Source: Gemmatimonadota bacterium (GTDB taxonomy: Bacteria; Gemmatimonadota; Gemmatimonadetes; Gemmatimonadales; GWC2-71-9). Taken from it: a stretch of DNA of 64,000 bases. Position 1 is the first letter of the stretch; each line of letters begins with the position of its first letter. Positions 1 to 64,000 of this stretch are shown here, one piece after another. The position numbers were made by a program, and so were the translations under genes. The notes under the pieces were generated by a model. The model was not told where the DNA came from, did no database searches, and saw only the letters and a list, made by a program, of their open reading frames with translations. The stretch is taken from positions 17,247-81,246 of the forward strand of contig JBDHDE010000035.1 of the NCBI GenBank assembly GCA_039591655.1, given 5' to 3'.

Positions 1-303
1 TACCGCGGCGCCCTCGGTATCGTGTATGCGGCACTCGGCCGTCGGGACGACGCGATCCGCGAGGCGGAGCGCGGCGTGGAGCTCGTGCCGCTCGCGCTGG
101 ACGCGCTGCGGGGGTTCTACCGGATCGAGGACCTCGCCCGCGTCTATGCGGCAGTGGGAGAGCACGACCGGGCGGTAGAGCGCCTCGAGTATCTCCTGTC
201 CATACCAGGTGATCTGACGCCCGCCTATCTCGCCATCGATCCGTCGTGGCAGCCGCTGCGGGAGCACCCCGGCTTCCAGTCCATCCTCGCCCGGCACGAC
301 TGA
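1..303 (+). CDS. C-terminal TPR region of a partial protein, probably a Ser/Thr kinase or TolB-TPR sensor
   Basis: The frame appears open from the window start to TGA at 301-303. It has TPR-like helices and the tail DPSWQPLREHPGFQSIL, similar to the tail of the kinase at 47235-49460. Confidence 0.7.
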   Translation, partial: YRGALGIVYAALGRRDDAIREAERGVELVPLALDALRGFYRIEDLARVYAAVGEHDRAVERLEYLLSIPGDLTPAYLAIDPSWQPLREHPGFQSILARHD

Positions 304-572
304 GCCCACCGCGCACGGCTCTCTTCGATCCGCAGAGAGGCCACCAGCAGCTGACCACCACGGCGATCCCCGCCGTCCTTCCCAGTGGACAGCTGCTGCC
401 CCGTAGATCCGGTCACTTCGCGGTAACCGCTTGACCGTCAATCAATTACACCTGCGGGCCGCGAACGGTACCAATCTTGCTTTTTGCCAAATGCGAGGGG
501 AGGTCGCGCACTTGCAGCGGCAGGGCCTGCGCGACTCGAGCGCTGACCGGGAGCTCGGAAGGGCGGTGCAGC

Positions 573-1373
573 ATGAGAGCGGAGAACAGCAAGTTGAAGC
601 CCACCGTGTACATCACGACCGTGCCGGAGCTCCACGACGTGCAACGACAGCGGGCACTGCCGCAGACCGCAGCCTCAAGGCATTCGAGCCGCGGCGGGAG
701 ACACGCCCGCCGTCGCGGCGCAGCGACCCAGCGGAGACGGCGGAGTGACGGGTGGCGTCTCGGAACCGCGCTGCTGGTGCTGTTCGCCGCCACGGGATGT
801 GGGCCGAAGGTCATGGTGCCGCCCCGGCTCGACCTGGCGCGGTACTACGAGGTCGGGCTCGTGACCTTCACCATGGAGAACGGACGAGGGTCGTTGAATC
901 AGGTGGCCACGGAGCGCTTCGCGGCGGAGGTTTTCGCCGGGCAGCTGGGTGTGGGAATCCTGGAGCTGGGTGAGGCCGACCGGGTCGTCCAGGAGATCGG
1001 GGAGGTGGAGCTCGACGCCCGGGCTGCGCAGGCCATTGGTGACGTATACGGTGTGCCTGCCGTGTTCGTGGGCCACCTGAAGATCTCCAGTGTGAAGCCC
1101 CGGGCGGCGATCGTGGCGTTTCCCCGCATCGAGATCCCGCGGGTGGAGGCCACCGTGGGCGTGGAGATCACGGTCAGGCTGCTGTCCACCGAATCCGGCG
1201 CGACCCTGTGGAGCAACACGGGGAGCGCCACCGAGACGGTGGGCGAGCTGGGGCTCGTGGATGGCGAGGTGTACTTCGGGGCGCAGGATCCCAACGAGGC
1301 TTACGGCCGCCTGGTAGACATCCTGATCTACGACCTCACAGGCGACTTGCGGCCGACGTACGTGCGGCAATAG
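573..1373 (+). CDS. Putative lipoprotein (CsgG/DUF799-like fold)
   Basis: Lipobox-like LFAATGC after a hydrophobic stretch, and the motif VRLLSTESGATLWS. The start is uncertain. Confidence 0.6.
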   Translation: MRAENSKLKPTVYITTVPELHDVQRQRALPQTAASRHSSRGGRHARRRGAATQRRRRSDGWRLGTALLVLFAATGCGPKVMVPPRLDLARYYEVGLVTFTMENGRGSLNQVATERFAAEVFAGQLGVGILELGEADRVVQEIGEVELDARAAQAIGDVYGVPAVFVGHLKISSVKPRAAIVAFPRIEIPRVEATVGVEITVRLLSTESGATLWSNTGSATETVGELGLVDGEVYFGAQDPNEAYGRLVDILIYDLTGDLRPTYVRQ

Positions 1374-1480
1374 CTCGGCGCTCGCCGGTTTCTCTCCCCG
1401 GGGCGCAACCCCCCGGCGGTCTCATGTGTCCCTTACTGAGGAGTCCTCGCGTTCTCGGATGCTGCCAGGGAGTGTACCCC

Positions 1481-3295
1481 ATGCGATTTGGCCGATTGAT
1501 TGCCGCCGTCTCTTCGTTCACTCTGCTCGGATTCGCGCCCCGCGCCGGTGCCGCACAGACGGCGGCTGCCGTCTCCGGGCTGCGCTACGATGTCACCATC
1601 GACGGTGGGACGGTGCAGAGTAGGCATATCCACGTGAGGATGTCGTTCCGGGCCGGCGGCAGCGGACCGGTGCTCCTGTCGCTACCGGGGTGGACGCCGG
1701 GGTCCTACGAGCTCGACAACTTCGCGCGGTTCATCAGGAACTTCGAGGCGAGAAGCGGGGACCGCGCCCTGCGCTGGGACAAGACCGACTGGGACACCTG
1801 GCGCGTCCACCCGGAGGGTGCGCGAGCCGTCGAGGTGAGCTTCGACTACCGGGCCGACACGCTGGACGTCGGTATGGCCTGGACGGCGCCGGACTTCGCC
1901 TTCTTCAACGGCACCAATCTGTTCTTCTACCCCGAGGGTCAAAGCCTCGAGTTTCCCGCGCGCGTCGTGTTTCACATAGAGCCCGAGTGGCGCATCGCCA
2001 CCGGCCTGACGCCGGCGGCGGAGCCGGGCGAGTTCACCGCCTCCGACTATCACGAGCTGGTCGACATGCCGACACTGATCGGCCGGTTCGATCTCGACAG
2101 CGTTCGGATCGAAGGCCGGTGGTACCGGCTCGCCACCTATCCCGCGGGCGTGCTCGTCGGTGAGATGAGGGAGGATCTGTGGGAACAGACTCGGCGCATG
2201 ATGCCGCCGATGTCCGCCGTGTTCGGCGAGACGCCTTGGGACACGTACACCACGATGGCGGTGTTCGACGACAACTACCCCGGGGCGAGCGCGCTGGAGC
2301 ATCGGAACTCCCACCTCGGCATCTACATCACGCAGGCAATCGGGAGCCCGTTCCTCCCGTCGGTCCTGGCCCATGAGATCTTCCATGCGTGGAACGTGAA
2401 GCGGCTGCGGCCGGCGGAGATGGTGCCGTACGACTATGGCCAGGCCCAGCCCACGACACTCCTGTGGGTGAGCGAGGGGATCACGGACTACTACGCCGAC
2501 CTCGCAATGGTGCGTGGGCGCAATTGGGGGGCAGAGCAGTTCTACCAGGCCACGGCGGACAAGATCGGGACGGTGGCAAACTCGCGCCCCGTCGCTTTGG
2601 AGGACGCGTCGCTCTCCACCTGGATCGCGCCCGCCGATGGGACGGCGTACATCTACTACCCCAAAGGATCGCTCGCCGGGTTCATGCTCGACGTCATGGT
2701 TCGCGACGCCTCGGACAACGCGTGCTCGCTGGATGACGTGATGCGCGAGTTGTACGACGGCACGTACCAGGCCGGTGAGGGGTTCACCGAGGAGCAGTGG
2801 TGGGCAGCGGTGCGCCGCGCCGCCGGCGGGAGGTCGTTCGAGGAGTTCCATGCCCGCTTCATCGATGGCCGGGACGAGTATCCGTGGGACGAGATACTCC
2901 CGCTGGCGGGCCTGGAGTACGCCGTGGACTCGGTGTTCGCGCCGCGCATTGGGGTGTCGTTGACCCGGGACAGCGGCGGAACGCGGGTCACGCGGGTCAC
3001 GCCGGGTAGCGCCGCGGCGGAAGCTGGAGTGGCGCCGGACGACTACCTCCTCCGTGTCGGTGAGGTGGAAGTTGACGCCGCCGACTGGGCCGACACCTTC
3101 CGTGCGCGCTACGCCGACACTCCCGAGGGCACTCCGTACGAGATCGTGGTGCAGCGGAGTGAGGAGACCCTGACGCTACAGACGCACATGCGCTTCGCAC
3201 CGCGGGTCACTGCTGAGCTGCGGGAGGATCCCAACGCGTCACCGGAGGCGGTACGGATTCGTCAGGGGATTCTCACGGGTACGGTGAGTCGGTAG
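1481..3295 (+). CDS. M61 family glycyl aminopeptidase with C-terminal PDZ domain
   Basis: Signal peptide; motifs PGWTPGSY, ALEH, HEIFHAWN (HExxH), LWVSEGITDYY and YYPKG; PDZ-like VTPGSAAAEAGV. Confidence 0.9.
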   Translation: MRFGRLIAAVSSFTLLGFAPRAGAAQTAAAVSGLRYDVTIDGGTVQSRHIHVRMSFRAGGSGPVLLSLPGWTPGSYELDNFARFIRNFEARSGDRALRWDKTDWDTWRVHPEGARAVEVSFDYRADTLDVGMAWTAPDFAFFNGTNLFFYPEGQSLEFPARVVFHIEPEWRIATGLTPAAEPGEFTASDYHELVDMPTLIGRFDLDSVRIEGRWYRLATYPAGVLVGEMREDLWEQTRRMMPPMSAVFGETPWDTYTTMAVFDDNYPGASALEHRNSHLGIYITQAIGSPFLPSVLAHEIFHAWNVKRLRPAEMVPYDYGQAQPTTLLWVSEGITDYYADLAMVRGRNWGAEQFYQATADKIGTVANSRPVALEDASLSTWIAPADGTAYIYYPKGSLAGFMLDVMVRDASDNACSLDDVMRELYDGTYQAGEGFTEEQWWAAVRRAAGGRSFEEFHARFIDGRDEYPWDEILPLAGLEYAVDSVFAPRIGVSLTRDSGGTRVTRVTPGSAAAEAGVAPDDYLLRVGEVEVDAADWADTFRARYADTPEGTPYEIVVQRSEETLTLQTHMRFAPRVTAELREDPNASPEAVRIRQGILTGTVSR

Positions 3296-3307
3296 GCCTT
3301 CTAGAGG

Positions 3308-4162
3308 CTAGCCACCGAGCAGACCACGGCACGCCGCAGTGGCGGAGCGTGCGAAGTCCTCTACCTGCTGCCGCTGTGCCTCTGCGGACCCCTTAGCGAG
3401 GTCGCTGCCCAACAGGACTGCACCGGTCCACCCACTCGTATGCCAGACGCCGCCTCCCTCGAGCGCGGGAAGAGTCGGGTTGTCGGGGTGTGGCCACGGT
3501 GCCACGTACCAGTAGGGCTCCCTGTAGGATTCGTCCCCTGGTGTCATCCCCACCCCGATGGAACGGCGCGTTTCCGCCGGCAGGTCGAAGTCGAGGTGAA
3601 TGAGAAAGGCGATGTCGAAGTGGTGCGGCCAGCAGCGCACCGGCGTTGCTGCCGTCTCGCTCTCCCGCAGGGCACTGAGTAGCAGATCGGCATCGGCGTA
3701 CCAGCGTGCGAGCTCCTCGAATGCTTTCGAGGGCTCGAGTGCGAACGGCGTGACCCCCAATCCGGGCGCCGAGGGCGGCACCGGCGGGTCGGGCCTCTCG
3801 AGCTCTCGTTCATCTGCGCCGAGGTGCTCTGCCAGCAGCGCAGTGAGCCACGTGTAGGCATCGGCCATCGTATGGCCATGGAGGTCCAAGCGACCGAGCG
3901 TAGTGTGCTTCCCGTCCTGCAGTTCCAGCGCGAGGCCGGCTGGGTCGAGAGCGAGCCGGATGCTCCGCTGCGTGCTCGTGGGTGCGCCCACCAACAGTGC
4001 CCGAGCCGCGAGCCACTCGGCGCTGATGTGAGAGTAATCGGACGCCGCTTCGACGTATGTGGCGCCGATCGCCGCCACCGCCTGAACGGCCACGTGTAGC
4101 TGCTGGCGTGGGCCGACGAGGGTTTCGGGGGCGACGCGTCCCAGGGATTCCCAAGCCGTCAT
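3308..4162 (-). CDS. Conserved hypothetical protein (DUF5996-like)
   Basis: Motifs CWPHHFDIA and GMTPGDESYREPYWYVAPWP; GGAGA RBS before the ATG at 4162. Confidence 0.65.
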   Translation of the reverse strand: MTAWESLGRVAPETLVGPRQQLHVAVQAVAAIGATYVEAASDYSHISAEWLAARALLVGAPTSTQRSIRLALDPAGLALELQDGKHTTLGRLDLHGHTMADAYTWLTALLAEHLGADERELERPDPPVPPSAPGLGVTPFALEPSKAFEELARWYADADLLLSALRESETAATPVRCWPHHFDIAFLIHLDFDLPAETRRSIGVGMTPGDESYREPYWYVAPWPHPDNPTLPALEGGGVWHTSGWTGAVLLGSDLAKGSAEAQRQQVEDFARSATAACRGLLGG

Positions 4163-4364
4163 CTCATGTCTCCGATTCCGCGCCTGTGGGCTCTCCGTGT
4201 GTCCGGTCCTGCGTCTCGACTCTCCGCGGCCCCGCAATTTGGAGCGATGGTATCAGGATTGTGAATCCACCTACCCTGGATAGCTGCGTCCGCAAAACCT
4301 ATCGTTCAGGTGGTCCGGGCGACCCGGACAGCGGGCGCTCCTGGGCCTGACGCAGGAGGAAGCC

Positions 4365-4454
4365 ATGGCGTATCCCAGGAAGCACCGGGGGCGGAGGAAG
4401 CAGGGCAGCAAGCGGCGCCGCATGCGGCGCAAGCGTCGCAAGGGACGTCACTAG
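4365..4454 (+). CDS. 29-aa Arg/Lys-rich small protein MAYPRKHRGRRKQGSKRRRMRRKRRKGRH
   Basis: Strong SD AGGAGGA (4354-4360) just upstream of ATG 4365, TAG at 4452-4454, GC-rich third codon positions. Below the ORF-track length cutoff. Confidence 0.7.
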   Translation: MAYPRKHRGRRKQGSKRRRMRRKRRKGRH

Positions 4455-4645
4455 GGCCCGCTCTGGCGTAGCTGTTCCCCCCCTTGTAGAGGTTTGGTCG
4501 AAGCGCGCGCCATGACATGACGAGCGCCTCGACGGTGGAAACCGTACTATACTCGCCCGGCTGTATGGTGGCCCGCTAGGTGCGCGGGCCGCTTGTACTG
4601 TGGTGAGCGGTATATTGGGGAGATCACGGAGGCTGGGAGGATCTT

Positions 4646-5017
4646 ATGCCGGCGACCGCACCGGAGGCCTTTGCCACGCTGTACCATCGGCTGGCGCCCG
4701 GCGAGAAAGACCTCGTCAACGACGAGATCCACGCCGGGGTGTTCGAGGCCTTCAAAGACGTGAAGGCAGCGGCCCATCCGGATCTCATCGCGGATATCGC
4801 CGGCGAGGACTACGTGGGGCGGGGCTTGATGGCGCAGGCCCTGTTCCTGAGCTGGCGGGATCGGCAGGAAGGGGACTTTCTGCTGGAGCGGGTCCGCGAC
4901 CACATGATGGAGCAGCTGCGTGATGAGCGTACGCCGCTGCCTTCCATCTACCGATTGGGGGAAGCCCTGACCCGTTTCTGCGACGCGTGGCGGGAGGTGG
5001 GTGACAGCGGTTCGTAG
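4646..5017 (+). CDS. Hypothetical protein
   Basis: GGGAGG RBS before the ATG; natural-looking helical 123-aa sequence. Confidence 0.7.
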   Translation: MPATAPEAFATLYHRLAPGEKDLVNDEIHAGVFEAFKDVKAAAHPDLIADIAGEDYVGRGLMAQALFLSWRDRQEGDFLLERVRDHMMEQLRDERTPLPSIYRLGEALTRFCDAWREVGDSGS

Positions 5018-5039
5018 GACGGCTCGACCACCCCTCAAC

Positions 5040-5956
5040 ATGCCGGACCCGATCCTCCCATTCCTACAACAGCAGGGCGTGCTGCTGCTGGACGGTGGTC
5101 TGGCTACCGAGCTCGAGGCCCGGGGCCTCGACCTCAACGACCCGCTGTGGTCGGCCAAGGTGCTGCTCGAAGATCCCGATGTCATCCGCCAGGTCCACAT
5201 CGACTATCTGCGCGCGGGCGCCGACTGCATCGTCAGCGCGAGCTATCAGGCAACGCTCTCGCGTCTCCAAGAGCGGGGGCTCACTGAGGCCGAGGCCGCA
5301 GAGAACCTTCGCAGCGCGGTCCGCCTGGCAGTCGAGGCGCGGGACGGATTTTGGAGCGATCCCCAGAATCGACCTGGCCGGCTGAGGCCGCTGGTCGCGG
5401 CCAGCGTGGGCCCGTACGGGGCATACCTCGCCGACGGCTCCGAGTACACCGGGGGCTACGGCCTCACGTCGGCGGAGCTCCAAGCGTTTCACAAGCCGCG
5501 CTGGCACGTGTTGGCGCAGGTCAAGGCCGACCTGATGGCCTGCGAGACGCTTCCCTCCCATGAGGAAGGGCGCGCGCTCCTGGAGTTGCTGCGCGCGACG
5601 CCCGGCGTATACGCGTGGTTCAGCTTTACCTGTCGGGACGCCGAGCACATCAGCGACGGGAGCCCGCTCATTGAAGTGCTGTGGCGGTAGGGGTGAACTG
5701 CACAGCGCCCGCGTTGATCCCGAACCTGATCTATGAGGCGCGAAAGGCGACGGCGAAGCCCATCATCGTCTACCCGAACTCGGGCGAGAGGTACGACGCC
5801 GGGGCGAAGCGGTGGAAAGGAGACACACCAGCAGTGGACTTCGGGCGCGCGAGTGAGCTGTGGCGGGCGGCTGGCGCAACCCTGATCGGGGGGTGCTGCC
5901 GCACGGGTCCAGGGCACGTCCGAGAGATCCGCAGCTGCCTGCTGGCGCCCGCCTAG
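5040..5956 (+). pseudogene. mmuM: Homocysteine S-methyltransferase, frameshifted by a short deletion at ~5680 (or an assembly error)
   Basis: The N-part has LLDGGLATELE, LWSA, AASVGPYGAYLADGSEYTG and ACETLP and ends at TAG 5690. The C-part is in another frame from 5681 with AVGVNC, VYPNSGE and IGGCC. Confidence 0.85.
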
Positions 5957-6015
5957 CGGATGGCAACCCTGGGACTTATCAGTCGGTAATGGAAGGGGAT
6001 CCCAAGGAGGAGGGC

Positions 6016-7017
6016 ATGCGCGACTGGACCCGCAGGGACTTCGTGAAGACCTCGGCCGCGAGCCTGGCCGTGGTGGCGACGGGGCGACTCGGCTGGGCGC
6101 CGCCGCCCAAGGCACGGGTGAGCCTGGTGCCAGTGGGATCGGGTGGCCGGGAGGCGGCGATCCGCCGGGCCATCGAGCTCGTCGGCGCGCCACGGGTGAA
6201 TGGCCAATGGGTGGCGCTCAAGCCCAACTTCAACAGCGCCGATCCCTATCCGGGCTCGACCCACGGAGACACGCTCCGCACGCTGGTGCAGTACCTCCGG
6301 GAGCTCGGTGCAGGCCGGGTGACCGTGGCGGACCGTAGCGGCATGGGAGATTCGGCAGGCGTGATGGAGGACAAGGGCGTCCTGCTCCAGGCCCAGGCCC
6401 TCGACTTCGACGCCCTTCCCCTCGAAGACCTGGCGCCTGATGAGTGGCTCCATATCGAGCACCCGGACCTCCATTGGAGCCAGGGCTTTCACCTCGCCCG
6501 GGTGTTCCGCCGGGCCGACACCGTCGTGCAGACCTGCTGTCTCAAGACGCACCGGTACGGGGGGCACTTCACGATGTCCCTCAAGAACACCGTCGGAATG
6601 GTGGCGAAGACCGTGCCGGAGATCGAACACAACTTCATGCGTGAGCTGCACACGTCGAGCCACCAGCGGCGCATGATCGCCGAGCTGAACCTGAGCTACC
6701 AGCCGGCGCTCGTGGTGATGGATGCCGTCGAGTGCTTCACCCACGGCGGCCCCGACACCGGAACGGTGGCCCGGCCCAACGCGATCCTGGCATCCACCGA
6801 TCGGGTGGCCATGGACGCCGTGGGGGTGGCTATCCTGCGGGAGAAGGGAACCACGGCGAACGTCTCCCGAGGACCGGTCTTCGGCCTGGAGCAGATTGCC
6901 CGGGCCGTCGAGCTCGGGATCGGCGTGGAGGGTCCGGCGCAAATCGAGATCGTCACCGCCGAGGCCGAGGGCCGGCGCTACGCCGAGACCCTTAAGGAGA
7001 TCATGCTGGCGGCCTGA
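6016..7017 (+). CDS. DUF362 domain protein with Tat signal
   Basis: TRRDFVK twin-arginine motif; VALKPN, CLKTH, TMSLKN and ASTDRVAMD motifs; AAGGAGG RBS. Confidence 0.85.
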   Translation: MRDWTRRDFVKTSAASLAVVATGRLGWAPPPKARVSLVPVGSGGREAAIRRAIELVGAPRVNGQWVALKPNFNSADPYPGSTHGDTLRTLVQYLRELGAGRVTVADRSGMGDSAGVMEDKGVLLQAQALDFDALPLEDLAPDEWLHIEHPDLHWSQGFHLARVFRRADTVVQTCCLKTHRYGGHFTMSLKNTVGMVAKTVPEIEHNFMRELHTSSHQRRMIAELNLSYQPALVVMDAVECFTHGGPDTGTVARPNAILASTDRVAMDAVGVAILREKGTTANVSRGPVFGLEQIARAVELGIGVEGPAQIEIVTAEAEGRRYAETLKEIMLAA

Positions 7018-7218
7018 TCCCGGTCACGACTCGGGAGAGGGCTGGCGTGGCCCGGGACTCACCTCCCGGGCCACGCTCGCAATACCCCTCGCCGCCACGC
7101 CGTTTGGTGGCCCAACCCGTGCACACCTGAGTATTCTTCGATGCTGATCTCACCGGCTCCCCCCTCCGAGAGCCGAGCCTGAATGTCGATGATGTGACGT
7201 GGATGTGAGGAGAAAGCG

Positions 7219-8562
7219 ATGCCCAAGTTCAAGCACGTGAAGCTTCCCGCTGGCGATCTGATCACTGTGAAGGACGGCAAGCCCGTGGTGGGCGATCGGC
7301 CCATCGTCGGATCGCTGCGGGGTGATGGGATCGGGCTGGACATCACGCCGGCCATGAAGAACGTGGTCGAGGCCGCCGTGAAGAAGGCCTATGGCGGCAA
7401 GAAGGAGATCGCGTGGTGCCCGCTCTATGCCGGTCTCGAGGGCCTGCACACGTACGGTGAAGTGTTGCCGAAGGAGACGGTCGAGGCGATTCAGCACCTC
7501 AAGGTCGCCATCAAGGGACCCTTCACCACGCCGATCGGTGAAGAGACCCATGTATGCCTCTACTGCGCCCACCAGCAGTACCACGACGGGAGGTGCGACA
7601 AGTGCGGCAAGGACGACGGCGTCACCGAACGCTATCGCTCTATCAACGTGGGATTCCGGCAGGCGATGGACCTCTACGCCTGCGTGCGGCCCATCATGTA
7701 CTTCGAGGGCGTGCCGGCGCCCAACAAGTACGCCGATCAGGTGAACTTCGTGATCTTCCGTGAGAACACGGAGGACGTATATGCCGGCCACGACTTCGAG
7801 CGGGGTAGCGACGTGGCCATGGCGGTGATCGACTTGGTCAAGGAGAAGACGGGTAAGCAGATCCGCGAGGACAGCGGCATTGGCGTCAAGCCCATCTCGG
7901 TGACGGGCACCAAGCGTCTGGTGCGGAAGGCGTGCCAATGGGCCATCGCCAACGACCTCCCGTCGGTGACGTTTGTCCACAAGGGCAACATCATGAAGTT
8001 CACCGAGGGCTCGTTTGCCAAGTGGGGCTACGAGGTGGCCACCGAGGAGTTCGGCGACACGTTCGTGACCGAGAAGGCCTTGTGGGACGAGCTGGACGGG
8101 AAGATGCCGAAGGGCAAGAAGCTGGCGAAGGACCGGATTGCCGACTCGATTTTCCAGCAGATCCAGACCCGGCCGGCCGAGTACAGCGTTCTCGCGCTGC
8201 CCAACCTGAACGGCGACTATCTGTCGGACGCGGCCATCGCCCTGGTGGGCGGCCTGGGGTTGGGACCCGGCGCCAACATCGGCGAGGAGGTGGCGCTGTT
8301 CGAGGCGACCCACGGCACGGCGCCGAAGTACACGGGACTGGACAAGGTGAACCCGGGTTCGCTCATCCTCTCGGCGGTGATGATGCTGCAACACATGGGT
8401 TGGACGGAGGCCGCCGACCTCATCCTGGATGGGATGCGTAAGGCGATCAAGGATGCGCACGTGACCTACGACCTGGCCCGCCTGATGACGGCGGAGGGCC
8501 GCAAGGACGTGAAGGAATTGCCCTGTTCCGGCTTCGGCGAGGCGATCGTCGAGCGGATGTAG
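7219..8562 (+). CDS. icd: NADP-dependent isocitrate dehydrogenase with a zinc-ribbon-like insertion
   Basis: Motifs [37 protein letters not shown] and [16 protein letters not shown] and VTYDLARL carry the NADP-type residues. Confidence 0.93.
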
Positions 8563-8738
8563 GCTGCGGGGATTCGCGCCGCGGGCGAGAGGCGGGAGAT
8601 GTCCGATTGGGCGTCTCCCGCCTCATCTCGTGGGGCAGGGAAACCGGTGGACCCACGTCCTCCCGTGGCCAAGGTGCCGGAAACCTGCTAGAATCCGGCC
8701 GGACGTGGTGGCGAGAGTGGGGTTGACGCGAGGTGGCT

Positions 8739-10262
8739 ATGACCCTGGTGCTGGATGGCAAGAACCTCAGGATCGAAGATGTGGTGCGGGTCGCCCGGGA
8801 CGGTGAGCCCGTCGAGCTTGCCGCCGATGCCGTGGAGCGCATCCGTGACTGCCGCGAGATGCTGGAGCGCAAGCTCGCGGCACACGAGGTCATGTACGGC
8901 ATCAACACCGGGATCGGCGAGTTCTCCGAGACCATCCTGAGCGACGAAGAGACCAGGCAGTTTCAGAAGTATCTCATCTACAATCACGCGGCGGGCATCG
9001 GCGATCCGGCCCCGGAGGAGCATGTCCGGGCCGCGATGGTGTCCCGCGTCAACGTCCACGCCAACGGTCGTTCAGGGCTGCGAGTGGAGATCCCGCGCCT
9101 CCTGTGCGAGATGTTGAACCGGGGTGTGATCCCCTACGTCTGCCAGAAGGGATCCGTTGGCGCCTGCGGTGATCTGGCGCCGATGTCGCAGATCGCGCTG
9201 GCGGTGATGGGCGAGGGGCAGGCGTGGTACGAGGGCGAGCTCCTCCCGGGCGGGGAGGCGTTGAGGCGCGCGGGACTCGAGCCCCTGGTGCTGCATGCCC
9301 GAGACGGCCTCGCCACCATCAACGGCTCGAACTTCATGAACGGCATGAACGCCATCCATCTCTACGATATCAACCGCTGGCTCAAGCAAGCCGAGATCGC
9401 CGCGGCGATGACCTTGGAGGCACTGCATGCCAACATGAGGCCGTTCGATACCCGGCTGCACGAGGCACGTGGGTTCACCGGCGCGGTGCGCAGCGCCAGG
9501 GCGATCATGCAGTGCCTCGAGGGCAGTGACGTGCTAAAGGGCGGCAAGAAGCGGGTCCAGGACGCCTACTCGATGCGCTCCACCCCGCAGGTGATCGGCG
9601 CCGCCCACGACGCCCGGGCCTACGCCCGCAGCCAGGTGGAGATCGAGCTCAACGGCGTGGGGGACAACCCGATCTTCTTCGCCGAACAGGACCTGGTCCT
9701 CACCGGCGCCAACTTCCAGGGCACGCCGGTTTCGCTGCCCATGGAGATGGTGGGAACCTCCGTCACCATGGTATCGGTGCTCTCCGAGCGCCGGCTCAAC
9801 CGCCTGCTCAACCCGGCGCTCTCCGTCGGCCTCCCAGCCTTCCTCGCGGAGAAGCCGGGGCTGTTCAGCGGGTTCATGCTGAGCCAGTACACCGCCGGCA
9901 CGCTCATCGTAGAGCAGCGCATGCTCTCGGCGCCGGCGGCGTGCGCATCCATCCCCGCCGCGGCCGATCAGGAGGACTTCGTGAGCATGGGGATGAACAC
10001 GGCCCTCAAGAACGGGCAGATCCTGCAGAACGCCTACGGGGTGCTGGGGATCGAGTTCATGGCCGCGGCCCAGGCATTGGACATCCGGGGACACGAGGCA
10101 GGGAAGGGCACGGCGGCGGCCCGCGAGGTCATCCGGAAGCACGTCGAATACCTCGGTGAGGACCGACCGCTCTATCCCGATCACACGAAGATGGCCGAGC
10201 TGGTGGCGTCGTGTGAGATCCTCGAGGCGGTGGAAGCGGAGGTGGGGTCGCTGGAGGACTGA
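8739..10262 (+). CDS. Aromatic amino acid ammonia-lyase (HAL/PAL family, HutH-like) with Ala-Cys-Gly MIO triad
   Basis: Motifs YGINTG, NHAAGIG, GSVGACGDLAP, QDAYSMR, DNP and QEDFVSMG. Confidence 0.88.
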   Translation: MTLVLDGKNLRIEDVVRVARDGEPVELAADAVERIRDCREMLERKLAAHEVMYGINTGIGEFSETILSDEETRQFQKYLIYNHAAGIGDPAPEEHVRAAMVSRVNVHANGRSGLRVEIPRLLCEMLNRGVIPYVCQKGSVGACGDLAPMSQIALAVMGEGQAWYEGELLPGGEALRRAGLEPLVLHARDGLATINGSNFMNGMNAIHLYDINRWLKQAEIAAAMTLEALHANMRPFDTRLHEARGFTGAVRSARAIMQCLEGSDVLKGGKKRVQDAYSMRSTPQVIGAAHDARAYARSQVEIELNGVGDNPIFFAEQDLVLTGANFQGTPVSLPMEMVGTSVTMVSVLSERRLNRLLNPALSVGLPAFLAEKPGLFSGFMLSQYTAGTLIVEQRMLSAPAACASIPAAADQEDFVSMGMNTALKNGQILQNAYGVLGIEFMAAAQALDIRGHEAGKGTAAAREVIRKHVEYLGEDRPLYPDHTKMAELVASCEILEAVEAEVGSLED

Positions 10263-10453
10263 GCGGCGGGGCCGCCAGGCTTCCCGGTTCGCCTTGGGCG
10301 CCGAAGCGCCGCAGCTACGGCGCCCGATCCTGACAACGGCGACAGAACCGATCATATTTGATGCAGACTTGGCCGGGCGCCCAGGGGTGATCCGGCTGTA
10401 CCTCCCAGCGGTATCCTCCCGGGCCGCGTGCACAATGCGTTGGGATTGGGTCG

Positions 10454-11362
10454 GTGATGCAGCAGGGCACGGTTTTCAACATCCAACGTTTCTCCCTCCA
10501 CGACGGTCCCGGGATCCGGACCACCGTGTTCCTCAAGGGATGTCCCTTGAGCTGCGAGTGGTGTCACAACCCGGAGGGGATCTCGCCGGCACCGGAGGTG
10601 GTGATCGTCGGGAACCGGTGCATTCGATGCGGCCAATGCGTCGAGGTCTGTCCCCAGAGCCTTCCTAGCGGTGACGCGACGGGCTTCGCGGGCGATCGGG
10701 CACACTGTGTCGCTTGCGGCACCTGCATCGACGCATGTCCAACCGAGGCGCGTCAGGTCGCCGGGCGCGATATGACCGTGGCCGAAGTGGTAGCGGAGGT
10801 TCTCAAGGACCGGGTCTTCTACGAAGAGTCGGAGGGTGGCGTGACGTTCTCCGGGGGCGAGCCGCTGGCGCAGCCCGGGTTCCTGTTGGCCCTGCTCGAA
10901 GCATGCCGCACGGAGGGGCTCAACACCGCTGTGGACACCTGCGGCTTCGTGCCGCAGGATGCTCTGTTGGCAGTCGCGCCGCTCACCGATCTATTCCTGT
11001 ACGACGTCAAGGCGATGGACGACGACATCCACCGCAAGTACACCGGCGTCTCGAACGTGCTCATCCTGGAGAACCTGCGGGTCCTGGGGAGGGAGCACGA
11101 CGCCATTTGGCTGCGGGTGCCGGTGATTCCGGGCGTGAACGATGCTACCGATAACCTCGCGGCCACGGGACGGCTGGCGGCCTCCATCCCGGCGATAAGG
11201 CGTATCTCCTTGTTGCCTTACCATCCGTTGGGTGGCGACAAGCGAGAGCGTGTGGGAAGGCCGAGCGGCCTGGGCGGCGTGTACTCCCCGTCGGAAGAGC
11301 GCATGCAGGAGCTGGCGGCTGTAGTCGAAGGGGCCGGGGTGTTGACGACAATAGGATCCTGA
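10454..11362 (+). CDS. Glycyl-radical enzyme activating protein (radical SAM with ferredoxin-like insert)
   Basis: HDGPGIRTTVFLKGCPLSCEWCHNPE (CxxxCxxC), two CxxCxxCxxxCP motifs, and GGVTFSGGEP. Its stop is 1 bp before the GRE start. Confidence 0.95.
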   Translation: MMQQGTVFNIQRFSLHDGPGIRTTVFLKGCPLSCEWCHNPEGISPAPEVVIVGNRCIRCGQCVEVCPQSLPSGDATGFAGDRAHCVACGTCIDACPTEARQVAGRDMTVAEVVAEVLKDRVFYEESEGGVTFSGGEPLAQPGFLLALLEACRTEGLNTAVDTCGFVPQDALLAVAPLTDLFLYDVKAMDDDIHRKYTGVSNVLILENLRVLGREHDAIWLRVPVIPGVNDATDNLAATGRLAASIPAIRRISLLPYHPLGGDKRERVGRPSGLGGVYSPSEERMQELAAVVEGAGVLTTIGS

Positions 11363-11363
11363 T

Positions 11364-13727
11364 ATGAACGAGCGAACGGCGCGACTGCGATGTGAGAGCC
11401 TTGAAGCGCTCCCCACCATATCCAGCGAGCGGGCGGAGCTGATCACCGACTTCTACCGGGAACACATGGGCAAGCACTCGGTGCCGGTGATGCGGGCGCT
11501 GGCCTTCAGGCTCCTATGCGAGCACAAGACCATCTACCTGGGAGACGACGAGCTCATCGTTGGGGAGCGCGGCCCCCGGCCCAAGTGTACACCTACGTAC
11601 CCGGAGCTCACCTGCCACAGCCTCGATGACCTGCGCATCCTCGACAGCCGTCCCAAGACGAGCTACGTGGTCCCGGAGGAGTGCATCGAGGTCTACGAGA
11701 AGAACGTCATTCCCCACTGGCGCGGACGGTCCATGCGCGACCGGATCTTCGCCGCCCTGGATCCGGAGTGGCATCGCGCCTATGAGGCCGGGGTATTCAC
11801 GGAGTTCATGGAGCAGCGGGCGCCGGGCCACACCGTGCTGGACGACAAGATCTACCGCAAGGGGATGCTCGACTTCAGGCGGGAGATCGCCGATGCGCTG
11901 GCGAACATCGATTACGAGGCGGACCCGGAGGCGTTGGACAAGCGCGAGGCGCTGCGGGCGATGGACATCGCTTGTGATGCTGTGATCCTCTTCGCCGAGC
12001 GGCATGCGGCGCTCGCCGAGGAGAAGGCGAAGACGGAGGCCGACCCGAGGCGCGAGGGCGAGCTCTCGAGGATCGCCGAGGTCTGCCGCCAGGTGCCGGC
12101 CCATGCGCCGCGGGACTTTCAAGAAGCCCTGCAGTACTACTGGTTCTGCCATCTGGGGGTGATCACCGAGCTCAACGGATGGGACGCGTTCAGCCCCGGG
12201 CACCTGGACCAGCACCTGCTGCCCTTCTACGAACGGGGGATGGCGGAGGGCACGCTCACTGCGGAGCACGCCCGTGAGCTGCTCGAGTGCTTCTGCATCA
12301 AGTTCAACAACCACCCGGCGCCGCCCAAGGTGGGCGTCACGGCCGCCGAGAGCGGTACCTACACGGACTTCGCCAACATCAACCTCGGTGGCCTCCTGAG
12401 CGACGGCGCCGACGGCTCGAATCCGGTCTCGCACTTGATGTTGGACATCTTGGACGAGATGCGCCTGCTCCAGCCGAGCTCGAACATCCAGCTGTCGCGT
12501 AAGAGCCCGGACACCTTTCTGAAGCATGCCCTCAGAGTAATCCGCAAGGGCTACGGCTTCCCATCGGTGTTCAATGCCGACGCGGTGGTCGAGGAGCAGG
12601 TTCGCCAGGGCAAGACCATGGAGGACGCCCGGGCCGGAGGGTGCAGCGGGTGCGTGGAGGTGGGGGCGTTCGGCAAGGAGGCCTACATCCTCACGGGGTA
12701 CTTCAATCTCCCCAAGGTGCTGGAGCTCACCCTGCACGACGGTATCGACGCCCGGACCGGCAAGCAGCTGGGTATACAGACCGGCGACCCGAGCGCCTTC
12801 GAGGATTTCGATCAACTGTTCGACGCTTTCGCGCGCCAGCTCCAGCACTTCATCGACGTCAAGATCCGCGGCAATCAGGTGATCGAGCGGATGTATGCCG
12901 CCGAGATGCCGGCGCCATTCCTCTCGGTGCTAATCGACGACTGCATCGCGAACGGCAGGGACTACAACGCCGGGGGCGCCCGCTACAACAACTGCTTCAT
13001 CCAGGCGGTGGGCATCGGGTCCATCACCGACAGCCTTGTGGCCGTCCGCAAACTGGTGTACGAGGACCGTAGCCTCTCGCTCGGGGAGCTGGTCGCCGCG
13101 CTGGACCGTGACTTCGACGGTGCCGAGCCGCTGCGGCAGCGCCTCGTCAACAAGATGCCCAAGTACGGTAACGACGACGACGAGGTCGACGACGTGATGG
13201 TCCGGGTGTTCGAGACACTGTTCCAGATGATCGACGGCCGACCCACCACCAAGCGGGGAGGGCACTACCGTCTCGAGATGCTTCCGACCACCTCCCACGT
13301 CTACTTCGGCTCGGTGACCGCGGCGACTCCCGACGGACGCAAGGCAGGTCTTCCCCTGTCGGAGGGGATCTCGCCGGTGCAGGGGGCCGATCGCCGGGGG
13401 CCCACGGCTGTCGTCAGGTCGGCGGCCAAGATGGATCAGGTGAGGACCGGCGGCACCCTGCTCAACATGAAGTTCACCCCTGCCCTACTGGCTGACGAGA
13501 ATGGCGTGGACAGTGTGGCGCGGCTCATTCGGGGGTACTTCCGAATGGACGGCCACCACATGCAGTTCAACGTCGTGGATGCCGACACGCTGAAGGCCGC
13601 GCAGGCGGATCCGGCGTCGTATCGGGATCTGATCGTGCGAGTGGCCGGCTACAGCGACTACTTCTGCGATCTCTCCGAAGCGCTCCAGAACGAGATCATC
13701 GCCAGGACGGAGCACGCGGGGTTCTAA
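11364..13727 (+). CDS. hypD: Glycyl radical enzyme, trans-4-hydroxy-L-proline dehydratase (HypD) type
   Basis: RVAGY glycyl motif and SGCVE Cys loop. HypD-like segments FTEFMEQRAPGHTV, WDAFSPG, ESGTYTDFANIN, LTGYFN and MLPTTSH. Confidence 0.85.
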   Translation: MNERTARLRCESLEALPTISSERAELITDFYREHMGKHSVPVMRALAFRLLCEHKTIYLGDDELIVGERGPRPKCTPTYPELTCHSLDDLRILDSRPKTSYVVPEECIEVYEKNVIPHWRGRSMRDRIFAALDPEWHRAYEAGVFTEFMEQRAPGHTVLDDKIYRKGMLDFRREIADALANIDYEADPEALDKREALRAMDIACDAVILFAERHAALAEEKAKTEADPRREGELSRIAEVCRQVPAHAPRDFQEALQYYWFCHLGVITELNGWDAFSPGHLDQHLLPFYERGMAEGTLTAEHARELLECFCIKFNNHPAPPKVGVTAAESGTYTDFANINLGGLLSDGADGSNPVSHLMLDILDEMRLLQPSSNIQLSRKSPDTFLKHALRVIRKGYGFPSVFNADAVVEEQVRQGKTMEDARAGGCSGCVEVGAFGKEAYILTGYFNLPKVLELTLHDGIDARTGKQLGIQTGDPSAFEDFDQLFDAFARQLQHFIDVKIRGNQVIERMYAAEMPAPFLSVLIDDCIANGRDYNAGGARYNNCFIQAVGIGSITDSLVAVRKLVYEDRSLSLGELVAALDRDFDGAEPLRQRLVNKMPKYGNDDDEVDDVMVRVFETLFQMIDGRPTTKRGGHYRLEMLPTTSHVYFGSVTAATPDGRKAGLPLSEGISPVQGADRRGPTAVVRSAAKMDQVRTGGTLLNMKFTPALLADENGVDSVARLIRGYFRMDGHHMQFNVVDADTLKAAQADPASYRDLIVRVAGYSDYFCDLSEALQNEIIARTEHAGF

Positions 13728-13744
13728 CCAGGAGGCTTGCGGGT

Positions 13745-14923
13745 ATGAAGCGCGGACGATGGATGCGGTTAGGCGTCCTGGCCATTGGCCTGTCGGGCGT
13801 GGCGGCAGCGCTCCCGGCGCAGGAGGTGGTGCAACGGGATCAGGCGCCGCTCCGGGAGGCGCTGGAATCGAGACTTGCAGAGCTCCTCGTGCAGTGTGGA
13901 GCGCCGGGGGTGACAGGCGGTGTCGTTCTGGCCGACGGTACCTCGTTTGGTCTGGCGGCTGGGCTCGCGGACACCGCGCTTGGCTCGGCCATGACGTCGT
14001 CCAGCCGACTGTTGCAGGGGAGCGTCGGCAAGACCTATGTCGCCGCCGTGGCGCTGCAGCTCGTGCACGATGGCCTGCTGGATCTCGATGCGAAGGTGTC
14101 ATCGTACCTGGGGCAGGAGCCCTGGTATTCCCGCCTACCCAACCATGCCGACGTCACTGTGCGGCAGCTCATGAACCACACCAGCGGAATTATCCGCTAC
14201 GAGTTCAATGAACAGTTCCTCGTCGACCTCCTGGCCGACCCCGACCGCGTGTGGCGCCCCGAGGAGCAGGTTGCCTACCTGTTCGATACGGAGGCGCCGT
14301 TCCCGGCGGGCGAGGGGTGGGAGTACTCCGATACCAACTACATCATCCTCGGGATGATCATCGAGCGACTGACCGGCCGCGGCTACTACGACGCGATGCG
14401 GCACCGCATCCTGGAGCCGTTGGCCCTCGACAATACGGTGCCGTCGGACTCCCGCCGCATACCGGGTCTGGTACAGGGATACGCCGGCGTGGGGAACCCC
14501 CTGGGGGTGCCGGATGCCGTGCTGGTGGACGGCGAGTTCGTGATCAATCCCCAGTTCGAGTGGACCGGCGGTGGCATCGCGTCGACGGCAGAAGATCTCG
14601 CGCGTTGGGCCAAGGCGCTGTACGAGGGCGAAGCGTTCGATTCGTCGATGCTGGCAGTCATGCTGGACGCGGTTCCCGCCAGGTTGGGCCCGGGGGCGGA
14701 GTACGGCCTGGGCGTCATCGTGCGACCGACTCCCCTCGGTACGAGTTGGGGGCACAGCGGGTTCTTCCCGGGGTACCTCACCGAGATGATGTACTTCCCG
14801 GACCATCGCGTCGCGGTGGCCGTGCAGATCAACTCCAGTGATTTCCCTCGATTGCAGATGTCGCCGGGGCGGATCCTGCTGGAGTTGGCGCGAATGGTCG
14901 TGGAGCCGGGTGGGGGATCCTAG
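13745..14923 (+). CDS. Serine hydrolase, beta-lactamase/D-aminopeptidase family
   Basis: Signal peptide; SVGK (SxxK), LMNHTSG, YSDTNY and WGHSG motifs. Confidence 0.88.
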   Translation: MKRGRWMRLGVLAIGLSGVAAALPAQEVVQRDQAPLREALESRLAELLVQCGAPGVTGGVVLADGTSFGLAAGLADTALGSAMTSSSRLLQGSVGKTYVAAVALQLVHDGLLDLDAKVSSYLGQEPWYSRLPNHADVTVRQLMNHTSGIIRYEFNEQFLVDLLADPDRVWRPEEQVAYLFDTEAPFPAGEGWEYSDTNYIILGMIIERLTGRGYYDAMRHRILEPLALDNTVPSDSRRIPGLVQGYAGVGNPLGVPDAVLVDGEFVINPQFEWTGGGIASTAEDLARWAKALYEGEAFDSSMLAVMLDAVPARLGPGAEYGLGVIVRPTPLGTSWGHSGFFPGYLTEMMYFPDHRVAVAVQINSSDFPRLQMSPGRILLELARMVVEPGGGS

Positions 14924-14957
14924 GGTGCACCGCTCCAGTCGGTGCCGGAGGCCCGGC

Positions 14958-16598
14958 ATGACTGTCGGCTCCCGTGCGCTGGCGACATTTGCCCTGGCGT
15001 TCTCGGTGGCCTGCGGGCGCTCTCCTGACGCCGGGGCGCCACGGCTCGTCGTGCTCATTGGCATCGACCAACTCCGCGCGGACTACCTGGAGCGGTACGA
15101 CGAGGTGTTCCAGGGGGGATTCCGCCGCCTCAGGGATCAGGGGTGGCGCGTCGACCGCGCCTGGGTGGATCACGCGCCGACTCTGTCGTGGCCCGGTCAC
15201 ACCACCCTGGCAACCGGGGCGCATCCCAAGACGCACGGGATCAACGCGAACGACTGGATCGAGCTGATGGAGAACGGTGGAGTGCGTCGGGTCCTCCCAC
15301 TGCTCGATCCGGATCAGGCGGTGTTGGGCTACCCTGAGCAAGCGGCGTTTTCGCCTCGGAACATCCGGGTCACGGGCCTCGCCGACTGGTTCCGGGCGGC
15401 GCATCCCGAAGCCCGGGCCGTGGCCCTGAGCACCGGTCCGGCGTTGGCAGTGGCATACGGTGGCCTGGCGCGGGGGCCGAGAGCCGAGAGCCACGTCTAC
15501 TGGCTGTCGGCGGGACTTGGGAGGTTCATCACGTCGACCTACTACCGCGACGAATACCCGTCGTGGGTGCAGCGCTTCAATGACGAACAGTTGCCGCGGT
15601 TCAAGGAGCAACGGATCTGGAGCAACGCGGTTCCCGAGGCGCAACGCCACCTGGCGCGAGTCGATGCCAAGCCGTACGAAGGCGACGGTGTGCACACGAC
15701 GTTCCCCCATCGGTTCGATGACGAGGTGGGAGACTCCGCGCGGTTCAACCGCTGGTTCTACAACTACAGCCCGGGCCAGAACGAGGCGCTCTTCGCCCTG
15801 GCCCGAGAGGCGGTCCGCGCGCTCGCCCTGGGGCAGGACGACATCGCCGATCTGCTGGCGATCGCCGTCAAGTCGGTCGACCGCGTGGGTCACGATTACG
15901 GCCCGCACAGCATGGAGCAGCTCGACAACCTCGTCCGCATCGACCGGGAGCTCGGGGCCTTCCTCGAGTTTCTCGACGGCAGCGTCGGGCGCGGACGCTA
16001 CGTAGTGGCCGTGTCAGCGGATCACGGCGCGCCCAACATCGTGGAGTACGAGCTAGAGGAGGGCCGTGTGGCCCGGCGGATTGGTGATGAGGAGGTCGAG
16101 CGGCTCCTCGCCCGCTTGGCTGGAGTGGCGGACGGGTACGCCGGTCCCGAAGCGGAGCTCCCGGCCCTTGTGGCCCGGGAGCTCGAGCAGGAGGACTTCG
16201 TCGCCCGGGCGATGACTGCTGAAGAGCTCGCCGGTAGCGAGCCGGCGGACGAGATCCTGCAGGCCTACCGGAACTCATACGTTCCGGGTCACACAACCAC
16301 GTATCCACTGTGGACGCGCGAGATGATCAGCACCGGCCGAGTGGATCACCGCCACCCGGCGATGTTCGGGGTGATCGTGGAGTACGTGGAGAACTACGGG
16401 TTGTGGTCCGCCCGTTCCACCCACGGCTCGGCCTACCGGTATGACCGCGAAGTGCCGCTGTTGCTGCTAGGTGCGGGCATCGAGGCGGGGGTTTCGAGTC
16501 TGCCGGCCCGCACCGTGGATGTCGCGCCCACCCTGGCATATCTCGCCGGGGTGTCGTTCCCGGAATCGGTGGACGGCCAGGTTCTCCGCTTCCGCTGA
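14958..16598 (+). CDS. Alkaline phosphatase superfamily protein (PafA/NPP-like), lipoprotein
   Basis: Motifs IDQLRADY, TLSWPGH, DRVGHDYGP, SADHG and THGS; lipobox SVAC. Confidence 0.85.
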   Translation: MTVGSRALATFALAFSVACGRSPDAGAPRLVVLIGIDQLRADYLERYDEVFQGGFRRLRDQGWRVDRAWVDHAPTLSWPGHTTLATGAHPKTHGINANDWIELMENGGVRRVLPLLDPDQAVLGYPEQAAFSPRNIRVTGLADWFRAAHPEARAVALSTGPALAVAYGGLARGPRAESHVYWLSAGLGRFITSTYYRDEYPSWVQRFNDEQLPRFKEQRIWSNAVPEAQRHLARVDAKPYEGDGVHTTFPHRFDDEVGDSARFNRWFYNYSPGQNEALFALAREAVRALALGQDDIADLLAIAVKSVDRVGHDYGPHSMEQLDNLVRIDRELGAFLEFLDGSVGRGRYVVAVSADHGAPNIVEYELEEGRVARRIGDEEVERLLARLAGVADGYAGPEAELPALVARELEQEDFVARAMTAEELAGSEPADEILQAYRNSYVPGHTTTYPLWTREMISTGRVDHRHPAMFGVIVEYVENYGLWSARSTHGSAYRYDREVPLLLLGAGIEAGVSSLPARTVDVAPTLAYLAGVSFPESVDGQVLRFR

Positions 16599-16602
16599 CG
16601 CG

Positions 16603-18006
16603 TTATGGCTCGCAGCCGTCCCAGCAGTAAGTACACACCCTGGTCTTCGGCAGGCCTATGGCCGCCACGAGGTCCTCCAGGCGTTGGTACTGTAGAGACG
16701 TGAGTCCCAGGCGAGCCCGAATCTGCTCCACCATCTCCGCATAGCGGTCTGATTCCGGGTCGGCGTACTCCTCCAGGTGATCGGTAGACTCGCCCTGCAG
16801 TTCCGCGATCGCCGTGCGTCCCGCAAGGTCGAGCTCCGACCGTGAGCGCGAGAAGTTCAGGAACTTGCAGCTGAACACCAGGGGCGGGCACGCGGGCCGC
16901 ATGTGCACCTCCTCGGCGCCGTGCTCGAAGATCCGCCGGATGATGTCCTGGAGCTGCGTGCCCCGCACGATGGAGTCCTCGCAGAAGAGCAGTCGCTTTC
17001 CCTCGATGAGCTCCCTAATGGGAATGAGCTTCATCCGGGCCACCAGGTCGCGGACGCGCTGGTCCTGAGGCATGAAGCTGCGGGGCCAGGTGGGAGTGTA
17101 CTTCACGAAGGGGCGCTGATAGGGGATGCCCTTGGCGTTGGCGTACCCGATGGCGTGGCCCGTGCCGGAGTCCGGAATCCCGGCGACGATGTCGACCTCC
17201 CGGCCATCCCGCTGGGCCAGGCGCTCGCCGCAGCGGTACCGCGTTGCCTCGACGTTGATGCCCTGGTAGCTCGACGCGGGGTAGCCGTAGTACACCCAAA
17301 GGAAGCCGCAGATCTGCATCGCGTCGCCGGGCGGACGCAGTTGCTCCACGCCCTCCGCCGTGATCCGAACGATCTCGCCGGGCCCGAGGTCGCGGGAGAC
17401 CGTGTAGCCGAGGTTTGGCAGCGCGCAGGATTCGAAGGTCACGGCATAGGCGCCCTCCTTCTCGCCGATGAGGACGGGCGTCCGGCCGAGGCGATCCCGC
17501 GCCGCATAGATGCCGTCGTCCGTGAGCAGCAGGAGCGAGCACGAGCCCTCGATGGCTTCTTGTGCGTAGGCGATGCCCTCCGCGAAGGTGGAGCCCCGGT
17601 CGATCAGGTGCGCCACCAGCTGGGTGGGGTTGACGTCGGCGCCGGTCATCTCCGAGAAGTGCGTGCCGCGCTCGGTGAGTGCCTCCTCCACCAGGTGGTC
17701 GAGGTTGGCGAGCTTGCCCACGGTGACAATGGCGTAGATGCCGTGGCGCGACCCGATTATCAGCGGCTGGTCCTCATAGTCCGAGATCACGCCGATCCCG
17801 GTGTGGCCCTTCAGCTTTGGGAGGTCGTCCTCGAACTTGCTACGGAACTGGGAGTTGGTGATGTCGTGGATGAAGCGGGTGAGTCCCTGCTGACCCTTCA
17901 CCGCCAACCCGCCCCGCATCGTGCCCAGGTGTGAGTGATAGTCGGTGCCGTAGAACAGGTCGCGCACGCAGTCGTCGTGCGAGGCAACGCCGAAGAGTCC
18001 GCCCAC
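16603..18006 (-). CDS. purF: Amidophosphoribosyltransferase-like protein lacking the N-terminal Cys
   Basis: Motifs AARDRLGRTP, GIPDSG and EDSIVRGTQ (PRPP site); Fe-S Cys in ICGF, SCKF and CTYC. The N-terminus reads MGGLFG. Confidence 0.9.
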   Translation of the reverse strand: MGGLFGVASHDDCVRDLFYGTDYHSHLGTMRGGLAVKGQQGLTRFIHDITNSQFRSKFEDDLPKLKGHTGIGVISDYEDQPLIIGSRHGIYAIVTVGKLANLDHLVEEALTERGTHFSEMTGADVNPTQLVAHLIDRGSTFAEGIAYAQEAIEGSCSLLLLTDDGIYAARDRLGRTPVLIGEKEGAYAVTFESCALPNLGYTVSRDLGPGEIVRITAEGVEQLRPPGDAMQICGFLWVYYGYPASSYQGINVEATRYRCGERLAQRDGREVDIVAGIPDSGTGHAIGYANAKGIPYQRPFVKYTPTWPRSFMPQDQRVRDLVARMKLIPIRELIEGKRLLFCEDSIVRGTQLQDIIRRIFEHGAEEVHMRPACPPLVFSCKFLNFSRSRSELDLAGRTAIAELQGESTDHLEEYADPESDRYAEMVEQIRARLGLTSLQYQRLEDLVAAIGLPKTRVCTYCWDGCEP

Positions 18007-18189
18007 CGTCCCCCTCCAAGATGAGTGTTGCCGAGGCGTGATCCCACAAGCTAGTCGGGTAGCGATAGGGCGTCTACGGAGCCCTTGGCTGTCCGGCGTC
18101 TGCTGGATTCTGCGCAGGCAGAAGTGGAACTTGTGACACGGTGGGAAGACCCGTTGCCTGACCAGTATGAGGAGCTGCGAGGAGTTCGC

Positions 18190-19020
18190 ATGTCCGAGCT
18201 TGCCGAGGACTCGAGGAAGCTGGCGGAGCGTCTCGAGGGAATCGAGGTGGCGGCGTGGGAGGACTTCTACCGGGCCGCCCCGGACGAGGCAGCCCGAAAG
18301 TTCGGCATACAGGTGGCGCCGGTGGGAGGCGGGGTGCTGGCGATTGCCTCACAGACCGATGTCCTGGCGTACAACCGCGTCGTCGGCCTGGGGATCGGAG
18401 AGCCGGCGTCGGAGCGGCACTTGGACCTGATCATCCGGCGGTATCGGGAGACCGGCGCGTCCCGGTTCTTCGTGCAGGTCTGCCCCGAGGCGAATCCGCC
18501 GGATCTCTCCCACTGGCTGGAGGCCCGCGGCTTCCGACACTACAACAACTGGATGAAGCTCTACCGCGGCGTCGAGAAGGCGCCGGAGTCCTCCACCGAC
18601 CTCCGGGTCGAGTGCATCGGTGAAGCCTGGGCCGATGCGTTCGGTGACGTCGCTGCCCGGTGCTTCGATTGGCCGGACTTCGTACGGGAGTGGGCTGCCG
18701 GGTTGGTGGGACGCCCGGGGTGGCACCACTACGTAGCCTTCGACGGCGAGCGCCCCGCGGCCACCGCCGCATTCTACGCCCGCGGCCGAGACGCCTGGTT
18801 GGACTTCGCCGGCACGCTGCCGGAGTATCGCGGTCGCGGCGCCCAGAGCGCTCTCATCGTGCGGCGCATCGAGGACGCCCGCGCCCTCGGATGCCGGTGC
18901 CTGGCCGTGGAGACCGCGCAGCAGACCCCAGAGCGGCAGGCGCCCTCCTACCGCAATACGCTGAGCCTGGGGTTTCAGGTGGCGTACGTGCGGCCCAACT
19001 ACCTCTGGAGTCGCGAATGA
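18190..19020 (+). CDS. GNAT family N-acetyltransferase
   Basis: Acetyl-CoA motif TLPEYRGRGAQSAL and SYRNTLSLGF; GAGGAG RBS before ATG 18190. Confidence 0.85.
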   Translation: MSELAEDSRKLAERLEGIEVAAWEDFYRAAPDEAARKFGIQVAPVGGGVLAIASQTDVLAYNRVVGLGIGEPASERHLDLIIRRYRETGASRFFVQVCPEANPPDLSHWLEARGFRHYNNWMKLYRGVEKAPESSTDLRVECIGEAWADAFGDVAARCFDWPDFVREWAAGLVGRPGWHHYVAFDGERPAATAAFYARGRDAWLDFAGTLPEYRGRGAQSALIVRRIEDARALGCRCLAVETAQQTPERQAPSYRNTLSLGFQVAYVRPNYLWSRE

Positions 19021-19067
19021 ACCTGTGCGCCGATCGTGAGGCCACGGCGCGGGCCGGGTGCCGAGGC

Positions 19068-19661
19068 CTAGCTCGTCACGGGGCGCCGAATCCCGGTGAC
19101 CTCCTCGACGGTGGGAACGGAGTCGAGCGGGACTCCCATGAGCTGGGCCAGTGCTGCCCGGGCAAGGGACGGATGGGTACCGAGCCACATCAGATGCTCG
19201 CCCTGGGTATAGAAGTAGTGTATCCGTCCGAAACCGAACACCATGTCCACGCGGGTGCCAGTGACGCGGAAGCGCTGGTGGTGGCCGTAGCCGCCGCTCC
19301 CGCGCCCGATGCCGGACGCCATTGCCACCTGCTGTGAGTCGGCTTCCTCGGCGGAAGCGAAGCGGCTGACGTAGATCATAGCTCCCATCGCATCCGTGCC
19401 GTAGTGGCCGATATAGCTCTGGGTGGGAGCGACATCCTGCTCGTGCATTCGCTCGAGGATAGCTGCCGCCTCATCTCCTGCGTGCTCCTCTCGGAGCTGC
19501 AGCCCATGAATCTCCGCCGGCAACGGTGAGTCGTCCGCCGCCGACCCGCCGCTCCCGGCACAGGCAGCCGCGAGGGGAATCAGGGCCGACAGCAGGCCGG
19601 TGAGGAGCCTGCCACGATGTATCGCCACGGGAGCTCGCACACACACCTCCGAGTCGTTCAT
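19068..19661 (-). CDS. Hypothetical lipoprotein
   Basis: Hydrophobic segment ending LAAAC, followed by a globular region. The start is uncertain. Confidence 0.6.
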   Translation of the reverse strand: MNDSEVCVRAPVAIHRGRLLTGLLSALIPLAAACAGSGGSAADDSPLPAEIHGLQLREEHAGDEAAAILERMHEQDVAPTQSYIGHYGTDAMGAMIYVSRFASAEEADSQQVAMASGIGRGSGGYGHHQRFRVTGTRVDMVFGFGRIHYFYTQGEHLMWLGTHPSLARAALAQLMGVPLDSVPTVEEVTGIRRPVTS

Positions 19662-19825
19662 CAGGTCGCATCGGCCGCTGCTACGGCCGTCCGGGACGAG
19701 AACCATACCAACGCGGCCCTCGATCTGCCAAGTCAGGTGCGGTTCCAGTAGTGACGTTGCGATGGTCTCGAGTTCCTCGGTAATCTGAGTAGCGCGACTG
19801 AGTCCTACCAGACGAGAACCCATAG

Positions 19826-20869
19826 GTGACCGTGGCTCGGATCCTCTTCCTCGCCGATACCCATCTCGGATTCGATCTGCCGCTGCGGCCGCGGATCGAG
19901 CGGCGGCGACGCGGCCACGACTTCTTCGACAACTACGAACGGGTCCTCGACGCGGCACTCGCCGAGCGGGTGGACGCCATCGTGCATGGCGGCGACCTGC
20001 TGTATCGCAGCCGGGTCCCGGCCAGACTGGTGCAGCAGGCGTTTGCGCCGCTCAAGCGCATGGCCGAGGTGGGGGTTCCGGTGTACCTGGTGCCGGGGAA
20101 TCACGAGCGGTCGCACATCCCCCATGCCATGCTGGCCCTCCACCCGCGCATTCACGTGTTCGACCGGCCCCAGACCTTTGCACTCGAAGCGAAGGGCCTG
20201 CGGCTGGCGCTAGCCGGCTTTCCCTGTGAGCGGAAGGAGGCGCGCAAGCGCTTCGCTGCGCTAGTGGAGGATACGGGATGGCGCGACGCGGGCGCGGCGG
20301 TGAACCTGCTCTGCGTCCACCAGGCATTCGAGGGTGCCACCGTGGGTCCTAGCGACTTCACCTTTCGGTCAGGTGACGATGTGGTCAGGGGGGCCGACGT
20401 GCCGGCGCCGTTCGCGGCCGTGTTGGCTGGACACGTACATCGGCACCAGGTGTTGACGTCCGATCTCGGGGGCCGACCGCTCCCGACGCCAGTACTCTAT
20501 CCGGGGTCTATCGAACGCACATCCTTCGCGGAGAAGGACGAACCCAAGGGCTGCCTCCTGTTGGAGGTGGGAATCGGCGACTCACCGGGTGGGGTGCTGC
20601 GAAGCTGGGAGTTCCGCCGTCTCCCTGCGCGCCCCATGCTGGTGCGTGAGCTGGACGCCGATGGAGCCGATCGCGCTCGCCTGCTGGCCATGGTAATGCA
20701 GGCCGTAGGAGAGGCGCCTACCGACGCGGTGCTGCGGCTACGGATTCATGGCCGGCCGGCCGCCGAGGCGCGAGCGGTGCTTGGCGCCGCAAGCCTGCGA
20801 TCCATCGCTCCCGCCACGATGAACGTGGAGGCGGTGCTGGTGGACGAGCGCCGGCCACCCCTCCGCTAG
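19826..20869 (+). CDS. SbcD/Mre11-like metallophosphoesterase (DNA repair exonuclease)
   Basis: Motifs ADTHLG, GGDL, PGNHE, AGHVH and YPGSIERTSFAE. Confidence 0.88.
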   Translation: MTVARILFLADTHLGFDLPLRPRIERRRRGHDFFDNYERVLDAALAERVDAIVHGGDLLYRSRVPARLVQQAFAPLKRMAEVGVPVYLVPGNHERSHIPHAMLALHPRIHVFDRPQTFALEAKGLRLALAGFPCERKEARKRFAALVEDTGWRDAGAAVNLLCVHQAFEGATVGPSDFTFRSGDDVVRGADVPAPFAAVLAGHVHRHQVLTSDLGGRPLPTPVLYPGSIERTSFAEKDEPKGCLLLEVGIGDSPGGVLRSWEFRRLPARPMLVRELDADGADRARLLAMVMQAVGEAPTDAVLRLRIHGRPAAEARAVLGAASLRSIAPATMNVEAVLVDERRPPLR

Positions 20870-22173
20870 CGTGATGGCCGGTCGTGGTCGGATGAAATCG
20901 AGTGGCCGCTCGCTCGATGCGCGATCAGTCGTGCCCCCCGGTGGCGCGTGAAGTAGTTCCACGCCCACCGGAAGAATACCAGCACTCGGTTCTCGAACTC
21001 CACCAGATACATCAGGTGGACGAAAAGCCAGAGAAGCCAGGCCGGGTATCCCGAGAAGCGAAACCTCCCAAAATCCGCAACGGCAGCGGCGCGTCCGATA
21101 GTGGCGAGCTGGCCCTTGTCGAGGTACCGGAACGGCACCACGGAGCGCCCGCGCAACCGGCGCTTGATCAACGAAGCCACGTAACGCCCCTGAGCCATCG
21201 CCACCGGCGCCAGACCGGGGAGTGGCTCGCCCGTCTGGTGGGCGAAATGGGCGAGGTCCCCGATGACGAAGATCCCGGGATGTCCGGGCACGGTGAGGTC
21301 GGGCTCCACGATGACGCGGCCGAGAGAGTCCAGCTCCGCGCCCGCGGCGTCGGCCACAGCCCGGCCCAGGGGTGTGGCGCGCATACCGGCCGCCCACAAG
21401 ATGGTGCGGCTCGGGTATGTCGCCTCGCCCTGGGGTGAGCGCACCCTGACCTCGCGCTCCGCGATGCCGGTCACGAGAGTGTCGGTGTGCACGTCCACAC
21501 CGAGCCGCGCCAGCGACCGAACGGCCTTGGCCGACAGGTCCGGCGGGTAGCCGGGCAGCACCCGGTCGCCCCCCTCGAGCAGCAGGATCCGGGCCCGGGT
21601 CGTGTCGACTGCGCGAAAGTCGCTCCGCATGGTCTGCTTGGCGAGCTCCGCAATCGCACCGGCGAGCTCCACCCCGGTGGGCCCCCCACCTACGACCGCG
21701 AACGTGAGCCACGCCTCCCGGGACGGCCCGTCGGGTTCGCGTTCAGCCGCCTCGAACGCAGCGAGCACCCGACAGCGGATGTCCGTGGCGTCCTCGATGG
21801 TCTTGAGGCCCGGCGCGTGGCGCTCCCAGTGATCCTGCCCGAAGTAGTGATGGCTGACACCGGTGGCGACTATCAGCGTGTCGAAGGGGAGCTCGTCGTC
21901 GGTAAGCTGCACCTTCCCGCGGGCCGCGTCGATGCTTGTTGCCTCCGCCAGCCACACCCGCACGTTGCGCTGCCGCCGCAGGACCCAGCGGAGGGCCGAC
22001 GCGATGTCGCCCGGTGAGAGCCCTCCAGTCGCCACCTGATAGAGCAGGGGCTGAAACAAGTGGAAGTTGCGGCGGTCCACGAGCGTGATCTCGAGCGGCG
22101 CGCGGCGGAGCCGCTGCGCAGCGTAGAGGCCGCCGAACCCACCGCCGATGATGACCACCTGGTGCTTGCGCAT
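20866..22173 (-). CDS. ndh: Type II NADH dehydrogenase (FAD-dependent)
   Basis: Motifs IIGGGFGG, FQPLLYQVATG, VVGGGPTGVELAG, IFVIGD and YLDKGQLATIGR. Confidence 0.9.
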   Translation of the reverse strand: MRKHQVVIIGGGFGGLYAAQRLRRAPLEITLVDRRNFHLFQPLLYQVATGGLSPGDIASALRWVLRRQRNVRVWLAEATSIDAARGKVQLTDDELPFDTLIVATGVSHHYFGQDHWERHAPGLKTIEDATDIRCRVLAAFEAAEREPDGPSREAWLTFAVVGGGPTGVELAGAIAELAKQTMRSDFRAVDTTRARILLLEGGDRVLPGYPPDLSAKAVRSLARLGVDVHTDTLVTGIAEREVRVRSPQGEATYPSRTILWAAGMRATPLGRAVADAAGAELDSLGRVIVEPDLTVPGHPGIFVIGDLAHFAHQTGEPLPGLAPVAMAQGRYVASLIKRRLRGRSVVPFRYLDKGQLATIGRAAAVADFGRFRFSGYPAWLLWLFVHLMYLVEFENRVLVFFRWAWNYFTRHRGARLIAHRASGHSISSDHDRPSR

Positions 22174-22329
22174 CAGCCAAGTCTAACACCACCGGCCGCC
22201 AATAGCCGACCGCAGTCATCGGCATTCTCACGCTCCGGCCGCGAACCATTGCGGTACCTGCTTCGTAGTACGAGGTAGGACGAGCCCAACGAGCATGACC
22301 ATCGAAGCAGGCCGTGGAGGGAGGCGACG

Positions 22330-23505
22330 ATGACGACTTCCGGCACCGAGCCGAAGCACTCCACCGCGGACATCAGCCGCCGGGATTTCGTGCGCATGTC
22401 GGCGTGTGCGCTGGGCGGCACCGCGGCCGCGGCGTGCATCGGCGGGACGACTGGTCCGGCCGAACCGACGGCGCTTGTCGCGGCCACCAAGGGTAGCGAT
22501 CTGAGCAGCATGACCCGCGATGTACTGGAGGGGATTGGGGGTATCGAGCAGGTCGTGCACGAAGGCGAGACGGTCTTCATCAAGCCCAACATGGTGACCC
22601 TCCCATGGGCGGGGAGCAGCAACCCCTTCGCGGCGGGCGAGTGCACTAAGCCGGAGATCGTCGTCGCCGTCGCCGAGGAATGCCTGCGGGCGGGCGCCGC
22701 GGAAGTCATCATTGGCGATGGATCCCAGGTGCCGACGCTGAATTGGGAGTACGCCACTACGCTGGATGGCTCGACCAATCTCGTTCGTGAAGCGGTGCGC
22801 CTCAGCTCGGCCTATGCGGGAGACGTGAGAGTCGCCTCTCTCGAGACCGACTCACCCGATTGGGTGGAGCTCCCGTCTCGCACCTATCTCGGCACCATCG
22901 CGGTCTCCAGTCTCGTGGCCCGGGCCGATCGGGTGATATCGATCCCGGTGGCGAAGACCCATGCCTGGGCACAGGTCACCCTGTCGCTGAAGAACTTCAT
23001 CGGTGTCACGCCGCTGGAGCGTTACGGTGTGTGGATGGACGCGGGCTACTGGGACCGCGGCCGGGTCCTCGATCACAGCAGTGCGCGGTCGATCGCGGAG
23101 ATCTACCTCGACATCGTGGACGGTGTGAAGCCGGACCTCGCGATCATCGACTTCTCGTACGGGATCGAGGGGGATGGCCCGACCCTCGGTCAGGGTAACA
23201 CCAGTACTGTAGATGTGCGCGAGCGACTCGGCTCCTGGCTCCTCCTCGCATCCACGGATCTCGTAGCGGCCGATGCAACGGCCGCGCGCGTCATGAGCCA
23301 CGATGCGGCAGCGATGGTGCAACTGCTCATGGGGTACGAGATGGGGCTCGGCGAGATCCGTGAGGACCGGATTCGGGTCGTCGGCGAGCGACTCGATGAT
23401 CTGCGGGTCGAGTGGCAGCCGACCCGTCTCAGGAATCGCCTGAGTCGGGGACCGGGTGCGAAGCCGACCTGCCCGTTCGCCGATCACGTGGGACATGCGG
23501 TGTGA
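22330..23505 (+). CDS. DUF362 domain protein with Tat signal
   Basis: SRRDFVR twin-arginine motif; VFIKPN, AKTH, TLSLKN and ASTDLVAAD motifs. Confidence 0.85.
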   Translation: MTTSGTEPKHSTADISRRDFVRMSACALGGTAAAACIGGTTGPAEPTALVAATKGSDLSSMTRDVLEGIGGIEQVVHEGETVFIKPNMVTLPWAGSSNPFAAGECTKPEIVVAVAEECLRAGAAEVIIGDGSQVPTLNWEYATTLDGSTNLVREAVRLSSAYAGDVRVASLETDSPDWVELPSRTYLGTIAVSSLVARADRVISIPVAKTHAWAQVTLSLKNFIGVTPLERYGVWMDAGYWDRGRVLDHSSARSIAEIYLDIVDGVKPDLAIIDFSYGIEGDGPTLGQGNTSTVDVRERLGSWLLLASTDLVAADATAARVMSHDAAAMVQLLMGYEMGLGEIREDRIRVVGERLDDLRVEWQPTRLRNRLSRGPGAKPTCPFADHVGHAV

Positions 23506-23598
23506 GGCTGCGAATGGGCATCCATGTCTCAACAGGGTAAGGCCCTGCCGCTTGCATAATACGCTCGCGGCCTCAACCCGCCCGTCCGCCCGCCTCGC

Positions 23599-25416
23599 CT
23601 ACTGCGCCAGCCAGCTCCGGAACCCCAACAACACCCGCTGCGCGTTGTTGAGCGACGCGCTCTCCTCCAACACGGCCACCAGGACGGTGGGCTCATCCGT
23701 GATGATGTTGTCCACGCGCAGGTGGATCATGTCCCACATCTGCTGTGGGTCGTTCACGGTCCACACGTGCACTTCCACGTCTCGGCGGTGAGCCCGCCGG
23801 ATCCGGTTTCGGGACACGAACTGGGTGCTGACGCTCAAGAGATCGACGGGGAGGCGGGACGCGTCCCCAATGGCGGTGGCCACGATCGCGCCCACTGCAA
23901 GCTCGGGGCTCCGGAGCTTCATCGCGCGGACGGCCGCCTCGTCGAGTGACGTGATCACACACTCGGCGGTGAAATCGTTGCGCTCGACGAGTTCGGCCAC
24001 CCGCTCCACCAACCCCTCAGGCGCGCCCTTCACCTTGAGCTCGATGTTGAGCTTGATCCGGCCGCGGGCCAGGTCCATAGCCTGTTGCAGGGTGGGTGCC
24101 CGCTCGCCGGCGAAGTCGGGTGAGAACCAGGAGCCGACGTCGAGCGCGCCGATCTCTTCGTACGTGAGGTCGGCGATACTCCTGGCCACGCCCGCCACCC
24201 GCTGAAAGTCGGCATCGTGCAGCACCACGACCACGCTGTCAGCCGAGAGCTGCACGTCGATCTCGGCGAAGTCGGCGCCGTCGTCAATGGCCTGCCGGAT
24301 CGCGCTGAGGGTGTTCTCGGGCGCGGCGCGGGAGCTGCCTCGGTGGGCTGTCACCGCCACTCGGTGGTCGAGCCGCAGCTGACCGAGGATGGTCACGGCC
24401 GTCACCGCCGCGACGGCCAGAATGGCGAGGACCGAGACCCATGCCAGTCCGGCCGCAGATGCGAATCGTGGAGCGGCTGCGGCACGGCGCTCGGCAGGCG
24501 CGGCCTCTGGTGGCGAACCTGCCAGGTCCGCGTAGATCTGCATGATCAGCGCTGCGTCAACGGTGGCGGCGACGGCCGAGATGACAGCGGCGCCCACGAC
24601 GTACAGCGCTATGAGGAGCGCTACCGCGGCCAACACGTACACCGTCCGATCTCCGATTCGGTCGAGAATACCGTTGCTGACTACGTCGAAGGCGGCGTTG
24701 GCGGCAGCCCCCAGGAGCAGGGCGAGCAAGAGCCAACCGACCAGGGCCGCGGCGACGGAGCGCCATGCCTGGCGGACGAGTCGATAGCTCCGCCTCAGCG
24801 CCGTCCATGGGCGTGATTGCTCGAACAACATGATCGGCAGGGCCAGGATCCAGCCCACGTAGAGGGCCGCGAGCAGCACGAGCGCCACGGCACTCACCAG
24901 GGCGCCGATGCCGAGCGCCATCCAGAATTCCGGTGGCCGCTCGGCCAGGTAGTAGTTGATGTCGCTCCCTGAGAGCAGTGAGCGGTACACCAACCAGAGC
25001 GCAATCAGGAACGGCGTCGCCAGCAGCACAAACCCGACGAGCTGGAGCAGGCCGAGCCGCAGCAGGCGAGGGAACCTCCCAGCGACCCTGCGGAGCGCCG
25101 CCACCGGCCGCCCTGGCTCCCCCCGCAACGTCTCCGCGGAGATCACCATCAGCCCGGCCAACTCCATGAAGATGATGCCGAACGACACGGTGCCGACGAC
25201 CACCAGTGCCGCGAGACCGCGCGGCGAGAGGATGAACCCGGCGATCGCTTCGTTGCTGATGGAAACGCTCCCTGTTGATCGTATGAACCCGGCTAGGAGG
25301 GCGGCCACGAGCGGCGCGAGGATCGCGGCGGCGAGCACCTTGAAGAACAGCTCGTACCACAGCATCGGGTAGAGGCTGCGGCTCACAGTGCGCAGAGCGG
25401 AGCGGAGCAATCGCAT
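23599..25416 (-). CDS. Glycerophosphodiester phosphodiesterase with N-terminal membrane domain
   Basis: Multi-TM N-terminus; motifs AHRG, PENT, EIDVQ, LHD, NIELK, WTVN and IITD. Confidence 0.9.
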   Translation of the reverse strand: MRLLRSALRTVSRSLYPMLWYELFFKVLAAAILAPLVAALLAGFIRSTGSVSISNEAIAGFILSPRGLAALVVVGTVSFGIIFMELAGLMVISAETLRGEPGRPVAALRRVAGRFPRLLRLGLLQLVGFVLLATPFLIALWLVYRSLLSGSDINYYLAERPPEFWMALGIGALVSAVALVLLAALYVGWILALPIMLFEQSRPWTALRRSYRLVRQAWRSVAAALVGWLLLALLLGAAANAAFDVVSNGILDRIGDRTVYVLAAVALLIALYVVGAAVISAVAATVDAALIMQIYADLAGSPPEAAPAERRAAAAPRFASAAGLAWVSVLAILAVAAVTAVTILGQLRLDHRVAVTAHRGSSRAAPENTLSAIRQAIDDGADFAEIDVQLSADSVVVVLHDADFQRVAGVARSIADLTYEEIGALDVGSWFSPDFAGERAPTLQQAMDLARGRIKLNIELKVKGAPEGLVERVAELVERNDFTAECVITSLDEAAVRAMKLRSPELAVGAIVATAIGDASRLPVDLLSVSTQFVSRNRIRRAHRRDVEVHVWTVNDPQQMWDMIHLRVDNIITDEPTVLVAVLEESASLNNAQRVLLGFRSWLAQ

Positions 25417-25615
25417 ACGCCTAAGTGACCGTCGGGTTAGCCACCATGCAAGCATCCACCGGGACCCCTGAAGGAGGCCCGGTGGCGCGAGCAGGAAGCG
25501 GTGGCGGAAACCGCGTCGCCGATCGCGGGGTAGACAATACGTAGCGCACTCCGGCACCGGGCGGTATGCTAGCCGTTCGGCCCCGAGTCATCGCTTGCGC
25601 CAACGGAGTCGGATC

Positions 25616-25855
25616 ATGGGATACCGCAGATTCAATGATCGACGTGGGGATGCCTGGGAGGTAAAGGACCAGTCCCGCTCGGAGTGGGAATTCGTGCCGG
25701 TCTCACGCGAGTCCGAGAAGCCGGTCTGGGTACCCGCGCCCGGCTACGAGGGCGATCCCTTCGAGCTCAGCCTCGAGGAGCTGCAGCGCATGCTCGAGGC
25801 GGCGCAGGCGGAGCAGGCGCGGCGCGGAAAGAAGAAGTCGCCGTTCGGGGACTGA
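25616..25855 (+). CDS. Small hypothetical protein
   Basis: GGAG RBS; sequence MGYRRFNDRRGDAWEV...DPFELSLEELQRML. Confidence 0.7.
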   Translation: MGYRRFNDRRGDAWEVKDQSRSEWEFVPVSRESEKPVWVPAPGYEGDPFELSLEELQRMLEAAQAEQARRGKKKSPFGD

Positions 25856-25893
25856 CTAACCGTGACCGCTCACTGAGCGCGAGGAATCACCCG

Positions 25894-26724
25894 TCACCGG
25901 ATCACGGTGAGCCACAGGGCCACCAACGCGAGGGCGACCACCACGATGGCGGGCAGTATCCAGCGCGCCGGATGGCCCGGAGGCTCGACCCCTCGCAGCG
26001 CCTTGGCCAGCTTCGCCACCGCCGGATCGGGATCGGCCCCGAGCTCCTCCCGCATCAGATTCGCATGCAGCGCCGCATGCCGAATGGCCTCCGCCCGGTT
26101 TCCCGCAACGTCGAGGGCCCGCATCAGCGCGAGGGCGACTCGGGAATCGTACGGGTCCAGCGCCGCCCGGCGGCGCCACCACTCCAGGGCGTCCGTGTGC
26201 CTTCCCTCCGCGGTGGCCTGCCCAGCCAACTGCTCCAGCAGCTCGCCGTACGCGCGGGCGAGCCGGCCGCGCTCGGCGTCCACCCACGTCTCGAACTCCG
26301 GCGCGTCCTTGAGATGGATCCCGTCGAGCAGCGGGCCGGCATAGACCGCGGCTGCCTGCTCCAGCTCGCCCTGCGCGATCGCGTCCCCGAACTCCAGGAC
26401 GTCGACCGCGACCATCTCCCGATCGAGCTGAAGGTCCTCCCCCACCGCCTCGACAGCGCCCTCCCCAAGTGCTCTCTTGATGGTGTAGAGGGCGTTGTAG
26501 AGAGCATGGCGGGCGCGCTCTGCGTCGGCATCCGCCCACAGGTACGCCAGCAGCTTGTCGCGGCTGAGTCGGCCGGTAGGCGAGAGCGCCAGCAGCGCCA
26601 GGAGGGCCAGGCGCTGCCGCTGCACAACCGGGCCCGTGAGGGGGCCATCCGGCCCCACCAGCGAGGCGCCGCCCAGCAGCTTAAGCGTGGTCACGGGCCG
26701 GCCTTCGTCCATCGGTTCCGCCAT
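25894..26724 (-). CDS. SARP/BTAD-domain transcriptional regulator with C-terminal TM helix
   Basis: Motifs LKLLGG, LSRDKLLAYLW, YAGPLLDG, FETWVDAER and EELGADP; hydrophobic C-terminus. Confidence 0.85.
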   Translation of the reverse strand: MAEPMDEGRPVTTLKLLGGASLVGPDGPLTGPVVQRQRLALLALLALSPTGRLSRDKLLAYLWADADAERARHALYNALYTIKRALGEGAVEAVGEDLQLDREMVAVDVLEFGDAIAQGELEQAAAVYAGPLLDGIHLKDAPEFETWVDAERGRLARAYGELLEQLAGQATAEGRHTDALEWWRRRAALDPYDSRVALALMRALDVAGNRAEAIRHAALHANLMREELGADPDPAVAKLAKALRGVEPPGHPARWILPAIVVVALALVALWLTVIR

Positions 26725-26884
26725 CGGAAGTGCTTGTCTGCCTTGCCATTAGAGTAAGCTCCGGGCCCCGAGATGACAATCAGACGAGAGCGGGTGGAGA
26801 GGCCCGTGAGGCCTGGCCGCTAACGCGGTCGCGGCAACCAGGACAGCGGCTGGAACGTCACGATAGTTAGGGAGGGGGTGGACT

Positions 26885-27676
26885 ATGAGAAACGCACTAA
26901 CACTTTCGCTTGCCGCCGCAGCCATCGCCGTCGCGGGTTGTGGCGACTCGACGGGACCAGGTGGGGTCCCAATCGATGACGAGTGGCGGGGGCAGATGGC
27001 AGCGGGCGACGTGCTCGAGATCAAGGGCGTGAACGGTGGGGTGATTGCGTCGGCCGCCGCGGGGACCGAAGCCGTGGTGACCACGACCAGGCGCGGCACG
27101 CAGAGTGATCCGGCGACTGTGACCGTCGAGGTCGTGGAGCACGCCGGCGGCGTCACGATCTGCGCGGTGTATCCCGACGTGCCCGGCCAGGCGCCGAACG
27201 AGTGCCTGCCCGGCAATCAGGGTACGATGAACGTGCAGAACAACGACGTCGAGGTCACCTTCACGGTGAGCGTGCCGGCGGGCGTGATATTCGTTGGAAA
27301 GACGGTGAATGGCGGTCTGACCGCCACCAGCCTCGCAAGTGACGCGTACCTGACCACGGTCAACGGTTCGGTGAGCGTCTCGACCACTCAACTCGCCACC
27401 GCCCTGACGGTCAACGGGTCGGTGACGGCGGCGATCGGTTTGGCGACTCCGGACGAGGACCTCAGCTTCACGGCGGTGAACGGACCCGTGGCCGTGACGG
27501 TCCCCGCCGCCATCAACGCCGAGGTCCGCGCAGCCACGGCCAGCGGCAGCGTCACGTCAGACTTCACGCTGAACCAGTTCGCCCCCGGTGACTGGCGTGG
27601 CACCCTGGGCAGCGGCGGGCGGTTGCTCACCCTGACCACCGTCAACGGCGACGTCACGCTCTCGAGCGGGTCCTGA
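26885..27676 (+). CDS. DUF4097 (adhesin-like beta-repeat) lipoprotein
   Basis: Lipobox VAGC; repeated TVNG motifs. Confidence 0.8.
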   Translation: MRNALTLSLAAAAIAVAGCGDSTGPGGVPIDDEWRGQMAAGDVLEIKGVNGGVIASAAAGTEAVVTTTRRGTQSDPATVTVEVVEHAGGVTICAVYPDVPGQAPNECLPGNQGTMNVQNNDVEVTFTVSVPAGVIFVGKTVNGGLTATSLASDAYLTTVNGSVSVSTTQLATALTVNGSVTAAIGLATPDEDLSFTAVNGPVAVTVPAAINAEVRAATASGSVTSDFTLNQFAPGDWRGTLGSGGRLLTLTTVNGDVTLSSGS

Positions 27677-27773
27677 GGAGGACCTATCTTGGCTAAAACG
27701 GAGTCCCGCGGCCCGACTTTTGGGGCTGCGGGACTTCGTGTTAGAGCCGCCCTAAATGACCGCCTTGATACCC

Positions 27774-28136
27774 CTACGCCTGCGAGGCCTGACGCTCCTC
27801 CGCGTTGACCGCCCGCTCCGCCTGCTCGATGCCGGTCCTGACCGCTGCGGTGATCTCGCGCATGGTGCGGATCTTCGCGTGCGGCGAGCCCCCGCGCCGC
27901 GCCACCTGGTTGATCTCGGCCACGCTGTGGGACAGCGCACCGAACCCATTGTCGGCGAGCACGCGGCCGACGTCGGCTGCGGCCCGCCCGATCCGCCCCA
28001 TCAAAGCCAAATCCGGCTGACCCCGCGGCCCGGACGCGGCCTGGCTCACCATGGCGCGAACATGGTCCCACTTGCGCCTGGCTTCCTCCAGGCCGGAAAG
28101 CTTACGTAACGCCGAGCTGCTGAGCGTTGAGCTCAA
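27774..28136 (-). CDS. Hypothetical helical protein
   Basis: GGAGGA RBS upstream of TTG 28136; 120-aa helical sequence. Confidence 0.6.
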   Translation of the reverse strand: MSSTLSSSALRKLSGLEEARRKWDHVRAMVSQAASGPRGQPDLALMGRIGRAAADVGRVLADNGFGALSHSVAEINQVARRGGSPHAKIRTMREITAAVRTGIEQAERAVNAEERQASQA

Positions 28137-28243
28137 GGGATCCTCCGGGTTGTTGTGATTACCGGAATCTAGGTCTTTCGGGTGAGATTCGCCGTGTTCA
28201 GTGTCACACGGCGAGACACCGTAAGCCATTGTCGAACAGTGAC

Positions 28244-29998
28244 TTATAGATCCGCCGGGCTGCGCCTCACACTGCGGTAGATGTACGCCCCGGCCACGGC
28301 CGCGATGGCCAGGTAGGCGAGCCCGACGGCGGGGCCTTCCAGGATCAGCTTCCCGACGCCGAACAGCCCGGCGTAGATGAGGACGAGCCCGGCAATCCAG
28401 TCGCCGACGTCGGACCACCCCATCCGGTCCACCGCGACGGCACTGCGCCGGGCGATGGGCCCCCACCACGGCGTGCCCGGGCGCACCCGCTCGTAGAAGG
28501 CAAGGAGCTTCGCTTCATCCGTGGGGGGCGTCACCAGCGCGACCACGATCCAGCACACGGTCGACGCGCCGGCGGTGATGATGAGATGCCATCCGAAGCC
28601 GATCTCCGGGTTCACGATATACAGGCCGACGTAGACCACCGCCGTCGAGACCCACGCCGCGATCTCGCTCCACGCGTTGACGCGCCACCACCACCACCGT
28701 GCCACATACACGCCGCCGATGCCGACGGTCATGCCGAAGAACAGCTCCCAGGCGCCGCGGATGCTCTGCATGAGGTACGCGGTGGCGCCCCCCGCGATCA
28801 TGAGGACGACGACCAGGAGGCGGGAAACCTGCACGTAGTGTCGGTCGCTCGCCTGTCTCCTGATGAACGGCCGGTAGCCGTCGTTCACCAGGAGTGAGAC
28901 GCCCCAGTTGAGCAGCGTGTCGATGGTGCTCATGAACGCGGCAAGGATGCTGGCCAGCATGAGGCCCAGCAGCCCCGTGGGCAGGTACTCCACGATGGCC
29001 ATCGGGTAGCCCAGCTCCCTGTCCTCCAGCCCGGGAAAGGCTACCAGGGAGATCAACCCCACGACTATCCACGGCCACGGCCGCAGCACGTAGTGCGCGA
29101 TGCAGAACCACAGCACCCCCAGGAAGCTGTGGTTCTCGTCCTTGGCGGCGAGCATGCGCTGCACCATGTAGCTCGTCCCGCCGACGTCCCGGGTGGCCCA
29201 CCAGTTCACGCCGAGCAGGGCGACGAAGGTGATCATGGGAAGGGAGGTGCCGCTGGCGTTCGGCAGGAAGCTCAGGTAGCCGTCGGTGAGGTCGCCATAT
29301 TGCTCGGTGAGGCGGAGCTTGAGCTCGCCGATCCCGCCGATGTCCCCCACGGCGATCACGGCGAGGGCAATCGCCCCCGTCATGGCCAGGAGGAACTGGA
29401 CGAAGTCGGTCATCACCACGCCCCAGAACCCCGACAGGACGGTGTAGGCCACCGCCACCACAAGGCAAACCAGGATCCCGAACCAGCGCCCGTCGATGAA
29501 CTGGTCGATTCCCAGGTGCTGGGTCACGGCGTCGAGATCGATGAGCACGCCCATGATCTTCACCATGGCCAGGATCACCCAGCCCATGATGATGCAGTTG
29601 AGGACCGCCCCCTCCCACACGCTGCGGAAGCCCCGCAGGACCTGGGCGGCGCGGCCGGAGTAGCGCAGCGCCACGAGCTCGACGTCGGTGATCACCCCAG
29701 CCCGGCGCCACAGGCGGGCGAAGAAGAAGGCCACCACGAGGTGCGCCGCCGCGAAGTTCCACATGAACCACAGCCCGGAGATTCCGTCGTTGGCAACGAG
29801 GCCGGTGACCGCCAGCGGCGTATCGGCCGCGAACATCGTGGCCACGATGGAGGTGCCGACGATCCACCAGGGGAGGTTGCGGCCGGAGAGGAAGTACTCG
29901 GAGATGCTGCGGCCCGCTCGGCGCCGGAAGAAGAGCCCGACGGCGAGGGCGAACACCAGGTAGCCGGCGACGATGATCCAGTCGAGTGGGGCCATCAA
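28244..29998 (-). CDS. Sodium:solute symporter family protein
   Basis: Motifs EYFLSGRNLPWW, ATMFAADTPL, GVVMTD, VQRMLAAKD and LAAFMSTID; many TM helices. Confidence 0.92.
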   Translation of the reverse strand: MMAPLDWIIVAGYLVFALAVGLFFRRRAGRSISEYFLSGRNLPWWIVGTSIVATMFAADTPLAVTGLVANDGISGLWFMWNFAAAHLVVAFFFARLWRRAGVITDVELVALRYSGRAAQVLRGFRSVWEGAVLNCIIMGWVILAMVKIMGVLIDLDAVTQHLGIDQFIDGRWFGILVCLVVAVAYTVLSGFWGVVMTDFVQFLLAMTGAIALAVIAVGDIGGIGELKLRLTEQYGDLTDGYLSFLPNASGTSLPMITFVALLGVNWWATRDVGGTSYMVQRMLAAKDENHSFLGVLWFCIAHYVLRPWPWIVVGLISLVAFPGLEDRELGYPMAIVEYLPTGLLGLMLASILAAFMSTIDTLLNWGVSLLVNDGYRPFIRRQASDRHYVQVSRLLVVVLMIAGGATAYLMQSIRGAWELFFGMTVGIGGVYVARWWWWRVNAWSEIAAWVSTAVVYVGLYIVNPEIGFGWHLIITAGASTVCWIVVALVTPPTDEAKLLAFYERVRPGTPWWGPIARRSAVAVDRMGWSDVGDWIAGLVLIYAGLFGVGKLILEGPAVGLAYLAIAAVAGAYIYRSVRRSPADL

Positions 29999-30099
29999 CG
30001 CTCCTCAGGCAGCGCCCGCGCAACAAGATAGGCGGGAGGCCCCGTTCCCTGGACTTGCTTTATATGGCAAAGTACTTTATCATGGCGCTGGGAGGGGCT

Positions 30100-30663
30100 A
30101 TGGATACCAGCGCGACGGGAGAGATGAGTGACCTGGTGGTCCTCGTGGACGGGGAGGGTCGCGATTCGGGTACTGCTACCAAGCTGTCCGTCCACGTGGA
30201 GGGGAAGCTGCATCGGGCGGTGTCCGTGTTCGTGTTCGATGCTGCCGGCAACATGCTGCTGCAACGTCGAGCTGCGGCGAAGTACCATTCGGCGGGACTC
30301 TGGTCCAACACCTGCTGCGGCCACCCCCGGCCTGGCGAGTCCCCAGAGGAGGCGGCGCATCGGAGGCTGTGGGAGGAGATGGGGTTCGACTGCCCCTTGG
30401 TGCCCGTCCTCAGCTTCGTGTACCGCAGCAAGCTCCGCAACGGCCTGATCGAGCACGAGCACGATCATGTCTTCGTGGGACGCTTCGACGGCACGCCCGT
30501 GCCCAACCGGCAGGAGGTCGCCGACTGGCACTGGGTCGCGGCCGATGAGCTGCTTGCCGATACCATGGCTCGTCCGCGGCGATATACCGCCTGGTTCACG
30601 ATCGCGCTGGCCAGGCTCCTCGGGCGCGGCGCGACCGAGCCCGGTCTGCGGCTGGCGGGGTGA
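30100..30663 (+). CDS. idi: Isopentenyl-diphosphate delta-isomerase (type 1, Nudix fold)
   Basis: Motifs LHRAVSVF, LLQRRA, WSNTCCGHP, EHEHDHVF and YTAWF. Confidence 0.92.
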   Translation: MDTSATGEMSDLVVLVDGEGRDSGTATKLSVHVEGKLHRAVSVFVFDAAGNMLLQRRAAAKYHSAGLWSNTCCGHPRPGESPEEAAHRRLWEEMGFDCPLVPVLSFVYRSKLRNGLIEHEHDHVFVGRFDGTPVPNRQEVADWHWVAADELLADTMARPRRYTAWFTIALARLLGRGATEPGLRLAG

Positions 30664-30774
30664 GGCTCCTGCCGGACGCCTGACATTCGCCGACGACACA
30701 ACCTCCTTACCACTCCGCCTGGCTCCCATATGCACCAGGCCGTATCGTTCGTTTGTACTCTCCGAGGTCAAACG

Positions 30775-31215
30775 GTGGCGGACTTCGAGCGCGTGGACAT
30801 CGCGCAGCGACTCGCTGTGTACCTGGATCCCAGTGGCGATGTGCCGCTATACCGGCAGATCGTCGATCGGGTGTGGCTCGAGGTCGTGACCGGCACGCTG
30901 GAGACGGGGGAGCGTCTACCCACGGTACGGCAACTCGCCATTGATCTCGCGGTCCACCCCAATACCGTAAGCCGCGCCTACGGAGAGCTCGAGGTGCTAG
31001 GCGTGCTGGTGACGCGCCCGGGCGAGGGGACGTACGTGGGGCTGGACCCACCCGACCAGTCCACGCTGGAGCGGCGGGCGCAGCTCGAGCGCCTGTGCGG
31101 GGACGTCGTGGGACAGTGCAAGGCGCTGGGGCTCTCCCTCGACAACGTCATCGACATGCTGACCGAGTTGCACTCCTCCGAGCGCGACTCGGATCCGACG
31201 AGGGGGCAGACATGA
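30775..31215 (+). CDS. GntR (YtrA-like) transcriptional regulator
   Basis: Motifs PLYRQI and GERLPTVRQLAIDLAVHPNTVSRAY. Confidence 0.9.
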   Translation: MADFERVDIAQRLAVYLDPSGDVPLYRQIVDRVWLEVVTGTLETGERLPTVRQLAIDLAVHPNTVSRAYGELEVLGVLVTRPGEGTYVGLDPPDQSTLERRAQLERLCGDVVGQCKALGLSLDNVIDMLTELHSSERDSDPTRGQT

Positions 31216-32216
31216 CTGAAGAGTTCCTCCCTGTCCGCGCCCAGCGCGACTACGGTGTGCGGCCACAACAGAGGTATGGTATGCCGGTCAAGACTCCCAA
31301 CGACACGCGCTATCCGCCGGCGGCGGTGATTGCCGGCTTGGTCGCCGCGGTGGGCGCCGGCGCGGCCCTGTTCTTCCTGCCCGTTGCGTCCGAGTTGTGG
31401 CGCACCGTGGCGGTGCCGGCGGTCTCCACGCTGACCGCTCTCCTGGTGGGCTCCTCCATCAAGTATGCGGACCAGTGGGAGAAGGCCGTCGTGCTGCGCC
31501 TCGGCAAGTACCGCGGGCTGCGCGGCCCCGGCTTGTTCTACGTGATCCCCGTACTCGACCGCATCACGTACCACGTGGACCAACGTATACGGACCACCGA
31601 TTTCGGCGCCGAGTCGTGCCTCACCAAAGACACGGTCCCGGTGAACGTGGATGCAATCGCGTTCTGGATCGTGTACGATGCCGAGCGCGCCGCGCTGGAA
31701 GTGCAGCAGTACGAGCAGGCAGTGGTGCTCGCCGCCCAGACGGCCCTGCGCGACGCCATCGGCAAGCACGACCTGGCGGAGCTGATCCAGTCACGCAAAG
31801 AGCTCGGCCATGGGCTCCAGCGGATCCTCGACGAGAAGATGCACGACTGGGGGATCCAGGTGCAGTCGGTGGAGATCCGGGACGTGATCATCCCGAAGGC
31901 TCTCGAGGAGGCGATGTCCCGCCAGGCCCAAGCGGAGCGGGAGCGCCAGGCGCGCATCATCCTGGGGACGGCCGAGACCGAGATCGCCGGCAAGTTCGTG
32001 GAGGCGGCGGAGCGCTACCGCGAGCACCCCATGGCGCTCAACCTGCGCGCCATGAACATGCTGTACGAGAGCATCGTGAAGCGTGGCTCGCTGATGGTGG
32101 TGCCGTCCGGCCTGGCGGACTCGCTGAATGTGCCGGGTATCCTGGGGCTGGCGGGCGCGGCGGGAGCGACGGCGCCGGAGAAGGAATCCGAGAAGGAAGG
32201 CGACTCCAAGCCCTGA
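31212..32216 (+). CDS. SPFH/stomatin (slipin) family membrane protein
   Basis: Motifs VVLRLGK, LTKDTVPVNVDA, AQTALRDAIG, VEIRDV and AMSRQAQAERE. ATGA overlap with the GntR stop. Confidence 0.92.
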   Translation: MTEEFLPVRAQRDYGVRPQQRYGMPVKTPNDTRYPPAAVIAGLVAAVGAGAALFFLPVASELWRTVAVPAVSTLTALLVGSSIKYADQWEKAVVLRLGKYRGLRGPGLFYVIPVLDRITYHVDQRIRTTDFGAESCLTKDTVPVNVDAIAFWIVYDAERAALEVQQYEQAVVLAAQTALRDAIGKHDLAELIQSRKELGHGLQRILDEKMHDWGIQVQSVEIRDVIIPKALEEAMSRQAQAERERQARIILGTAETEIAGKFVEAAERYREHPMALNLRAMNMLYESIVKRGSLMVVPSGLADSLNVPGILGLAGAAGATAPEKESEKEGDSKP

Positions 32217-32224
32217 TCGGTGCT

Positions 32225-32404
32225 CTACGGTATCGTCACCCGCTTCAGCTTCGCGTCGAACCGCGCGAAGTGGACCTCGAATAGCTCCCGGAACTTCGAT
32301 CGGTAGGCTACATCCACTTTGTTGAACCAGTCCACGAGTTCGTCGACGACTCGGTGGCCGAACTTGGCATAGAACTCTTCTGAGAACTTCGCGGTAACCG
32401 GCAT
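32225..32404 (-). pseudogene. 3'-truncated copy of the small coiled-coil gene at 33838-34137
   Basis: MPVTAKFSEEFYAKFGHRVVDELVDWFN matches the second copy. Similarity stops after ARFDAKL and the C-terminal TM helix is absent. Confidence 0.7.
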
Positions 32405-32475
32405 CTGTCTCCCGTGGATTGCTGCCGGCTCCACTCCACAAGATATCCCAACCCAAACGAGTTCCCAAACGCCGC
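32247..32475. repeat. ~230-bp imperfect direct repeat, copy 1
   Basis: Aligns by eye with 33981-34209, including ~70 bp of non-coding sequence (GTGGATTGCTGCC...CAAGATATCCCAACCCA...GAGTTCCCAAA). Confidence 0.9.
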
Positions 32476-32526
32476 GGGACTGTGCGAAACTGGCTGCTCT
32501 TGCGGAGAATCCTTATCCTATCCGCC

Positions 32527-33810
32527 ATGCCGAAAGCCTCCCTCTGGTCCCGCGCCGCCGATATTGCGGCCCGCACGCCCGAGTCCCGCAATCGCTACGT
32601 CGACTTCCTGCGTGCGGTCTCCATCTTGATGGTCATCTCGGGGCACTGGTTGGTCGCCGCGCCCTACGTGGTCGACGGCCAGCTCACCCTCAGCTCCATG
32701 CTGGCATATCAACGGTGGACCCAGCTGCTGACATGGGCGTTCCAGGTCATGCCCGTGTTCTTCTTCGTGGGCGGGTACTCGAACGGTGCGGAGTGGTTGA
32801 ACGGCCGCCTGCAGCGACTCATCGGTCCTGTGCTGCCTTTGCTGGCGGTGTGGGCGGTGCTGGGCATCGTGGGCCACCTCAGCGGTGTGCGCCCGGAGAT
32901 GGTGAAGGCCGGCTCGCAGATGGCGCTCATCCCCATCTGGTTTCTGGCGGTCTACATCGGGGTCGTGGTGCTCGTGCCGCTGACGCACGCGGCTTGGCGG
33001 CGCTTCGGAATGGCGTCGTTCTGGGTGCTCGCCATTGCGGTGGCCGTGGACGACCTGCTGTTCTTTGCCGCCGACCTCACAGCGCTGGGATGGCTGAACT
33101 ACGGCTTCATCTGGGTGGCGGTGCACCAGCTCGGGTATGCGTGGCGCGAAGGGAAGTTGCAGTCGGGATGGAGGGCGCTGGCATGGACCGTTGCCGGGCT
33201 CGCGATCCTGATCGGGCTGGTCACCGTCGGACCCCACCCGCTCAGCATGGTGAGCGTGCCCGGCGAAGAGGTGAGCAACTCGCTCCCACCCAAGCTCCCC
33301 ATGCTGTTGCTCGGCATGATCCAGATCGGCCTGGCGCTGTCCCTCGAGGCCCCCTTCCGCCGCTGGCTCGAGCGCCCGGTCCCGTGGACCGCAACCGTGC
33401 TGGTGAATGGGATGATCATGACGATCTTCCTGTGGCACCTCACCGCCTCCACCCTCGTTACAGGTCTCGCGCTTCAGCTCGGAAGCGTAGGCCTCACCGT
33501 CGAGCCGGGAAGCGGAGCGTGGTGGGCGGCACGTCCGCTGTGGTTGGCCTTGTCCGTATTGGCTCTTGCGCCTCTCGCGCTCGTCTTCGGGCGCTTCGAA
33601 CGCGGCGGGACCAGAGGCCCCGCCGTGGCTGCGTGGCGTCAGGTGGTGGGGGCCGGCCTGGTGTGCGGTGGGCTGTCCCTACTGGCGCTCTTCGGAATCG
33701 CGGGAGATGGCTGGTTGGGCCTGAGTTGGTGGGTGCTGCTGCTGCCGTTCGTCGGTGCGACGCTGGGTGGGGTGAATCCGGTCGCGAGGCCCAAGCGGCG
33801 GGAAGCCTAG
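32527..33810 (+). CDS. Acyltransferase family 3 membrane protein
   Basis: Motifs RNRYVDFLRA, GHW, QVMPVFFFVGG, WFLAVY and MTIFLWH. Confidence 0.88.
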   Translation: MPKASLWSRAADIAARTPESRNRYVDFLRAVSILMVISGHWLVAAPYVVDGQLTLSSMLAYQRWTQLLTWAFQVMPVFFFVGGYSNGAEWLNGRLQRLIGPVLPLLAVWAVLGIVGHLSGVRPEMVKAGSQMALIPIWFLAVYIGVVVLVPLTHAAWRRFGMASFWVLAIAVAVDDLLFFAADLTALGWLNYGFIWVAVHQLGYAWREGKLQSGWRALAWTVAGLAILIGLVTVGPHPLSMVSVPGEEVSNSLPPKLPMLLLGMIQIGLALSLEAPFRRWLERPVPWTATVLVNGMIMTIFLWHLTASTLVTGLALQLGSVGLTVEPGSGAWWAARPLWLALSVLALAPLALVFGRFERGGTRGPAVAAWRQVVGAGLVCGGLSLLALFGIAGDGWLGLSWWVLLLPFVGATLGGVNPVARPKRREA

Positions 33811-33837
33811 GTGGGCGAAGCTCCGCTGCGCCCGCCC

Positions 33838-34137
33838 CTACCCGCTCCAGAACTTGAGCAGCGCGATCATCGTGCCGATCGTGCCGATCCAGAAGAGGAA
33901 CATCCAGCGGATCAGACGGGTCTCCAAGCCCGCCAGCTCCTGCCGGAACTCTGCTCGGACTTCCGCAATGCGCTGCTCGAGCTTCGCGTCGAACCGCGCG
34001 AAGTTCACCTCGAACAGCTCCCGAAACTCCGATCGGTAGGTTACGTCCACCTGGTTGAACCAGTCCACGAGCTCGTCGACCACGCGGTGGCCGAACTTGG
34101 CGTAGAACTCTTCTGAGAACTTCGCGGTAACCGGCAT
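33838..34137 (-). CDS. Small coiled-coil protein with C-terminal TM helix (DUF1640-like)
   Basis: Ends ...AKLEQRIAEVRAEFRQELAGLETRLIRWMFLFWIG. Confidence 0.75.
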   Translation of the reverse strand: MPVTAKFSEEFYAKFGHRVVDELVDWFNQVDVTYRSEFRELFEVNFARFDAKLEQRIAEVRAEFRQELAGLETRLIRWMFLFWIGTIGTMIALLKFWSG

Positions 34138-34209
34138 CCGGACTCTCGTGGATTGCTGCCAGCTCCACTCTACAAGATATCCCAACCCAGACGAGTTCCC
34201 AAATGCCGC
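33981..34209. repeat. ~230-bp imperfect direct repeat, copy 2
   Basis: Aligns by eye with 32247-32475. Confidence 0.9.
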
Positions 34210-34306
34210 ACCACGGACCGAAACTGGCCGCCCCTGCCGTCCTTGACGTAGCCCGTGCTCAATGGCGAACATGGTACTTCGGTTCTCCGGAACGACTTCC
34301 CCGAAG

Positions 34307-35896
34307 ATGAGGATACACACTGTGCGCAACAGCACCTTGGCAACGTGCATGCTGGCCGCCGCAGCCGCGGCGCTTCTTTCTACGCCACTCAGCGCCCAGA
34401 CCTCGGCCGCCATGATGCCCACGGGCCTGGCCCCATCGCAGGCGAGCTGCGACTTCTCCGACCTGCCGGGCGTCGTATGGTGGGGAACCCAGCGGCAAAT
34501 GACTCTGGAGCGGGTGGCGGAGTACCTCGCGCCGGTGTACTGGTTCTCTCCGGATGAGCCCCTGCTAAGGGGTGCAGAGGGCGTGGACATCCGGATCCCT
34601 GAGGCCTTCCCGTTCGAGGAGCAGCCCGCTCGGCCGGTCGTGTACTACCAGTTTGGCCAAATGGTGGTCGTCGCCGAGGGCGTCGAAGGATTCGACCAGA
34701 GCGCCGTCGCGATAGTTAGGGACTCCACGAATCCGGGGAACGCCGTCGTCGACTTCGAGCGGGTGGTCGGGTTCACGATGCACTTCTGGGCCTACTTCAG
34801 CTCGGAGGAGGGCATTGGGGCTCACATCCACGACATCGAGGGCGCGGAGTTCCGTCTTGTAGTGTTCCGAGACTACAATGCTTTTGTGCGGGAGAACAGC
34901 GCCGGACAATGCTCCGAGCGGAACTACGTCATCGTGGTCACGCGGGTTTCGGGCCTGGCGCACGGCATCGTGTGGTTCTGGAACGTGTCGGAGACCGACG
35001 GCGACTCGAGATTCCCGATGCACCTCCTGGTGGAGGAGGGCAAGCACGCATTGGCAACCGACAAGAACTCGGACGGCTACTTCACGCCCGGGTACGATGT
35101 CAGCCGCTACGTCAACGACGCCTGGGGCGTGCGCGACAACATGCGCACGGGCGCCCTTGCCACCGGCGGCTACCAGGCGTGGATGACCAAGGTGCGCCAA
35201 CCCGAGCACCGGCTGGTCCCCCCTTTGCCGGACGACAGTCCCTTGCGACCGCGGCTGGAGCGGCGGGGCTACTATGACGGCTCGCTGGCGGTGTACGAGC
35301 TGCGGCCGTTCCCGCCGACAGAGATGGCGGAGGGCGATCCGCACCATCTGGTGAACTTCTTCAAGGACAAGGAGGTCCCCGACTGGCCGGAGTCCAAGGA
35401 AGTGAGCAAGGTATCGGAGTTCATCAACTGGGTCGATGCGGACCTGGTGGTGAAGTCGTTGTCCATTGCGTTTATGGCGGACGGCGACCTCGGTTTCACG
35501 TTCGTGTTCCCCCTGCTCATCGTGAAGAATCTCGAGGTACCGGCGGGAGGTGGCTTCCTCGTCAACCGCATATACCTCAAGGACGCCTATCTGCGGGACT
35601 TCGGCTGGCAGCTGATGTACGTGCCATCGGCGTCGCGTTGGGTGGATACGTACTTCGCGGCGGGGGCCGAGAACGACCGGGAGAGGGATCCGGATACCGA
35701 TGAGCTGACGGTGAACGAGTGGTGGTTCGTGCTCGAAACTGGACTCAAGTTCCGCTTCAACCTGTCGCACTCGCCGCTGGGTTTCCTGGGGTTCCTGACG
35801 GACTTCTGGGGCTTCAGCGCGGGGATCAAGAACTACGGCTTTTTCGACATTGACAAGCTCACTTACGTATTCACGGTCGGCGCCGGGGTGTGGTAG
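34307..35896 (+). CDS. Secreted or outer-membrane hypothetical protein
   Basis: Signal peptide ending LSAQ; C-terminal amphipathic beta strands ending in W. The start is uncertain. Confidence 0.7.
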   Translation: MRIHTVRNSTLATCMLAAAAAALLSTPLSAQTSAAMMPTGLAPSQASCDFSDLPGVVWWGTQRQMTLERVAEYLAPVYWFSPDEPLLRGAEGVDIRIPEAFPFEEQPARPVVYYQFGQMVVVAEGVEGFDQSAVAIVRDSTNPGNAVVDFERVVGFTMHFWAYFSSEEGIGAHIHDIEGAEFRLVVFRDYNAFVRENSAGQCSERNYVIVVTRVSGLAHGIVWFWNVSETDGDSRFPMHLLVEEGKHALATDKNSDGYFTPGYDVSRYVNDAWGVRDNMRTGALATGGYQAWMTKVRQPEHRLVPPLPDDSPLRPRLERRGYYDGSLAVYELRPFPPTEMAEGDPHHLVNFFKDKEVPDWPESKEVSKVSEFINWVDADLVVKSLSIAFMADGDLGFTFVFPLLIVKNLEVPAGGGFLVNRIYLKDAYLRDFGWQLMYVPSASRWVDTYFAAGAENDRERDPDTDELTVNEWWFVLETGLKFRFNLSHSPLGFLGFLTDFWGFSAGIKNYGFFDIDKLTYVFTVGAGVW

Positions 35897-35981
35897 CGGC
35901 GCCGCCGCGTCTGGGAGGGATGTTGGCCCTGGAGGGTGGGGAGCTGGGTGCGCTCTTCCCACGACGGAAGGAGAAACGTCC

Positions 35982-36512
35982 ATGAATCCGCTTTACCGCA
36001 CGATCGGTGCGGCCGCAGTACTGCTGGTGGCGACGCCCGTACTCGGGTCGGGAGCTCACGATCTCGCGGCGCAGAACGGCCAGGTGCGGGTACGGGTGAG
36101 TGTCGTGAATGACAGCCTGAGAGCGACGCCGGTACTGGCGACGCTCGTGAGTGAAGGCCGCGTGATCTCGCAGACCGAGGTGATGCACGGGAACGCCGTG
36201 GGTCTGAGAGGGCCGATCGGGCTCGTCGATCTCCGCGCCGAGGCACCAGGACTAGTCACGGAGGTCCGCCGGGGTGTGCACACGGTCAATCCAGCGTTGC
36301 AGGCTCCCGGCACGGTCGAGTTCGTGATGCGCGCGGGGCAGGGTGTGCGGGTCGTGGAGTATGCAGAGGGCGGATTGGCGCGGGAGGAGGTTGCCCGTCG
36401 CTTGAGAGAGTTGGAAGCTGCGGTCGCCGCGCTGCTGGGCGCGGTGGACAGCCTCCGCGCCGAGTTGGCTCAGGCGCGAGAGGAGATTGCCCGGATCGAG
36501 ACTGGAGGGTGA
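35982..36512 (+). CDS. Secreted hypothetical protein with C-terminal coiled coil
   Basis: AAGGAG RBS, signal peptide, heptad-like tail. Confidence 0.7.
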   Translation: MNPLYRTIGAAAVLLVATPVLGSGAHDLAAQNGQVRVRVSVVNDSLRATPVLATLVSEGRVISQTEVMHGNAVGLRGPIGLVDLRAEAPGLVTEVRRGVHTVNPALQAPGTVEFVMRAGQGVRVVEYAEGGLAREEVARRLRELEAAVAALLGAVDSLRAELAQAREEIARIETGG

Positions 36513-36515
36513 GCT

Positions 36516-36593
36516 TTTGGCTCCGGAGGCAATGCCGGCACGCTCACCAGCGCCCATGGGCGCTCGTGGGTGTCGTGACAATCGGTGTGACAG
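36516..36593 (-). repeat. tRNA-Arg(CCG)-derived att-like element, copy A (short: core plus right arm)
   Basis: Sequence TTTGGCTCCGGAGGCAATG...CGCTCACCAGCGC...GGGCGCTCGTGGG...GTGACAAT...TGTGACAG. Confidence 0.8.
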
Positions 36594-36792
36594 CTCCAGC
36601 CGACTCCTTCGGCCGCAGCACGGCCAATACCCCCAGTGTGATCGCGATCTGCACCACGAAGTAGGCCACGATGAACATCGCGTAGTCCAACCGGCCGATA
36701 CGCTCGTCGAGGACACCGGCTACGAGAATCGGCTCCTGAAGGACTACATCCAAGGGGCTCGCTAGCGCCGTTTGGCTTTGGAGGCCAGTGCC

Positions 36793-37143
36793 ATGAGCTG
36801 GATCGAGGATCTTCTCGCATCCATCGACGAGATGGATGCGGAGAAGTTCGTTTCGTTCCTGACCGACGATGCGCAGTTCCGCTACGGGAGCAACCCGCCC
36901 ACCGTTGGCAGGGATGCGATCCGGGAATATGTGGGGCAGTTCTTCGGGATGTTCAAGGGACTGCGCCACGAGCTGCTCGGGTCGTGGACCCACCCGGATG
37001 TCGTGCTCGTCCGGGGAGAGGCGACTTACGTCAAGCATGATGGATCAGCGCTCACCCTGCCGTTCTTGAACTGCTTCAAGATGCGCGGTGAGAAGATCCA
37101 CGAGTACCTCATCTACATCGATCCGACGCCGCTGAGTGGCTGA
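36793..37143 (+). CDS. SnoaL/NTF2-like protein
   Basis: Motifs FLTDDAQF, GRDAIREY and KIHEYLIYID. Confidence 0.8.
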   Translation: MSWIEDLLASIDEMDAEKFVSFLTDDAQFRYGSNPPTVGRDAIREYVGQFFGMFKGLRHELLGSWTHPDVVLVRGEATYVKHDGSALTLPFLNCFKMRGEKIHEYLIYIDPTPLSG

Positions 37144-37990
37144 GTCGATGGCCGGAGAGGCGGAGGGTGCCCCGATGCCCGGGGTTGGAGATGAGCGAAG
37201 CCCGTGGGCAGTGGTGGCGATCCTGACGGGCCTCAGTGTCCTGGCGTGTGGCAGCTATGACGGCGAGCGCGTCCGGGATGAGGCCGACGCCTTTGCGCGA
37301 AGCTATCTCGCAGCTGTTGATACCGCGTCGTCGCGCGCCGCGGATTTCTTGGATCGCGAGTTCTTCCCTACCGACCCTCCCTGGGGCCTACTCGGGGCGG
37401 TGAATGCAGAGTTGGGTGAGCTTGGATCGCTCGAACTTGAAGCGGCCACCGGCACCACTGGGCTCAACCGCTCGGGTGAGATGTTCGTCACGTTGGACTA
37501 CCAGGCCATGTATGCCAACGGGCCAAGTGCCGTGAAGGTGACGCTTCGCAGGGCATCCAGCGACTCCCCGTGGTTTGTTCGGGGACACATGGTAAGCTAC
37601 GAATCCATGGCCATCGAGCTCGCCGAGGAGACCGGTCGGTTTCTGGAAGGCTACTTCGCGTCAGTGGCAGGTCGCGACTTCGACACCGCACTGAGCCTCT
37701 ACTCCGAGTCCTTCCTCCGCGAACACCCGGCGGACAAATGGCGCGCGAGCCTGGCGGCAACGCGAGACACGCTGGGGCGTCCCGGTGACCGTACCCTGAT
37801 CGAGCTCGACGTTTGGGGCAGTGTGCTGACCGGGGCGACCATCATCGATCTCGGCTACTCGGTTGAGTACGAGAGGCTTCCGGCCATCGAGAGATTCACA
37901 GTGTTTCGGATATCACGCGATCAGCGGGCCGAAATCCACCACCACGAGATCTCTACCGATCCCGCGGAGGCGGTTCCGGCCAACAGGTAG
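37136..37990 (+). CDS. Hypothetical lipoprotein with two similar small domains
   Basis: LAC lipobox; duplicated pattern ELG...LDY.A.Y and TLG...LGY.V.Y. The start is uncertain. Confidence 0.6.
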   Translation: MAESMAGEAEGAPMPGVGDERSPWAVVAILTGLSVLACGSYDGERVRDEADAFARSYLAAVDTASSRAADFLDREFFPTDPPWGLLGAVNAELGELGSLELEAATGTTGLNRSGEMFVTLDYQAMYANGPSAVKVTLRRASSDSPWFVRGHMVSYESMAIELAEETGRFLEGYFASVAGRDFDTALSLYSESFLREHPADKWRASLAATRDTLGRPGDRTLIELDVWGSVLTGATIIDLGYSVEYERLPAIERFTVFRISRDQRAEIHHHEISTDPAEAVPANR

Positions 37991-38015
37991 TGGCAAGAGT
38001 GTTGGAGATGTGGCT

Positions 38016-39500
38016 ATGAGCAAAACGAAGACGCTCTGGTGTGCGCTGATGCCACTGGCCGTGTTGGGGAACGGGACGCTGGTTGCGACGACCCTGCAAC
38101 AAGACACTCTTGCCGCCCAGGTCGAGCAGCTGCTAGAGAGCGGCGTGGATCCGAATGCGGAGATCCGAAGTGGCACGACGTTGTTGATGTGGGCTGCCTG
38201 GTCGGGCCACCTCGAGGTCGTGGGGCTCCTGCTGGCTCGCGGCGCCGACCCCAATGCGAAGGACCCGACCAGTCTCACTGTTCTGATGGGTGCGGCAGGC
38301 CAGGGGCACGCTGAAGTCGTGCGAATGCTTCTGGACCACGGTGCTGATGTCCATGCCACTGGGCAAGGGGGCATGACTGCGGTACGGCTCGCGGCCGCGA
38401 ATGGCCGGTCCGACGCCATTGACGTGCTGGTGGGCTACGGCGCCGCAACAACGGAGGCCGAGGTCTACCGGGATGTCATGGGACACCAGTTCGTGCTACC
38501 ACACGCGAGGAACGTGGACGCCCGTCCCAACGAGGATGGCGACGTGGTTCTCGGTATCGATCGCGACGGCGGCCTGTTTCTGGACAGCGGTGATGGCGAA
38601 ATGCGGCGAATTCCCAAGGACAGTCTGGACGGTGTGCTGAGCCCGGTGTACGGCGAGCCGGGCAGGGATCGGATCCTGTATTTCGTGACGGATTCGACCG
38701 TCGAGTATGAAGTCATCTGGGAGGTTGTGGAGATCGCAGGCAAAGCCGGGGTCATGGTGCTATCGGCGGTCGCCGAGCAGGAGAGCGAGCCGATCGCGCT
38801 GAACAGGGCTGCGATGGATGTTCAGATTCCGGGGGAAGGGAATGGGCGGTTGTTGGCGCCGCAGGGAGTATCGAGCAACCAGATTGTGCTGCAATTACTC
38901 GAGGACGGGTTGTACGCCCTCAATTCGGAGCCCGTGCTCCTGTCGCAACTCGACGGTCACATCCGCGCGATCTTCGATGCCCGGCCGGCGAAGCTGATGT
39001 TCGTTCAGGTGGCGGGAAACCGTGGATACCAGGATGTGATCACGGCCATGGATATCGCCCGAGGCGCTGGTGTGCAGGTGATCGGCATCGCCCCCCCAGG
39101 CGAGGTGCCGCAAGCGATTCCTCCCGTCGACCTGGGCGAGCGCTTCGACCCACGAGATTACACGGGGGTGGGTGTCGAGAGCGGCGTGATCGGTGACAGC
39201 AGCCGGGTGTTCAAGGATGCCGTTGTAGACGTCCTACCGGAGCTGGTGTCCTGTCCCCCCGTCGAGTATCCCGCCGAGATGCGGCAAGCGGCCGTCGAGG
39301 GAGTAGTCGTTCTCCAGTTCGTGGTGGAGATCGACGGTCACGTGGAATTGGGAATGATCCAAGTCGTTCGGTCGACGCAGGAGGCATTCGAGGCTCCGGC
39401 GAAGAAGATGCTCGCCGGGTGCACGTTCCGGCCTGGAATGGTGCGCCAGACCGCGGTGCGAGTGCTCGTCGAAATGCCTCTCACGTTCACCTTGCAGTAA
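38016..39500 (+). CDS. Ankyrin repeat - ExbD-like x2 - TonB C-terminal fusion protein
   Basis: Ankyrin repeats (GTTLLMWAAWSGHLEVV, GADPNAKD, GADVHA), two ExbD-periplasmic-like segments, and TonB_C (YPAEMRQAAVEGVVVLQFVV...FRPG...VRVLVEMPLTF). Confidence 0.8.
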   Translation: MSKTKTLWCALMPLAVLGNGTLVATTLQQDTLAAQVEQLLESGVDPNAEIRSGTTLLMWAAWSGHLEVVGLLLARGADPNAKDPTSLTVLMGAAGQGHAEVVRMLLDHGADVHATGQGGMTAVRLAAANGRSDAIDVLVGYGAATTEAEVYRDVMGHQFVLPHARNVDARPNEDGDVVLGIDRDGGLFLDSGDGEMRRIPKDSLDGVLSPVYGEPGRDRILYFVTDSTVEYEVIWEVVEIAGKAGVMVLSAVAEQESEPIALNRAAMDVQIPGEGNGRLLAPQGVSSNQIVLQLLEDGLYALNSEPVLLSQLDGHIRAIFDARPAKLMFVQVAGNRGYQDVITAMDIARGAGVQVIGIAPPGEVPQAIPPVDLGERFDPRDYTGVGVESGVIGDSSRVFKDAVVDVLPELVSCPPVEYPAEMRQAAVEGVVVLQFVVEIDGHVELGMIQVVRSTQEAFEAPAKKMLAGCTFRPGMVRQTAVRVLVEMPLTFTLQ

Positions 39501-39630
39501 GCACTCACCATTGTAGGGATCTCATGCTTGGATTGGGAAAGACCCGAGATCGACTGACCGGCGGCGAGCTAGCCGTCGAGCCCGATGCACGGGCTGCAAT
39601 CAGGAGATTTCCTTCGAGCGAGGGCCACCG

Positions 39631-40083
39631 ATGACTACCGAATCAAGCACCCTTTCCGGGGCAGCGCGCGTGATTGCCGGCAGTGTGGCTCTGCTGGGCG
39701 CTCTGGCCATCATTGGCGGGCTCGTGCAGCTCGGCGTCGTGCTACTCAGGACCCTCCGCGATGGCGCCGATCCTCCGACGATGATTTACTTCGGTGCTGG
39801 AGCTGCGGTGAGTCTTCTCGTCGGTGGCTTCTGTATGCACGCGGTGGCGCTGGCGCGCGAGTATCCGTCGGTGTCCTCGTTTCGCCGGCTGTACGGTTCG
39901 TTCGCACTCCTCTTTGGGTTTGCCCTTCGGTTCGGCCTCATCGAACTAGACGAGCGCACCGCTGCGGCGCTATGGCCAGCTCTACCTGACCTTGGTGGAC
40001 TCGTCGGGGGTGTGGTGCTGTACCTGGTCCTGCAGCGCCGACTCATCCCTGCAGGACTCCCGCGCCGTGCGGGCCCGAAGTAG
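39631..40083 (+). CDS. Hypothetical membrane protein
   Basis: About four hydrophobic segments; GAGG RBS. Confidence 0.6.
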   Translation: MTTESSTLSGAARVIAGSVALLGALAIIGGLVQLGVVLLRTLRDGADPPTMIYFGAGAAVSLLVGGFCMHAVALAREYPSVSSFRRLYGSFALLFGFALRFGLIELDERTAAALWPALPDLGGLVGGVVLYLVLQRRLIPAGLPRRAGPK

Positions 40084-40119
40084 GCCATCGCCCAGCACGC
40101 ATCAGGAGCTGACGGGCCC

Positions 40120-40941
40120 ATGAGAACCTGGAAGCCGATCGGATGGCGCGCGATTGTAGTAACGGTTGCCGTTTCAGCCGCTTTCCGCTCCACAGCATAC
40201 ATGCAGACTCCGACCCCCGATCCGCTCGTTGAACGCACCCTGGAGACGATGCAAATCTGGGAAGTACTCGGCGGGATGCACGATCGGTTTGTCGCCGCAC
40301 TCACAGTGCCGGGAACGGCACCGGCGGCGGACTCAACGCGCCGACTTCTGGATCTGGCGGCGCATCACTTCGCCGATAGTGTGCTATATGGGTATGTGGT
40401 CCAGTACTTGATGACAAATCGGGATTCTGCTCTTACCGAGCGGCTTGCTGGATGGCTCTTTTCCGACTGGGCTGAAGCTTTTCGGCGTGAGGCAATGGTG
40501 GTAGACCAATCGGAGTCTCTGAGGGATTTCGTCTTCCGGCTCCGCAGCGATCCGCCATCTCCCCGCCGGCTAGACCTGATCGAACGCTTCACAGAGGCGA
40601 ATCACGCAGACCGCTACTACACGGATCTTGAAGAGGCTGTGCGGTGCGCCGCTCGCCGAGCTGAAGTTGCGGAGTTTGGCATGGAGGCGCGCGTAGATAC
40701 CGTACCGCCGCTCAGCCACGAGGAGGTGGCCGCACAACTTGACGAGGTCTTCACGGTCGCCGCATTGTCCTACCTACAGCGGTTCGAGTCGGTATCCGAT
40801 GACGCGCTTGAGCGCATGGTGCTCGGGTTCGAGTCCGAGTCCGGACAATGGTACGTCCAAACCTGTTCGGCGGCGATCGTCCACGCATTGGAGCGTGCCG
40901 GGAGCGCAATAGCCGGTGAGCTCTTGAGCCCTAATCGCTGA
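40120..40941 (+). CDS. Secreted hypothetical helical protein
   Basis: Signal-like N-terminus; C-terminal FESESGQWY segment reminiscent of DUF2059. Confidence 0.6.
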   Translation: MRTWKPIGWRAIVVTVAVSAAFRSTAYMQTPTPDPLVERTLETMQIWEVLGGMHDRFVAALTVPGTAPAADSTRRLLDLAAHHFADSVLYGYVVQYLMTNRDSALTERLAGWLFSDWAEAFRREAMVVDQSESLRDFVFRLRSDPPSPRRLDLIERFTEANHADRYYTDLEEAVRCAARRAEVAEFGMEARVDTVPPLSHEEVAAQLDEVFTVAALSYLQRFESVSDDALERMVLGFESESGQWYVQTCSAAIVHALERAGSAIAGELLSPNR

Positions 40942-40992
40942 AGGGTGGGGATTGTGCACGTTCAGCAAGGGGGCACTGGGCCCGGAAGAGCG

Positions 40993-41023
40993 GCTTAACC
41001 CGCGCATGCACCTGCGGAGGCGC
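40993..41023 (+). mobile_element. attC-like half site (R''-L'' end)
   Basis: GCTTAACCCGCGCATGCACCTGCGGAGGCGC; 29 of 31 nt match the start of the full site at 42672. Confidence 0.6.
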
Positions 41024-41061
41024 TGACGGCCCGCCCGGCCCCGACCATTGTGGAGGACATC

Positions 41062-41562
41062 ATGAACAGTCTTGCATTTGCTCGACTCGGTCTCGGCCTG
41101 CTCGGGGTATTGGCGGCCGTTCTGGGTGTAGTTGCGTTTCCTGGGCTCGCTGGCACCGCCACGCTCGTGGTGAGAGAGCACGGCATGAGTGTAGGTATTG
41201 TGGCCGTCCTACTCCCTTTCTTGCTCGTTTGGATCGTGTCCTATTATCTCGTCTTCCGCAATCTCACCCTCGCCAGGCTTCTCTCAGCTCCGAACCAGGC
41301 GTCCGACCAGGCCGAGTCCCCGTTGCTGCTGCAGGTTTTGGTGGGCCTTGCTGGCATGCTCATCCTCGCATACTCGCTCCCTGGCGTCACTACGAGCGTG
41401 GGTGTGATCATGACACAGGGTTCGCTGACGCTAGGTCGCGAGGTCTGGACCGTCACCGTTGCGTACATCGCCCAAGCAGGGCTCGGGCTCGCTCTTGTGC
41501 TACGCCCACATATCTTTCTTCAGCTCTGGAGCCGTCGTGACGCTGAGGGCGGCACCGTCTAA
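41062..41562 (+). CDS. Hypothetical membrane protein
   Basis: GGAGG RBS and four TM segments. The stop TAA lies inside GTCTAAC (R''-like). Confidence 0.65.
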   Translation: MNSLAFARLGLGLLGVLAAVLGVVAFPGLAGTATLVVREHGMSVGIVAVLLPFLLVWIVSYYLVFRNLTLARLLSAPNQASDQAESPLLLQVLVGLAGMLILAYSLPGVTTSVGVIMTQGSLTLGREVWTVTVAYIAQAGLGLALVLRPHIFLQLWSRRDAEGGTV

Positions 41563-41778
41563 CGACTTCGGGCCCCGCCCCCCGCACCTCCCAGAACTCC
41601 ACTGCCGATACAAGAGTGCCCATTCGTAGGAGCGGGGTAGCGAGTGTCCCGACCCTCTCACCCTACGTTGCGCCACCGAGTCCCTCGGTTAGATTCGGGG
41701 CTTTGTTTGGCTTGAGTCCCAGTCTGTCGGCCGATCGTACCGAGGGCCCCCTCCCACGGCCTTCCACGTGAGGCTGCG

Positions 41779-41810
41779 GTCGGCCGGTCGCATGCGCAGG
41801 GTCGTTAGGC
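41779..41810 (+). mobile_element. attC-like half site (L'-R' end)
   Basis: ...CGCATGCGCAGGGTCGTTAGGC resembles the end of the 42672-42821 site. Confidence 0.55.
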
Positions 41811-41878
41811 GTCATGCGTTCGGCACGGCCGCCCTGTGGTGCCAGCCACGAGCGCTTCCGTTAACCTAGGAGTTTCCG

Positions 41879-42265
41879 ATGAGTGTGCGAGTTGTCCGCC
41901 TCGGAACCCCGCGGAATCCGGGAGAGGGAACAAGGATCGGAACTGTTCGCCGCCCTCCCCGTGGTGTGCCGAAGGCACTGTTCTCGGCGCAGAACTGGTA
42001 CGACGTCTGGTTCCCGAACCTGGCTCCAAGCGTGGAGACCATGAAGCTCGGGCAAGAGGCCACGTCGCCAGCACAATGGGCGGTGTTCATGAGGAAGTAC
42101 AAGGCCGAAATGGCTGCGCTTGAGGCAAAGCACGACTTGAAACTCCTGGCGGTGCTATCTCACACGACAAACTTCTCTGTGGGTTGCTACTGCGAGCACG
42201 AGAGTCGCTGCCACCGTTCGGTCTTGAAGCAACTTCTCATCGCGAACGGGGCGAAGGTCGAGTAG
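41879..42265 (+). CDS. DUF488 (YeaO-like) family protein
   Basis: Motifs RRPPRGV, DVWFPNLAPS and CYCEHESRCHRSVL. Confidence 0.85.
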   Translation: MSVRVVRLGTPRNPGEGTRIGTVRRPPRGVPKALFSAQNWYDVWFPNLAPSVETMKLGQEATSPAQWAVFMRKYKAEMAALEAKHDLKLLAVLSHTTNFSVGCYCEHESRCHRSVLKQLLIANGAKVE

Positions 42266-42281
42266 TCATGTTTGCGAAACA

Positions 42282-42665
42282 ATGACGACGCTCACCGAGT
42301 CGCAGCTGCGAGATTGGCTCGATGCCTACGGCCGCGCCTGGGAGGGCCGCGACCCTGATGCAGCGGCGGCTCTGTTCACAGAGGACGCGCAGTACTACGA
42401 GACACCGCTCGGTGAGCCAGCGCGGGGGCGCACGGGGGTGCGGACGTACTGGGCAGCCGCCACAGAGAACCAGCGCGACGTCACGTTTACTCATGAGGTC
42501 TTGGCGATCACCGCGAACCGCGGCATTGCTCGCTGGTGGTCCGAGTTCACACGAGTGGCGTCAGGCGCGGCTGTGCGGTTGGATGGTGTCTTCGTCCTCG
42601 AGTTTGGAGAGGATGGCCTCTGTCGTAGCCTACGCGAGTGGTGGCATCGCTCGGAGGGCAACTAG
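42282..42665 (+). CDS. SnoaL/NTF2-like protein
   Basis: Motifs WLDAYGRAWE, LFTEDAQY and CRSLREWW. Confidence 0.85.
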   Translation: MTTLTESQLRDWLDAYGRAWEGRDPDAAAALFTEDAQYYETPLGEPARGRTGVRTYWAAATENQRDVTFTHEVLAITANRGIARWWSEFTRVASGAAVRLDGVFVLEFGEDGLCRSLREWWHRSEGN

Positions 42666-42671
42666 CAAGAC

Positions 42672-42821
42672 GCCTAACCCGCGCATGAACCTGCGGAGGC
42701 GCGATACGTCTCTCAAGAAAGTCGTTGATATGAGCGCCTGGCACCATCCAGGACCAGTCGTTGATCAGACGGCGCGCCAGGCGGAGTGGTCGCCCGCAGG
42801 TGATGCGCAAAGTCGTTAGGT
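42672..42821 (+). mobile_element. Integron attC-like site (complete, 150 bp)
   Basis: R'' GCCTAAC begins 7 bp after a stop codon and R' is GTTAGGT. The inner arms GCGCATGAACCTGCGG and CCGCAGGTGATGCGC are complementary except for one extra base and one mismatch. Confidence 0.75.
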
Positions 42822-42853
42822 GGACAGGTGTAACTCAGGGGAGTGAGTACTGT

Positions 42854-43087
42854 ATGCGTACGCATCTTCTGATCTCAGCGTTCCTCCTCGTGAGCGGATG
42901 CAGCGCGTGCGCCACGGCGACCCCCAAGCAGGACCCGACCCCAGGGGTGGTCTACGTGTGCCACGGCAATAACAACCCGCGCTGGCTGCGGATCTCGGCC
43001 TCTGCGGCCGACGCTCACCGGCGTCACGGCGATCGTGTTTCGGAGGCGCCCCAGCGGGAAAACAGTGCGTGCAGCCAAGAAGGGTGA
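42854..43087 (+). CDS. Small lipoprotein
   Basis: LVSGC lipobox; VYVCH...AHRRHGD motif. Confidence 0.65.
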   Translation: MRTHLLISAFLLVSGCSACATATPKQDPTPGVVYVCHGNNNPRWLRISASAADAHRRHGDRVSEAPQRENSACSQEG

Positions 43088-43123
43088 GGGTTCGACAGCG
43101 GACCTGCTGTCCACCGCGGGCGC

Positions 43124-43337
43124 TGTCACAGTGAGTGTCACAGTGTTGGGAAGCGAACGCCCCACAGCCACTTAAGTGACTGTGGGGCTTTGTGTTACCT
43201 TCCCATGAGCCTTTGGCTCCGGAGGCAATGCCCGGACGCTCACCGGCGCTCGTGGGCGCTCGTTCTGCCCGATTCTCCTGATCTGAACGCTCATAGGCGC
43301 TCATACGCGCTCGTGGGTGTTGTGAGAATGTCTACAA
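43124..43337 (-). repeat. tRNA-Arg(CCG)-derived att-like element, copy B (divergent left arm)
   Basis: Core CCTTTGGCTCCGGAGGCAATG at 43210 with the full CGCTC-repeat arm. The left side has TGTCACA twice (43124, 43136) and hairpin CCCACAGCCAC-TTAA-GTGACTGTGGG. Confidence 0.8.
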
Positions 43338-43418
43338 GCGCGAGCTCTAGCTCGTCGGCTTCCGCTGTGAGTATCGTACTGGGTACGCTTCGTACTTAAT
43401 CGAAGACCAGGAGAGGTC

Positions 43419-44456
43419 ATGAAGATCGCCCAAGTAGCCCCACTCTACGAGAGTGTGCCCCCCAAGTTCTACGGCGGCACGGAGAGGGTGGTCTCCTACC
43501 TCACCGAGGAGTTGGTGCGGCAGGGACACGAGGTGACTCTGTTTGCCAGTGGCGACTCGGTCACCCGGGCCAATCTGGTGCCAGCCTGGCACCGTGCACT
43601 GCGGCTGGACAAGCGCTGCATCGACCACTTTGCCCACCACGTCCTATTGATGGAGAAGGTGTTCCAGGTTGCTTCGGATTTCGACATCATCCACTGGCAC
43701 ATCGACTACTTCCATTTCCCGCTTTCCCGGCGCCATCCCTATCCTCAGCTGACCACCCTTCACGGGCGCCTCGACCTCCCTGACCTGGTGCCCCTGTACA
43801 AGGAGTTCACGGAGATGCCGGTGGTGTCCATCTCCGACGCCCAGCGCACACCGCTGCCCTGGGCCAACTGGCAGGCGACGGTATATCACGGTTACCCCAT
43901 TGATACCTACAGATTCGCCGAATCGCCCGGTGAGTACTTGGCCTTCTTGGGTAGGATCTGTCCGGAGAAGAGGGTGGATACCGCCATCGCTATCGCCAAG
44001 GAGGTGGGCATGCCGCTCAAGATCGCCGCCAAGGTGGACAAGGTGGATGAAGTGTACTTCGCTGACCAGATCAAGCCCCTGCTCGATCATCCCTCGGTGG
44101 ACTATGTGGGGGAGATCGGAGAAGGTGAGAAGAGCGACTTCCTGGGTGGCGCCGCGGCGCTCTTGTTTCCGATCGATTGGCCGGAGCCGTTCGGCCTAGT
44201 GATGATTGAAGCCATGGCGTGCGGCACCCCGGTCATCGCCCGCAACCGGGGGTCGGTTCCGGAGGTGCTGGAGCAAGGGGTGACGGGCTTCATCTGTGAC
44301 GGCGTGGAGGACTCGGTCCTTGCCGTCAAGCGCTTGGACACCCTGAGCCGGAAACGGTGTCGGGAGGTCTTCGAGAGCCGGTTCACCGTCACCCGGATGG
44401 CGGAGGATTACATGAAGCTCTATGAGGAGGCCATCTCTGATCGGAAGCAGCGGTGA
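43419..44456 (+). CDS. Glycosyltransferase family 4
   Basis: Motifs MKIAQVAPLYESVPPKFYGGTERVV and WPEPFGLVMIEAMACGTPV. Confidence 0.92.
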   Translation: MKIAQVAPLYESVPPKFYGGTERVVSYLTEELVRQGHEVTLFASGDSVTRANLVPAWHRALRLDKRCIDHFAHHVLLMEKVFQVASDFDIIHWHIDYFHFPLSRRHPYPQLTTLHGRLDLPDLVPLYKEFTEMPVVSISDAQRTPLPWANWQATVYHGYPIDTYRFAESPGEYLAFLGRICPEKRVDTAIAIAKEVGMPLKIAAKVDKVDEVYFADQIKPLLDHPSVDYVGEIGEGEKSDFLGGAAALLFPIDWPEPFGLVMIEAMACGTPVIARNRGSVPEVLEQGVTGFICDGVEDSVLAVKRLDTLSRKRCREVFESRFTVTRMAEDYMKLYEEAISDRKQR

Positions 44457-44509
44457 CACTCGGATCCCGCCCGCCGGTCGCCTCCCCTCACCAGCCCGCC
44501 ACGGGTATC

Positions 44510-46804
44510 CTATTTCCTGAACACCACCTTCTTTCCCGCGGGAATGTCGCGCATGTGTCCGTAGATCCTGATCGGTAGGCGCTTGCGAGCACTGCGGGCC
44601 AGCAACCGAACCTTGTCGTGCTCGATGGTGATCGCTAGCTCCGCTCCCTGCCAGCGGTATGAGAAGGACAGTTCCTTCCACTCTCTCGGCAAGCGGGGCC
44701 TGATCTGCAGGATACCCTTGCTGGGGTACACTCCTCCGAAGCCGGCGATGGCTGCCTGCCACGCGTTGCCCAAAGAGGCAGCGTGGATGCCCTCCGCGGT
44801 ATTGCCCATGGTGTTCTGCAGATCAATGAAGAGAACATCGCGGAAGAAACTGCTGGCTGCCTCCAGGTCCCCTACGTCAGCCGCTATCATCGCGTGCGTT
44901 CCCACGCTCAAGGAGGACTTGTGCACCGTGCGGGGCTCGTAGAACTGATAGTTGGCCTTCTTCGTGTGGGCGCCGAAGATGCCAGACAACAGCTGCAAGA
45001 GCATCAGTACATCTGCCTGCTTCACCAACTGCGTCTCTCCCACATCCTGCCAGAGGAAATTCTTAGGCAGCTTGGGCAGGCCGTACTCATTGTGGTTGCT
45101 CAGTCGGATCCGTCGCCTCTTGAAGTAGCCGTCGAACTGCTCGATCACCCCATCCTTGCGCACCTTCATGGCTAGGCGGGGCGCGATTCGCTTCCAGCTG
45201 GTGATCTCGCCGCTCTTGAGATCTATGCGCCGGCACAGAGCCGCGAATTCCCGGGGGAACTCCGATTTCATATGGAGAGCCATGCGGCGGGCGACGAGCA
45301 GATTCCACTTGGCCATCATGTTGGTGTAGGCATTGTTGTCTACGTCCTCGTGAAACTCATCGGGTCCGATCACCTTCTTGATCTCATAGGAGTCACTTCG
45401 AGGGTTGTGCTCGACCCGGCTCGCCCAGAAGCGAGCGGTCTTGAACAGCATCTCAAAGCCGCAGGCGAGCATGAAGTCATCGTCGCCGGTGGCCACATAG
45501 TATCGGTGCACGGCATAGGCGATGTCGGCCGTGATGTGGTGCTCCTGCTCATGGGTGTGGATGGGGATGACGGAACCGTTCAGTCCCTTGGCCCAGGAGG
45601 GGGTCTCCTCCTCCCCCGTGCCAGCAGACTCCCAGGGGTACATGGCCCCGCGGTAGCCCCGTGCCGTGGCAATCTGCTCGGCGGCGTTGAGGCGATCATA
45701 CCGATAGAGCAGCATCTCCGCCGCCGCCCACGGGTGGGTGTGGGTATAGAAGGGCAGCAGGAAGATGTCGGAATCCCAAAAGATGTGTCCGCGGTAACCC
45801 TCGCCGCTCAGGGTCTTGGCCCCGATGCTGCCCCGGCTGCCGGGGGCGGGAGCACTGCAGAGGAGGTGGTAGGTGTTGAAGCGCAGGGCCTTCTGCACGT
45901 CGGGGGCGCCTTTGACCGTGATGGCAGCAGGACCCCACAATTTTTGCCAGCCGCGGACGTGATCGCGAGTCAACTGTGGGATGCCGCGACGGACGGCAGC
46001 CTTCAGGTGGGATCTGGCCGATTCACCCAGCCTGGCCGCGCTTAGATCGCCGGAGCTGTGGATCACAAAGACCTTGGCTAGCGATACCGTCTCGCCCTTC
46101 TTGAGACGGATGTGGAAATGGCTGTCCCGTGCCACCCGGCGCTTGCCCCCTTGCTGAATCATCACGGTGGTGGCGAAGGCCACCGAATACCCTCCGTCCA
46201 GACCGGCGATGCGCACGTACTCGGTTCCTCCTTTGTGTGCCACCTCGCGAATCCGCCAGTGCTTCTTCCGCCCCTCTGTCACCGTCCCGGAGTTCCACAC
46301 GGACAGGTCCAGGGCCGCCTCCACAACCAAGTCGGCAGCGCCCTCCGAGGCGGTGAGGTTCACTTGCATCACGCCCAGGTTCCGATCGGCCATACTCAAG
46401 AAGCGCACGGACTCGTAAAGGAACTTCCTCTTTCGCGTGTCGCGATAGGTGGTTTGTCGGAAGAGCAGTCCGTGTTTGAGGTCCAACTCTCGTCGGTGGG
46501 CAGTAAAGTCCATGGCTACAATGCCCAGTTTCTCACCTTTGAGAGCAAACCAGAGACGGAAGGGATTTGGCATGTTCACCAGCTCCGCCACTAGGGAGCC
46601 GGTCCGATCAAAGAACCCGGCGAGGAAGGTCCCAGGCTGGGAATCCTGGGGCAGTTCCTCATAGATACCACGGCTGCCGAGCAGCCCGTTGCCGAGGGTG
46701 AACTGGGCTTCCCTCACCCCTTGCTGGGAGGGATCCCACGACTCTTCGGTGACCACCCATTCCTTGTTCGATGTGTGATAGCGTTCGAAGTGTTTCTGCT
46801 TCAT
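44510..46804 (-). CDS. Glycoside hydrolase family 65 (disaccharide phosphorylase-like)
   Basis: Motifs GNGLLGSRG, GEGYRGHIFWD, YPWES, GPDEFHE, KQADV and HKSSLS. Confidence 0.92.
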   Translation of the reverse strand: MKQKHFERYHTSNKEWVVTEESWDPSQQGVREAQFTLGNGLLGSRGIYEELPQDSQPGTFLAGFFDRTGSLVAELVNMPNPFRLWFALKGEKLGIVAMDFTAHRRELDLKHGLLFRQTTYRDTRKRKFLYESVRFLSMADRNLGVMQVNLTASEGAADLVVEAALDLSVWNSGTVTEGRKKHWRIREVAHKGGTEYVRIAGLDGGYSVAFATTVMIQQGGKRRVARDSHFHIRLKKGETVSLAKVFVIHSSGDLSAARLGESARSHLKAAVRRGIPQLTRDHVRGWQKLWGPAAITVKGAPDVQKALRFNTYHLLCSAPAPGSRGSIGAKTLSGEGYRGHIFWDSDIFLLPFYTHTHPWAAAEMLLYRYDRLNAAEQIATARGYRGAMYPWESAGTGEEETPSWAKGLNGSVIPIHTHEQEHHITADIAYAVHRYYVATGDDDFMLACGFEMLFKTARFWASRVEHNPRSDSYEIKKVIGPDEFHEDVDNNAYTNMMAKWNLLVARRMALHMKSEFPREFAALCRRIDLKSGEITSWKRIAPRLAMKVRKDGVIEQFDGYFKRRRIRLSNHNEYGLPKLPKNFLWQDVGETQLVKQADVLMLLQLLSGIFGAHTKKANYQFYEPRTVHKSSLSVGTHAMIAADVGDLEAASSFFRDVLFIDLQNTMGNTAEGIHAASLGNAWQAAIAGFGGVYPSKGILQIRPRLPREWKELSFSYRWQGAELAITIEHDKVRLLARSARKRLPIRIYGHMRDIPAGKKVVFRK

Positions 46805-46942
46805 CGAATTCCCTTCAGGGTGGTATAGCTGAGCTCTCCCAAGTCACCCATCATCACATCCACCTTAGCGAGGCGCCCCCGTTCTGGGTAGGAGTCGATC
46901 CCCACGCAACACGTGCCGGCACGCTTGACCGCCTGGGAGTCC

Positions 46943-47175
46943 GTGACAATCGTGAAGATGTTGCTGAATCAGGAAACCCCGCCGCGTGTAACTCGCTGCG
47001 GGGTTTTCACTTACACATGCGCCAGACAGGATTCGAACCTGTGACCTTTGGCTCCGGAGGCAATCCCCGCACGCTCACCAGCGCTCGTGGGCGCTCATTC
47101 TGCCCGGTTTTACTGCCTTGAACGCTCGTGGGCTCTCATACACGCTCGTGGGCGTTGTGACAATGGCGGTTACAG
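46943..47175 (-). repeat. tRNA-Arg(CCG)-derived att-like element, copy C (complete)
   Basis: GTGACAAT, a GC hairpin (CCCCGC...GCGGGG), the tRNA 3' half at 47018-47059, CGCTC repeats and TGTGACAAT. Confidence 0.88.
47018..47059 (-). tRNA. 3'-half fragment of tRNA-Arg(CCG), not a complete tRNA (att core)
   Basis: The minus strand reads CTCCGGA GCCAA AGGTC ACAGG TTCGAAT CCTGT CTGGCGC A: anticodon loop, T-arm and acceptor 3' strand. There is no D-arm or 5' acceptor strand. Confidence 0.8.
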
Positions 47176-47234
47176 TCCGTTGAGCTGGGCCGCCGACTCG
47201 CGTTCCCCTTAGCTGGGCTGCATCTTCTTGCGGG

Positions 47235-49460
47235 ATGGAGGATCAAGTTGAGCGCTTGAAAGCGGCCCTCGCCGAGCGGTACGTCATCGAGCGGGAACTC
47301 GGTCGTGGCGGGATGGCGACCGTCTACCTCGCTCGAGACGTGAAGCACGAGCGAGAGGTCGCGGTGAAGGTACTGCGCCCTGAGCTTGCGGCTGCGCTCG
47401 GGCCAGATCGGTTCCTGCAAGAGATCAAGATCGCAGCCAACCTGCACCACCCGCACATTCTGCCACTGTACGACTCGGGCGAAGCGGACGGGTTCCTGTA
47501 CTACGTCATGCCGTTCGTCGACGGCGAGACGCTGGGCGACAAGCTCGACAGCGAGAAGCAGCTCGGGCTCGAAGAAGCGGTGCGGATCACAACCGAGGTG
47601 GCGGACGCGTTGGACTACGCGCATCGCCAGAATGTGATCCATCGGGACATCAAGCCCGAGAACATCTTGTTATCGGGCAACCACGCGGTCGTCGCGGACT
47701 TCGGCATCGCCCGCGCGCTCGATGCGGCCGGGGGCGAGCGGCTCACCGAAACCGGGCTCGCAATTGGCACGCCGGCCTACATGAGCCCGGAGCAAGTCCT
47801 GGGCAGCGGCCGCATGGACGGCCGGGCTGACCTGTACGCGCTCGGCTGCGTGCTGTACGAGATGCTGGCGGGCGAGACGCCCTTTACCGGCCCGACCGCC
47901 CAGGCGATCCTGGCCCGGCAGTCGGTCGACCCGGTGCCACCCCTCCGGACGGTGCGAAGCACGGTGCCGATCGCAATCGAGCAGGCGGTGAACCGGGCGC
48001 TGGCGAAGGTTCCGGCCGATCGGTTCGCGACGGCTGCAGCCTTTGCGGAGGCGCTCACCGCGCCAGCCTCCGTCCACCCAAGACCCTGCTCGGTCGCGGT
48101 TCTCCCTTTCCTCAACCTGAGCGCGGATCCGGAGAACGAGTACTTCGCGGACGGGATCACCGAGGACGTCATCGCCCAGCTCTCAAAGATCCACGATCTC
48201 AAGGTGATCTCACGCACTTCTGTGATGCCGTTCAAGAAGCGGGAGCAGGGCCTGCAGCAGATCGCTGCGACGCTTGGGGTGGCAACGGTGCTTGAGGGAA
48301 GCGTCAGGCGCGCCGGCGATCGGGTGCGCATCATGGCACAGCTCATTGACGCCGGGACCGACCAGCACCTCTGGGCGGAAAGCTACGACCGCCAACTCCG
48401 CGATATCTTTGCGATCCAGAGTGACGTGGCGTTGAACATCGCGACCGCCCTCCGGGCGGAGCTTTCCCCCGACGAGGAGACGCGGATACGCAGTGAACCG
48501 ACCAATGATCTTCAAGCCTATCAGCTCTATCTCCAGGGACGCCACTGCGTCAACCGGTTCACCGAGGAGGGGATGCGTAAGGGCATCGAGTACTTTGAAC
48601 AAGCGATCGAAGAGGACCCAACCTATGCCCTGCCGTACGCCGCCCTTGCCATTACCTATACCGAGATCGGGTTGGGCCAGGGGGCGGGCCTCTTGAGGCC
48701 AGAGGTGGCGTATCGCCATGCGAAGGAGGCAGCGGCGAAGGCTCTCGTGCTAGACGCTGGGCTCGGCGATGCGCACAGTGCAGCGGCATTCCTCCGGTGG
48801 GTTTGCGACTTCGACTGGAACGGCGCCGAAGCAGAGTTCAACCGTGCGCTCGAACTTAGCCCCGGCAGTGCCGATATCTACGACCTCTACGGGCGCATGT
48901 GTTCGGAACTAGAACGGTACGACGAGGCCATCGCCTTGGAGCAGCGTGCTCAAGAGCTAGATCCGGTCGCGCACCGATCGGATGTCGCAACCACACTGAT
49001 CAGGGCTGGACGGTACGATGAGGCCTTGCAGGCGGCATCGCGCGCGGTCGAACTCGACCCCCATTATGCGCGTTCGCGCGGCACTCTTGGGTGGGCGTAC
49101 CTGATGAAGGGCTTGCACGACCAAGGATTGGCCGAAGTAGAGCGCGCTGTCTCCCTCTCACCCGGGGCCACGCTTTGGCTGGCACAACTTGGGCAGGCCT
49201 ACGCAACAGTGGGGAAGGTTGCCCAGGCTCGGGAGGTGCTTCGCCAGCTGGAAGCGCTATCTGAGCAGCGATACGTCTCTCCTTACCACCTGGCCTACGT
49301 CTACACTGGGCTCGGTGAAGTGGACCACGCGATTGATTGTCTCGAACGGGCCTATGAGGAGCGAGCAGCCGTTTCTGGCATCAGGGGCTCGTTCCTGTTC
49401 ACCAGCCTGCGCTCCCACCCAAGATTCGAAGCGTTGCTTAGAAGAATGAATCTGGCATGA
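47235..49460 (+). CDS. Hanks-type Ser/Thr protein kinase with TolB-like and TPR domains
   Basis: Motifs LGRGGMATVY, VAVK, HRDIKPEN, DFG and GTPAYMSPEQ; SVAVLPFLNLS; TPR repeats. Confidence 0.93.
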   Translation: MEDQVERLKAALAERYVIERELGRGGMATVYLARDVKHEREVAVKVLRPELAAALGPDRFLQEIKIAANLHHPHILPLYDSGEADGFLYYVMPFVDGETLGDKLDSEKQLGLEEAVRITTEVADALDYAHRQNVIHRDIKPENILLSGNHAVVADFGIARALDAAGGERLTETGLAIGTPAYMSPEQVLGSGRMDGRADLYALGCVLYEMLAGETPFTGPTAQAILARQSVDPVPPLRTVRSTVPIAIEQAVNRALAKVPADRFATAAAFAEALTAPASVHPRPCSVAVLPFLNLSADPENEYFADGITEDVIAQLSKIHDLKVISRTSVMPFKKREQGLQQIAATLGVATVLEGSVRRAGDRVRIMAQLIDAGTDQHLWAESYDRQLRDIFAIQSDVALNIATALRAELSPDEETRIRSEPTNDLQAYQLYLQGRHCVNRFTEEGMRKGIEYFEQAIEEDPTYALPYAALAITYTEIGLGQGAGLLRPEVAYRHAKEAAAKALVLDAGLGDAHSAAAFLRWVCDFDWNGAEAEFNRALELSPGSADIYDLYGRMCSELERYDEAIALEQRAQELDPVAHRSDVATTLIRAGRYDEALQAASRAVELDPHYARSRGTLGWAYLMKGLHDQGLAEVERAVSLSPGATLWLAQLGQAYATVGKVAQAREVLRQLEALSEQRYVSPYHLAYVYTGLGEVDHAIDCLERAYEERAAVSGIRGSFLFTSLRSHPRFEALLRRMNLA

Positions 49461-49522
49461 GCGCCCGCCCCACGAAGCGTGCAAGATGCGAAGGGGGTCT
49501 TCGAAGCTCGCTGGGATTCTGA

Positions 49523-49768
49523 GTGACAGTTTGAGTTACGGGTCACAAAGCGCTCGAAAGCACGAAGCCCCGCGGCCGTCTAACAGGCTGCGGGGCATTC
49601 ACTTACACATGCGCCAGACAGGATTCGAACCTGTGACCTTTGGCTCCGGAGGCAATGCCCGCGCGCTCACCAGCGCTCGTGGGCGCTCATTCTGCCCGAC
49701 TTTCTTGTCCTGAACGCTCGTGAGCGCTCATACGCGCTCGTGGGCGTTGTGACAATGACTGTGACAAT
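49523..49768 (-). repeat. tRNA-Arg(CCG)-derived att-like element, copy D (complete)
   Basis: Hairpin GCCCCGC...GCGGGGC, the tRNA fragment at 49610-49651, six CGCTC units, and TGTGACA at 49748 and 49760. Confidence 0.88.
49610..49651 (-). tRNA. 3'-half fragment of tRNA-Arg(CCG), not a complete tRNA (att core)
   Basis: Identical to 47018-47059. Confidence 0.8.
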
Positions 49769-49896
49769 CCTGCGAAAGCATAAAACCCGAGTTACTCTAT
49801 CGGAAATGGTGCCGTTGAGCTACTTTCGCCGCGTCTTGGAGCGGGCCCAGCCCCCGTGCGGGTTCGCTTCGCTCAACAGACCCGAGGAGGTCCACA

Positions 49897-51057
49897 ATGA
49901 GAGTGGGGCTCAACCGTGCCGCCGTCGCCTGTTCAGTGGTGGTTGCGCTAGGCTGTGAATCCATCGGAGCCTCTCAACGATCGCGATCAGCACCGACGAC
50001 CCACACCTACTACATCGCGGCGGACGAGGTCACATGGGACTACGCGCCGAGCGGGCTGGACCAGATATCCGGCAAGCCGTTTGACGAAATCGGCAGGATC
50101 TTCATGGAGAGTGGGCCGGATAGGATTGGGCGCGTGTACAGGAAGGCTCTCTACCGCGAGTACACGGACGAGACCTTCACGATGCTCAAGCCCCGACCGC
50201 CTGAGTGGGAGCACTTGGGGTTTCTTGGGCCGTTGCTACGGGCTGAGGTGGGAGACACGATCAAGATCGTTTACAGGAACAACGTGAGCTTCCCCAACTC
50301 GCTGCACCCCCACGGCGTATTCTATGACAAGGACTCAGAGGGCGCCCCATACGTGGACGAGACCGCCGACACGGACAAGGCCGACGATGCGGTGCCGCCG
50401 GGTGGCGAGCACGTCTACGTTTGGCCCGTACCCGAGCGTGCCGGTCCCGCGGAGGGTGATCCCAGCTCCATTCTGTGGATGTATCACTCGCACACCAACG
50501 AGGACAAGGACGTCAACGCAGGGTTGATGGGTCCGATGATCGTCGCAGCTCGTGGCATGATCGGTCCCGATGGGACCCCTGCCGACGTGGACCGCGAGTT
50601 CATCATCTCGTTCCACGAAGTCGATGAGAACGCCAGCTGGTATCTGGAGGACAACATCCAGACGTACGCGGGCAATCCGGCAAGCGTAGACCGGACTCAG
50701 GTCCAGTTCTTCACGCCGTTCGGCCTCAGCAACTTCATGGAGACGATGAACGGTTTCAGCTTTGGGCACCTCGAGGGGTTAACAGTGCGTGTCGGAGAAC
50801 GGGTGCGCTGGTACCTGATGGCCTCCACCAACTTCGAGGTGCACGCACCCCACTGGCACGGCAATACCGTGGTGCTGAACCGTATGCGAACAGACGTGAC
50901 AAGCCTGACGACCATGGGAATGCAGGTAGCCGACATGGTTGCCGACAATCCGGGCAAATGGCTGTTCCACTGTCACGTGAAGGATCACCTGTTGGGAGGG
51001 ATGCAGTCTACATACACCGTGATGCAGCCTGAAGAGTTGGTAGCGATGCGTAACTGA
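49897..51057 (+). CDS. Two-domain multicopper oxidase, lipoprotein
   Basis: Copper motifs SLHPHG, WMYHSH, HAPHWHG and FHCHVKDHLLGGM; ALGC lipobox. Confidence 0.9.
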   Translation: MRVGLNRAAVACSVVVALGCESIGASQRSRSAPTTHTYYIAADEVTWDYAPSGLDQISGKPFDEIGRIFMESGPDRIGRVYRKALYREYTDETFTMLKPRPPEWEHLGFLGPLLRAEVGDTIKIVYRNNVSFPNSLHPHGVFYDKDSEGAPYVDETADTDKADDAVPPGGEHVYVWPVPERAGPAEGDPSSILWMYHSHTNEDKDVNAGLMGPMIVAARGMIGPDGTPADVDREFIISFHEVDENASWYLEDNIQTYAGNPASVDRTQVQFFTPFGLSNFMETMNGFSFGHLEGLTVRVGERVRWYLMASTNFEVHAPHWHGNTVVLNRMRTDVTSLTTMGMQVADMVADNPGKWLFHCHVKDHLLGGMQSTYTVMQPEELVAMRN

Positions 51058-51139
51058 CTAGCCGAGCTGTGTTGCCCATCCGAACCGGCCCGTGAGAATC
51101 CGCAGCCGGAAGTTTTGGAGCGGGCCCAGAGTGGTCAAA

Positions 51140-51350
51140 GGAGTCTGTGACAATCACGAAGATGCAGTAGAAACAGCAAGCCCCGCAGCGCGTAACTCGC
51201 TGCGGGGTTTTGCCTTACACATGCGCCAGACAGGATTCGAACCTGTGACCTTAGCGCTCGTGGGCGCTCATTCTGCCCACTTTTCCTGCCCTGAACGCTC
51301 ATGAGCGCTCATACGCGCTCGTGGGCGTTGTGACAATGTTTGTGACAGTC
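51140..51350 (-). repeat. tRNA-Arg(CCG)-derived att-like element, copy E (31-bp core deletion)
   Basis: The left arm resembles copy C. The tRNA fragment at 51222-51252 joins directly to AGCGCTCGTGGG; TGTGACA occurs twice at the end. Confidence 0.85.
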
Positions 51351-51414
51351 CGCACTGGAGTCGCAGGAGCCTGACACGCCCGGTCCGACGTGTAAGCCCG
51401 TCCGCGCCCCCCAG

Positions 51415-51972
51415 TCATGGGAGCGTGAAGTTGAGGCCAAAGAGCGCGTTGCCGCCAACCGCGCTCTCTCGGTCCAGGATGTCGATGAGATAAAGCTCGC
51501 CGAAGGGTCGAATCCACCAAAGAGGGAGTTCGAGCCCGATGACGATTACGTCGGTGACCTCAGTGTTCGAACGGGTACCCTGAGTAGGGTGGCTCACGCT
51601 GATGTGTGAGACCGTGAGACCGTAGCCGAGTGCAGCGAAGGAGCCACGGCCAAACGGGCGGACGCGCGCAGTGAAGTAGCTCTGCCAGGCTGAGCCCGAG
51701 GACTCCATACTCGGATCGTTGAGGAAGTTGTAACGGTAGCTGAAGGTAGCAGTCAACTCGATCGGGCCCAGGACCGGTACGATCGCTCCGAGTCCAAGTC
51801 GCTCATCCTCAATCTCACCGTTCGAGAAGTTGAACCCAAAGTGCACGCCGGCCTCGATGTCAGCCAGCCGGACCTGTCCCTCCGCGGCCCGTAGGACTGT
51901 AAGCTGGCATGTCACCAACGCGGCGGCGACGAGCCAAGTGGAAAGGGTCGGCTTGCGCGGGTTTGGATGCAC
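51415..51972 (-). CDS. Putative outer-membrane beta-barrel protein
   Basis: Signal peptide, alternating beta-strand pattern, ends FGLNFTLP. Confidence 0.6.
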   Translation of the reverse strand: MHPNPRKPTLSTWLVAAALVTCQLTVLRAAEGQVRLADIEAGVHFGFNFSNGEIEDERLGLGAIVPVLGPIELTATFSYRYNFLNDPSMESSGSAWQSYFTARVRPFGRGSFAALGYGLTVSHISVSHPTQGTRSNTEVTDVIVIGLELPLWWIRPFGELYLIDILDRESAVGGNALFGLNFTLP

Positions 51973-51983
51973 AGTGGCCCGCC

Positions 51984-52409
51984 CTACTCAACCATGAACT
52001 CATTGGACACGGCCACTGCGTCGGCGTGTGCCGGATCGACACCTGCGAGCACGCGGAGCCGATACCGGCCGGGTCTCGACACAGAGACGTTGTACGCAAG
52101 GCGTGTCCCCGGTTGCAGAGCGATCGTGCGGGTGGTGTAGATGGCCTGACAGATGATGCCGTGTGAGCCCTCCTCGTGCCACCTCCCGTGGCTCCGGTAT
52201 TCGATCACCGTGAACGGCGGTTGCGGGCATCCAGACAGCGCAACGCCGCGGTCTCCGACATTCTCAACTGTGATGCCGACGTTCGCGTGGGCCCCTATCA
52301 GTGTGTAGGAATCCCGGTCGGTGGTGACCATGAGCCGGATGTCGGGCTCTGCGGTCCCGCACGCGAGGATCGCGAGACACCCGACAAGTGCAGGAAGCTT
52401 GCGTGTCAT
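51984..52409 (-). CDS. Hypothetical lipoprotein (Ig-like)
   Basis: ILAC lipobox; PGRYRLRV...SNEFMVE. Confidence 0.65.
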   Translation of the reverse strand: MTRKLPALVGCLAILACGTAEPDIRLMVTTDRDSYTLIGAHANVGITVENVGDRGVALSGCPQPPFTVIEYRSHGRWHEEGSHGIICQAIYTTRTIALQPGTRLAYNVSVSRPGRYRLRVLAGVDPAHADAVAVSNEFMVE

Positions 52410-52429
52410 ACAACCCGTCCTGTGGTGCA

Positions 52430-52460
52430 GTCTAACGACTTCGCGCATGAGCTGCGGGCG
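52430..52460 (-). mobile_element. attC-like half site (L'-R' end, minus strand)
   Basis: The minus strand reads CGCCCGCAGCTCATGCGCGAAGTCGTTAGAC, close to the end of the 42672-42821 site. It lies 20 bp upstream of the next ATG. Confidence 0.65.
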
Positions 52461-52602
52461 TACTCGCGCGACAGCCCCACGACAAGCCATCCGTTCTGGT
52501 TCTAACTTGGCGCGCAATCACAGACTCCTCCAGATCCTGCGCGCTCGTCTCTAAGGCACGACTAGGGATAGCTGATCCTTCGCCACCTGACGCAGCGGGT
52601 CG

Positions 52603-52980
52603 TCATTTCAGGCCCACCGCCACGGCGACCGCGACGACGCCAACGAGCACCGCACCCTGAAGCACCCACGGGATCTCAGTGGGCCGCTGGACAGCGAGGG
52701 TGCGGACATCCTCTAGAGACACGACGACCGGAATAGTAGGGCGATACGAACGTCCAGCGCCGACGGCGTCATCCGGCATGATCTCCCCACTCAGGCTGTC
52801 GCCCTCTACCTGAGGGTTGAGCAGCACGAACTCCTGCCCATCGTTCATCTTGATCTGGACGCGGCTCGGTTCACGCTGGGCAATCACCTGCTCAGGAGCA
52901 GTGTCACTGACCTCCCAAGTATAGCAACCGCAAAGAAGGCCGCCCAGTAGACCCAGCACTGCCAGTCCGTGAGAATGCAT
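52603..52980 (-). CDS. Hypothetical lipoprotein with C-terminal hydrophobic tail
   Basis: LLCGC lipobox; GGAGG RBS. Confidence 0.6.
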   Translation of the reverse strand: MHSHGLAVLGLLGGLLCGCYTWEVSDTAPEQVIAQREPSRVQIKMNDGQEFVLLNPQVEGDSLSGEIMPDDAVGAGRSYRPTIPVVVSLEDVRTLAVQRPTEIPWVLQGAVLVGVVAVAVAVGLK

Positions 52981-52997
52981 GCCGTTGCCTCCCCGCT

Positions 52998-53648
52998 TCA
53001 CCGAGCCAGCCTCAGAACCTGGAACACGAATGCGACGTTCATCCCGAGAGACCATCCGCCAGTCGCACTCCCCGGCAGGACGGATCCGCCGGTGGCCGCA
53101 TCGCCGTACCACATGCGATCGTAGACTAGCCCTCCCTCTACCCCGACCGTGCGCGTGAGCCACATCTGCACACCCGCCGTCGCGCCGAGCGCCCACCCGC
53201 CCGCCGTGAACGACTCCCCGCCCACCCCCACGGTCTTCTGGACGCGCCCGATCCGCAACCCCAGCAGCGTGGTGGAATGGGAAGCAGTGGTCACGTATAC
53301 GCTCGGCTGGAGAAACAACCCGAAGAGCGTCACGTCCACGTCCGGCGTTTCGGAGAAGCGAGTGTACTCGGCGGACACGCCGAGCCCGATGTCGTTTGCG
53401 GTGTAACGCACTAGCCCCCCAAGCCCGAGACTGGTAGCGAGACCCCTACTCTCGTCCAGCGCTGTGGCTGTCAGACCCAGCTTGGCGCCGAGGGCCAAGC
53501 CGTTCGCGGGACGCTCGGATGCGGCCTGCGCTCCCAGAACGCTGTGGTGTAGAAGGAGAAACACGGCCACCGCCACGACTGTGCGCAGCCGGATCGTAGA
53601 GATCCCAGTGAGCGCGGTACCGGCAGCCGCATCCTTCTGGATGGACAT
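52998..53648 (-). CDS. Outer-membrane beta-barrel (8-stranded type) protein
   Basis: Signal peptide; LGAKLGL, WALGATAGVQ and terminal strand SLGMNVAF. Confidence 0.65.
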   Translation of the reverse strand: MSIQKDAAAGTALTGISTIRLRTVVAVAVFLLLHHSVLGAQAASERPANGLALGAKLGLTATALDESRGLATSLGLGGLVRYTANDIGLGVSAEYTRFSETPDVDVTLFGLFLQPSVYVTTASHSTTLLGLRIGRVQKTVGVGGESFTAGGWALGATAGVQMWLTRTVGVEGGLVYDRMWYGDAATGGSVLPGSATGGWSLGMNVAFVFQVLRLAR

Positions 53649-53661
53649 TACCCTACCGCCC

Positions 53662-53707
53662 GCCTAATCACGCGCGCGGCCTCCGCAGCTCCATGGGCGT
53701 GTTAGGC
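53662..53707 (-). mobile_element. Short, internally deleted attC-like site (minus strand)
   Basis: The minus strand reads GCCTAACACGCCCATGGAGCTGCGGAGG...GATTAGGC, between two ORFs. Confidence 0.6.
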
Positions 53708-53728
53708 CGCTCCGTAGCAGGGCGGAGA

Positions 53729-54142
53729 TCACTTGGCGAGCACGACAGTGATGGTGACATCCCCAAACGTATCTTCCCCCAACAGGCGGTTGCCCGACAC
53801 GGTGAAGGCCATGTCCCGTAGAAATGTGTCTGCCGTGTGGTCGAGCGTCACCATCGTACCGGCCAGCGTCCAGGTGCCAGCCAGATCCTCGTCAAAGTCA
53901 CCCCCCCCTTCACCGCCCCCAGGTACGAAGATGCGGCCGGCGGTGGTGCCATCGGCGTTCAGGATGACGGTAATGAGCCCGCCGTCGGCGAGGATGTCAG
54001 TGGTGCCACCGTTCTCCTGCACCATGAACGTGGTCGCCGTATAGGTCCCAGCTGCGGAGGCCATGGTCGGCGCTGTGGAATCCCCGCATGCGACCGTGCT
54101 CAACAGAAGCCCTAGTGTGACCAGAACGTTGCTATGGTGCAT
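53729..54142 (-). CDS. Hypothetical lipoprotein (lipocalin-like)
   Basis: TVAC lipobox, GAGGAGG RBS, and AGTY / GTWTL motifs. Confidence 0.7.
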   Translation of the reverse strand: MHHSNVLVTLGLLLSTVACGDSTAPTMASAAGTYTATTFMVQENGGTTDILADGGLITVILNADGTTAGRIFVPGGGEGGGDFDEDLAGTWTLAGTMVTLDHTADTFLRDMAFTVSGNRLLGEDTFGDVTITVVLAK

Positions 54143-54177
54143 ACGTCCTCCTCATGCCCAGCCTGGCAAGCGGACTG

Positions 54178-54315
54178 CCCTAACGGCATCACGCATGAGT
54201 TGCGGGCCGGATCGCCCACCAGCCACGCTCAAACCGATCAGTTCTGGATCTAGCCTGTCACGCACTCAACTTCCTCGGGACTCGCGTTCCTTCACAGCCC
54301 GTGCACGTGTCAGCG
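54178..54315 (-). mobile_element. Degenerate attC-like site (minus strand, ~138 bp)
   Basis: The minus strand starts CGCTGAC, which contains the upstream gene's stop codon, and ends CCCGCAACTCATGCGTGATGCCGTTAGGG. Confidence 0.55.
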
Positions 54316-54864
54316 GGCAGCGTCCTTACTGGGACGTATGACAAGATCCGGTTTCAGCCAGGCGTATGCCCTCGCGTTTCGCAGGACGAACCGGCGCAAG
54401 AACGCAGTAGACGCGCCATATAGGAACCGCGTAAACCAAAGCGCTATTAGGTAGACAACGAATAGCAGTTCTAGGCGGCGGTTCTCAAGGGGGTCCAATA
54501 CTGTTAGCGCGATAGCCAAAACCACTAGGACCGAGATGCCGGCTAGCCGCGCGCCTCCCCGTGAAGAGTTCATGTAGAAGAGAGCCCATCCTACGACTGC
54601 TGCTGGTCCCGCCAGCATCAACCACCACCGTAAGACGAAGCTCCCGAGAACGAGAGTGGCAATGAGGAACAAGGGACCAGCAACAAACGCCGTCATCACG
54701 ACGCCCTTCTCCAGATATGGCTTCTCACCCGTCTGCTCAAGTATCGTTGACAGCCGGGTGTCGGTATAGAACCGCCGTGCGAGCACTCGATCGACGCCGA
54801 CCCGCACCTCGCCGCATGCCTCCCGCTGGACCAGTCTTGCGTGGTCGTTGTCCGTAACTTCCAT
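54310..54864 (-). CDS. Hypothetical membrane protein
   Basis: Four TM segments and visibly more A/T-rich codons. GTTAGCC (R'-like) lies at 54895-54901 upstream. Confidence 0.65.
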   Translation of the reverse strand: MEVTDNDHARLVQREACGEVRVGVDRVLARRFYTDTRLSTILEQTGEKPYLEKGVVMTAFVAGPLFLIATLVLGSFVLRWWLMLAGPAAVVGWALFYMNSSRGGARLAGISVLVVLAIALTVLDPLENRRLELLFVVYLIALWFTRFLYGASTAFLRRFVLRNARAYAWLKPDLVIRPSKDAAR

Positions 54865-55153
54865 CCCTGCCGTCCTGGTGTTCAGCGAGCCGCTGGCTAA
54901 CGGCTGTACCCACAAGGTGCTACCGTGAGTGCCCGCGGAAGCGCCTCAGTTCTCAGTTCAACCTGGTGCACCATCATCACATTCTCTAGATCGTCATTGC
55001 CTCCTCCCGTGACGTTCCCCGCCGTGTCGGGTACCGCGTTCGTACCGCCATGCAAGAGCTTCTCCGACGGCAACTGCGACCTAGCCCGGATGGCCCCGCC
55101 GCTAAGGGGTGAGCGCCCGGCGCGGGGCCGGGCGCTGGTCTATTGCGCGCGCG

Positions 55154-56206
55154 TCAAGGGAACGATACGCGCACCGGTGTATAACTAGAACTCGTCGTGC
55201 CGTCGCCCAGTTGGCCGTAACCGTTGTCTCCCCAGCAGTAGGCGCTCCCGCTGCTCGTCACGCCGCAAGTGTGGCCCCACCCCGCGCTCACCGCCTCAAA
55301 GGTGAACCCACCGGAGACCACCACCGGGGTCGTGCGAGAGGTCGTCGTGCCATCGCCGAGCTGGCCGCTAGCGTTGTATCCCCAGCAGTAGGCGCTCCCG
55401 CTGCTCGTCACGCCGCAGGTGTGGTAAAACCACGCGCTCACCGCCTCAAAGGTGAGCCCACCGGGGACCGCCACCGGGGTCGTGCGAGAGATCGTCGTGC
55501 CATCGCCGAGCTCGCCGGAACCGTTGAATCCCCAGCAGTAGGCGCTCCCGCTGCTCGTCACGCCGCAGGTGTGGTTCTCCCCCGCGCTCACCGCGGCGAA
55601 CATCTCGACAGCTAGTGCCGCGTGGCCGGGCACACCGCGAGCCGCCGCCGTGATCACCGTTTCGCCCGGACCTATGGCCGTCGCCAGACCAGCCGTGTCC
55701 ACCGTGGCGACGCTCTGGTTCGAGGAGACCCAAAGAACCTCCACGTCCTCGACGGTCGAACCCAGCACGTCTTTCACCACGGCGCTGAACTGCTGCGTGT
55801 CGCCTATCGCAGCAAGGGTATCCGCTCTTGGAGTGACCTCCACGGTCGCAACTACTTGGCTCACAGCGAGGGAAGCTGTGCCGGAGATTCCAGCCGTTAC
55901 CGCCGTGATCGTCGCCGCCCCGTTCCCGACCGCGGTCACCAGCCCCGTACCATCAACACTGGCGACACCCGTCGCCGAAGATGTCCATGTGAACGTCTGT
56001 CCGTCGATAGTATTGCCGTTCGCGTCCTTTGCCACGGCAGTGCATTGCAGCGTCTGGCCGATCGCTCTGAGCGTGTGCACTGCCGGATTAACCTCCACCT
56101 GCGCCACTGCAGGGGGTTGTGTCGGGCCGCCTTCGCTACACCCAAACAGCAGCGGTCCAAATGGCAACAGCAGCAGACTCGCCCGAAGACAGCGGCGAAT
56201 GCTCAC
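55154..56206 (-). CDS. Lipoprotein with two Big_2 Ig-like domains and three RCC1/BLIP-II repeats
   Basis: LFGC lipobox; WTSS...VASVDGTGLVTAVGNG-type motif twice; HTCGVTSSGSAYCWG three times. Confidence 0.88.
   Translation of the reverse strand: MSIRRCLRASLLLLPFGPLLFGCSEGGPTQPPAVAQVEVNPAVHTLRAIGQTLQCTAVAKDANGNTIDGQTFTWTSSATGVASVDGTGLVTAVGNGAATITAVTAGISGTASLAVSQVVATVEVTPRADTLAAIGDTQQFSAVVKDVLGSTVEDVEVLWVSSNQSVATVDTAGLATAIGPGETVITAAARGVPGHAALAVEMFAAVSAGENHTCGVTSSGSAYCWGFNGSGELGDGTTISRTTPVAVPGGLTFEAVSAWFYHTCGVTSSGSAYCWGYNASGQLGDGTTTSRTTPVVVSGGFTFEAVSAGWGHTCGVTSSGSAYCWGDNGYGQLGDGTTSSSYTPVRVSFP
55194..55594. repeat. 150-bp tandem repeat (about 2.7 units) encoding RCC1 blades
   Basis: CCCAGCAGTAGGCGCTCCCGCTGCTCGTCACGCCGCA starts at 55231, 55381 and 55531. 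Confidence 0.92.
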
Positions 56207-56583
56207 TGTGTCCTCCCGACCGGCATTGTGCTCACTGCCGTCTCAACAATAGCGTTGTAGGCGACGTAGCTCACAGTGGGCTCACAGCGTAGCGCCGCCA
56301 ACGTCGCCGAGTCCAGGTCTGCCGAGAATCCCGACGTCACGGGGAAGACATAGCGAGGCTCAAAGCCATACTTGATGGCCAGGCGCTCGGTTTCAGCCGC
56401 CGCGTCAATACCGGAATGGAACATGACGAGGTACCCGGGCGCCCGTGGGTCGTACTCGCCAACGAGTGGCGCGGGGTCCGTGCACGCCGGCTCCGGCTCG
56501 GCGACTGGGGCCAAAGCGTCCTCGCAAGCGGACAGTACAAGCAACGCCGCCGTCACGCCGCGCAGTATCTGGGTTCGGTTCAT
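56203..56583 (-). CDS. Stand-alone peptidase inhibitor I9 (subtilisin propeptide-like) lipoprotein
   Basis: LSAC lipobox; PGYLVMF...YVF...GFSADL...LRCEPTVSYV. Confidence 0.7.
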   Translation of the reverse strand: MNRTQILRGVTAALLVLSACEDALAPVAEPEPACTDPAPLVGEYDPRAPGYLVMFHSGIDAAAETERLAIKYGFEPRYVFPVTSGFSADLDSATLAALRCEPTVSYVAYNAIVETAVSTMPVGRTQ

Positions 56584-56635
56584 AACGCTGTCTGCGACCG
56601 GACTGCTGGGCCGCTGTCTGAATCGGGCACGGTCC

Positions 56636-59600
56636 TCAGAAATCCAGCTGCAGGCCAATGCGAATGTGTCGTGGCTGTCCCAGCTTGGTCCACTCCCCAT
56701 GGAGCTGGTCGTAGGCAGCCCGTAGCGCTGTGATGTGCTCCTCCTGATCGTAGACCCCGTCGCCGTCTCCCCAGCGTGTCTCGGCCCGGCGCACGAGCAG
56801 GCAGCTGGCTTCTCGACCAGGGCCGGTCCAACCGCTGCAGTCCGAGAGGTCGATGGCCTCGAGAGTCTCGCCGTCCTTGACTATCGTGATCTGGCGGGCG
56901 CTCCCGGCATCCCCCCGGAGCCGTGTCAGCTCAGACGTGATCGTGCTCTGGAAGAACTCATCGTTGGTGGTCTCCCCAGTCTCGGCGAAGATCTCCACCA
57001 CGTTGGTGAAGTCGAACAGGTTCCGGATATCCAGGAATACGCTCCAGAGTGCGCCGGCCAGGCGGAAGCCCTTGGTGACTCGAAGGTCAAGGTCATACAC
57101 CCGCGGCATGCTCTCCGTGTCCACCGTACTGGGCACGGCGACAGGGACAGTTCGCCGTGGCGCCGTCCAGCCAACGCCGGCGTTGCGAAGCCTCTCATAC
57201 GGCAGCCCGCTGGCGAAGCGGAATTGCGCCCAAAGACCGCCGTTACGGAGGATCTCACCGTACCAGCTCCCGCGATGGAACGCGTCGGGGAAGCTCAATC
57301 CCAGCCAGCCGGCGATGTTGTGCTTCCGCGTCTCCCTGAAGCCCGACGTGCCGTCGGCGTCCTGGAGGCTGTAGGAAACCTGCCCTGCGAACCAGTCACT
57401 GTGGCGCCAGAGCACGCCGATCTCGAACCCGGTCACGCTGCTTGAGGTGTCGGCGTTGGTGAGCACCAAGCGTGGCGAAATCCGCCCTACCAGCGGGTCG
57501 AAGAAGTCAACGTAGCGGAAACTATGCTCGGCCCGCTTGCTGCGGGTGAACACCGCGAGGTCCAGCGCCAGCCCCGGGCCAAAGGCATGCCGCATGCCGA
57601 GCTCGTATAGAATCGTCTTGGCCAGGTCCACGTCCCGGCCGTTGGGCGAGGCCGTTGAGATGTTGATCAGATCCGCGTTCTTGTTGGCGAATAGCAGCGC
57701 GAAGTCGGGTGCCTGCGCCTGGTGCGCGTACGTGGCGCGGAGGCTGGTGCGGGAGAATAGCTGCCAAGAGGCCTTGAGCCTGGGCTGCAGCACGCCGTGG
57801 GACTCCGCCCGGGCGAACACGCTGTCGGCTGGGTTCGTGGGATCGTCCGGGTTGAAGTTGGGGTGCGTGAAGATCCGCAGCGGGGTGACGGGGTAGAGGG
57901 CACGGCTGTCGAACACGTCCCACCGTAGGCCGATGTCGAGCACCAGGGTCGAATACTCCACCTGGTCCTGGGCGAACAGGGTGTACCGGCGCGGCTCCTC
58001 GGCGTAGACGTTTTGGTCTGCCTGGTCAATCAGCCCACCGGCGAAGTGCTCGATGGCGGTGCTCAGGAGCTCCCCGCCCACCTTGATGCGGTGTGTACGG
58101 CCTGCCTGCCAGTCTGCCAGCGCGCGGACGAACCAGCGGCGCTCCCTGGCCAGTTGGGTGTTGGCAAAGCCGGGATCCAGCCCGGCGGTCGGGAAACCAC
58201 TTATGACAGCCCAGGGATTCTTGCGGTAGCTCTGGGTCATCCGGAGATCGCCGCGGTCCAGATAGGGCAGCCGCGTACCCCGGTTCACCCTGGTGTTCTC
58301 TACGAGCTGCTGCCAGTCGGCCTTGGACTCCAGCCGCGTGACTGCTCGGGAACCGGTGTCGGCCGAGAAACGGTTGAAGTCCACCACGAAGTCCATCCCG
58401 TCCAGCACGATCCCGCCGGTGGCCGACCGGTGCTCCACGTCCCAGGTGGGGTCCAGGATACCGGTCGCGGACTCATCGCTCTGGTACGAGACACTCAGAC
58501 CGAGGGCGACTTCCCGCGTCGCTCTCCGCATCAGCCGCTGCCGCCAGCTCAGGATGTAGGCCTGACTGGATGCTCGGGTGCCGTGATAGGCCCCCGGGTT
58601 GAAGCTGAGTGTACCCGGCCAGAAGCGATGCTGGTTCTGGTTCAGCAGCGCCGTGAAGGCTAGGCGGGAACCGCCGGCATAGCTCCACGCCAACTTGCCA
58701 AGTCCGGTACTGGCAGTGGTCCAGTCGTAAGGGAACCGCCGGCCCTGACAGGGAGACCCGTGGTTCTCGGCGGGGTCGCACTGCCCGCTGAATTGGATGA
58801 ACTGGGGGATGTCGAAGGGGACGGTGTCCACCAGACCACTGCCGATCATGACCACCGTATCCACTGGCCCCGGCACGAACGTGGGCAGGTGCTCCGCCCC
58901 GGTCCCCCGCAGGTCGGCTTGCTGACCCTGGAGCGTGCCGGCAACGAAGAAGCTGAGGCCCGACAGGAGAGGGCCGCCGATGAATCCTTCCATGCGGTTG
59001 AATCCCACCCTCATGCCGTTCCCGAAGGGCCCTTCCGTCTCGTAGGAAAGAGCCGCCCGGAACTGGCGGCCACCGCCCCGGGTGACCAGGTTGATCAGAC
59101 CCGATTGGAGATCCCCGAACTCGGCACTCAGGCCACCGGTCGTGACCGAGACCTCCTCGACGGCGTTAGTCCCCATGAGCAGGCGCTCGATGGCACCCAG
59201 GCTGCTGCGAACGGGCACCCCATCCACGTACACTCCTGCTTCTCCGGGGTGGCCCCCTCGCAGCACCAACCCCTCGGACGATCCGGACTCGGAGACGCCC
59301 GGCAGCAGCTTCAGGGCCTGCCGCACGTTGTCCACGGGGAGTTGGTTCACCGTCTCGCCGGTGAGCGTGGCCTTGGACGCTAGGACGCTGATGGGGGCGG
59401 CGGCCGGAGCGGTGTCGATCACCATGGCTTCCGTCACGGGGGTGATAGCGAGCCGCACATTGAGGCGCGTCGTTTCCCCAGCCCGGACTTGCACCCCATG
59501 AAACTCGACAGACCGGTGGGCGGGATAGCTAGCCCGCAGGCTGTAGGTTCCCGGCGGGACGGCGTTGAAAAAGAAGGACCCGTCCGCGTCGGTCTGAGCC

Positions 59601-59812
59601 GCGAGCCGAGTGCCCACGACGACGACTTCGGCTCCCTCAAGCGGCCGGTCGCCTGGATCGAGCACGCTGCCTGCGATCCTGCCCATCGCCCCCTGAGGCC
59701 ACAGCGCGCCGGGTCTGAGGGTGAACAGGATTAACGCGACAAGAGCGGGTAATCGGGCCAGACGCCTCGCCAGAGCGGACAGACGTGCCGGCTGGATCAG
59801 AGGATTGTGCAT
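56636..59812 (-). CDS. TonB-dependent receptor with N-terminal carboxypeptidase-regulatory-like domain
   Basis: Signal peptide; GRIAGSV...PPGTYSL, plug motifs LRGG and TGGLSAEFGDLQSGLINLVT, GLRWD, and terminal RIGLQLDF. Confidence 0.9.
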   Translation of the reverse strand: MHNPLIQPARLSALARRLARLPALVALILFTLRPGALWPQGAMGRIAGSVLDPGDRPLEGAEVVVVGTRLAAQTDADGSFFFNAVPPGTYSLRASYPAHRSVEFHGVQVRAGETTRLNVRLAITPVTEAMVIDTAPAAAPISVLASKATLTGETVNQLPVDNVRQALKLLPGVSESGSSEGLVLRGGHPGEAGVYVDGVPVRSSLGAIERLLMGTNAVEEVSVTTGGLSAEFGDLQSGLINLVTRGGGRQFRAALSYETEGPFGNGMRVGFNRMEGFIGGPLLSGLSFFVAGTLQGQQADLRGTGAEHLPTFVPGPVDTVVMIGSGLVDTVPFDIPQFIQFSGQCDPAENHGSPCQGRRFPYDWTTASTGLGKLAWSYAGGSRLAFTALLNQNQHRFWPGTLSFNPGAYHGTRASSQAYILSWRQRLMRRATREVALGLSVSYQSDESATGILDPTWDVEHRSATGGIVLDGMDFVVDFNRFSADTGSRAVTRLESKADWQQLVENTRVNRGTRLPYLDRGDLRMTQSYRKNPWAVISGFPTAGLDPGFANTQLARERRWFVRALADWQAGRTHRIKVGGELLSTAIEHFAGGLIDQADQNVYAEEPRRYTLFAQDQVEYSTLVLDIGLRWDVFDSRALYPVTPLRIFTHPNFNPDDPTNPADSVFARAESHGVLQPRLKASWQLFSRTSLRATYAHQAQAPDFALLFANKNADLINISTASPNGRDVDLAKTILYELGMRHAFGPGLALDLAVFTRSKRAEHSFRYVDFFDPLVGRISPRLVLTNADTSSSVTGFEIGVLWRHSDWFAGQVSYSLQDADGTSGFRETRKHNIAGWLGLSFPDAFHRGSWYGEILRNGGLWAQFRFASGLPYERLRNAGVGWTAPRRTVPVAVPSTVDTESMPRVYDLDLRVTKGFRLAGALWSVFLDIRNLFDFTNVVEIFAETGETTNDEFFQSTITSELTRLRGDAGSARQITIVKDGETLEAIDLSDCSGWTGPGREASCLLVRRAETRWGDGDGVYDQEEHITALRAAYDQLHGEWTKLGQPRHIRIGLQLDF

Positions 59813-60027
59813 GGGATCCCCTCCACTACTCGAGGCGGGTCAGCTCAGCGCCGAGGCAGTTCGGACGGAGGCCTGCACTGTGACGGCACCTGCATGCCCC
59901 ACGCTCAGTCCCTCCACCGCACCTGCTTCGCCTCACACAGCACGCCCTGGAGCTCGTTGAACCTGATGCCCCTGGGCTCCAGCGGCATGAGCGGGAGGTT
60001 GACGATCGACTCGGGACCCGCGGCGCG

Positions 60028-60504
60028 CTAATTGACCACCACAATGCCCGTGGGGTAGCCCGCGTTCTGGAGCTGAGCCCCCGTGACGACGCTCACGGTG
60101 CAGAACTCACCTAAACCGGTTTCGTCGAGAAGTAGCTGCGCGACCCACCAAGTGCCCGCCTCGCTGGCCTGCGGCACCACTACCCGGCAGTGCCAGAGAC
60201 CCACCCGCAGCGTGTCTGTGTAGCACCCTTCCCGGAGCCCCGCCGGGCTCTCGACTGTCACGCCTACGCCGATGACGCGGCTTGCATCGACGTTGAACGT
60301 GACGGTGTCGGGCTTGGCGCTGACGTGGAGCGTGTGGGGGATTATCTCGAATGCGCTGAGGACCGGATCGTTGAGGCAGAAGCGTGTGTCGTCGCCCAGG
60401 TGGTCGCAGGCGGCGAGCACGGTTAGCAGGGCGCAGAGTTGCAGCCCCGCTCGCACGCCCGATGTACGACCTTCGACCTTAAACCGGACAGAGCTTGTCG
60501 CCAT
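60028..60504 (-). CDS. Hypothetical lipoprotein
   Basis: VLAAC lipobox; beta-rich domain. Confidence 0.55.
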   Translation of the reverse strand: MATSSVRFKVEGRTSGVRAGLQLCALLTVLAACDHLGDDTRFCLNDPVLSAFEIIPHTLHVSAKPDTVTFNVDASRVIGVGVTVESPAGLREGCYTDTLRVGLWHCRVVVPQASEAGTWWVAQLLLDETGLGEFCTVSVVTGAQLQNAGYPTGIVVVN

Positions 60505-60566
60505 TGTCGGTTGGCCACCGTCGGCGGAGCACTATACAATTGTAACGTACGCCGGTAAGGGTGGTA

Positions 60567-63500
60567 ATGGTGGTGATCCGGATCCTCCTCGGGGCACTGC
60601 CCGGCGACCGGGCGCCTTTCTCGGAAGGCATTGGGCGTGTCGGCTCGCAGTCCACACGCTTTGCGGTACTCGTTGCCTTTTCGGTTGCCACCGCAGGTAT
60701 GCCCTCCAACGCACAAGCACAGGCGCCGAAGCTCAGGGCACAGAGCGGGTTTGACCTTCGGGCCGGCACCATTGCCGTACTGGACGCGAACCGCGTCCAC
60801 TGCGGCCTGGATGCCTATGGCAAGGTGTGCGCGGACATCTCGTCGATCGTTGGAGGCGGCTTCTGGCCAAAGGGTACTCCCGATCAGTACATCTTCAACT
60901 CTGGCCTCCAACTCGCGGCTCTCATTCCCACTGATGCCGGCTTCGAGTGGGCGGGCGATACCACCGGTGTCTTCTTGGTGGACGGGCGCACCCGACTGAG
61001 TACCGGAAAGCCCATCAGCGCCTTTTTTGACTCGCGGGACCCGTTGGACCTCGCCGACTGGCCCAGCGCAGCGGTGGTGCGGCGCATGCGGCCCAGTGCC
61101 GAGCTCCCCGATACCAGCCTGTACCACGACGTGCTGCTGGGCCGCCGCGCGGTCTCGGAGCAGGATCTGTGGATCCGCATATGGGATGGCACGCGACGAT
61201 CTCGGGAGGCCCGGGCACACCCAATGGGAGTGCTGGTGGAGCTCCGGGCCATGGTTTGGAACCACCCGTCCGGCAACGAGGACATCGTGTACCTGGTGTA
61301 CACGCTGTACAACATCACCGCTTCGGACCCCGCCGTGTACCAGCACCTCGACCCCGCGGTGCGCGACGGGATCGTCGACATCGGCCGACGGTTCCACGAC
61401 GAGGTGCGCGCGGCGCACGGCGTGGAGCTTCCGGCGGGCGGGTACCGCTTCGACGAGATGCATGCGGCCGTATGGATGGATCCGGACGTAGGTAGCTGGA
61501 CCAGAAACTACTCCACCGCCAACCTCCCGTTCGAGACATCGCTGGCGTACAAGGCAAACTTCGAGGAGCCGCAGTGGCGCTATCCGCCGGAGATCTTCGG
61601 GGCGCCATTCGCGCCCCATCCGGGTATCGTCGGGGCGAAGTTCCTCGGAACGCCGGAGCAAGCCGGGTTGGCGATCTTCACCAACTTCGGGTCAACTTCG
61701 ACGGGATTCCCGAACCCCGACGGCGTGGAGCAACTGTGGCGCTACCTATCCGGCAACGTAACCCCGGCTGCGGGCGACAACCCCTGTGACTTCCCCAACC
61801 CCAGGGAGCGCCAGTTATGCGTCCTTTGGGATTGGTACGGCGACACCTGGTTCCAACAATCCACCGGGCCGTTCACCCTCGGGCCCGGTGAGTTCACGAC
61901 GTTCGCGATGGCGTACGTGTTCGCGGCCCCGGTGAGGGATGCGCTCATCGCGTCGGGTGAGATCGGCGGTGCTCTCAAGCCGCTGATCCCGTTCCCGGGT
62001 GATTCGATTCTCAACAACACCTGCTCGGACCGGAGCGGCAGTGCGCTGCCCTGCGTTCGGGCGCTAGACAGCGTAGCCGGCTGGGTGAGTGCGTCCGACC
62101 TGGATGGTGACGGCAGCATCGAGCAGCAAGAAGTCCAGACCGTGCCGCGCTCGTTCCTCCACAAGGCGCAGGTGGCCCAGGCGTTCTTCGACAACGGATT
62201 CCTCACACCGCGACAGCCCGATCCGGTGAGCTTCTTTCCGGTGGCGGGCGACAACCAGGTCACGATCGTATGGGAACGCTCGGGAACCGAGCAGGCGGGC
62301 GATCCGTACTTCTCGATTGCCTCCGACCCGACGTCTGCGCTGTACGACCCCAACTTCCGGCAGTTCGACGTGGAGGGCTACCGCATCTATCGGGGCCGGT
62401 CGCCCAACGCGCTGGAGCTCATAGCCCAGTTCGACTACTCGGGCACGCACCTGGTGGACTACACCGGCTCCCTCGATTACGGCGACCAGTGCGCCCCCGA
62501 GCTCGGGATCCACTCGAGCTGTCCCGTCGACTTCGCCGGCGGGGAGAGCTACGACCGGCTCTTGGTCTCCGATGTCGTGCAGCTGAGACCAGGGTGGCGC
62601 GTGGAGTTCAGTCCCGGAGTCACCGCACCCCTCATAGCCGACACGGCGGTGACCGGCGGCGCGAGCGGGTTTCCCCGGCTTGCGGAGACCGAGGTGCCGT
62701 TCCTGTTCGTGGACGACGACGTGAGCAACGGCTTCACGTACCATTACGCGGTGACGGCGTTCGACGTGAACTCAATCCTCTCCGGCCCCAGCTCACTGGA
62801 GTCGCCGCTGGTGAGCCAGTCGACGATGCCGCGCAGCACGGCGGCCAACAAGGTGGCGGCCGATGACGTGACACTCGAGCTGATCGACCGGGACGGCAAC
62901 GCGCTGGACCCGGCGGCGGCGTATCCGACGATCGATGCGGCGACGGGCACGTTCAGCGGCCCGATGCCACCTTCGGGTGCCTTCGAGGGGCTGGGGGCGC
63001 AGCTGCTTGCCGACAACCTGGTGACCCCGGGCTTGGAGTCATTCGTCGAGGTCGACTCGGTGGTCCCGTTCTACTATCACGACGGGACGTACTACCTGCA
63101 TGGGACAGCGATGGGTATCGCGTCATTCGCCCCTGGGCTGCCGCTCGGACAGGAGGACGGCCCGGCGGTGATGGGCCCGATCGAGGGGCTGCTGGAGGCG
63201 AACTCGGCCCTGGCCGACTCGCTCGGCCTGGGTCCGGTGCCGTGGGCCGGTAAGTTCTCGGCGCAGGTCACGGTGAACGCGGTGACCTACCAGTCGAAGG
63301 ATGCCGACTGGCATCCGCAGGTGGAGGGGTTGTTCTTCGACCCGCAGGATCCGCCGCTGGTCGATGCCAACGGTGCGGTGGACTACGGTGGCTCCCGCTG
63401 GTTCGACGGAGCCAACGAGACGATGGCCCACCCGACCCTTCTGGGCGGGCACGGCATGCTGACGGGAGTCACGGCGATCTACTCGCCGGCGCCGTTTGCG

Positions 63501-64000
63501 CCGTGGGAGAACGCAGACGCCCACACGCGGCGTCCGATGCAGACGGTGTACCACGGGTTCCGCGCTGCGGACATGCAGGTGTACTGGGGTGCGCCGGGCG
63601 TGATCGACTCGGTCGTCGACATCACGCACAACATGTTGATGGAGTTCCAGCCGCAGAACCGCGTGGGTTGGGGCTTCATCCCGGACGCTTCATGCGCCGG
63701 CTGTAAGACGTTGCCGCCGACCCCTGACGGTCTCATGACGTATGAGGACTGGCCCCAGGGGGCGTGCTTCACGCGCATGGGCAGCTGGAATCAGACAGGT
63801 TGCGAGACGCGCTCGTGGGAGCCGACGATCACGGCAGCCGGTGGTCTCCTGCCGACCGACACCGACGGTGACCACACGAACGGCACTGAGGGTTCAGGGT
63901 TCGGCCTGTGGATCAACGGCGAGGTGTTCTACTTCAACGTTGCCGCAATGCCGACCAACGTGATGTGGACCCTGCGGACCTACATGGGTCAGGTGAACCG
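60567..64000 (+). CDS. Large secreted protein, partial (runs off the window end)
   Basis: The frame from ATG 60567 appears open to the end: no stop-terminated ORF in this frame is in the track, and I translated parts by hand. Signal-like AFSVATAG...AQA; NRVHCG, GGGFWPKGTPDQYIFNSG, HPMGVLVE, FDVEGYRIYR and NGFTYHYAVTAFD (Fn3-like). Confidence 0.8.
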   Translation, partial: MVVIRILLGALPGDRAPFSEGIGRVGSQSTRFAVLVAFSVATAGMPSNAQAQAPKLRAQSGFDLRAGTIAVLDANRVHCGLDAYGKVCADISSIVGGGFWPKGTPDQYIFNSGLQLAALIPTDAGFEWAGDTTGVFLVDGRTRLSTGKPISAFFDSRDPLDLADWPSAAVVRRMRPSAELPDTSLYHDVLLGRRAVSEQDLWIRIWDGTRRSREARAHPMGVLVELRAMVWNHPSGNEDIVYLVYTLYNITASDPAVYQHLDPAVRDGIVDIGRRFHDEVRAAHGVELPAGGYRFDEMHAAVWMDPDVGSWTRNYSTANLPFETSLAYKANFEEPQWRYPPEIFGAPFAPHPGIVGAKFLGTPEQAGLAIFTNFGSTSTGFPNPDGVEQLWRYLSGNVTPAAGDNPCDFPNPRERQLCVLWDWYGDTWFQQSTGPFTLGPGEFTTFAMAYVFAAPVRDALIASGEIGGALKPLIPFPGDSILNNTCSDRSGSALPCVRALDSVAGWVSASDLDGDGSIEQQEVQTVPRSFLHKAQVAQAFFDNGFLTPRQPDPVSFFPVAGDNQVTIVWERSGTEQAGDPYFSIASDPTSALYDPNFRQFDVEGYRIYRGRSPNALELIAQFDYSGTHLVDYTGSLDYGDQCAPELGIHSSCPVDFAGGESYDRLLVSDVVQLRPGWRVEFSPGVTAPLIADTAVTGGASGFPRLAETEVPFLFVDDDVSNGFTYHYAVTAFDVNSILSGPSSLESPLVSQSTMPRSTAANKVAADDVTLELIDRDGNALDPAAAYPTIDAATGTFSGPMPPSGAFEGLGAQLLADNLVTPGLESFVEVDSVVPFYYHDGTYYLHGTAMGIASFAPGLPLGQEDGPAVMGPIEGLLEANSALADSLGLGPVPWAGKFSAQVTVNAVTYQSKDADWHPQVEGLFFDPQDPPLVDANGAVDYGGSRWFDGANETMAHPTLLGGHGMLTGVTAIYSPAPFAPWENADAHTRRPMQTVYHGFRAADMQVYWGAPGVIDSVVDITHNMLMEFQPQNRVGWGFIPDASCAGCKTLPPTPDGLMTYEDWPQGACFTRMGSWNQTGCETRSWEPTITAAGGLLPTDTDGDHTNGTEGSGFGLWINGEVFYFNVAAMPTNVMWTLRTYMGQVN

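Follow-up and report, generated by a model that had tools for sequence, protein, structure and literature searches.

The genome of a Gemmatimonadota bacterium contains a locus at which one noncoding, attP-like element recurs between blocks of genes, and the question it raises is what these repeats are and how the blocks between them came to be stacked. The stretch analysed here, hereafter the window, comprises 64,000 nucleotides (C35:17247-81246, stopping at the contig end) of the 3.3 Mb, 95%-complete assembly G000, for which an account made from the letters alone (the sequence-only reading) was already at hand.

Five co-oriented junctions divide the locus into blocks

The sequence-only reading had described five copies of one element in the same orientation, and all five are present on the minus strand:

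36516..36593, minus strand: junction A, core at 36518-36530 and a shortened P arm (one 51-nt unit lost), without the tRNA 3' half
43124..43343, minus strand: junction B, arm repeats, hairpin, core at 43214-43226 and a full P arm, without T arm and acceptor
46943..47178, minus strand: junction C (complete), P' arm repeat, terminator-like hairpin, tRNA-Arg(CCG) 3' half at 47018-47061, P arm
49523..49770, minus strand: junction D (complete), P' arm repeats, hairpin, tRNA 3' half at 49610-49653, P arm with GTGAC repeats at +108 and +120
51125..51351, minus strand: junction E, with a P' arm nearly the same as that beside the tRNA on contig C6 and a 31-nt gap that removes the core

A 13-nt core is found at 36518, 43214, 47049 and 49641. 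The tRNA 3' half ascribed to the complete copies is indeed carried by C and D, each of which scores 31 bits against the Rfam tRNA model, just above the cut-off; A, B and E are incomplete, the gap in E possibly being an assembly error. Read along the minus strand, C and D run from P arm through the anticodon loop (CTCCGGA), tRNA 3' half and hairpin to P' arm, and the identity of the junctions to the tRNA ends 2 nt past the loop. Junction A is the most distal and the last recognisable one, and the original chromosomal tRNA 3' half is absent from it. As had also been noted, the window has no integrase and no intact tRNA: no tRNA gene is called in it and neither an integrase nor a large serine recombinase maps to it, the latter being found nowhere in G000. 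A genome-wide blastn search, proposed earlier as a check, revealed no dispersal; it returned a single further copy (C6:2017-2144, beside a tRNA), and all six copies (6/6) share one locus and one strand. Likeness confined to the hairpin occurs on C5, C12 and C23.

The cargo between and beside the junctions is as follows:

36594..43123, plus strand: block A-B, 6.7 kb core to core, a truncated gene end and nine ORFs (two SnoaL, an ankyrin protein, DUF488 and hypotheticals), mosaic with attC-like sites
40992..41021, plus strand: attC-like left half-site (integron cassette remnant), from an attC pattern scan
42672..42822, plus strand: complete attC-like site whose bottom strand folds as DNA at z -4.2, of a family also in arrays on C105, C54 and C130
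43419..46804, both strands: block B-C, a GT4 glycosyltransferase (plus) and a GH65 hydrolase (minus), convergent
47235..49460, plus strand: block C-D, a Ser/Thr kinase with TPR repeats
49897..51057, plus strand: block D-E, a multicopper oxidase, forming a 1.6-kb islet with other neighbours in G010, G006 and L068
51352..64000, continuing on C6 (about 14.9 kb), no single strand: tRNA-proximal block, membrane and lipoprotein-like genes, a TonB-dependent receptor and a large secreted-type protein
52454 and 54202, minus strand: attC-like half-sites in the tRNA-proximal block, from the attC pattern scan

These contents agree with the earlier description except in A-B, which had been taken for a self-contained run of small ORFs; its ankyrin protein has 545 aa, and it holds both a truncated gene and attC-like sites. 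The block opens with a remnant of about 140 bp from a gene that G009 has in full. Its DUF488 gene is also present in G005 and G008, where the flanks examined show neither an evident junction nor an attC. The attC-like sites, which the earlier account had missed, form a family of 19 half-sites by one pattern across several contigs, five of them in the window. Their presence in both A-B and the tRNA-proximal block indicates, on pattern and predicted fold, that the islets carry captured integron cassettes. Att sites bound C-D fully at both ends; B-C, D-E and A-B have one or two damaged ends.

The array lies behind a tRNA-Arg(CCG) gene on the adjoining contig

An intact tRNA-Arg(CCG) had been forecast on the minus strand beyond position 64000, and the gene was found at C6:2114-2179 on that strand, with acceptor and anticodon stems as predicted and with 8 nt of the anticodon arm missing as assembled. 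It is the last gene of a tRNA cluster on C6 and is co-oriented with the array. We place it about 2.1 kb beyond the window because a paralogous gene on C37 contains the terminal 25 nt of C35 and the initial 25 nt of C6 one base apart, and because a single contig of the congener G010 gives the order tRNA cluster, array, SPFH/GntR, icd. Between the end of the window and the tRNA, C6 carries a ceramidase-like gene, an excisionase remnant and a P' arm.

The same tRNA gene is intact in congeners and in a contig whose flank is identical to that of C6 (L173), and the 8-nt gap begins at the same point as the gap in junction E, where two near-identical arms meet. From this comparison we regard the 8-nt gap as a likely assembly error; among the matches listed from Logan contigs, no piece bridges it and nothing bears on the gap in junction E. 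The tRNA itself, together with junction identity that ends just past its loop, supports the earlier proposal that the repeats are attP-like, derive from the tRNA and were left as successive elements integrated at its anticodon loop.

Junction arms keep motif sequence and spacing

GTKAC repeats, which we take to be integrase arm-binding sites, are spaced 12 bp apart and lie at +108/+120 from the core in long P arms and at +57/+69 in short ones; in P' arms they lie at about -100 to -122, and this includes the P' arms ahead of integrases in L173 and L174. Sixteen of 19 long P arms have exactly the same length and three are off by one base. Within the 16, the motifs are 89-97% identical and two spacers 68% and 55%, and overall P-arm identity is 0.85 within genomes (7 pairs) as against 0.86 between genomes (113 pairs). 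Because motifs are kept while spacers vary at fixed length, and because arms are about as similar within genomes as between them, this pattern fits selection for the geometry of protein binding, or a shared pool from which the arms spread recently, rather than slow decay in place. The P arm also carries palindromic motifs. Folded as RNA, the junctions do no better than shuffled sequences (z -1.1 to -1.9).

Cargo changes at the junctions in related genomes

Junctions are present in six of ten congeners, with different cargo; G001, G003, G005 and G008 are without even a 14-nt core match and are hence uninformative. The collected sites comprise 37 matches, namely eight tRNA-proximal sites, 28 junctions and one chance match (L071:3328), which sits within an ORF, has no arms and was set aside. 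Loci duplicating DNA already in the set were counted once, and the unpublished genomes G023, G185, G456 and G501 enter the tallies only. Blocks between consecutive sites measure 0.99 to 8.6 kb and hold unrelated cargo, and there is no integrase among the 35 ORFs scanned in relatives, those nearest the junctions.

Neighbours were expected to change at the junctions, and they do. On one side of a junction, homology among relatives often extends as far as the core, and on the other side it breaks off; G004 and G007 have a common arm and cargo start with different left flanks, as do G006, L067, L059 and G010. The multicopper oxidase block is the first after the tRNA in G010 and the second in G000. 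Its P arm and start are kept in G010 and G006, but the distal neighbours differ, and its P' end stands ahead of the intact tRNA in G010 and ahead of another block in L068 (542 bp, 92%). Independent contigs show the oxidase end joined to a B-type hairpin; these were matched at 90% likeness and so may be from other organisms.

Between G000 and G010, 47 of 165 four-fold sites differ in the oxidase compared with 671 of 1493 in eight shared genes (p=4.5e-5; an acyltransferase, at 0.43, was left out of the comparison set as non-core), and this lower divergence suggests that the oxidase was transferred after the species split. The GH65 gene shows how such values are to be read: it is 89.7% identical in G003 (59/207 four-fold sites differ, against 65/159 in one core gene), yet no junction lies at its 5' end there. 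A gene equally close but free of junctions means that low divergence is no proof of att-mediated transfer and that cargo also moves by other routes. Further out in G010 lie about 32 kb of variable DNA without junctions. No circular junction of any block was present among the matches listed, which are contigs only.

Similar arrays are found at a tRNA-CAT in the single-contig genome G330 (six fragments) and at a tRNA-Leu on C5, so the pattern is recurrent rather than unique.

A candidate integrase occupies the same tRNA outside the genus set

The search for an adjacent tyrosine integrase, also suggested by the sequence-only reading, failed in G000, where C6 retains only the excisionase remnant, and succeeded at the same tRNA in L173. 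The four PF00589 matches of G000 are two genes that we take from their sequence to be XerC/XerD-like, a truncated integron integrase (IntI, on C97) and a fragment beside tRNA-Ile. The excisionase-family ORF on C6 directly adjoins the tRNA-proximal P' arm, and its homologues sit by tyrosine integrases of one family at various tRNAs. L173 (G514:C123) carries an intact tRNA-Arg(CCG) followed by P' arm, integrase, cargo, a presumed replication-type ORF (labelled from motifs, with no family match) and an excisionase. Its flank matches C6 at 106/106 aligned bases apart from the 8-nt gap, and its excisionase is 65% identical to the C6 ORF. Ahead of the conserved N-terminus of the L173-type integrase there is no ATG, GTG or TTG codon. 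The G514 core is only 70-80% identical to G000 but the L173 flank is identical to C6, so this contig probably derives from a close relative of G000. C6, compared in this way, looks like an L173-like element from which everything from integrase to replication gene has been deleted, and the proximal block is thereby indicated to have decayed from an integrase element.

The three closest integrases found (100, 75 and 73% to L173) all follow tRNA-Arg(CCG), and those at 75% and 73% have the same arm repeats as L173. Complete elements of this integrase family at other tRNAs (G371, G029) have junctions of similar layout at their ends; no distal junction occurs in the examined stretches of two G514 elements and the G564 element. 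No element was found that combines an L173-type integrase with the exact array P arm, so the match between arms and integrase rests on target and spacing. Viral contigs yielded neither an arm match nor a relative of the integrase.

The L173-type family occurs in 51 of 250 genomes of the taxonomic family and was not found in G000 or its 10 congeners (0/11 genus genomes, several congeners being 73-84% complete). PF00589 matches in the ten congeners and G011 include none on array contigs, and none of the nine inspected has an array-type junction. Present-day mobilisation in trans, as proposed earlier, is thus not borne out: the matches listed hold no circles, and the helper was found in none of the 11 genus genomes.

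Serial insertion and decay as the preferred explanation

Taken together, we assign a probability of about 0.72 to the reading that the repeats are attachment-site junctions between gene blocks behind tRNA-Arg(CCG), likely produced by repeated tyrosine-integrase insertion at the anticodon loop, with the blocks likely being integrase-less remnants, some of which probably still travelled as units in the presence of a related integrase. The anatomy and position of the junctions, the change of cargo at them, and an integrase that is absent here and present at the same site elsewhere are observed; that recombination took place, that the blocks decayed from autonomous parents and that they moved in trans is what we infer. 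An incoming circle would carry an attP consisting of P arm, 7-bp loop CTCCGGA, replacement tRNA 3' half, terminator-like hairpin and P' arm. Crossover in the loop would rebuild the tRNA and push the older block outward, so that internal joints read P, core, tRNA 3' half, P'. The inserting agents would be transient excisionase-integrase elements, from which deletion would strip the mobility genes and spare the arms, and blocks with intact arms could be excised or reinserted upon the visit of a related integrase. The array is thus probably an accretion of decayed islets resembling CIMEs (described below), some still movable in trans. Several features speak against clean cassettes: A, B and E are damaged, several blocks are mosaic, among them A-B with its attC-like sites, GH65 occurs in G003 with no junction at its 5' end, and the matches listed hold no circles.

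A more ambitious form of this reading strikes us as possible but doubtful. It holds that small one-gene islets with phased tRNA-derived att arms form a genus-wide pool that transient excisionase-integrase elements excise, carry between species and restack, integron-like but without a resident recombinase and nesting true attC cassettes.

Unlikely, in our judgement, is a purely fossil array in which the blocks are decayed autonomous elements that, once without an integrase, never move by themselves, and in which homologous recombination, or transport within larger composites, spread the shared blocks. The excisionase-only remnant on C6, the damage to three junctions, the truncated gene and attC halves in A-B, the cargo genes without junctions in G003, G005 and G008 and the junction-free variable DNA further out in G010 would all sit well with it, but the arms hold motif sequence and spacing across species that differ at about 45% of four-fold sites in shared genes, and the 1.6-kb oxidase block, although integrase-less, recurs with neighbours that differ on either side while homology continues up to the core.

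We give little credence to a dedicated cassette system, in which minimal islets would be maintained as dedicated substrates that a helper integrase routinely captures and reshuffles, in integron-like fashion on tRNA att sites. Single-gene blocks of 1.0-2.6 kb, an arm pool common to several genomes, alternative arm-cargo joins in independent contigs and the analogous arrays at tRNA-CAT (G330) and tRNA-Leu (C5) lend themselves to such a system; it would, however, be without a resident recombinase, the gene-capture step is not seen, blocks reach 8.6 and 14.9 kb and are mosaic, and a parent element accounts for the arms with no new system. Least credible by far is a dispersed tRNA-derived repeat (MITE- or SINE-like) or tRNA-like RNA, as the Rfam scores of C and D and the palindromic motifs of the P arm might suggest, since the copies are confined to one locus and orientation rather than dispersed at random, their arm spacing matches integrase-bearing elements and they fold no better than shuffles; the blastn search largely refutes it. 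No terminal inverted repeats or target duplications are evident at the junction copies.

The locus has three implications. Programs that call an island only where there is an integrase overlook arrays of this kind, and gene gain by this route is therefore probably undercounted. The att anatomy, the candidate helper integrase at the same tRNA and the 1.6-kb oxidase islet make trans mobility of integrase-less remnants, an open point in CIME and additive-island models, directly testable. Finally, the integrase family could become a source of tools for targeting tRNA genes in a phylum where genetic tools are few.

Comparison with known systems

Within our literature coverage, outside which most subscription papers fall, no description of this Gemmatimonadota array was found. 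tRNA fragments left by integration are common (PMC9897764). Islander defines an anticodon-centred attP class by an intact tRNA, displaced co-oriented 3' fragments and crossover at the anticodon loop (PMC4383910), and the array has the same layout, with an intact tRNA (in relatives; gapped by 8 nt as assembled here) and crossover centred on the loop. Islander requires an integrase for each member and lists only four tandems of three or more (PMC4383910); no block here has an integrase gene of its own, so the array would be missed.

Alteromonas additive flexible genomic islands consist of cassettes that vary in number and order at tRNA hotspots, some with a partial tRNA repeat, and show high identity across species (PMC4898812); here, both integrase arms are kept at each joint and a candidate integrase family is identified. 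Prochlorococcus tycheposon islands are visited at the tRNA by transient integrase elements, with newer material proximal, partial tRNAs separating elements and most islands without an element (bioRxiv 10.1101/2020.12.28.424599). Those belong to a different phylum and their remnants have no clear boundaries, whereas the blocks here are sharply bounded.

CIMEs have lost integration and transfer genes, keep attL and attR, and pile up as further elements insert at the target gene, their internal att sites being chimeric, as in those related to ICESt1 (PMC5704250). The array likewise has no integration or transfer genes (only the excisionase remnant on C6), retains att sites and probably grew by tandem accretion. 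It differs in having five junctions, occurrence across the genus, blocks down to 1 kb and arms in register, and in a candidate parent with integrase and excisionase but no conjugation gene among five ORFs scanned.

Integrons, and attC clusters without an integrase, are ordered arrays of exchangeable gene blocks. The present array is ordered and exchangeable too and has real attC-like sites inside its cargo, but its junctions belong with double-strand att sites, which have arms, rather than with folded attC sites: they show no attC half-site pattern and no better folding than shuffles, and the only IntI is the truncated gene on C97 rather than one beside the array. The earlier label "integron-like" was an overstatement: the excisionase remnant by the tRNA suggests that ordinary integrative elements decayed here, in CIME-type accretion, and several blocks are mosaics. 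The array is a well-preserved variant of known tandem tRNA accretion and not a new integron.

Start codon of the candidate integrases

The candidate helper tyrosine integrases carried by L173 and L174, two stretches from other assemblies, have an in-frame stop upstream of their conserved N-terminus (L173:185-260 in the first), and no ATG, GTG or TTG lies ahead of that N-terminus in either. An ACG codon is present there in both, and this may serve as a non-canonical start.

Inserts in the T loop

In 9 of the 28 junctions of relatives, the tRNA 3' half is interrupted within its T loop by an insert, which is approximately 42 nt long and near-identical in most of the junctions that bear it. No T-loop insert was found at the tRNA-proximal sites (0/8) or in the junction copies of the window, and the single copy tested folded no better than its shuffles. 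Different inserts occupy the identical T-loop position in the tRNA-CAT array of another genome, G330.

Stretches with T-loop inserts in junctions
L035, L037, L038, L043, L044, L049, L059

Repeats within the window

Three further sets of repeats were observed in the window:

32242-32503 and 33975-34237, direct repeat of approximately 260 bp, 85-91% identical
49835-49850 and 51115-51130, 15-nt direct repeat on either side of the oxidase gene
55172-55621, three 150-nt repeats encoding RCC1-like domains

The longer direct repeat includes the start of a small membrane ORF on the minus strand, and an acyltransferase gene lies between its two copies. The 15-nt repeat adjoins the point at which the P' arm of the oxidase block departs from its versions in G010 and L068.

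Other arrays in the source assembly

Contig C5 carries three tRNA-Leu(TAG) 5'-half copies (2391-2434, 5397-5441 and 16465-16509), which form a second, mirror-type array in this assembly; a profile search of the assembly returned no PF00589 matches on C5. Two CAT-anticodon tRNA-like 3' fragments lie on the short contig C106 (1266-1290 and 4130-4167). Arrays of attC-like sites were seen on C105, C54, C130, C107, C33 and C5, and an integron integrase is also encoded:

C97:6083-6718, integron integrase, N-terminally truncated

Unusual junction orientations and settings

At L048:1436-1456 and near L060:222, the sequence flanking the core on its left is similar to the tRNA 5' half in reversed orientation, over 8 nt in L048; the near-palindromic anticodon loop may permit inverted crossovers. 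A junction of G007 (L046:12187) lies 300 bp from a tRNA-Ser(GGA) and adjoins core genes, so placed that it may be a secondary site or else the end of an array that has been rearranged, and this setting is unlike that in G000 (the source assembly), G002 and G010.
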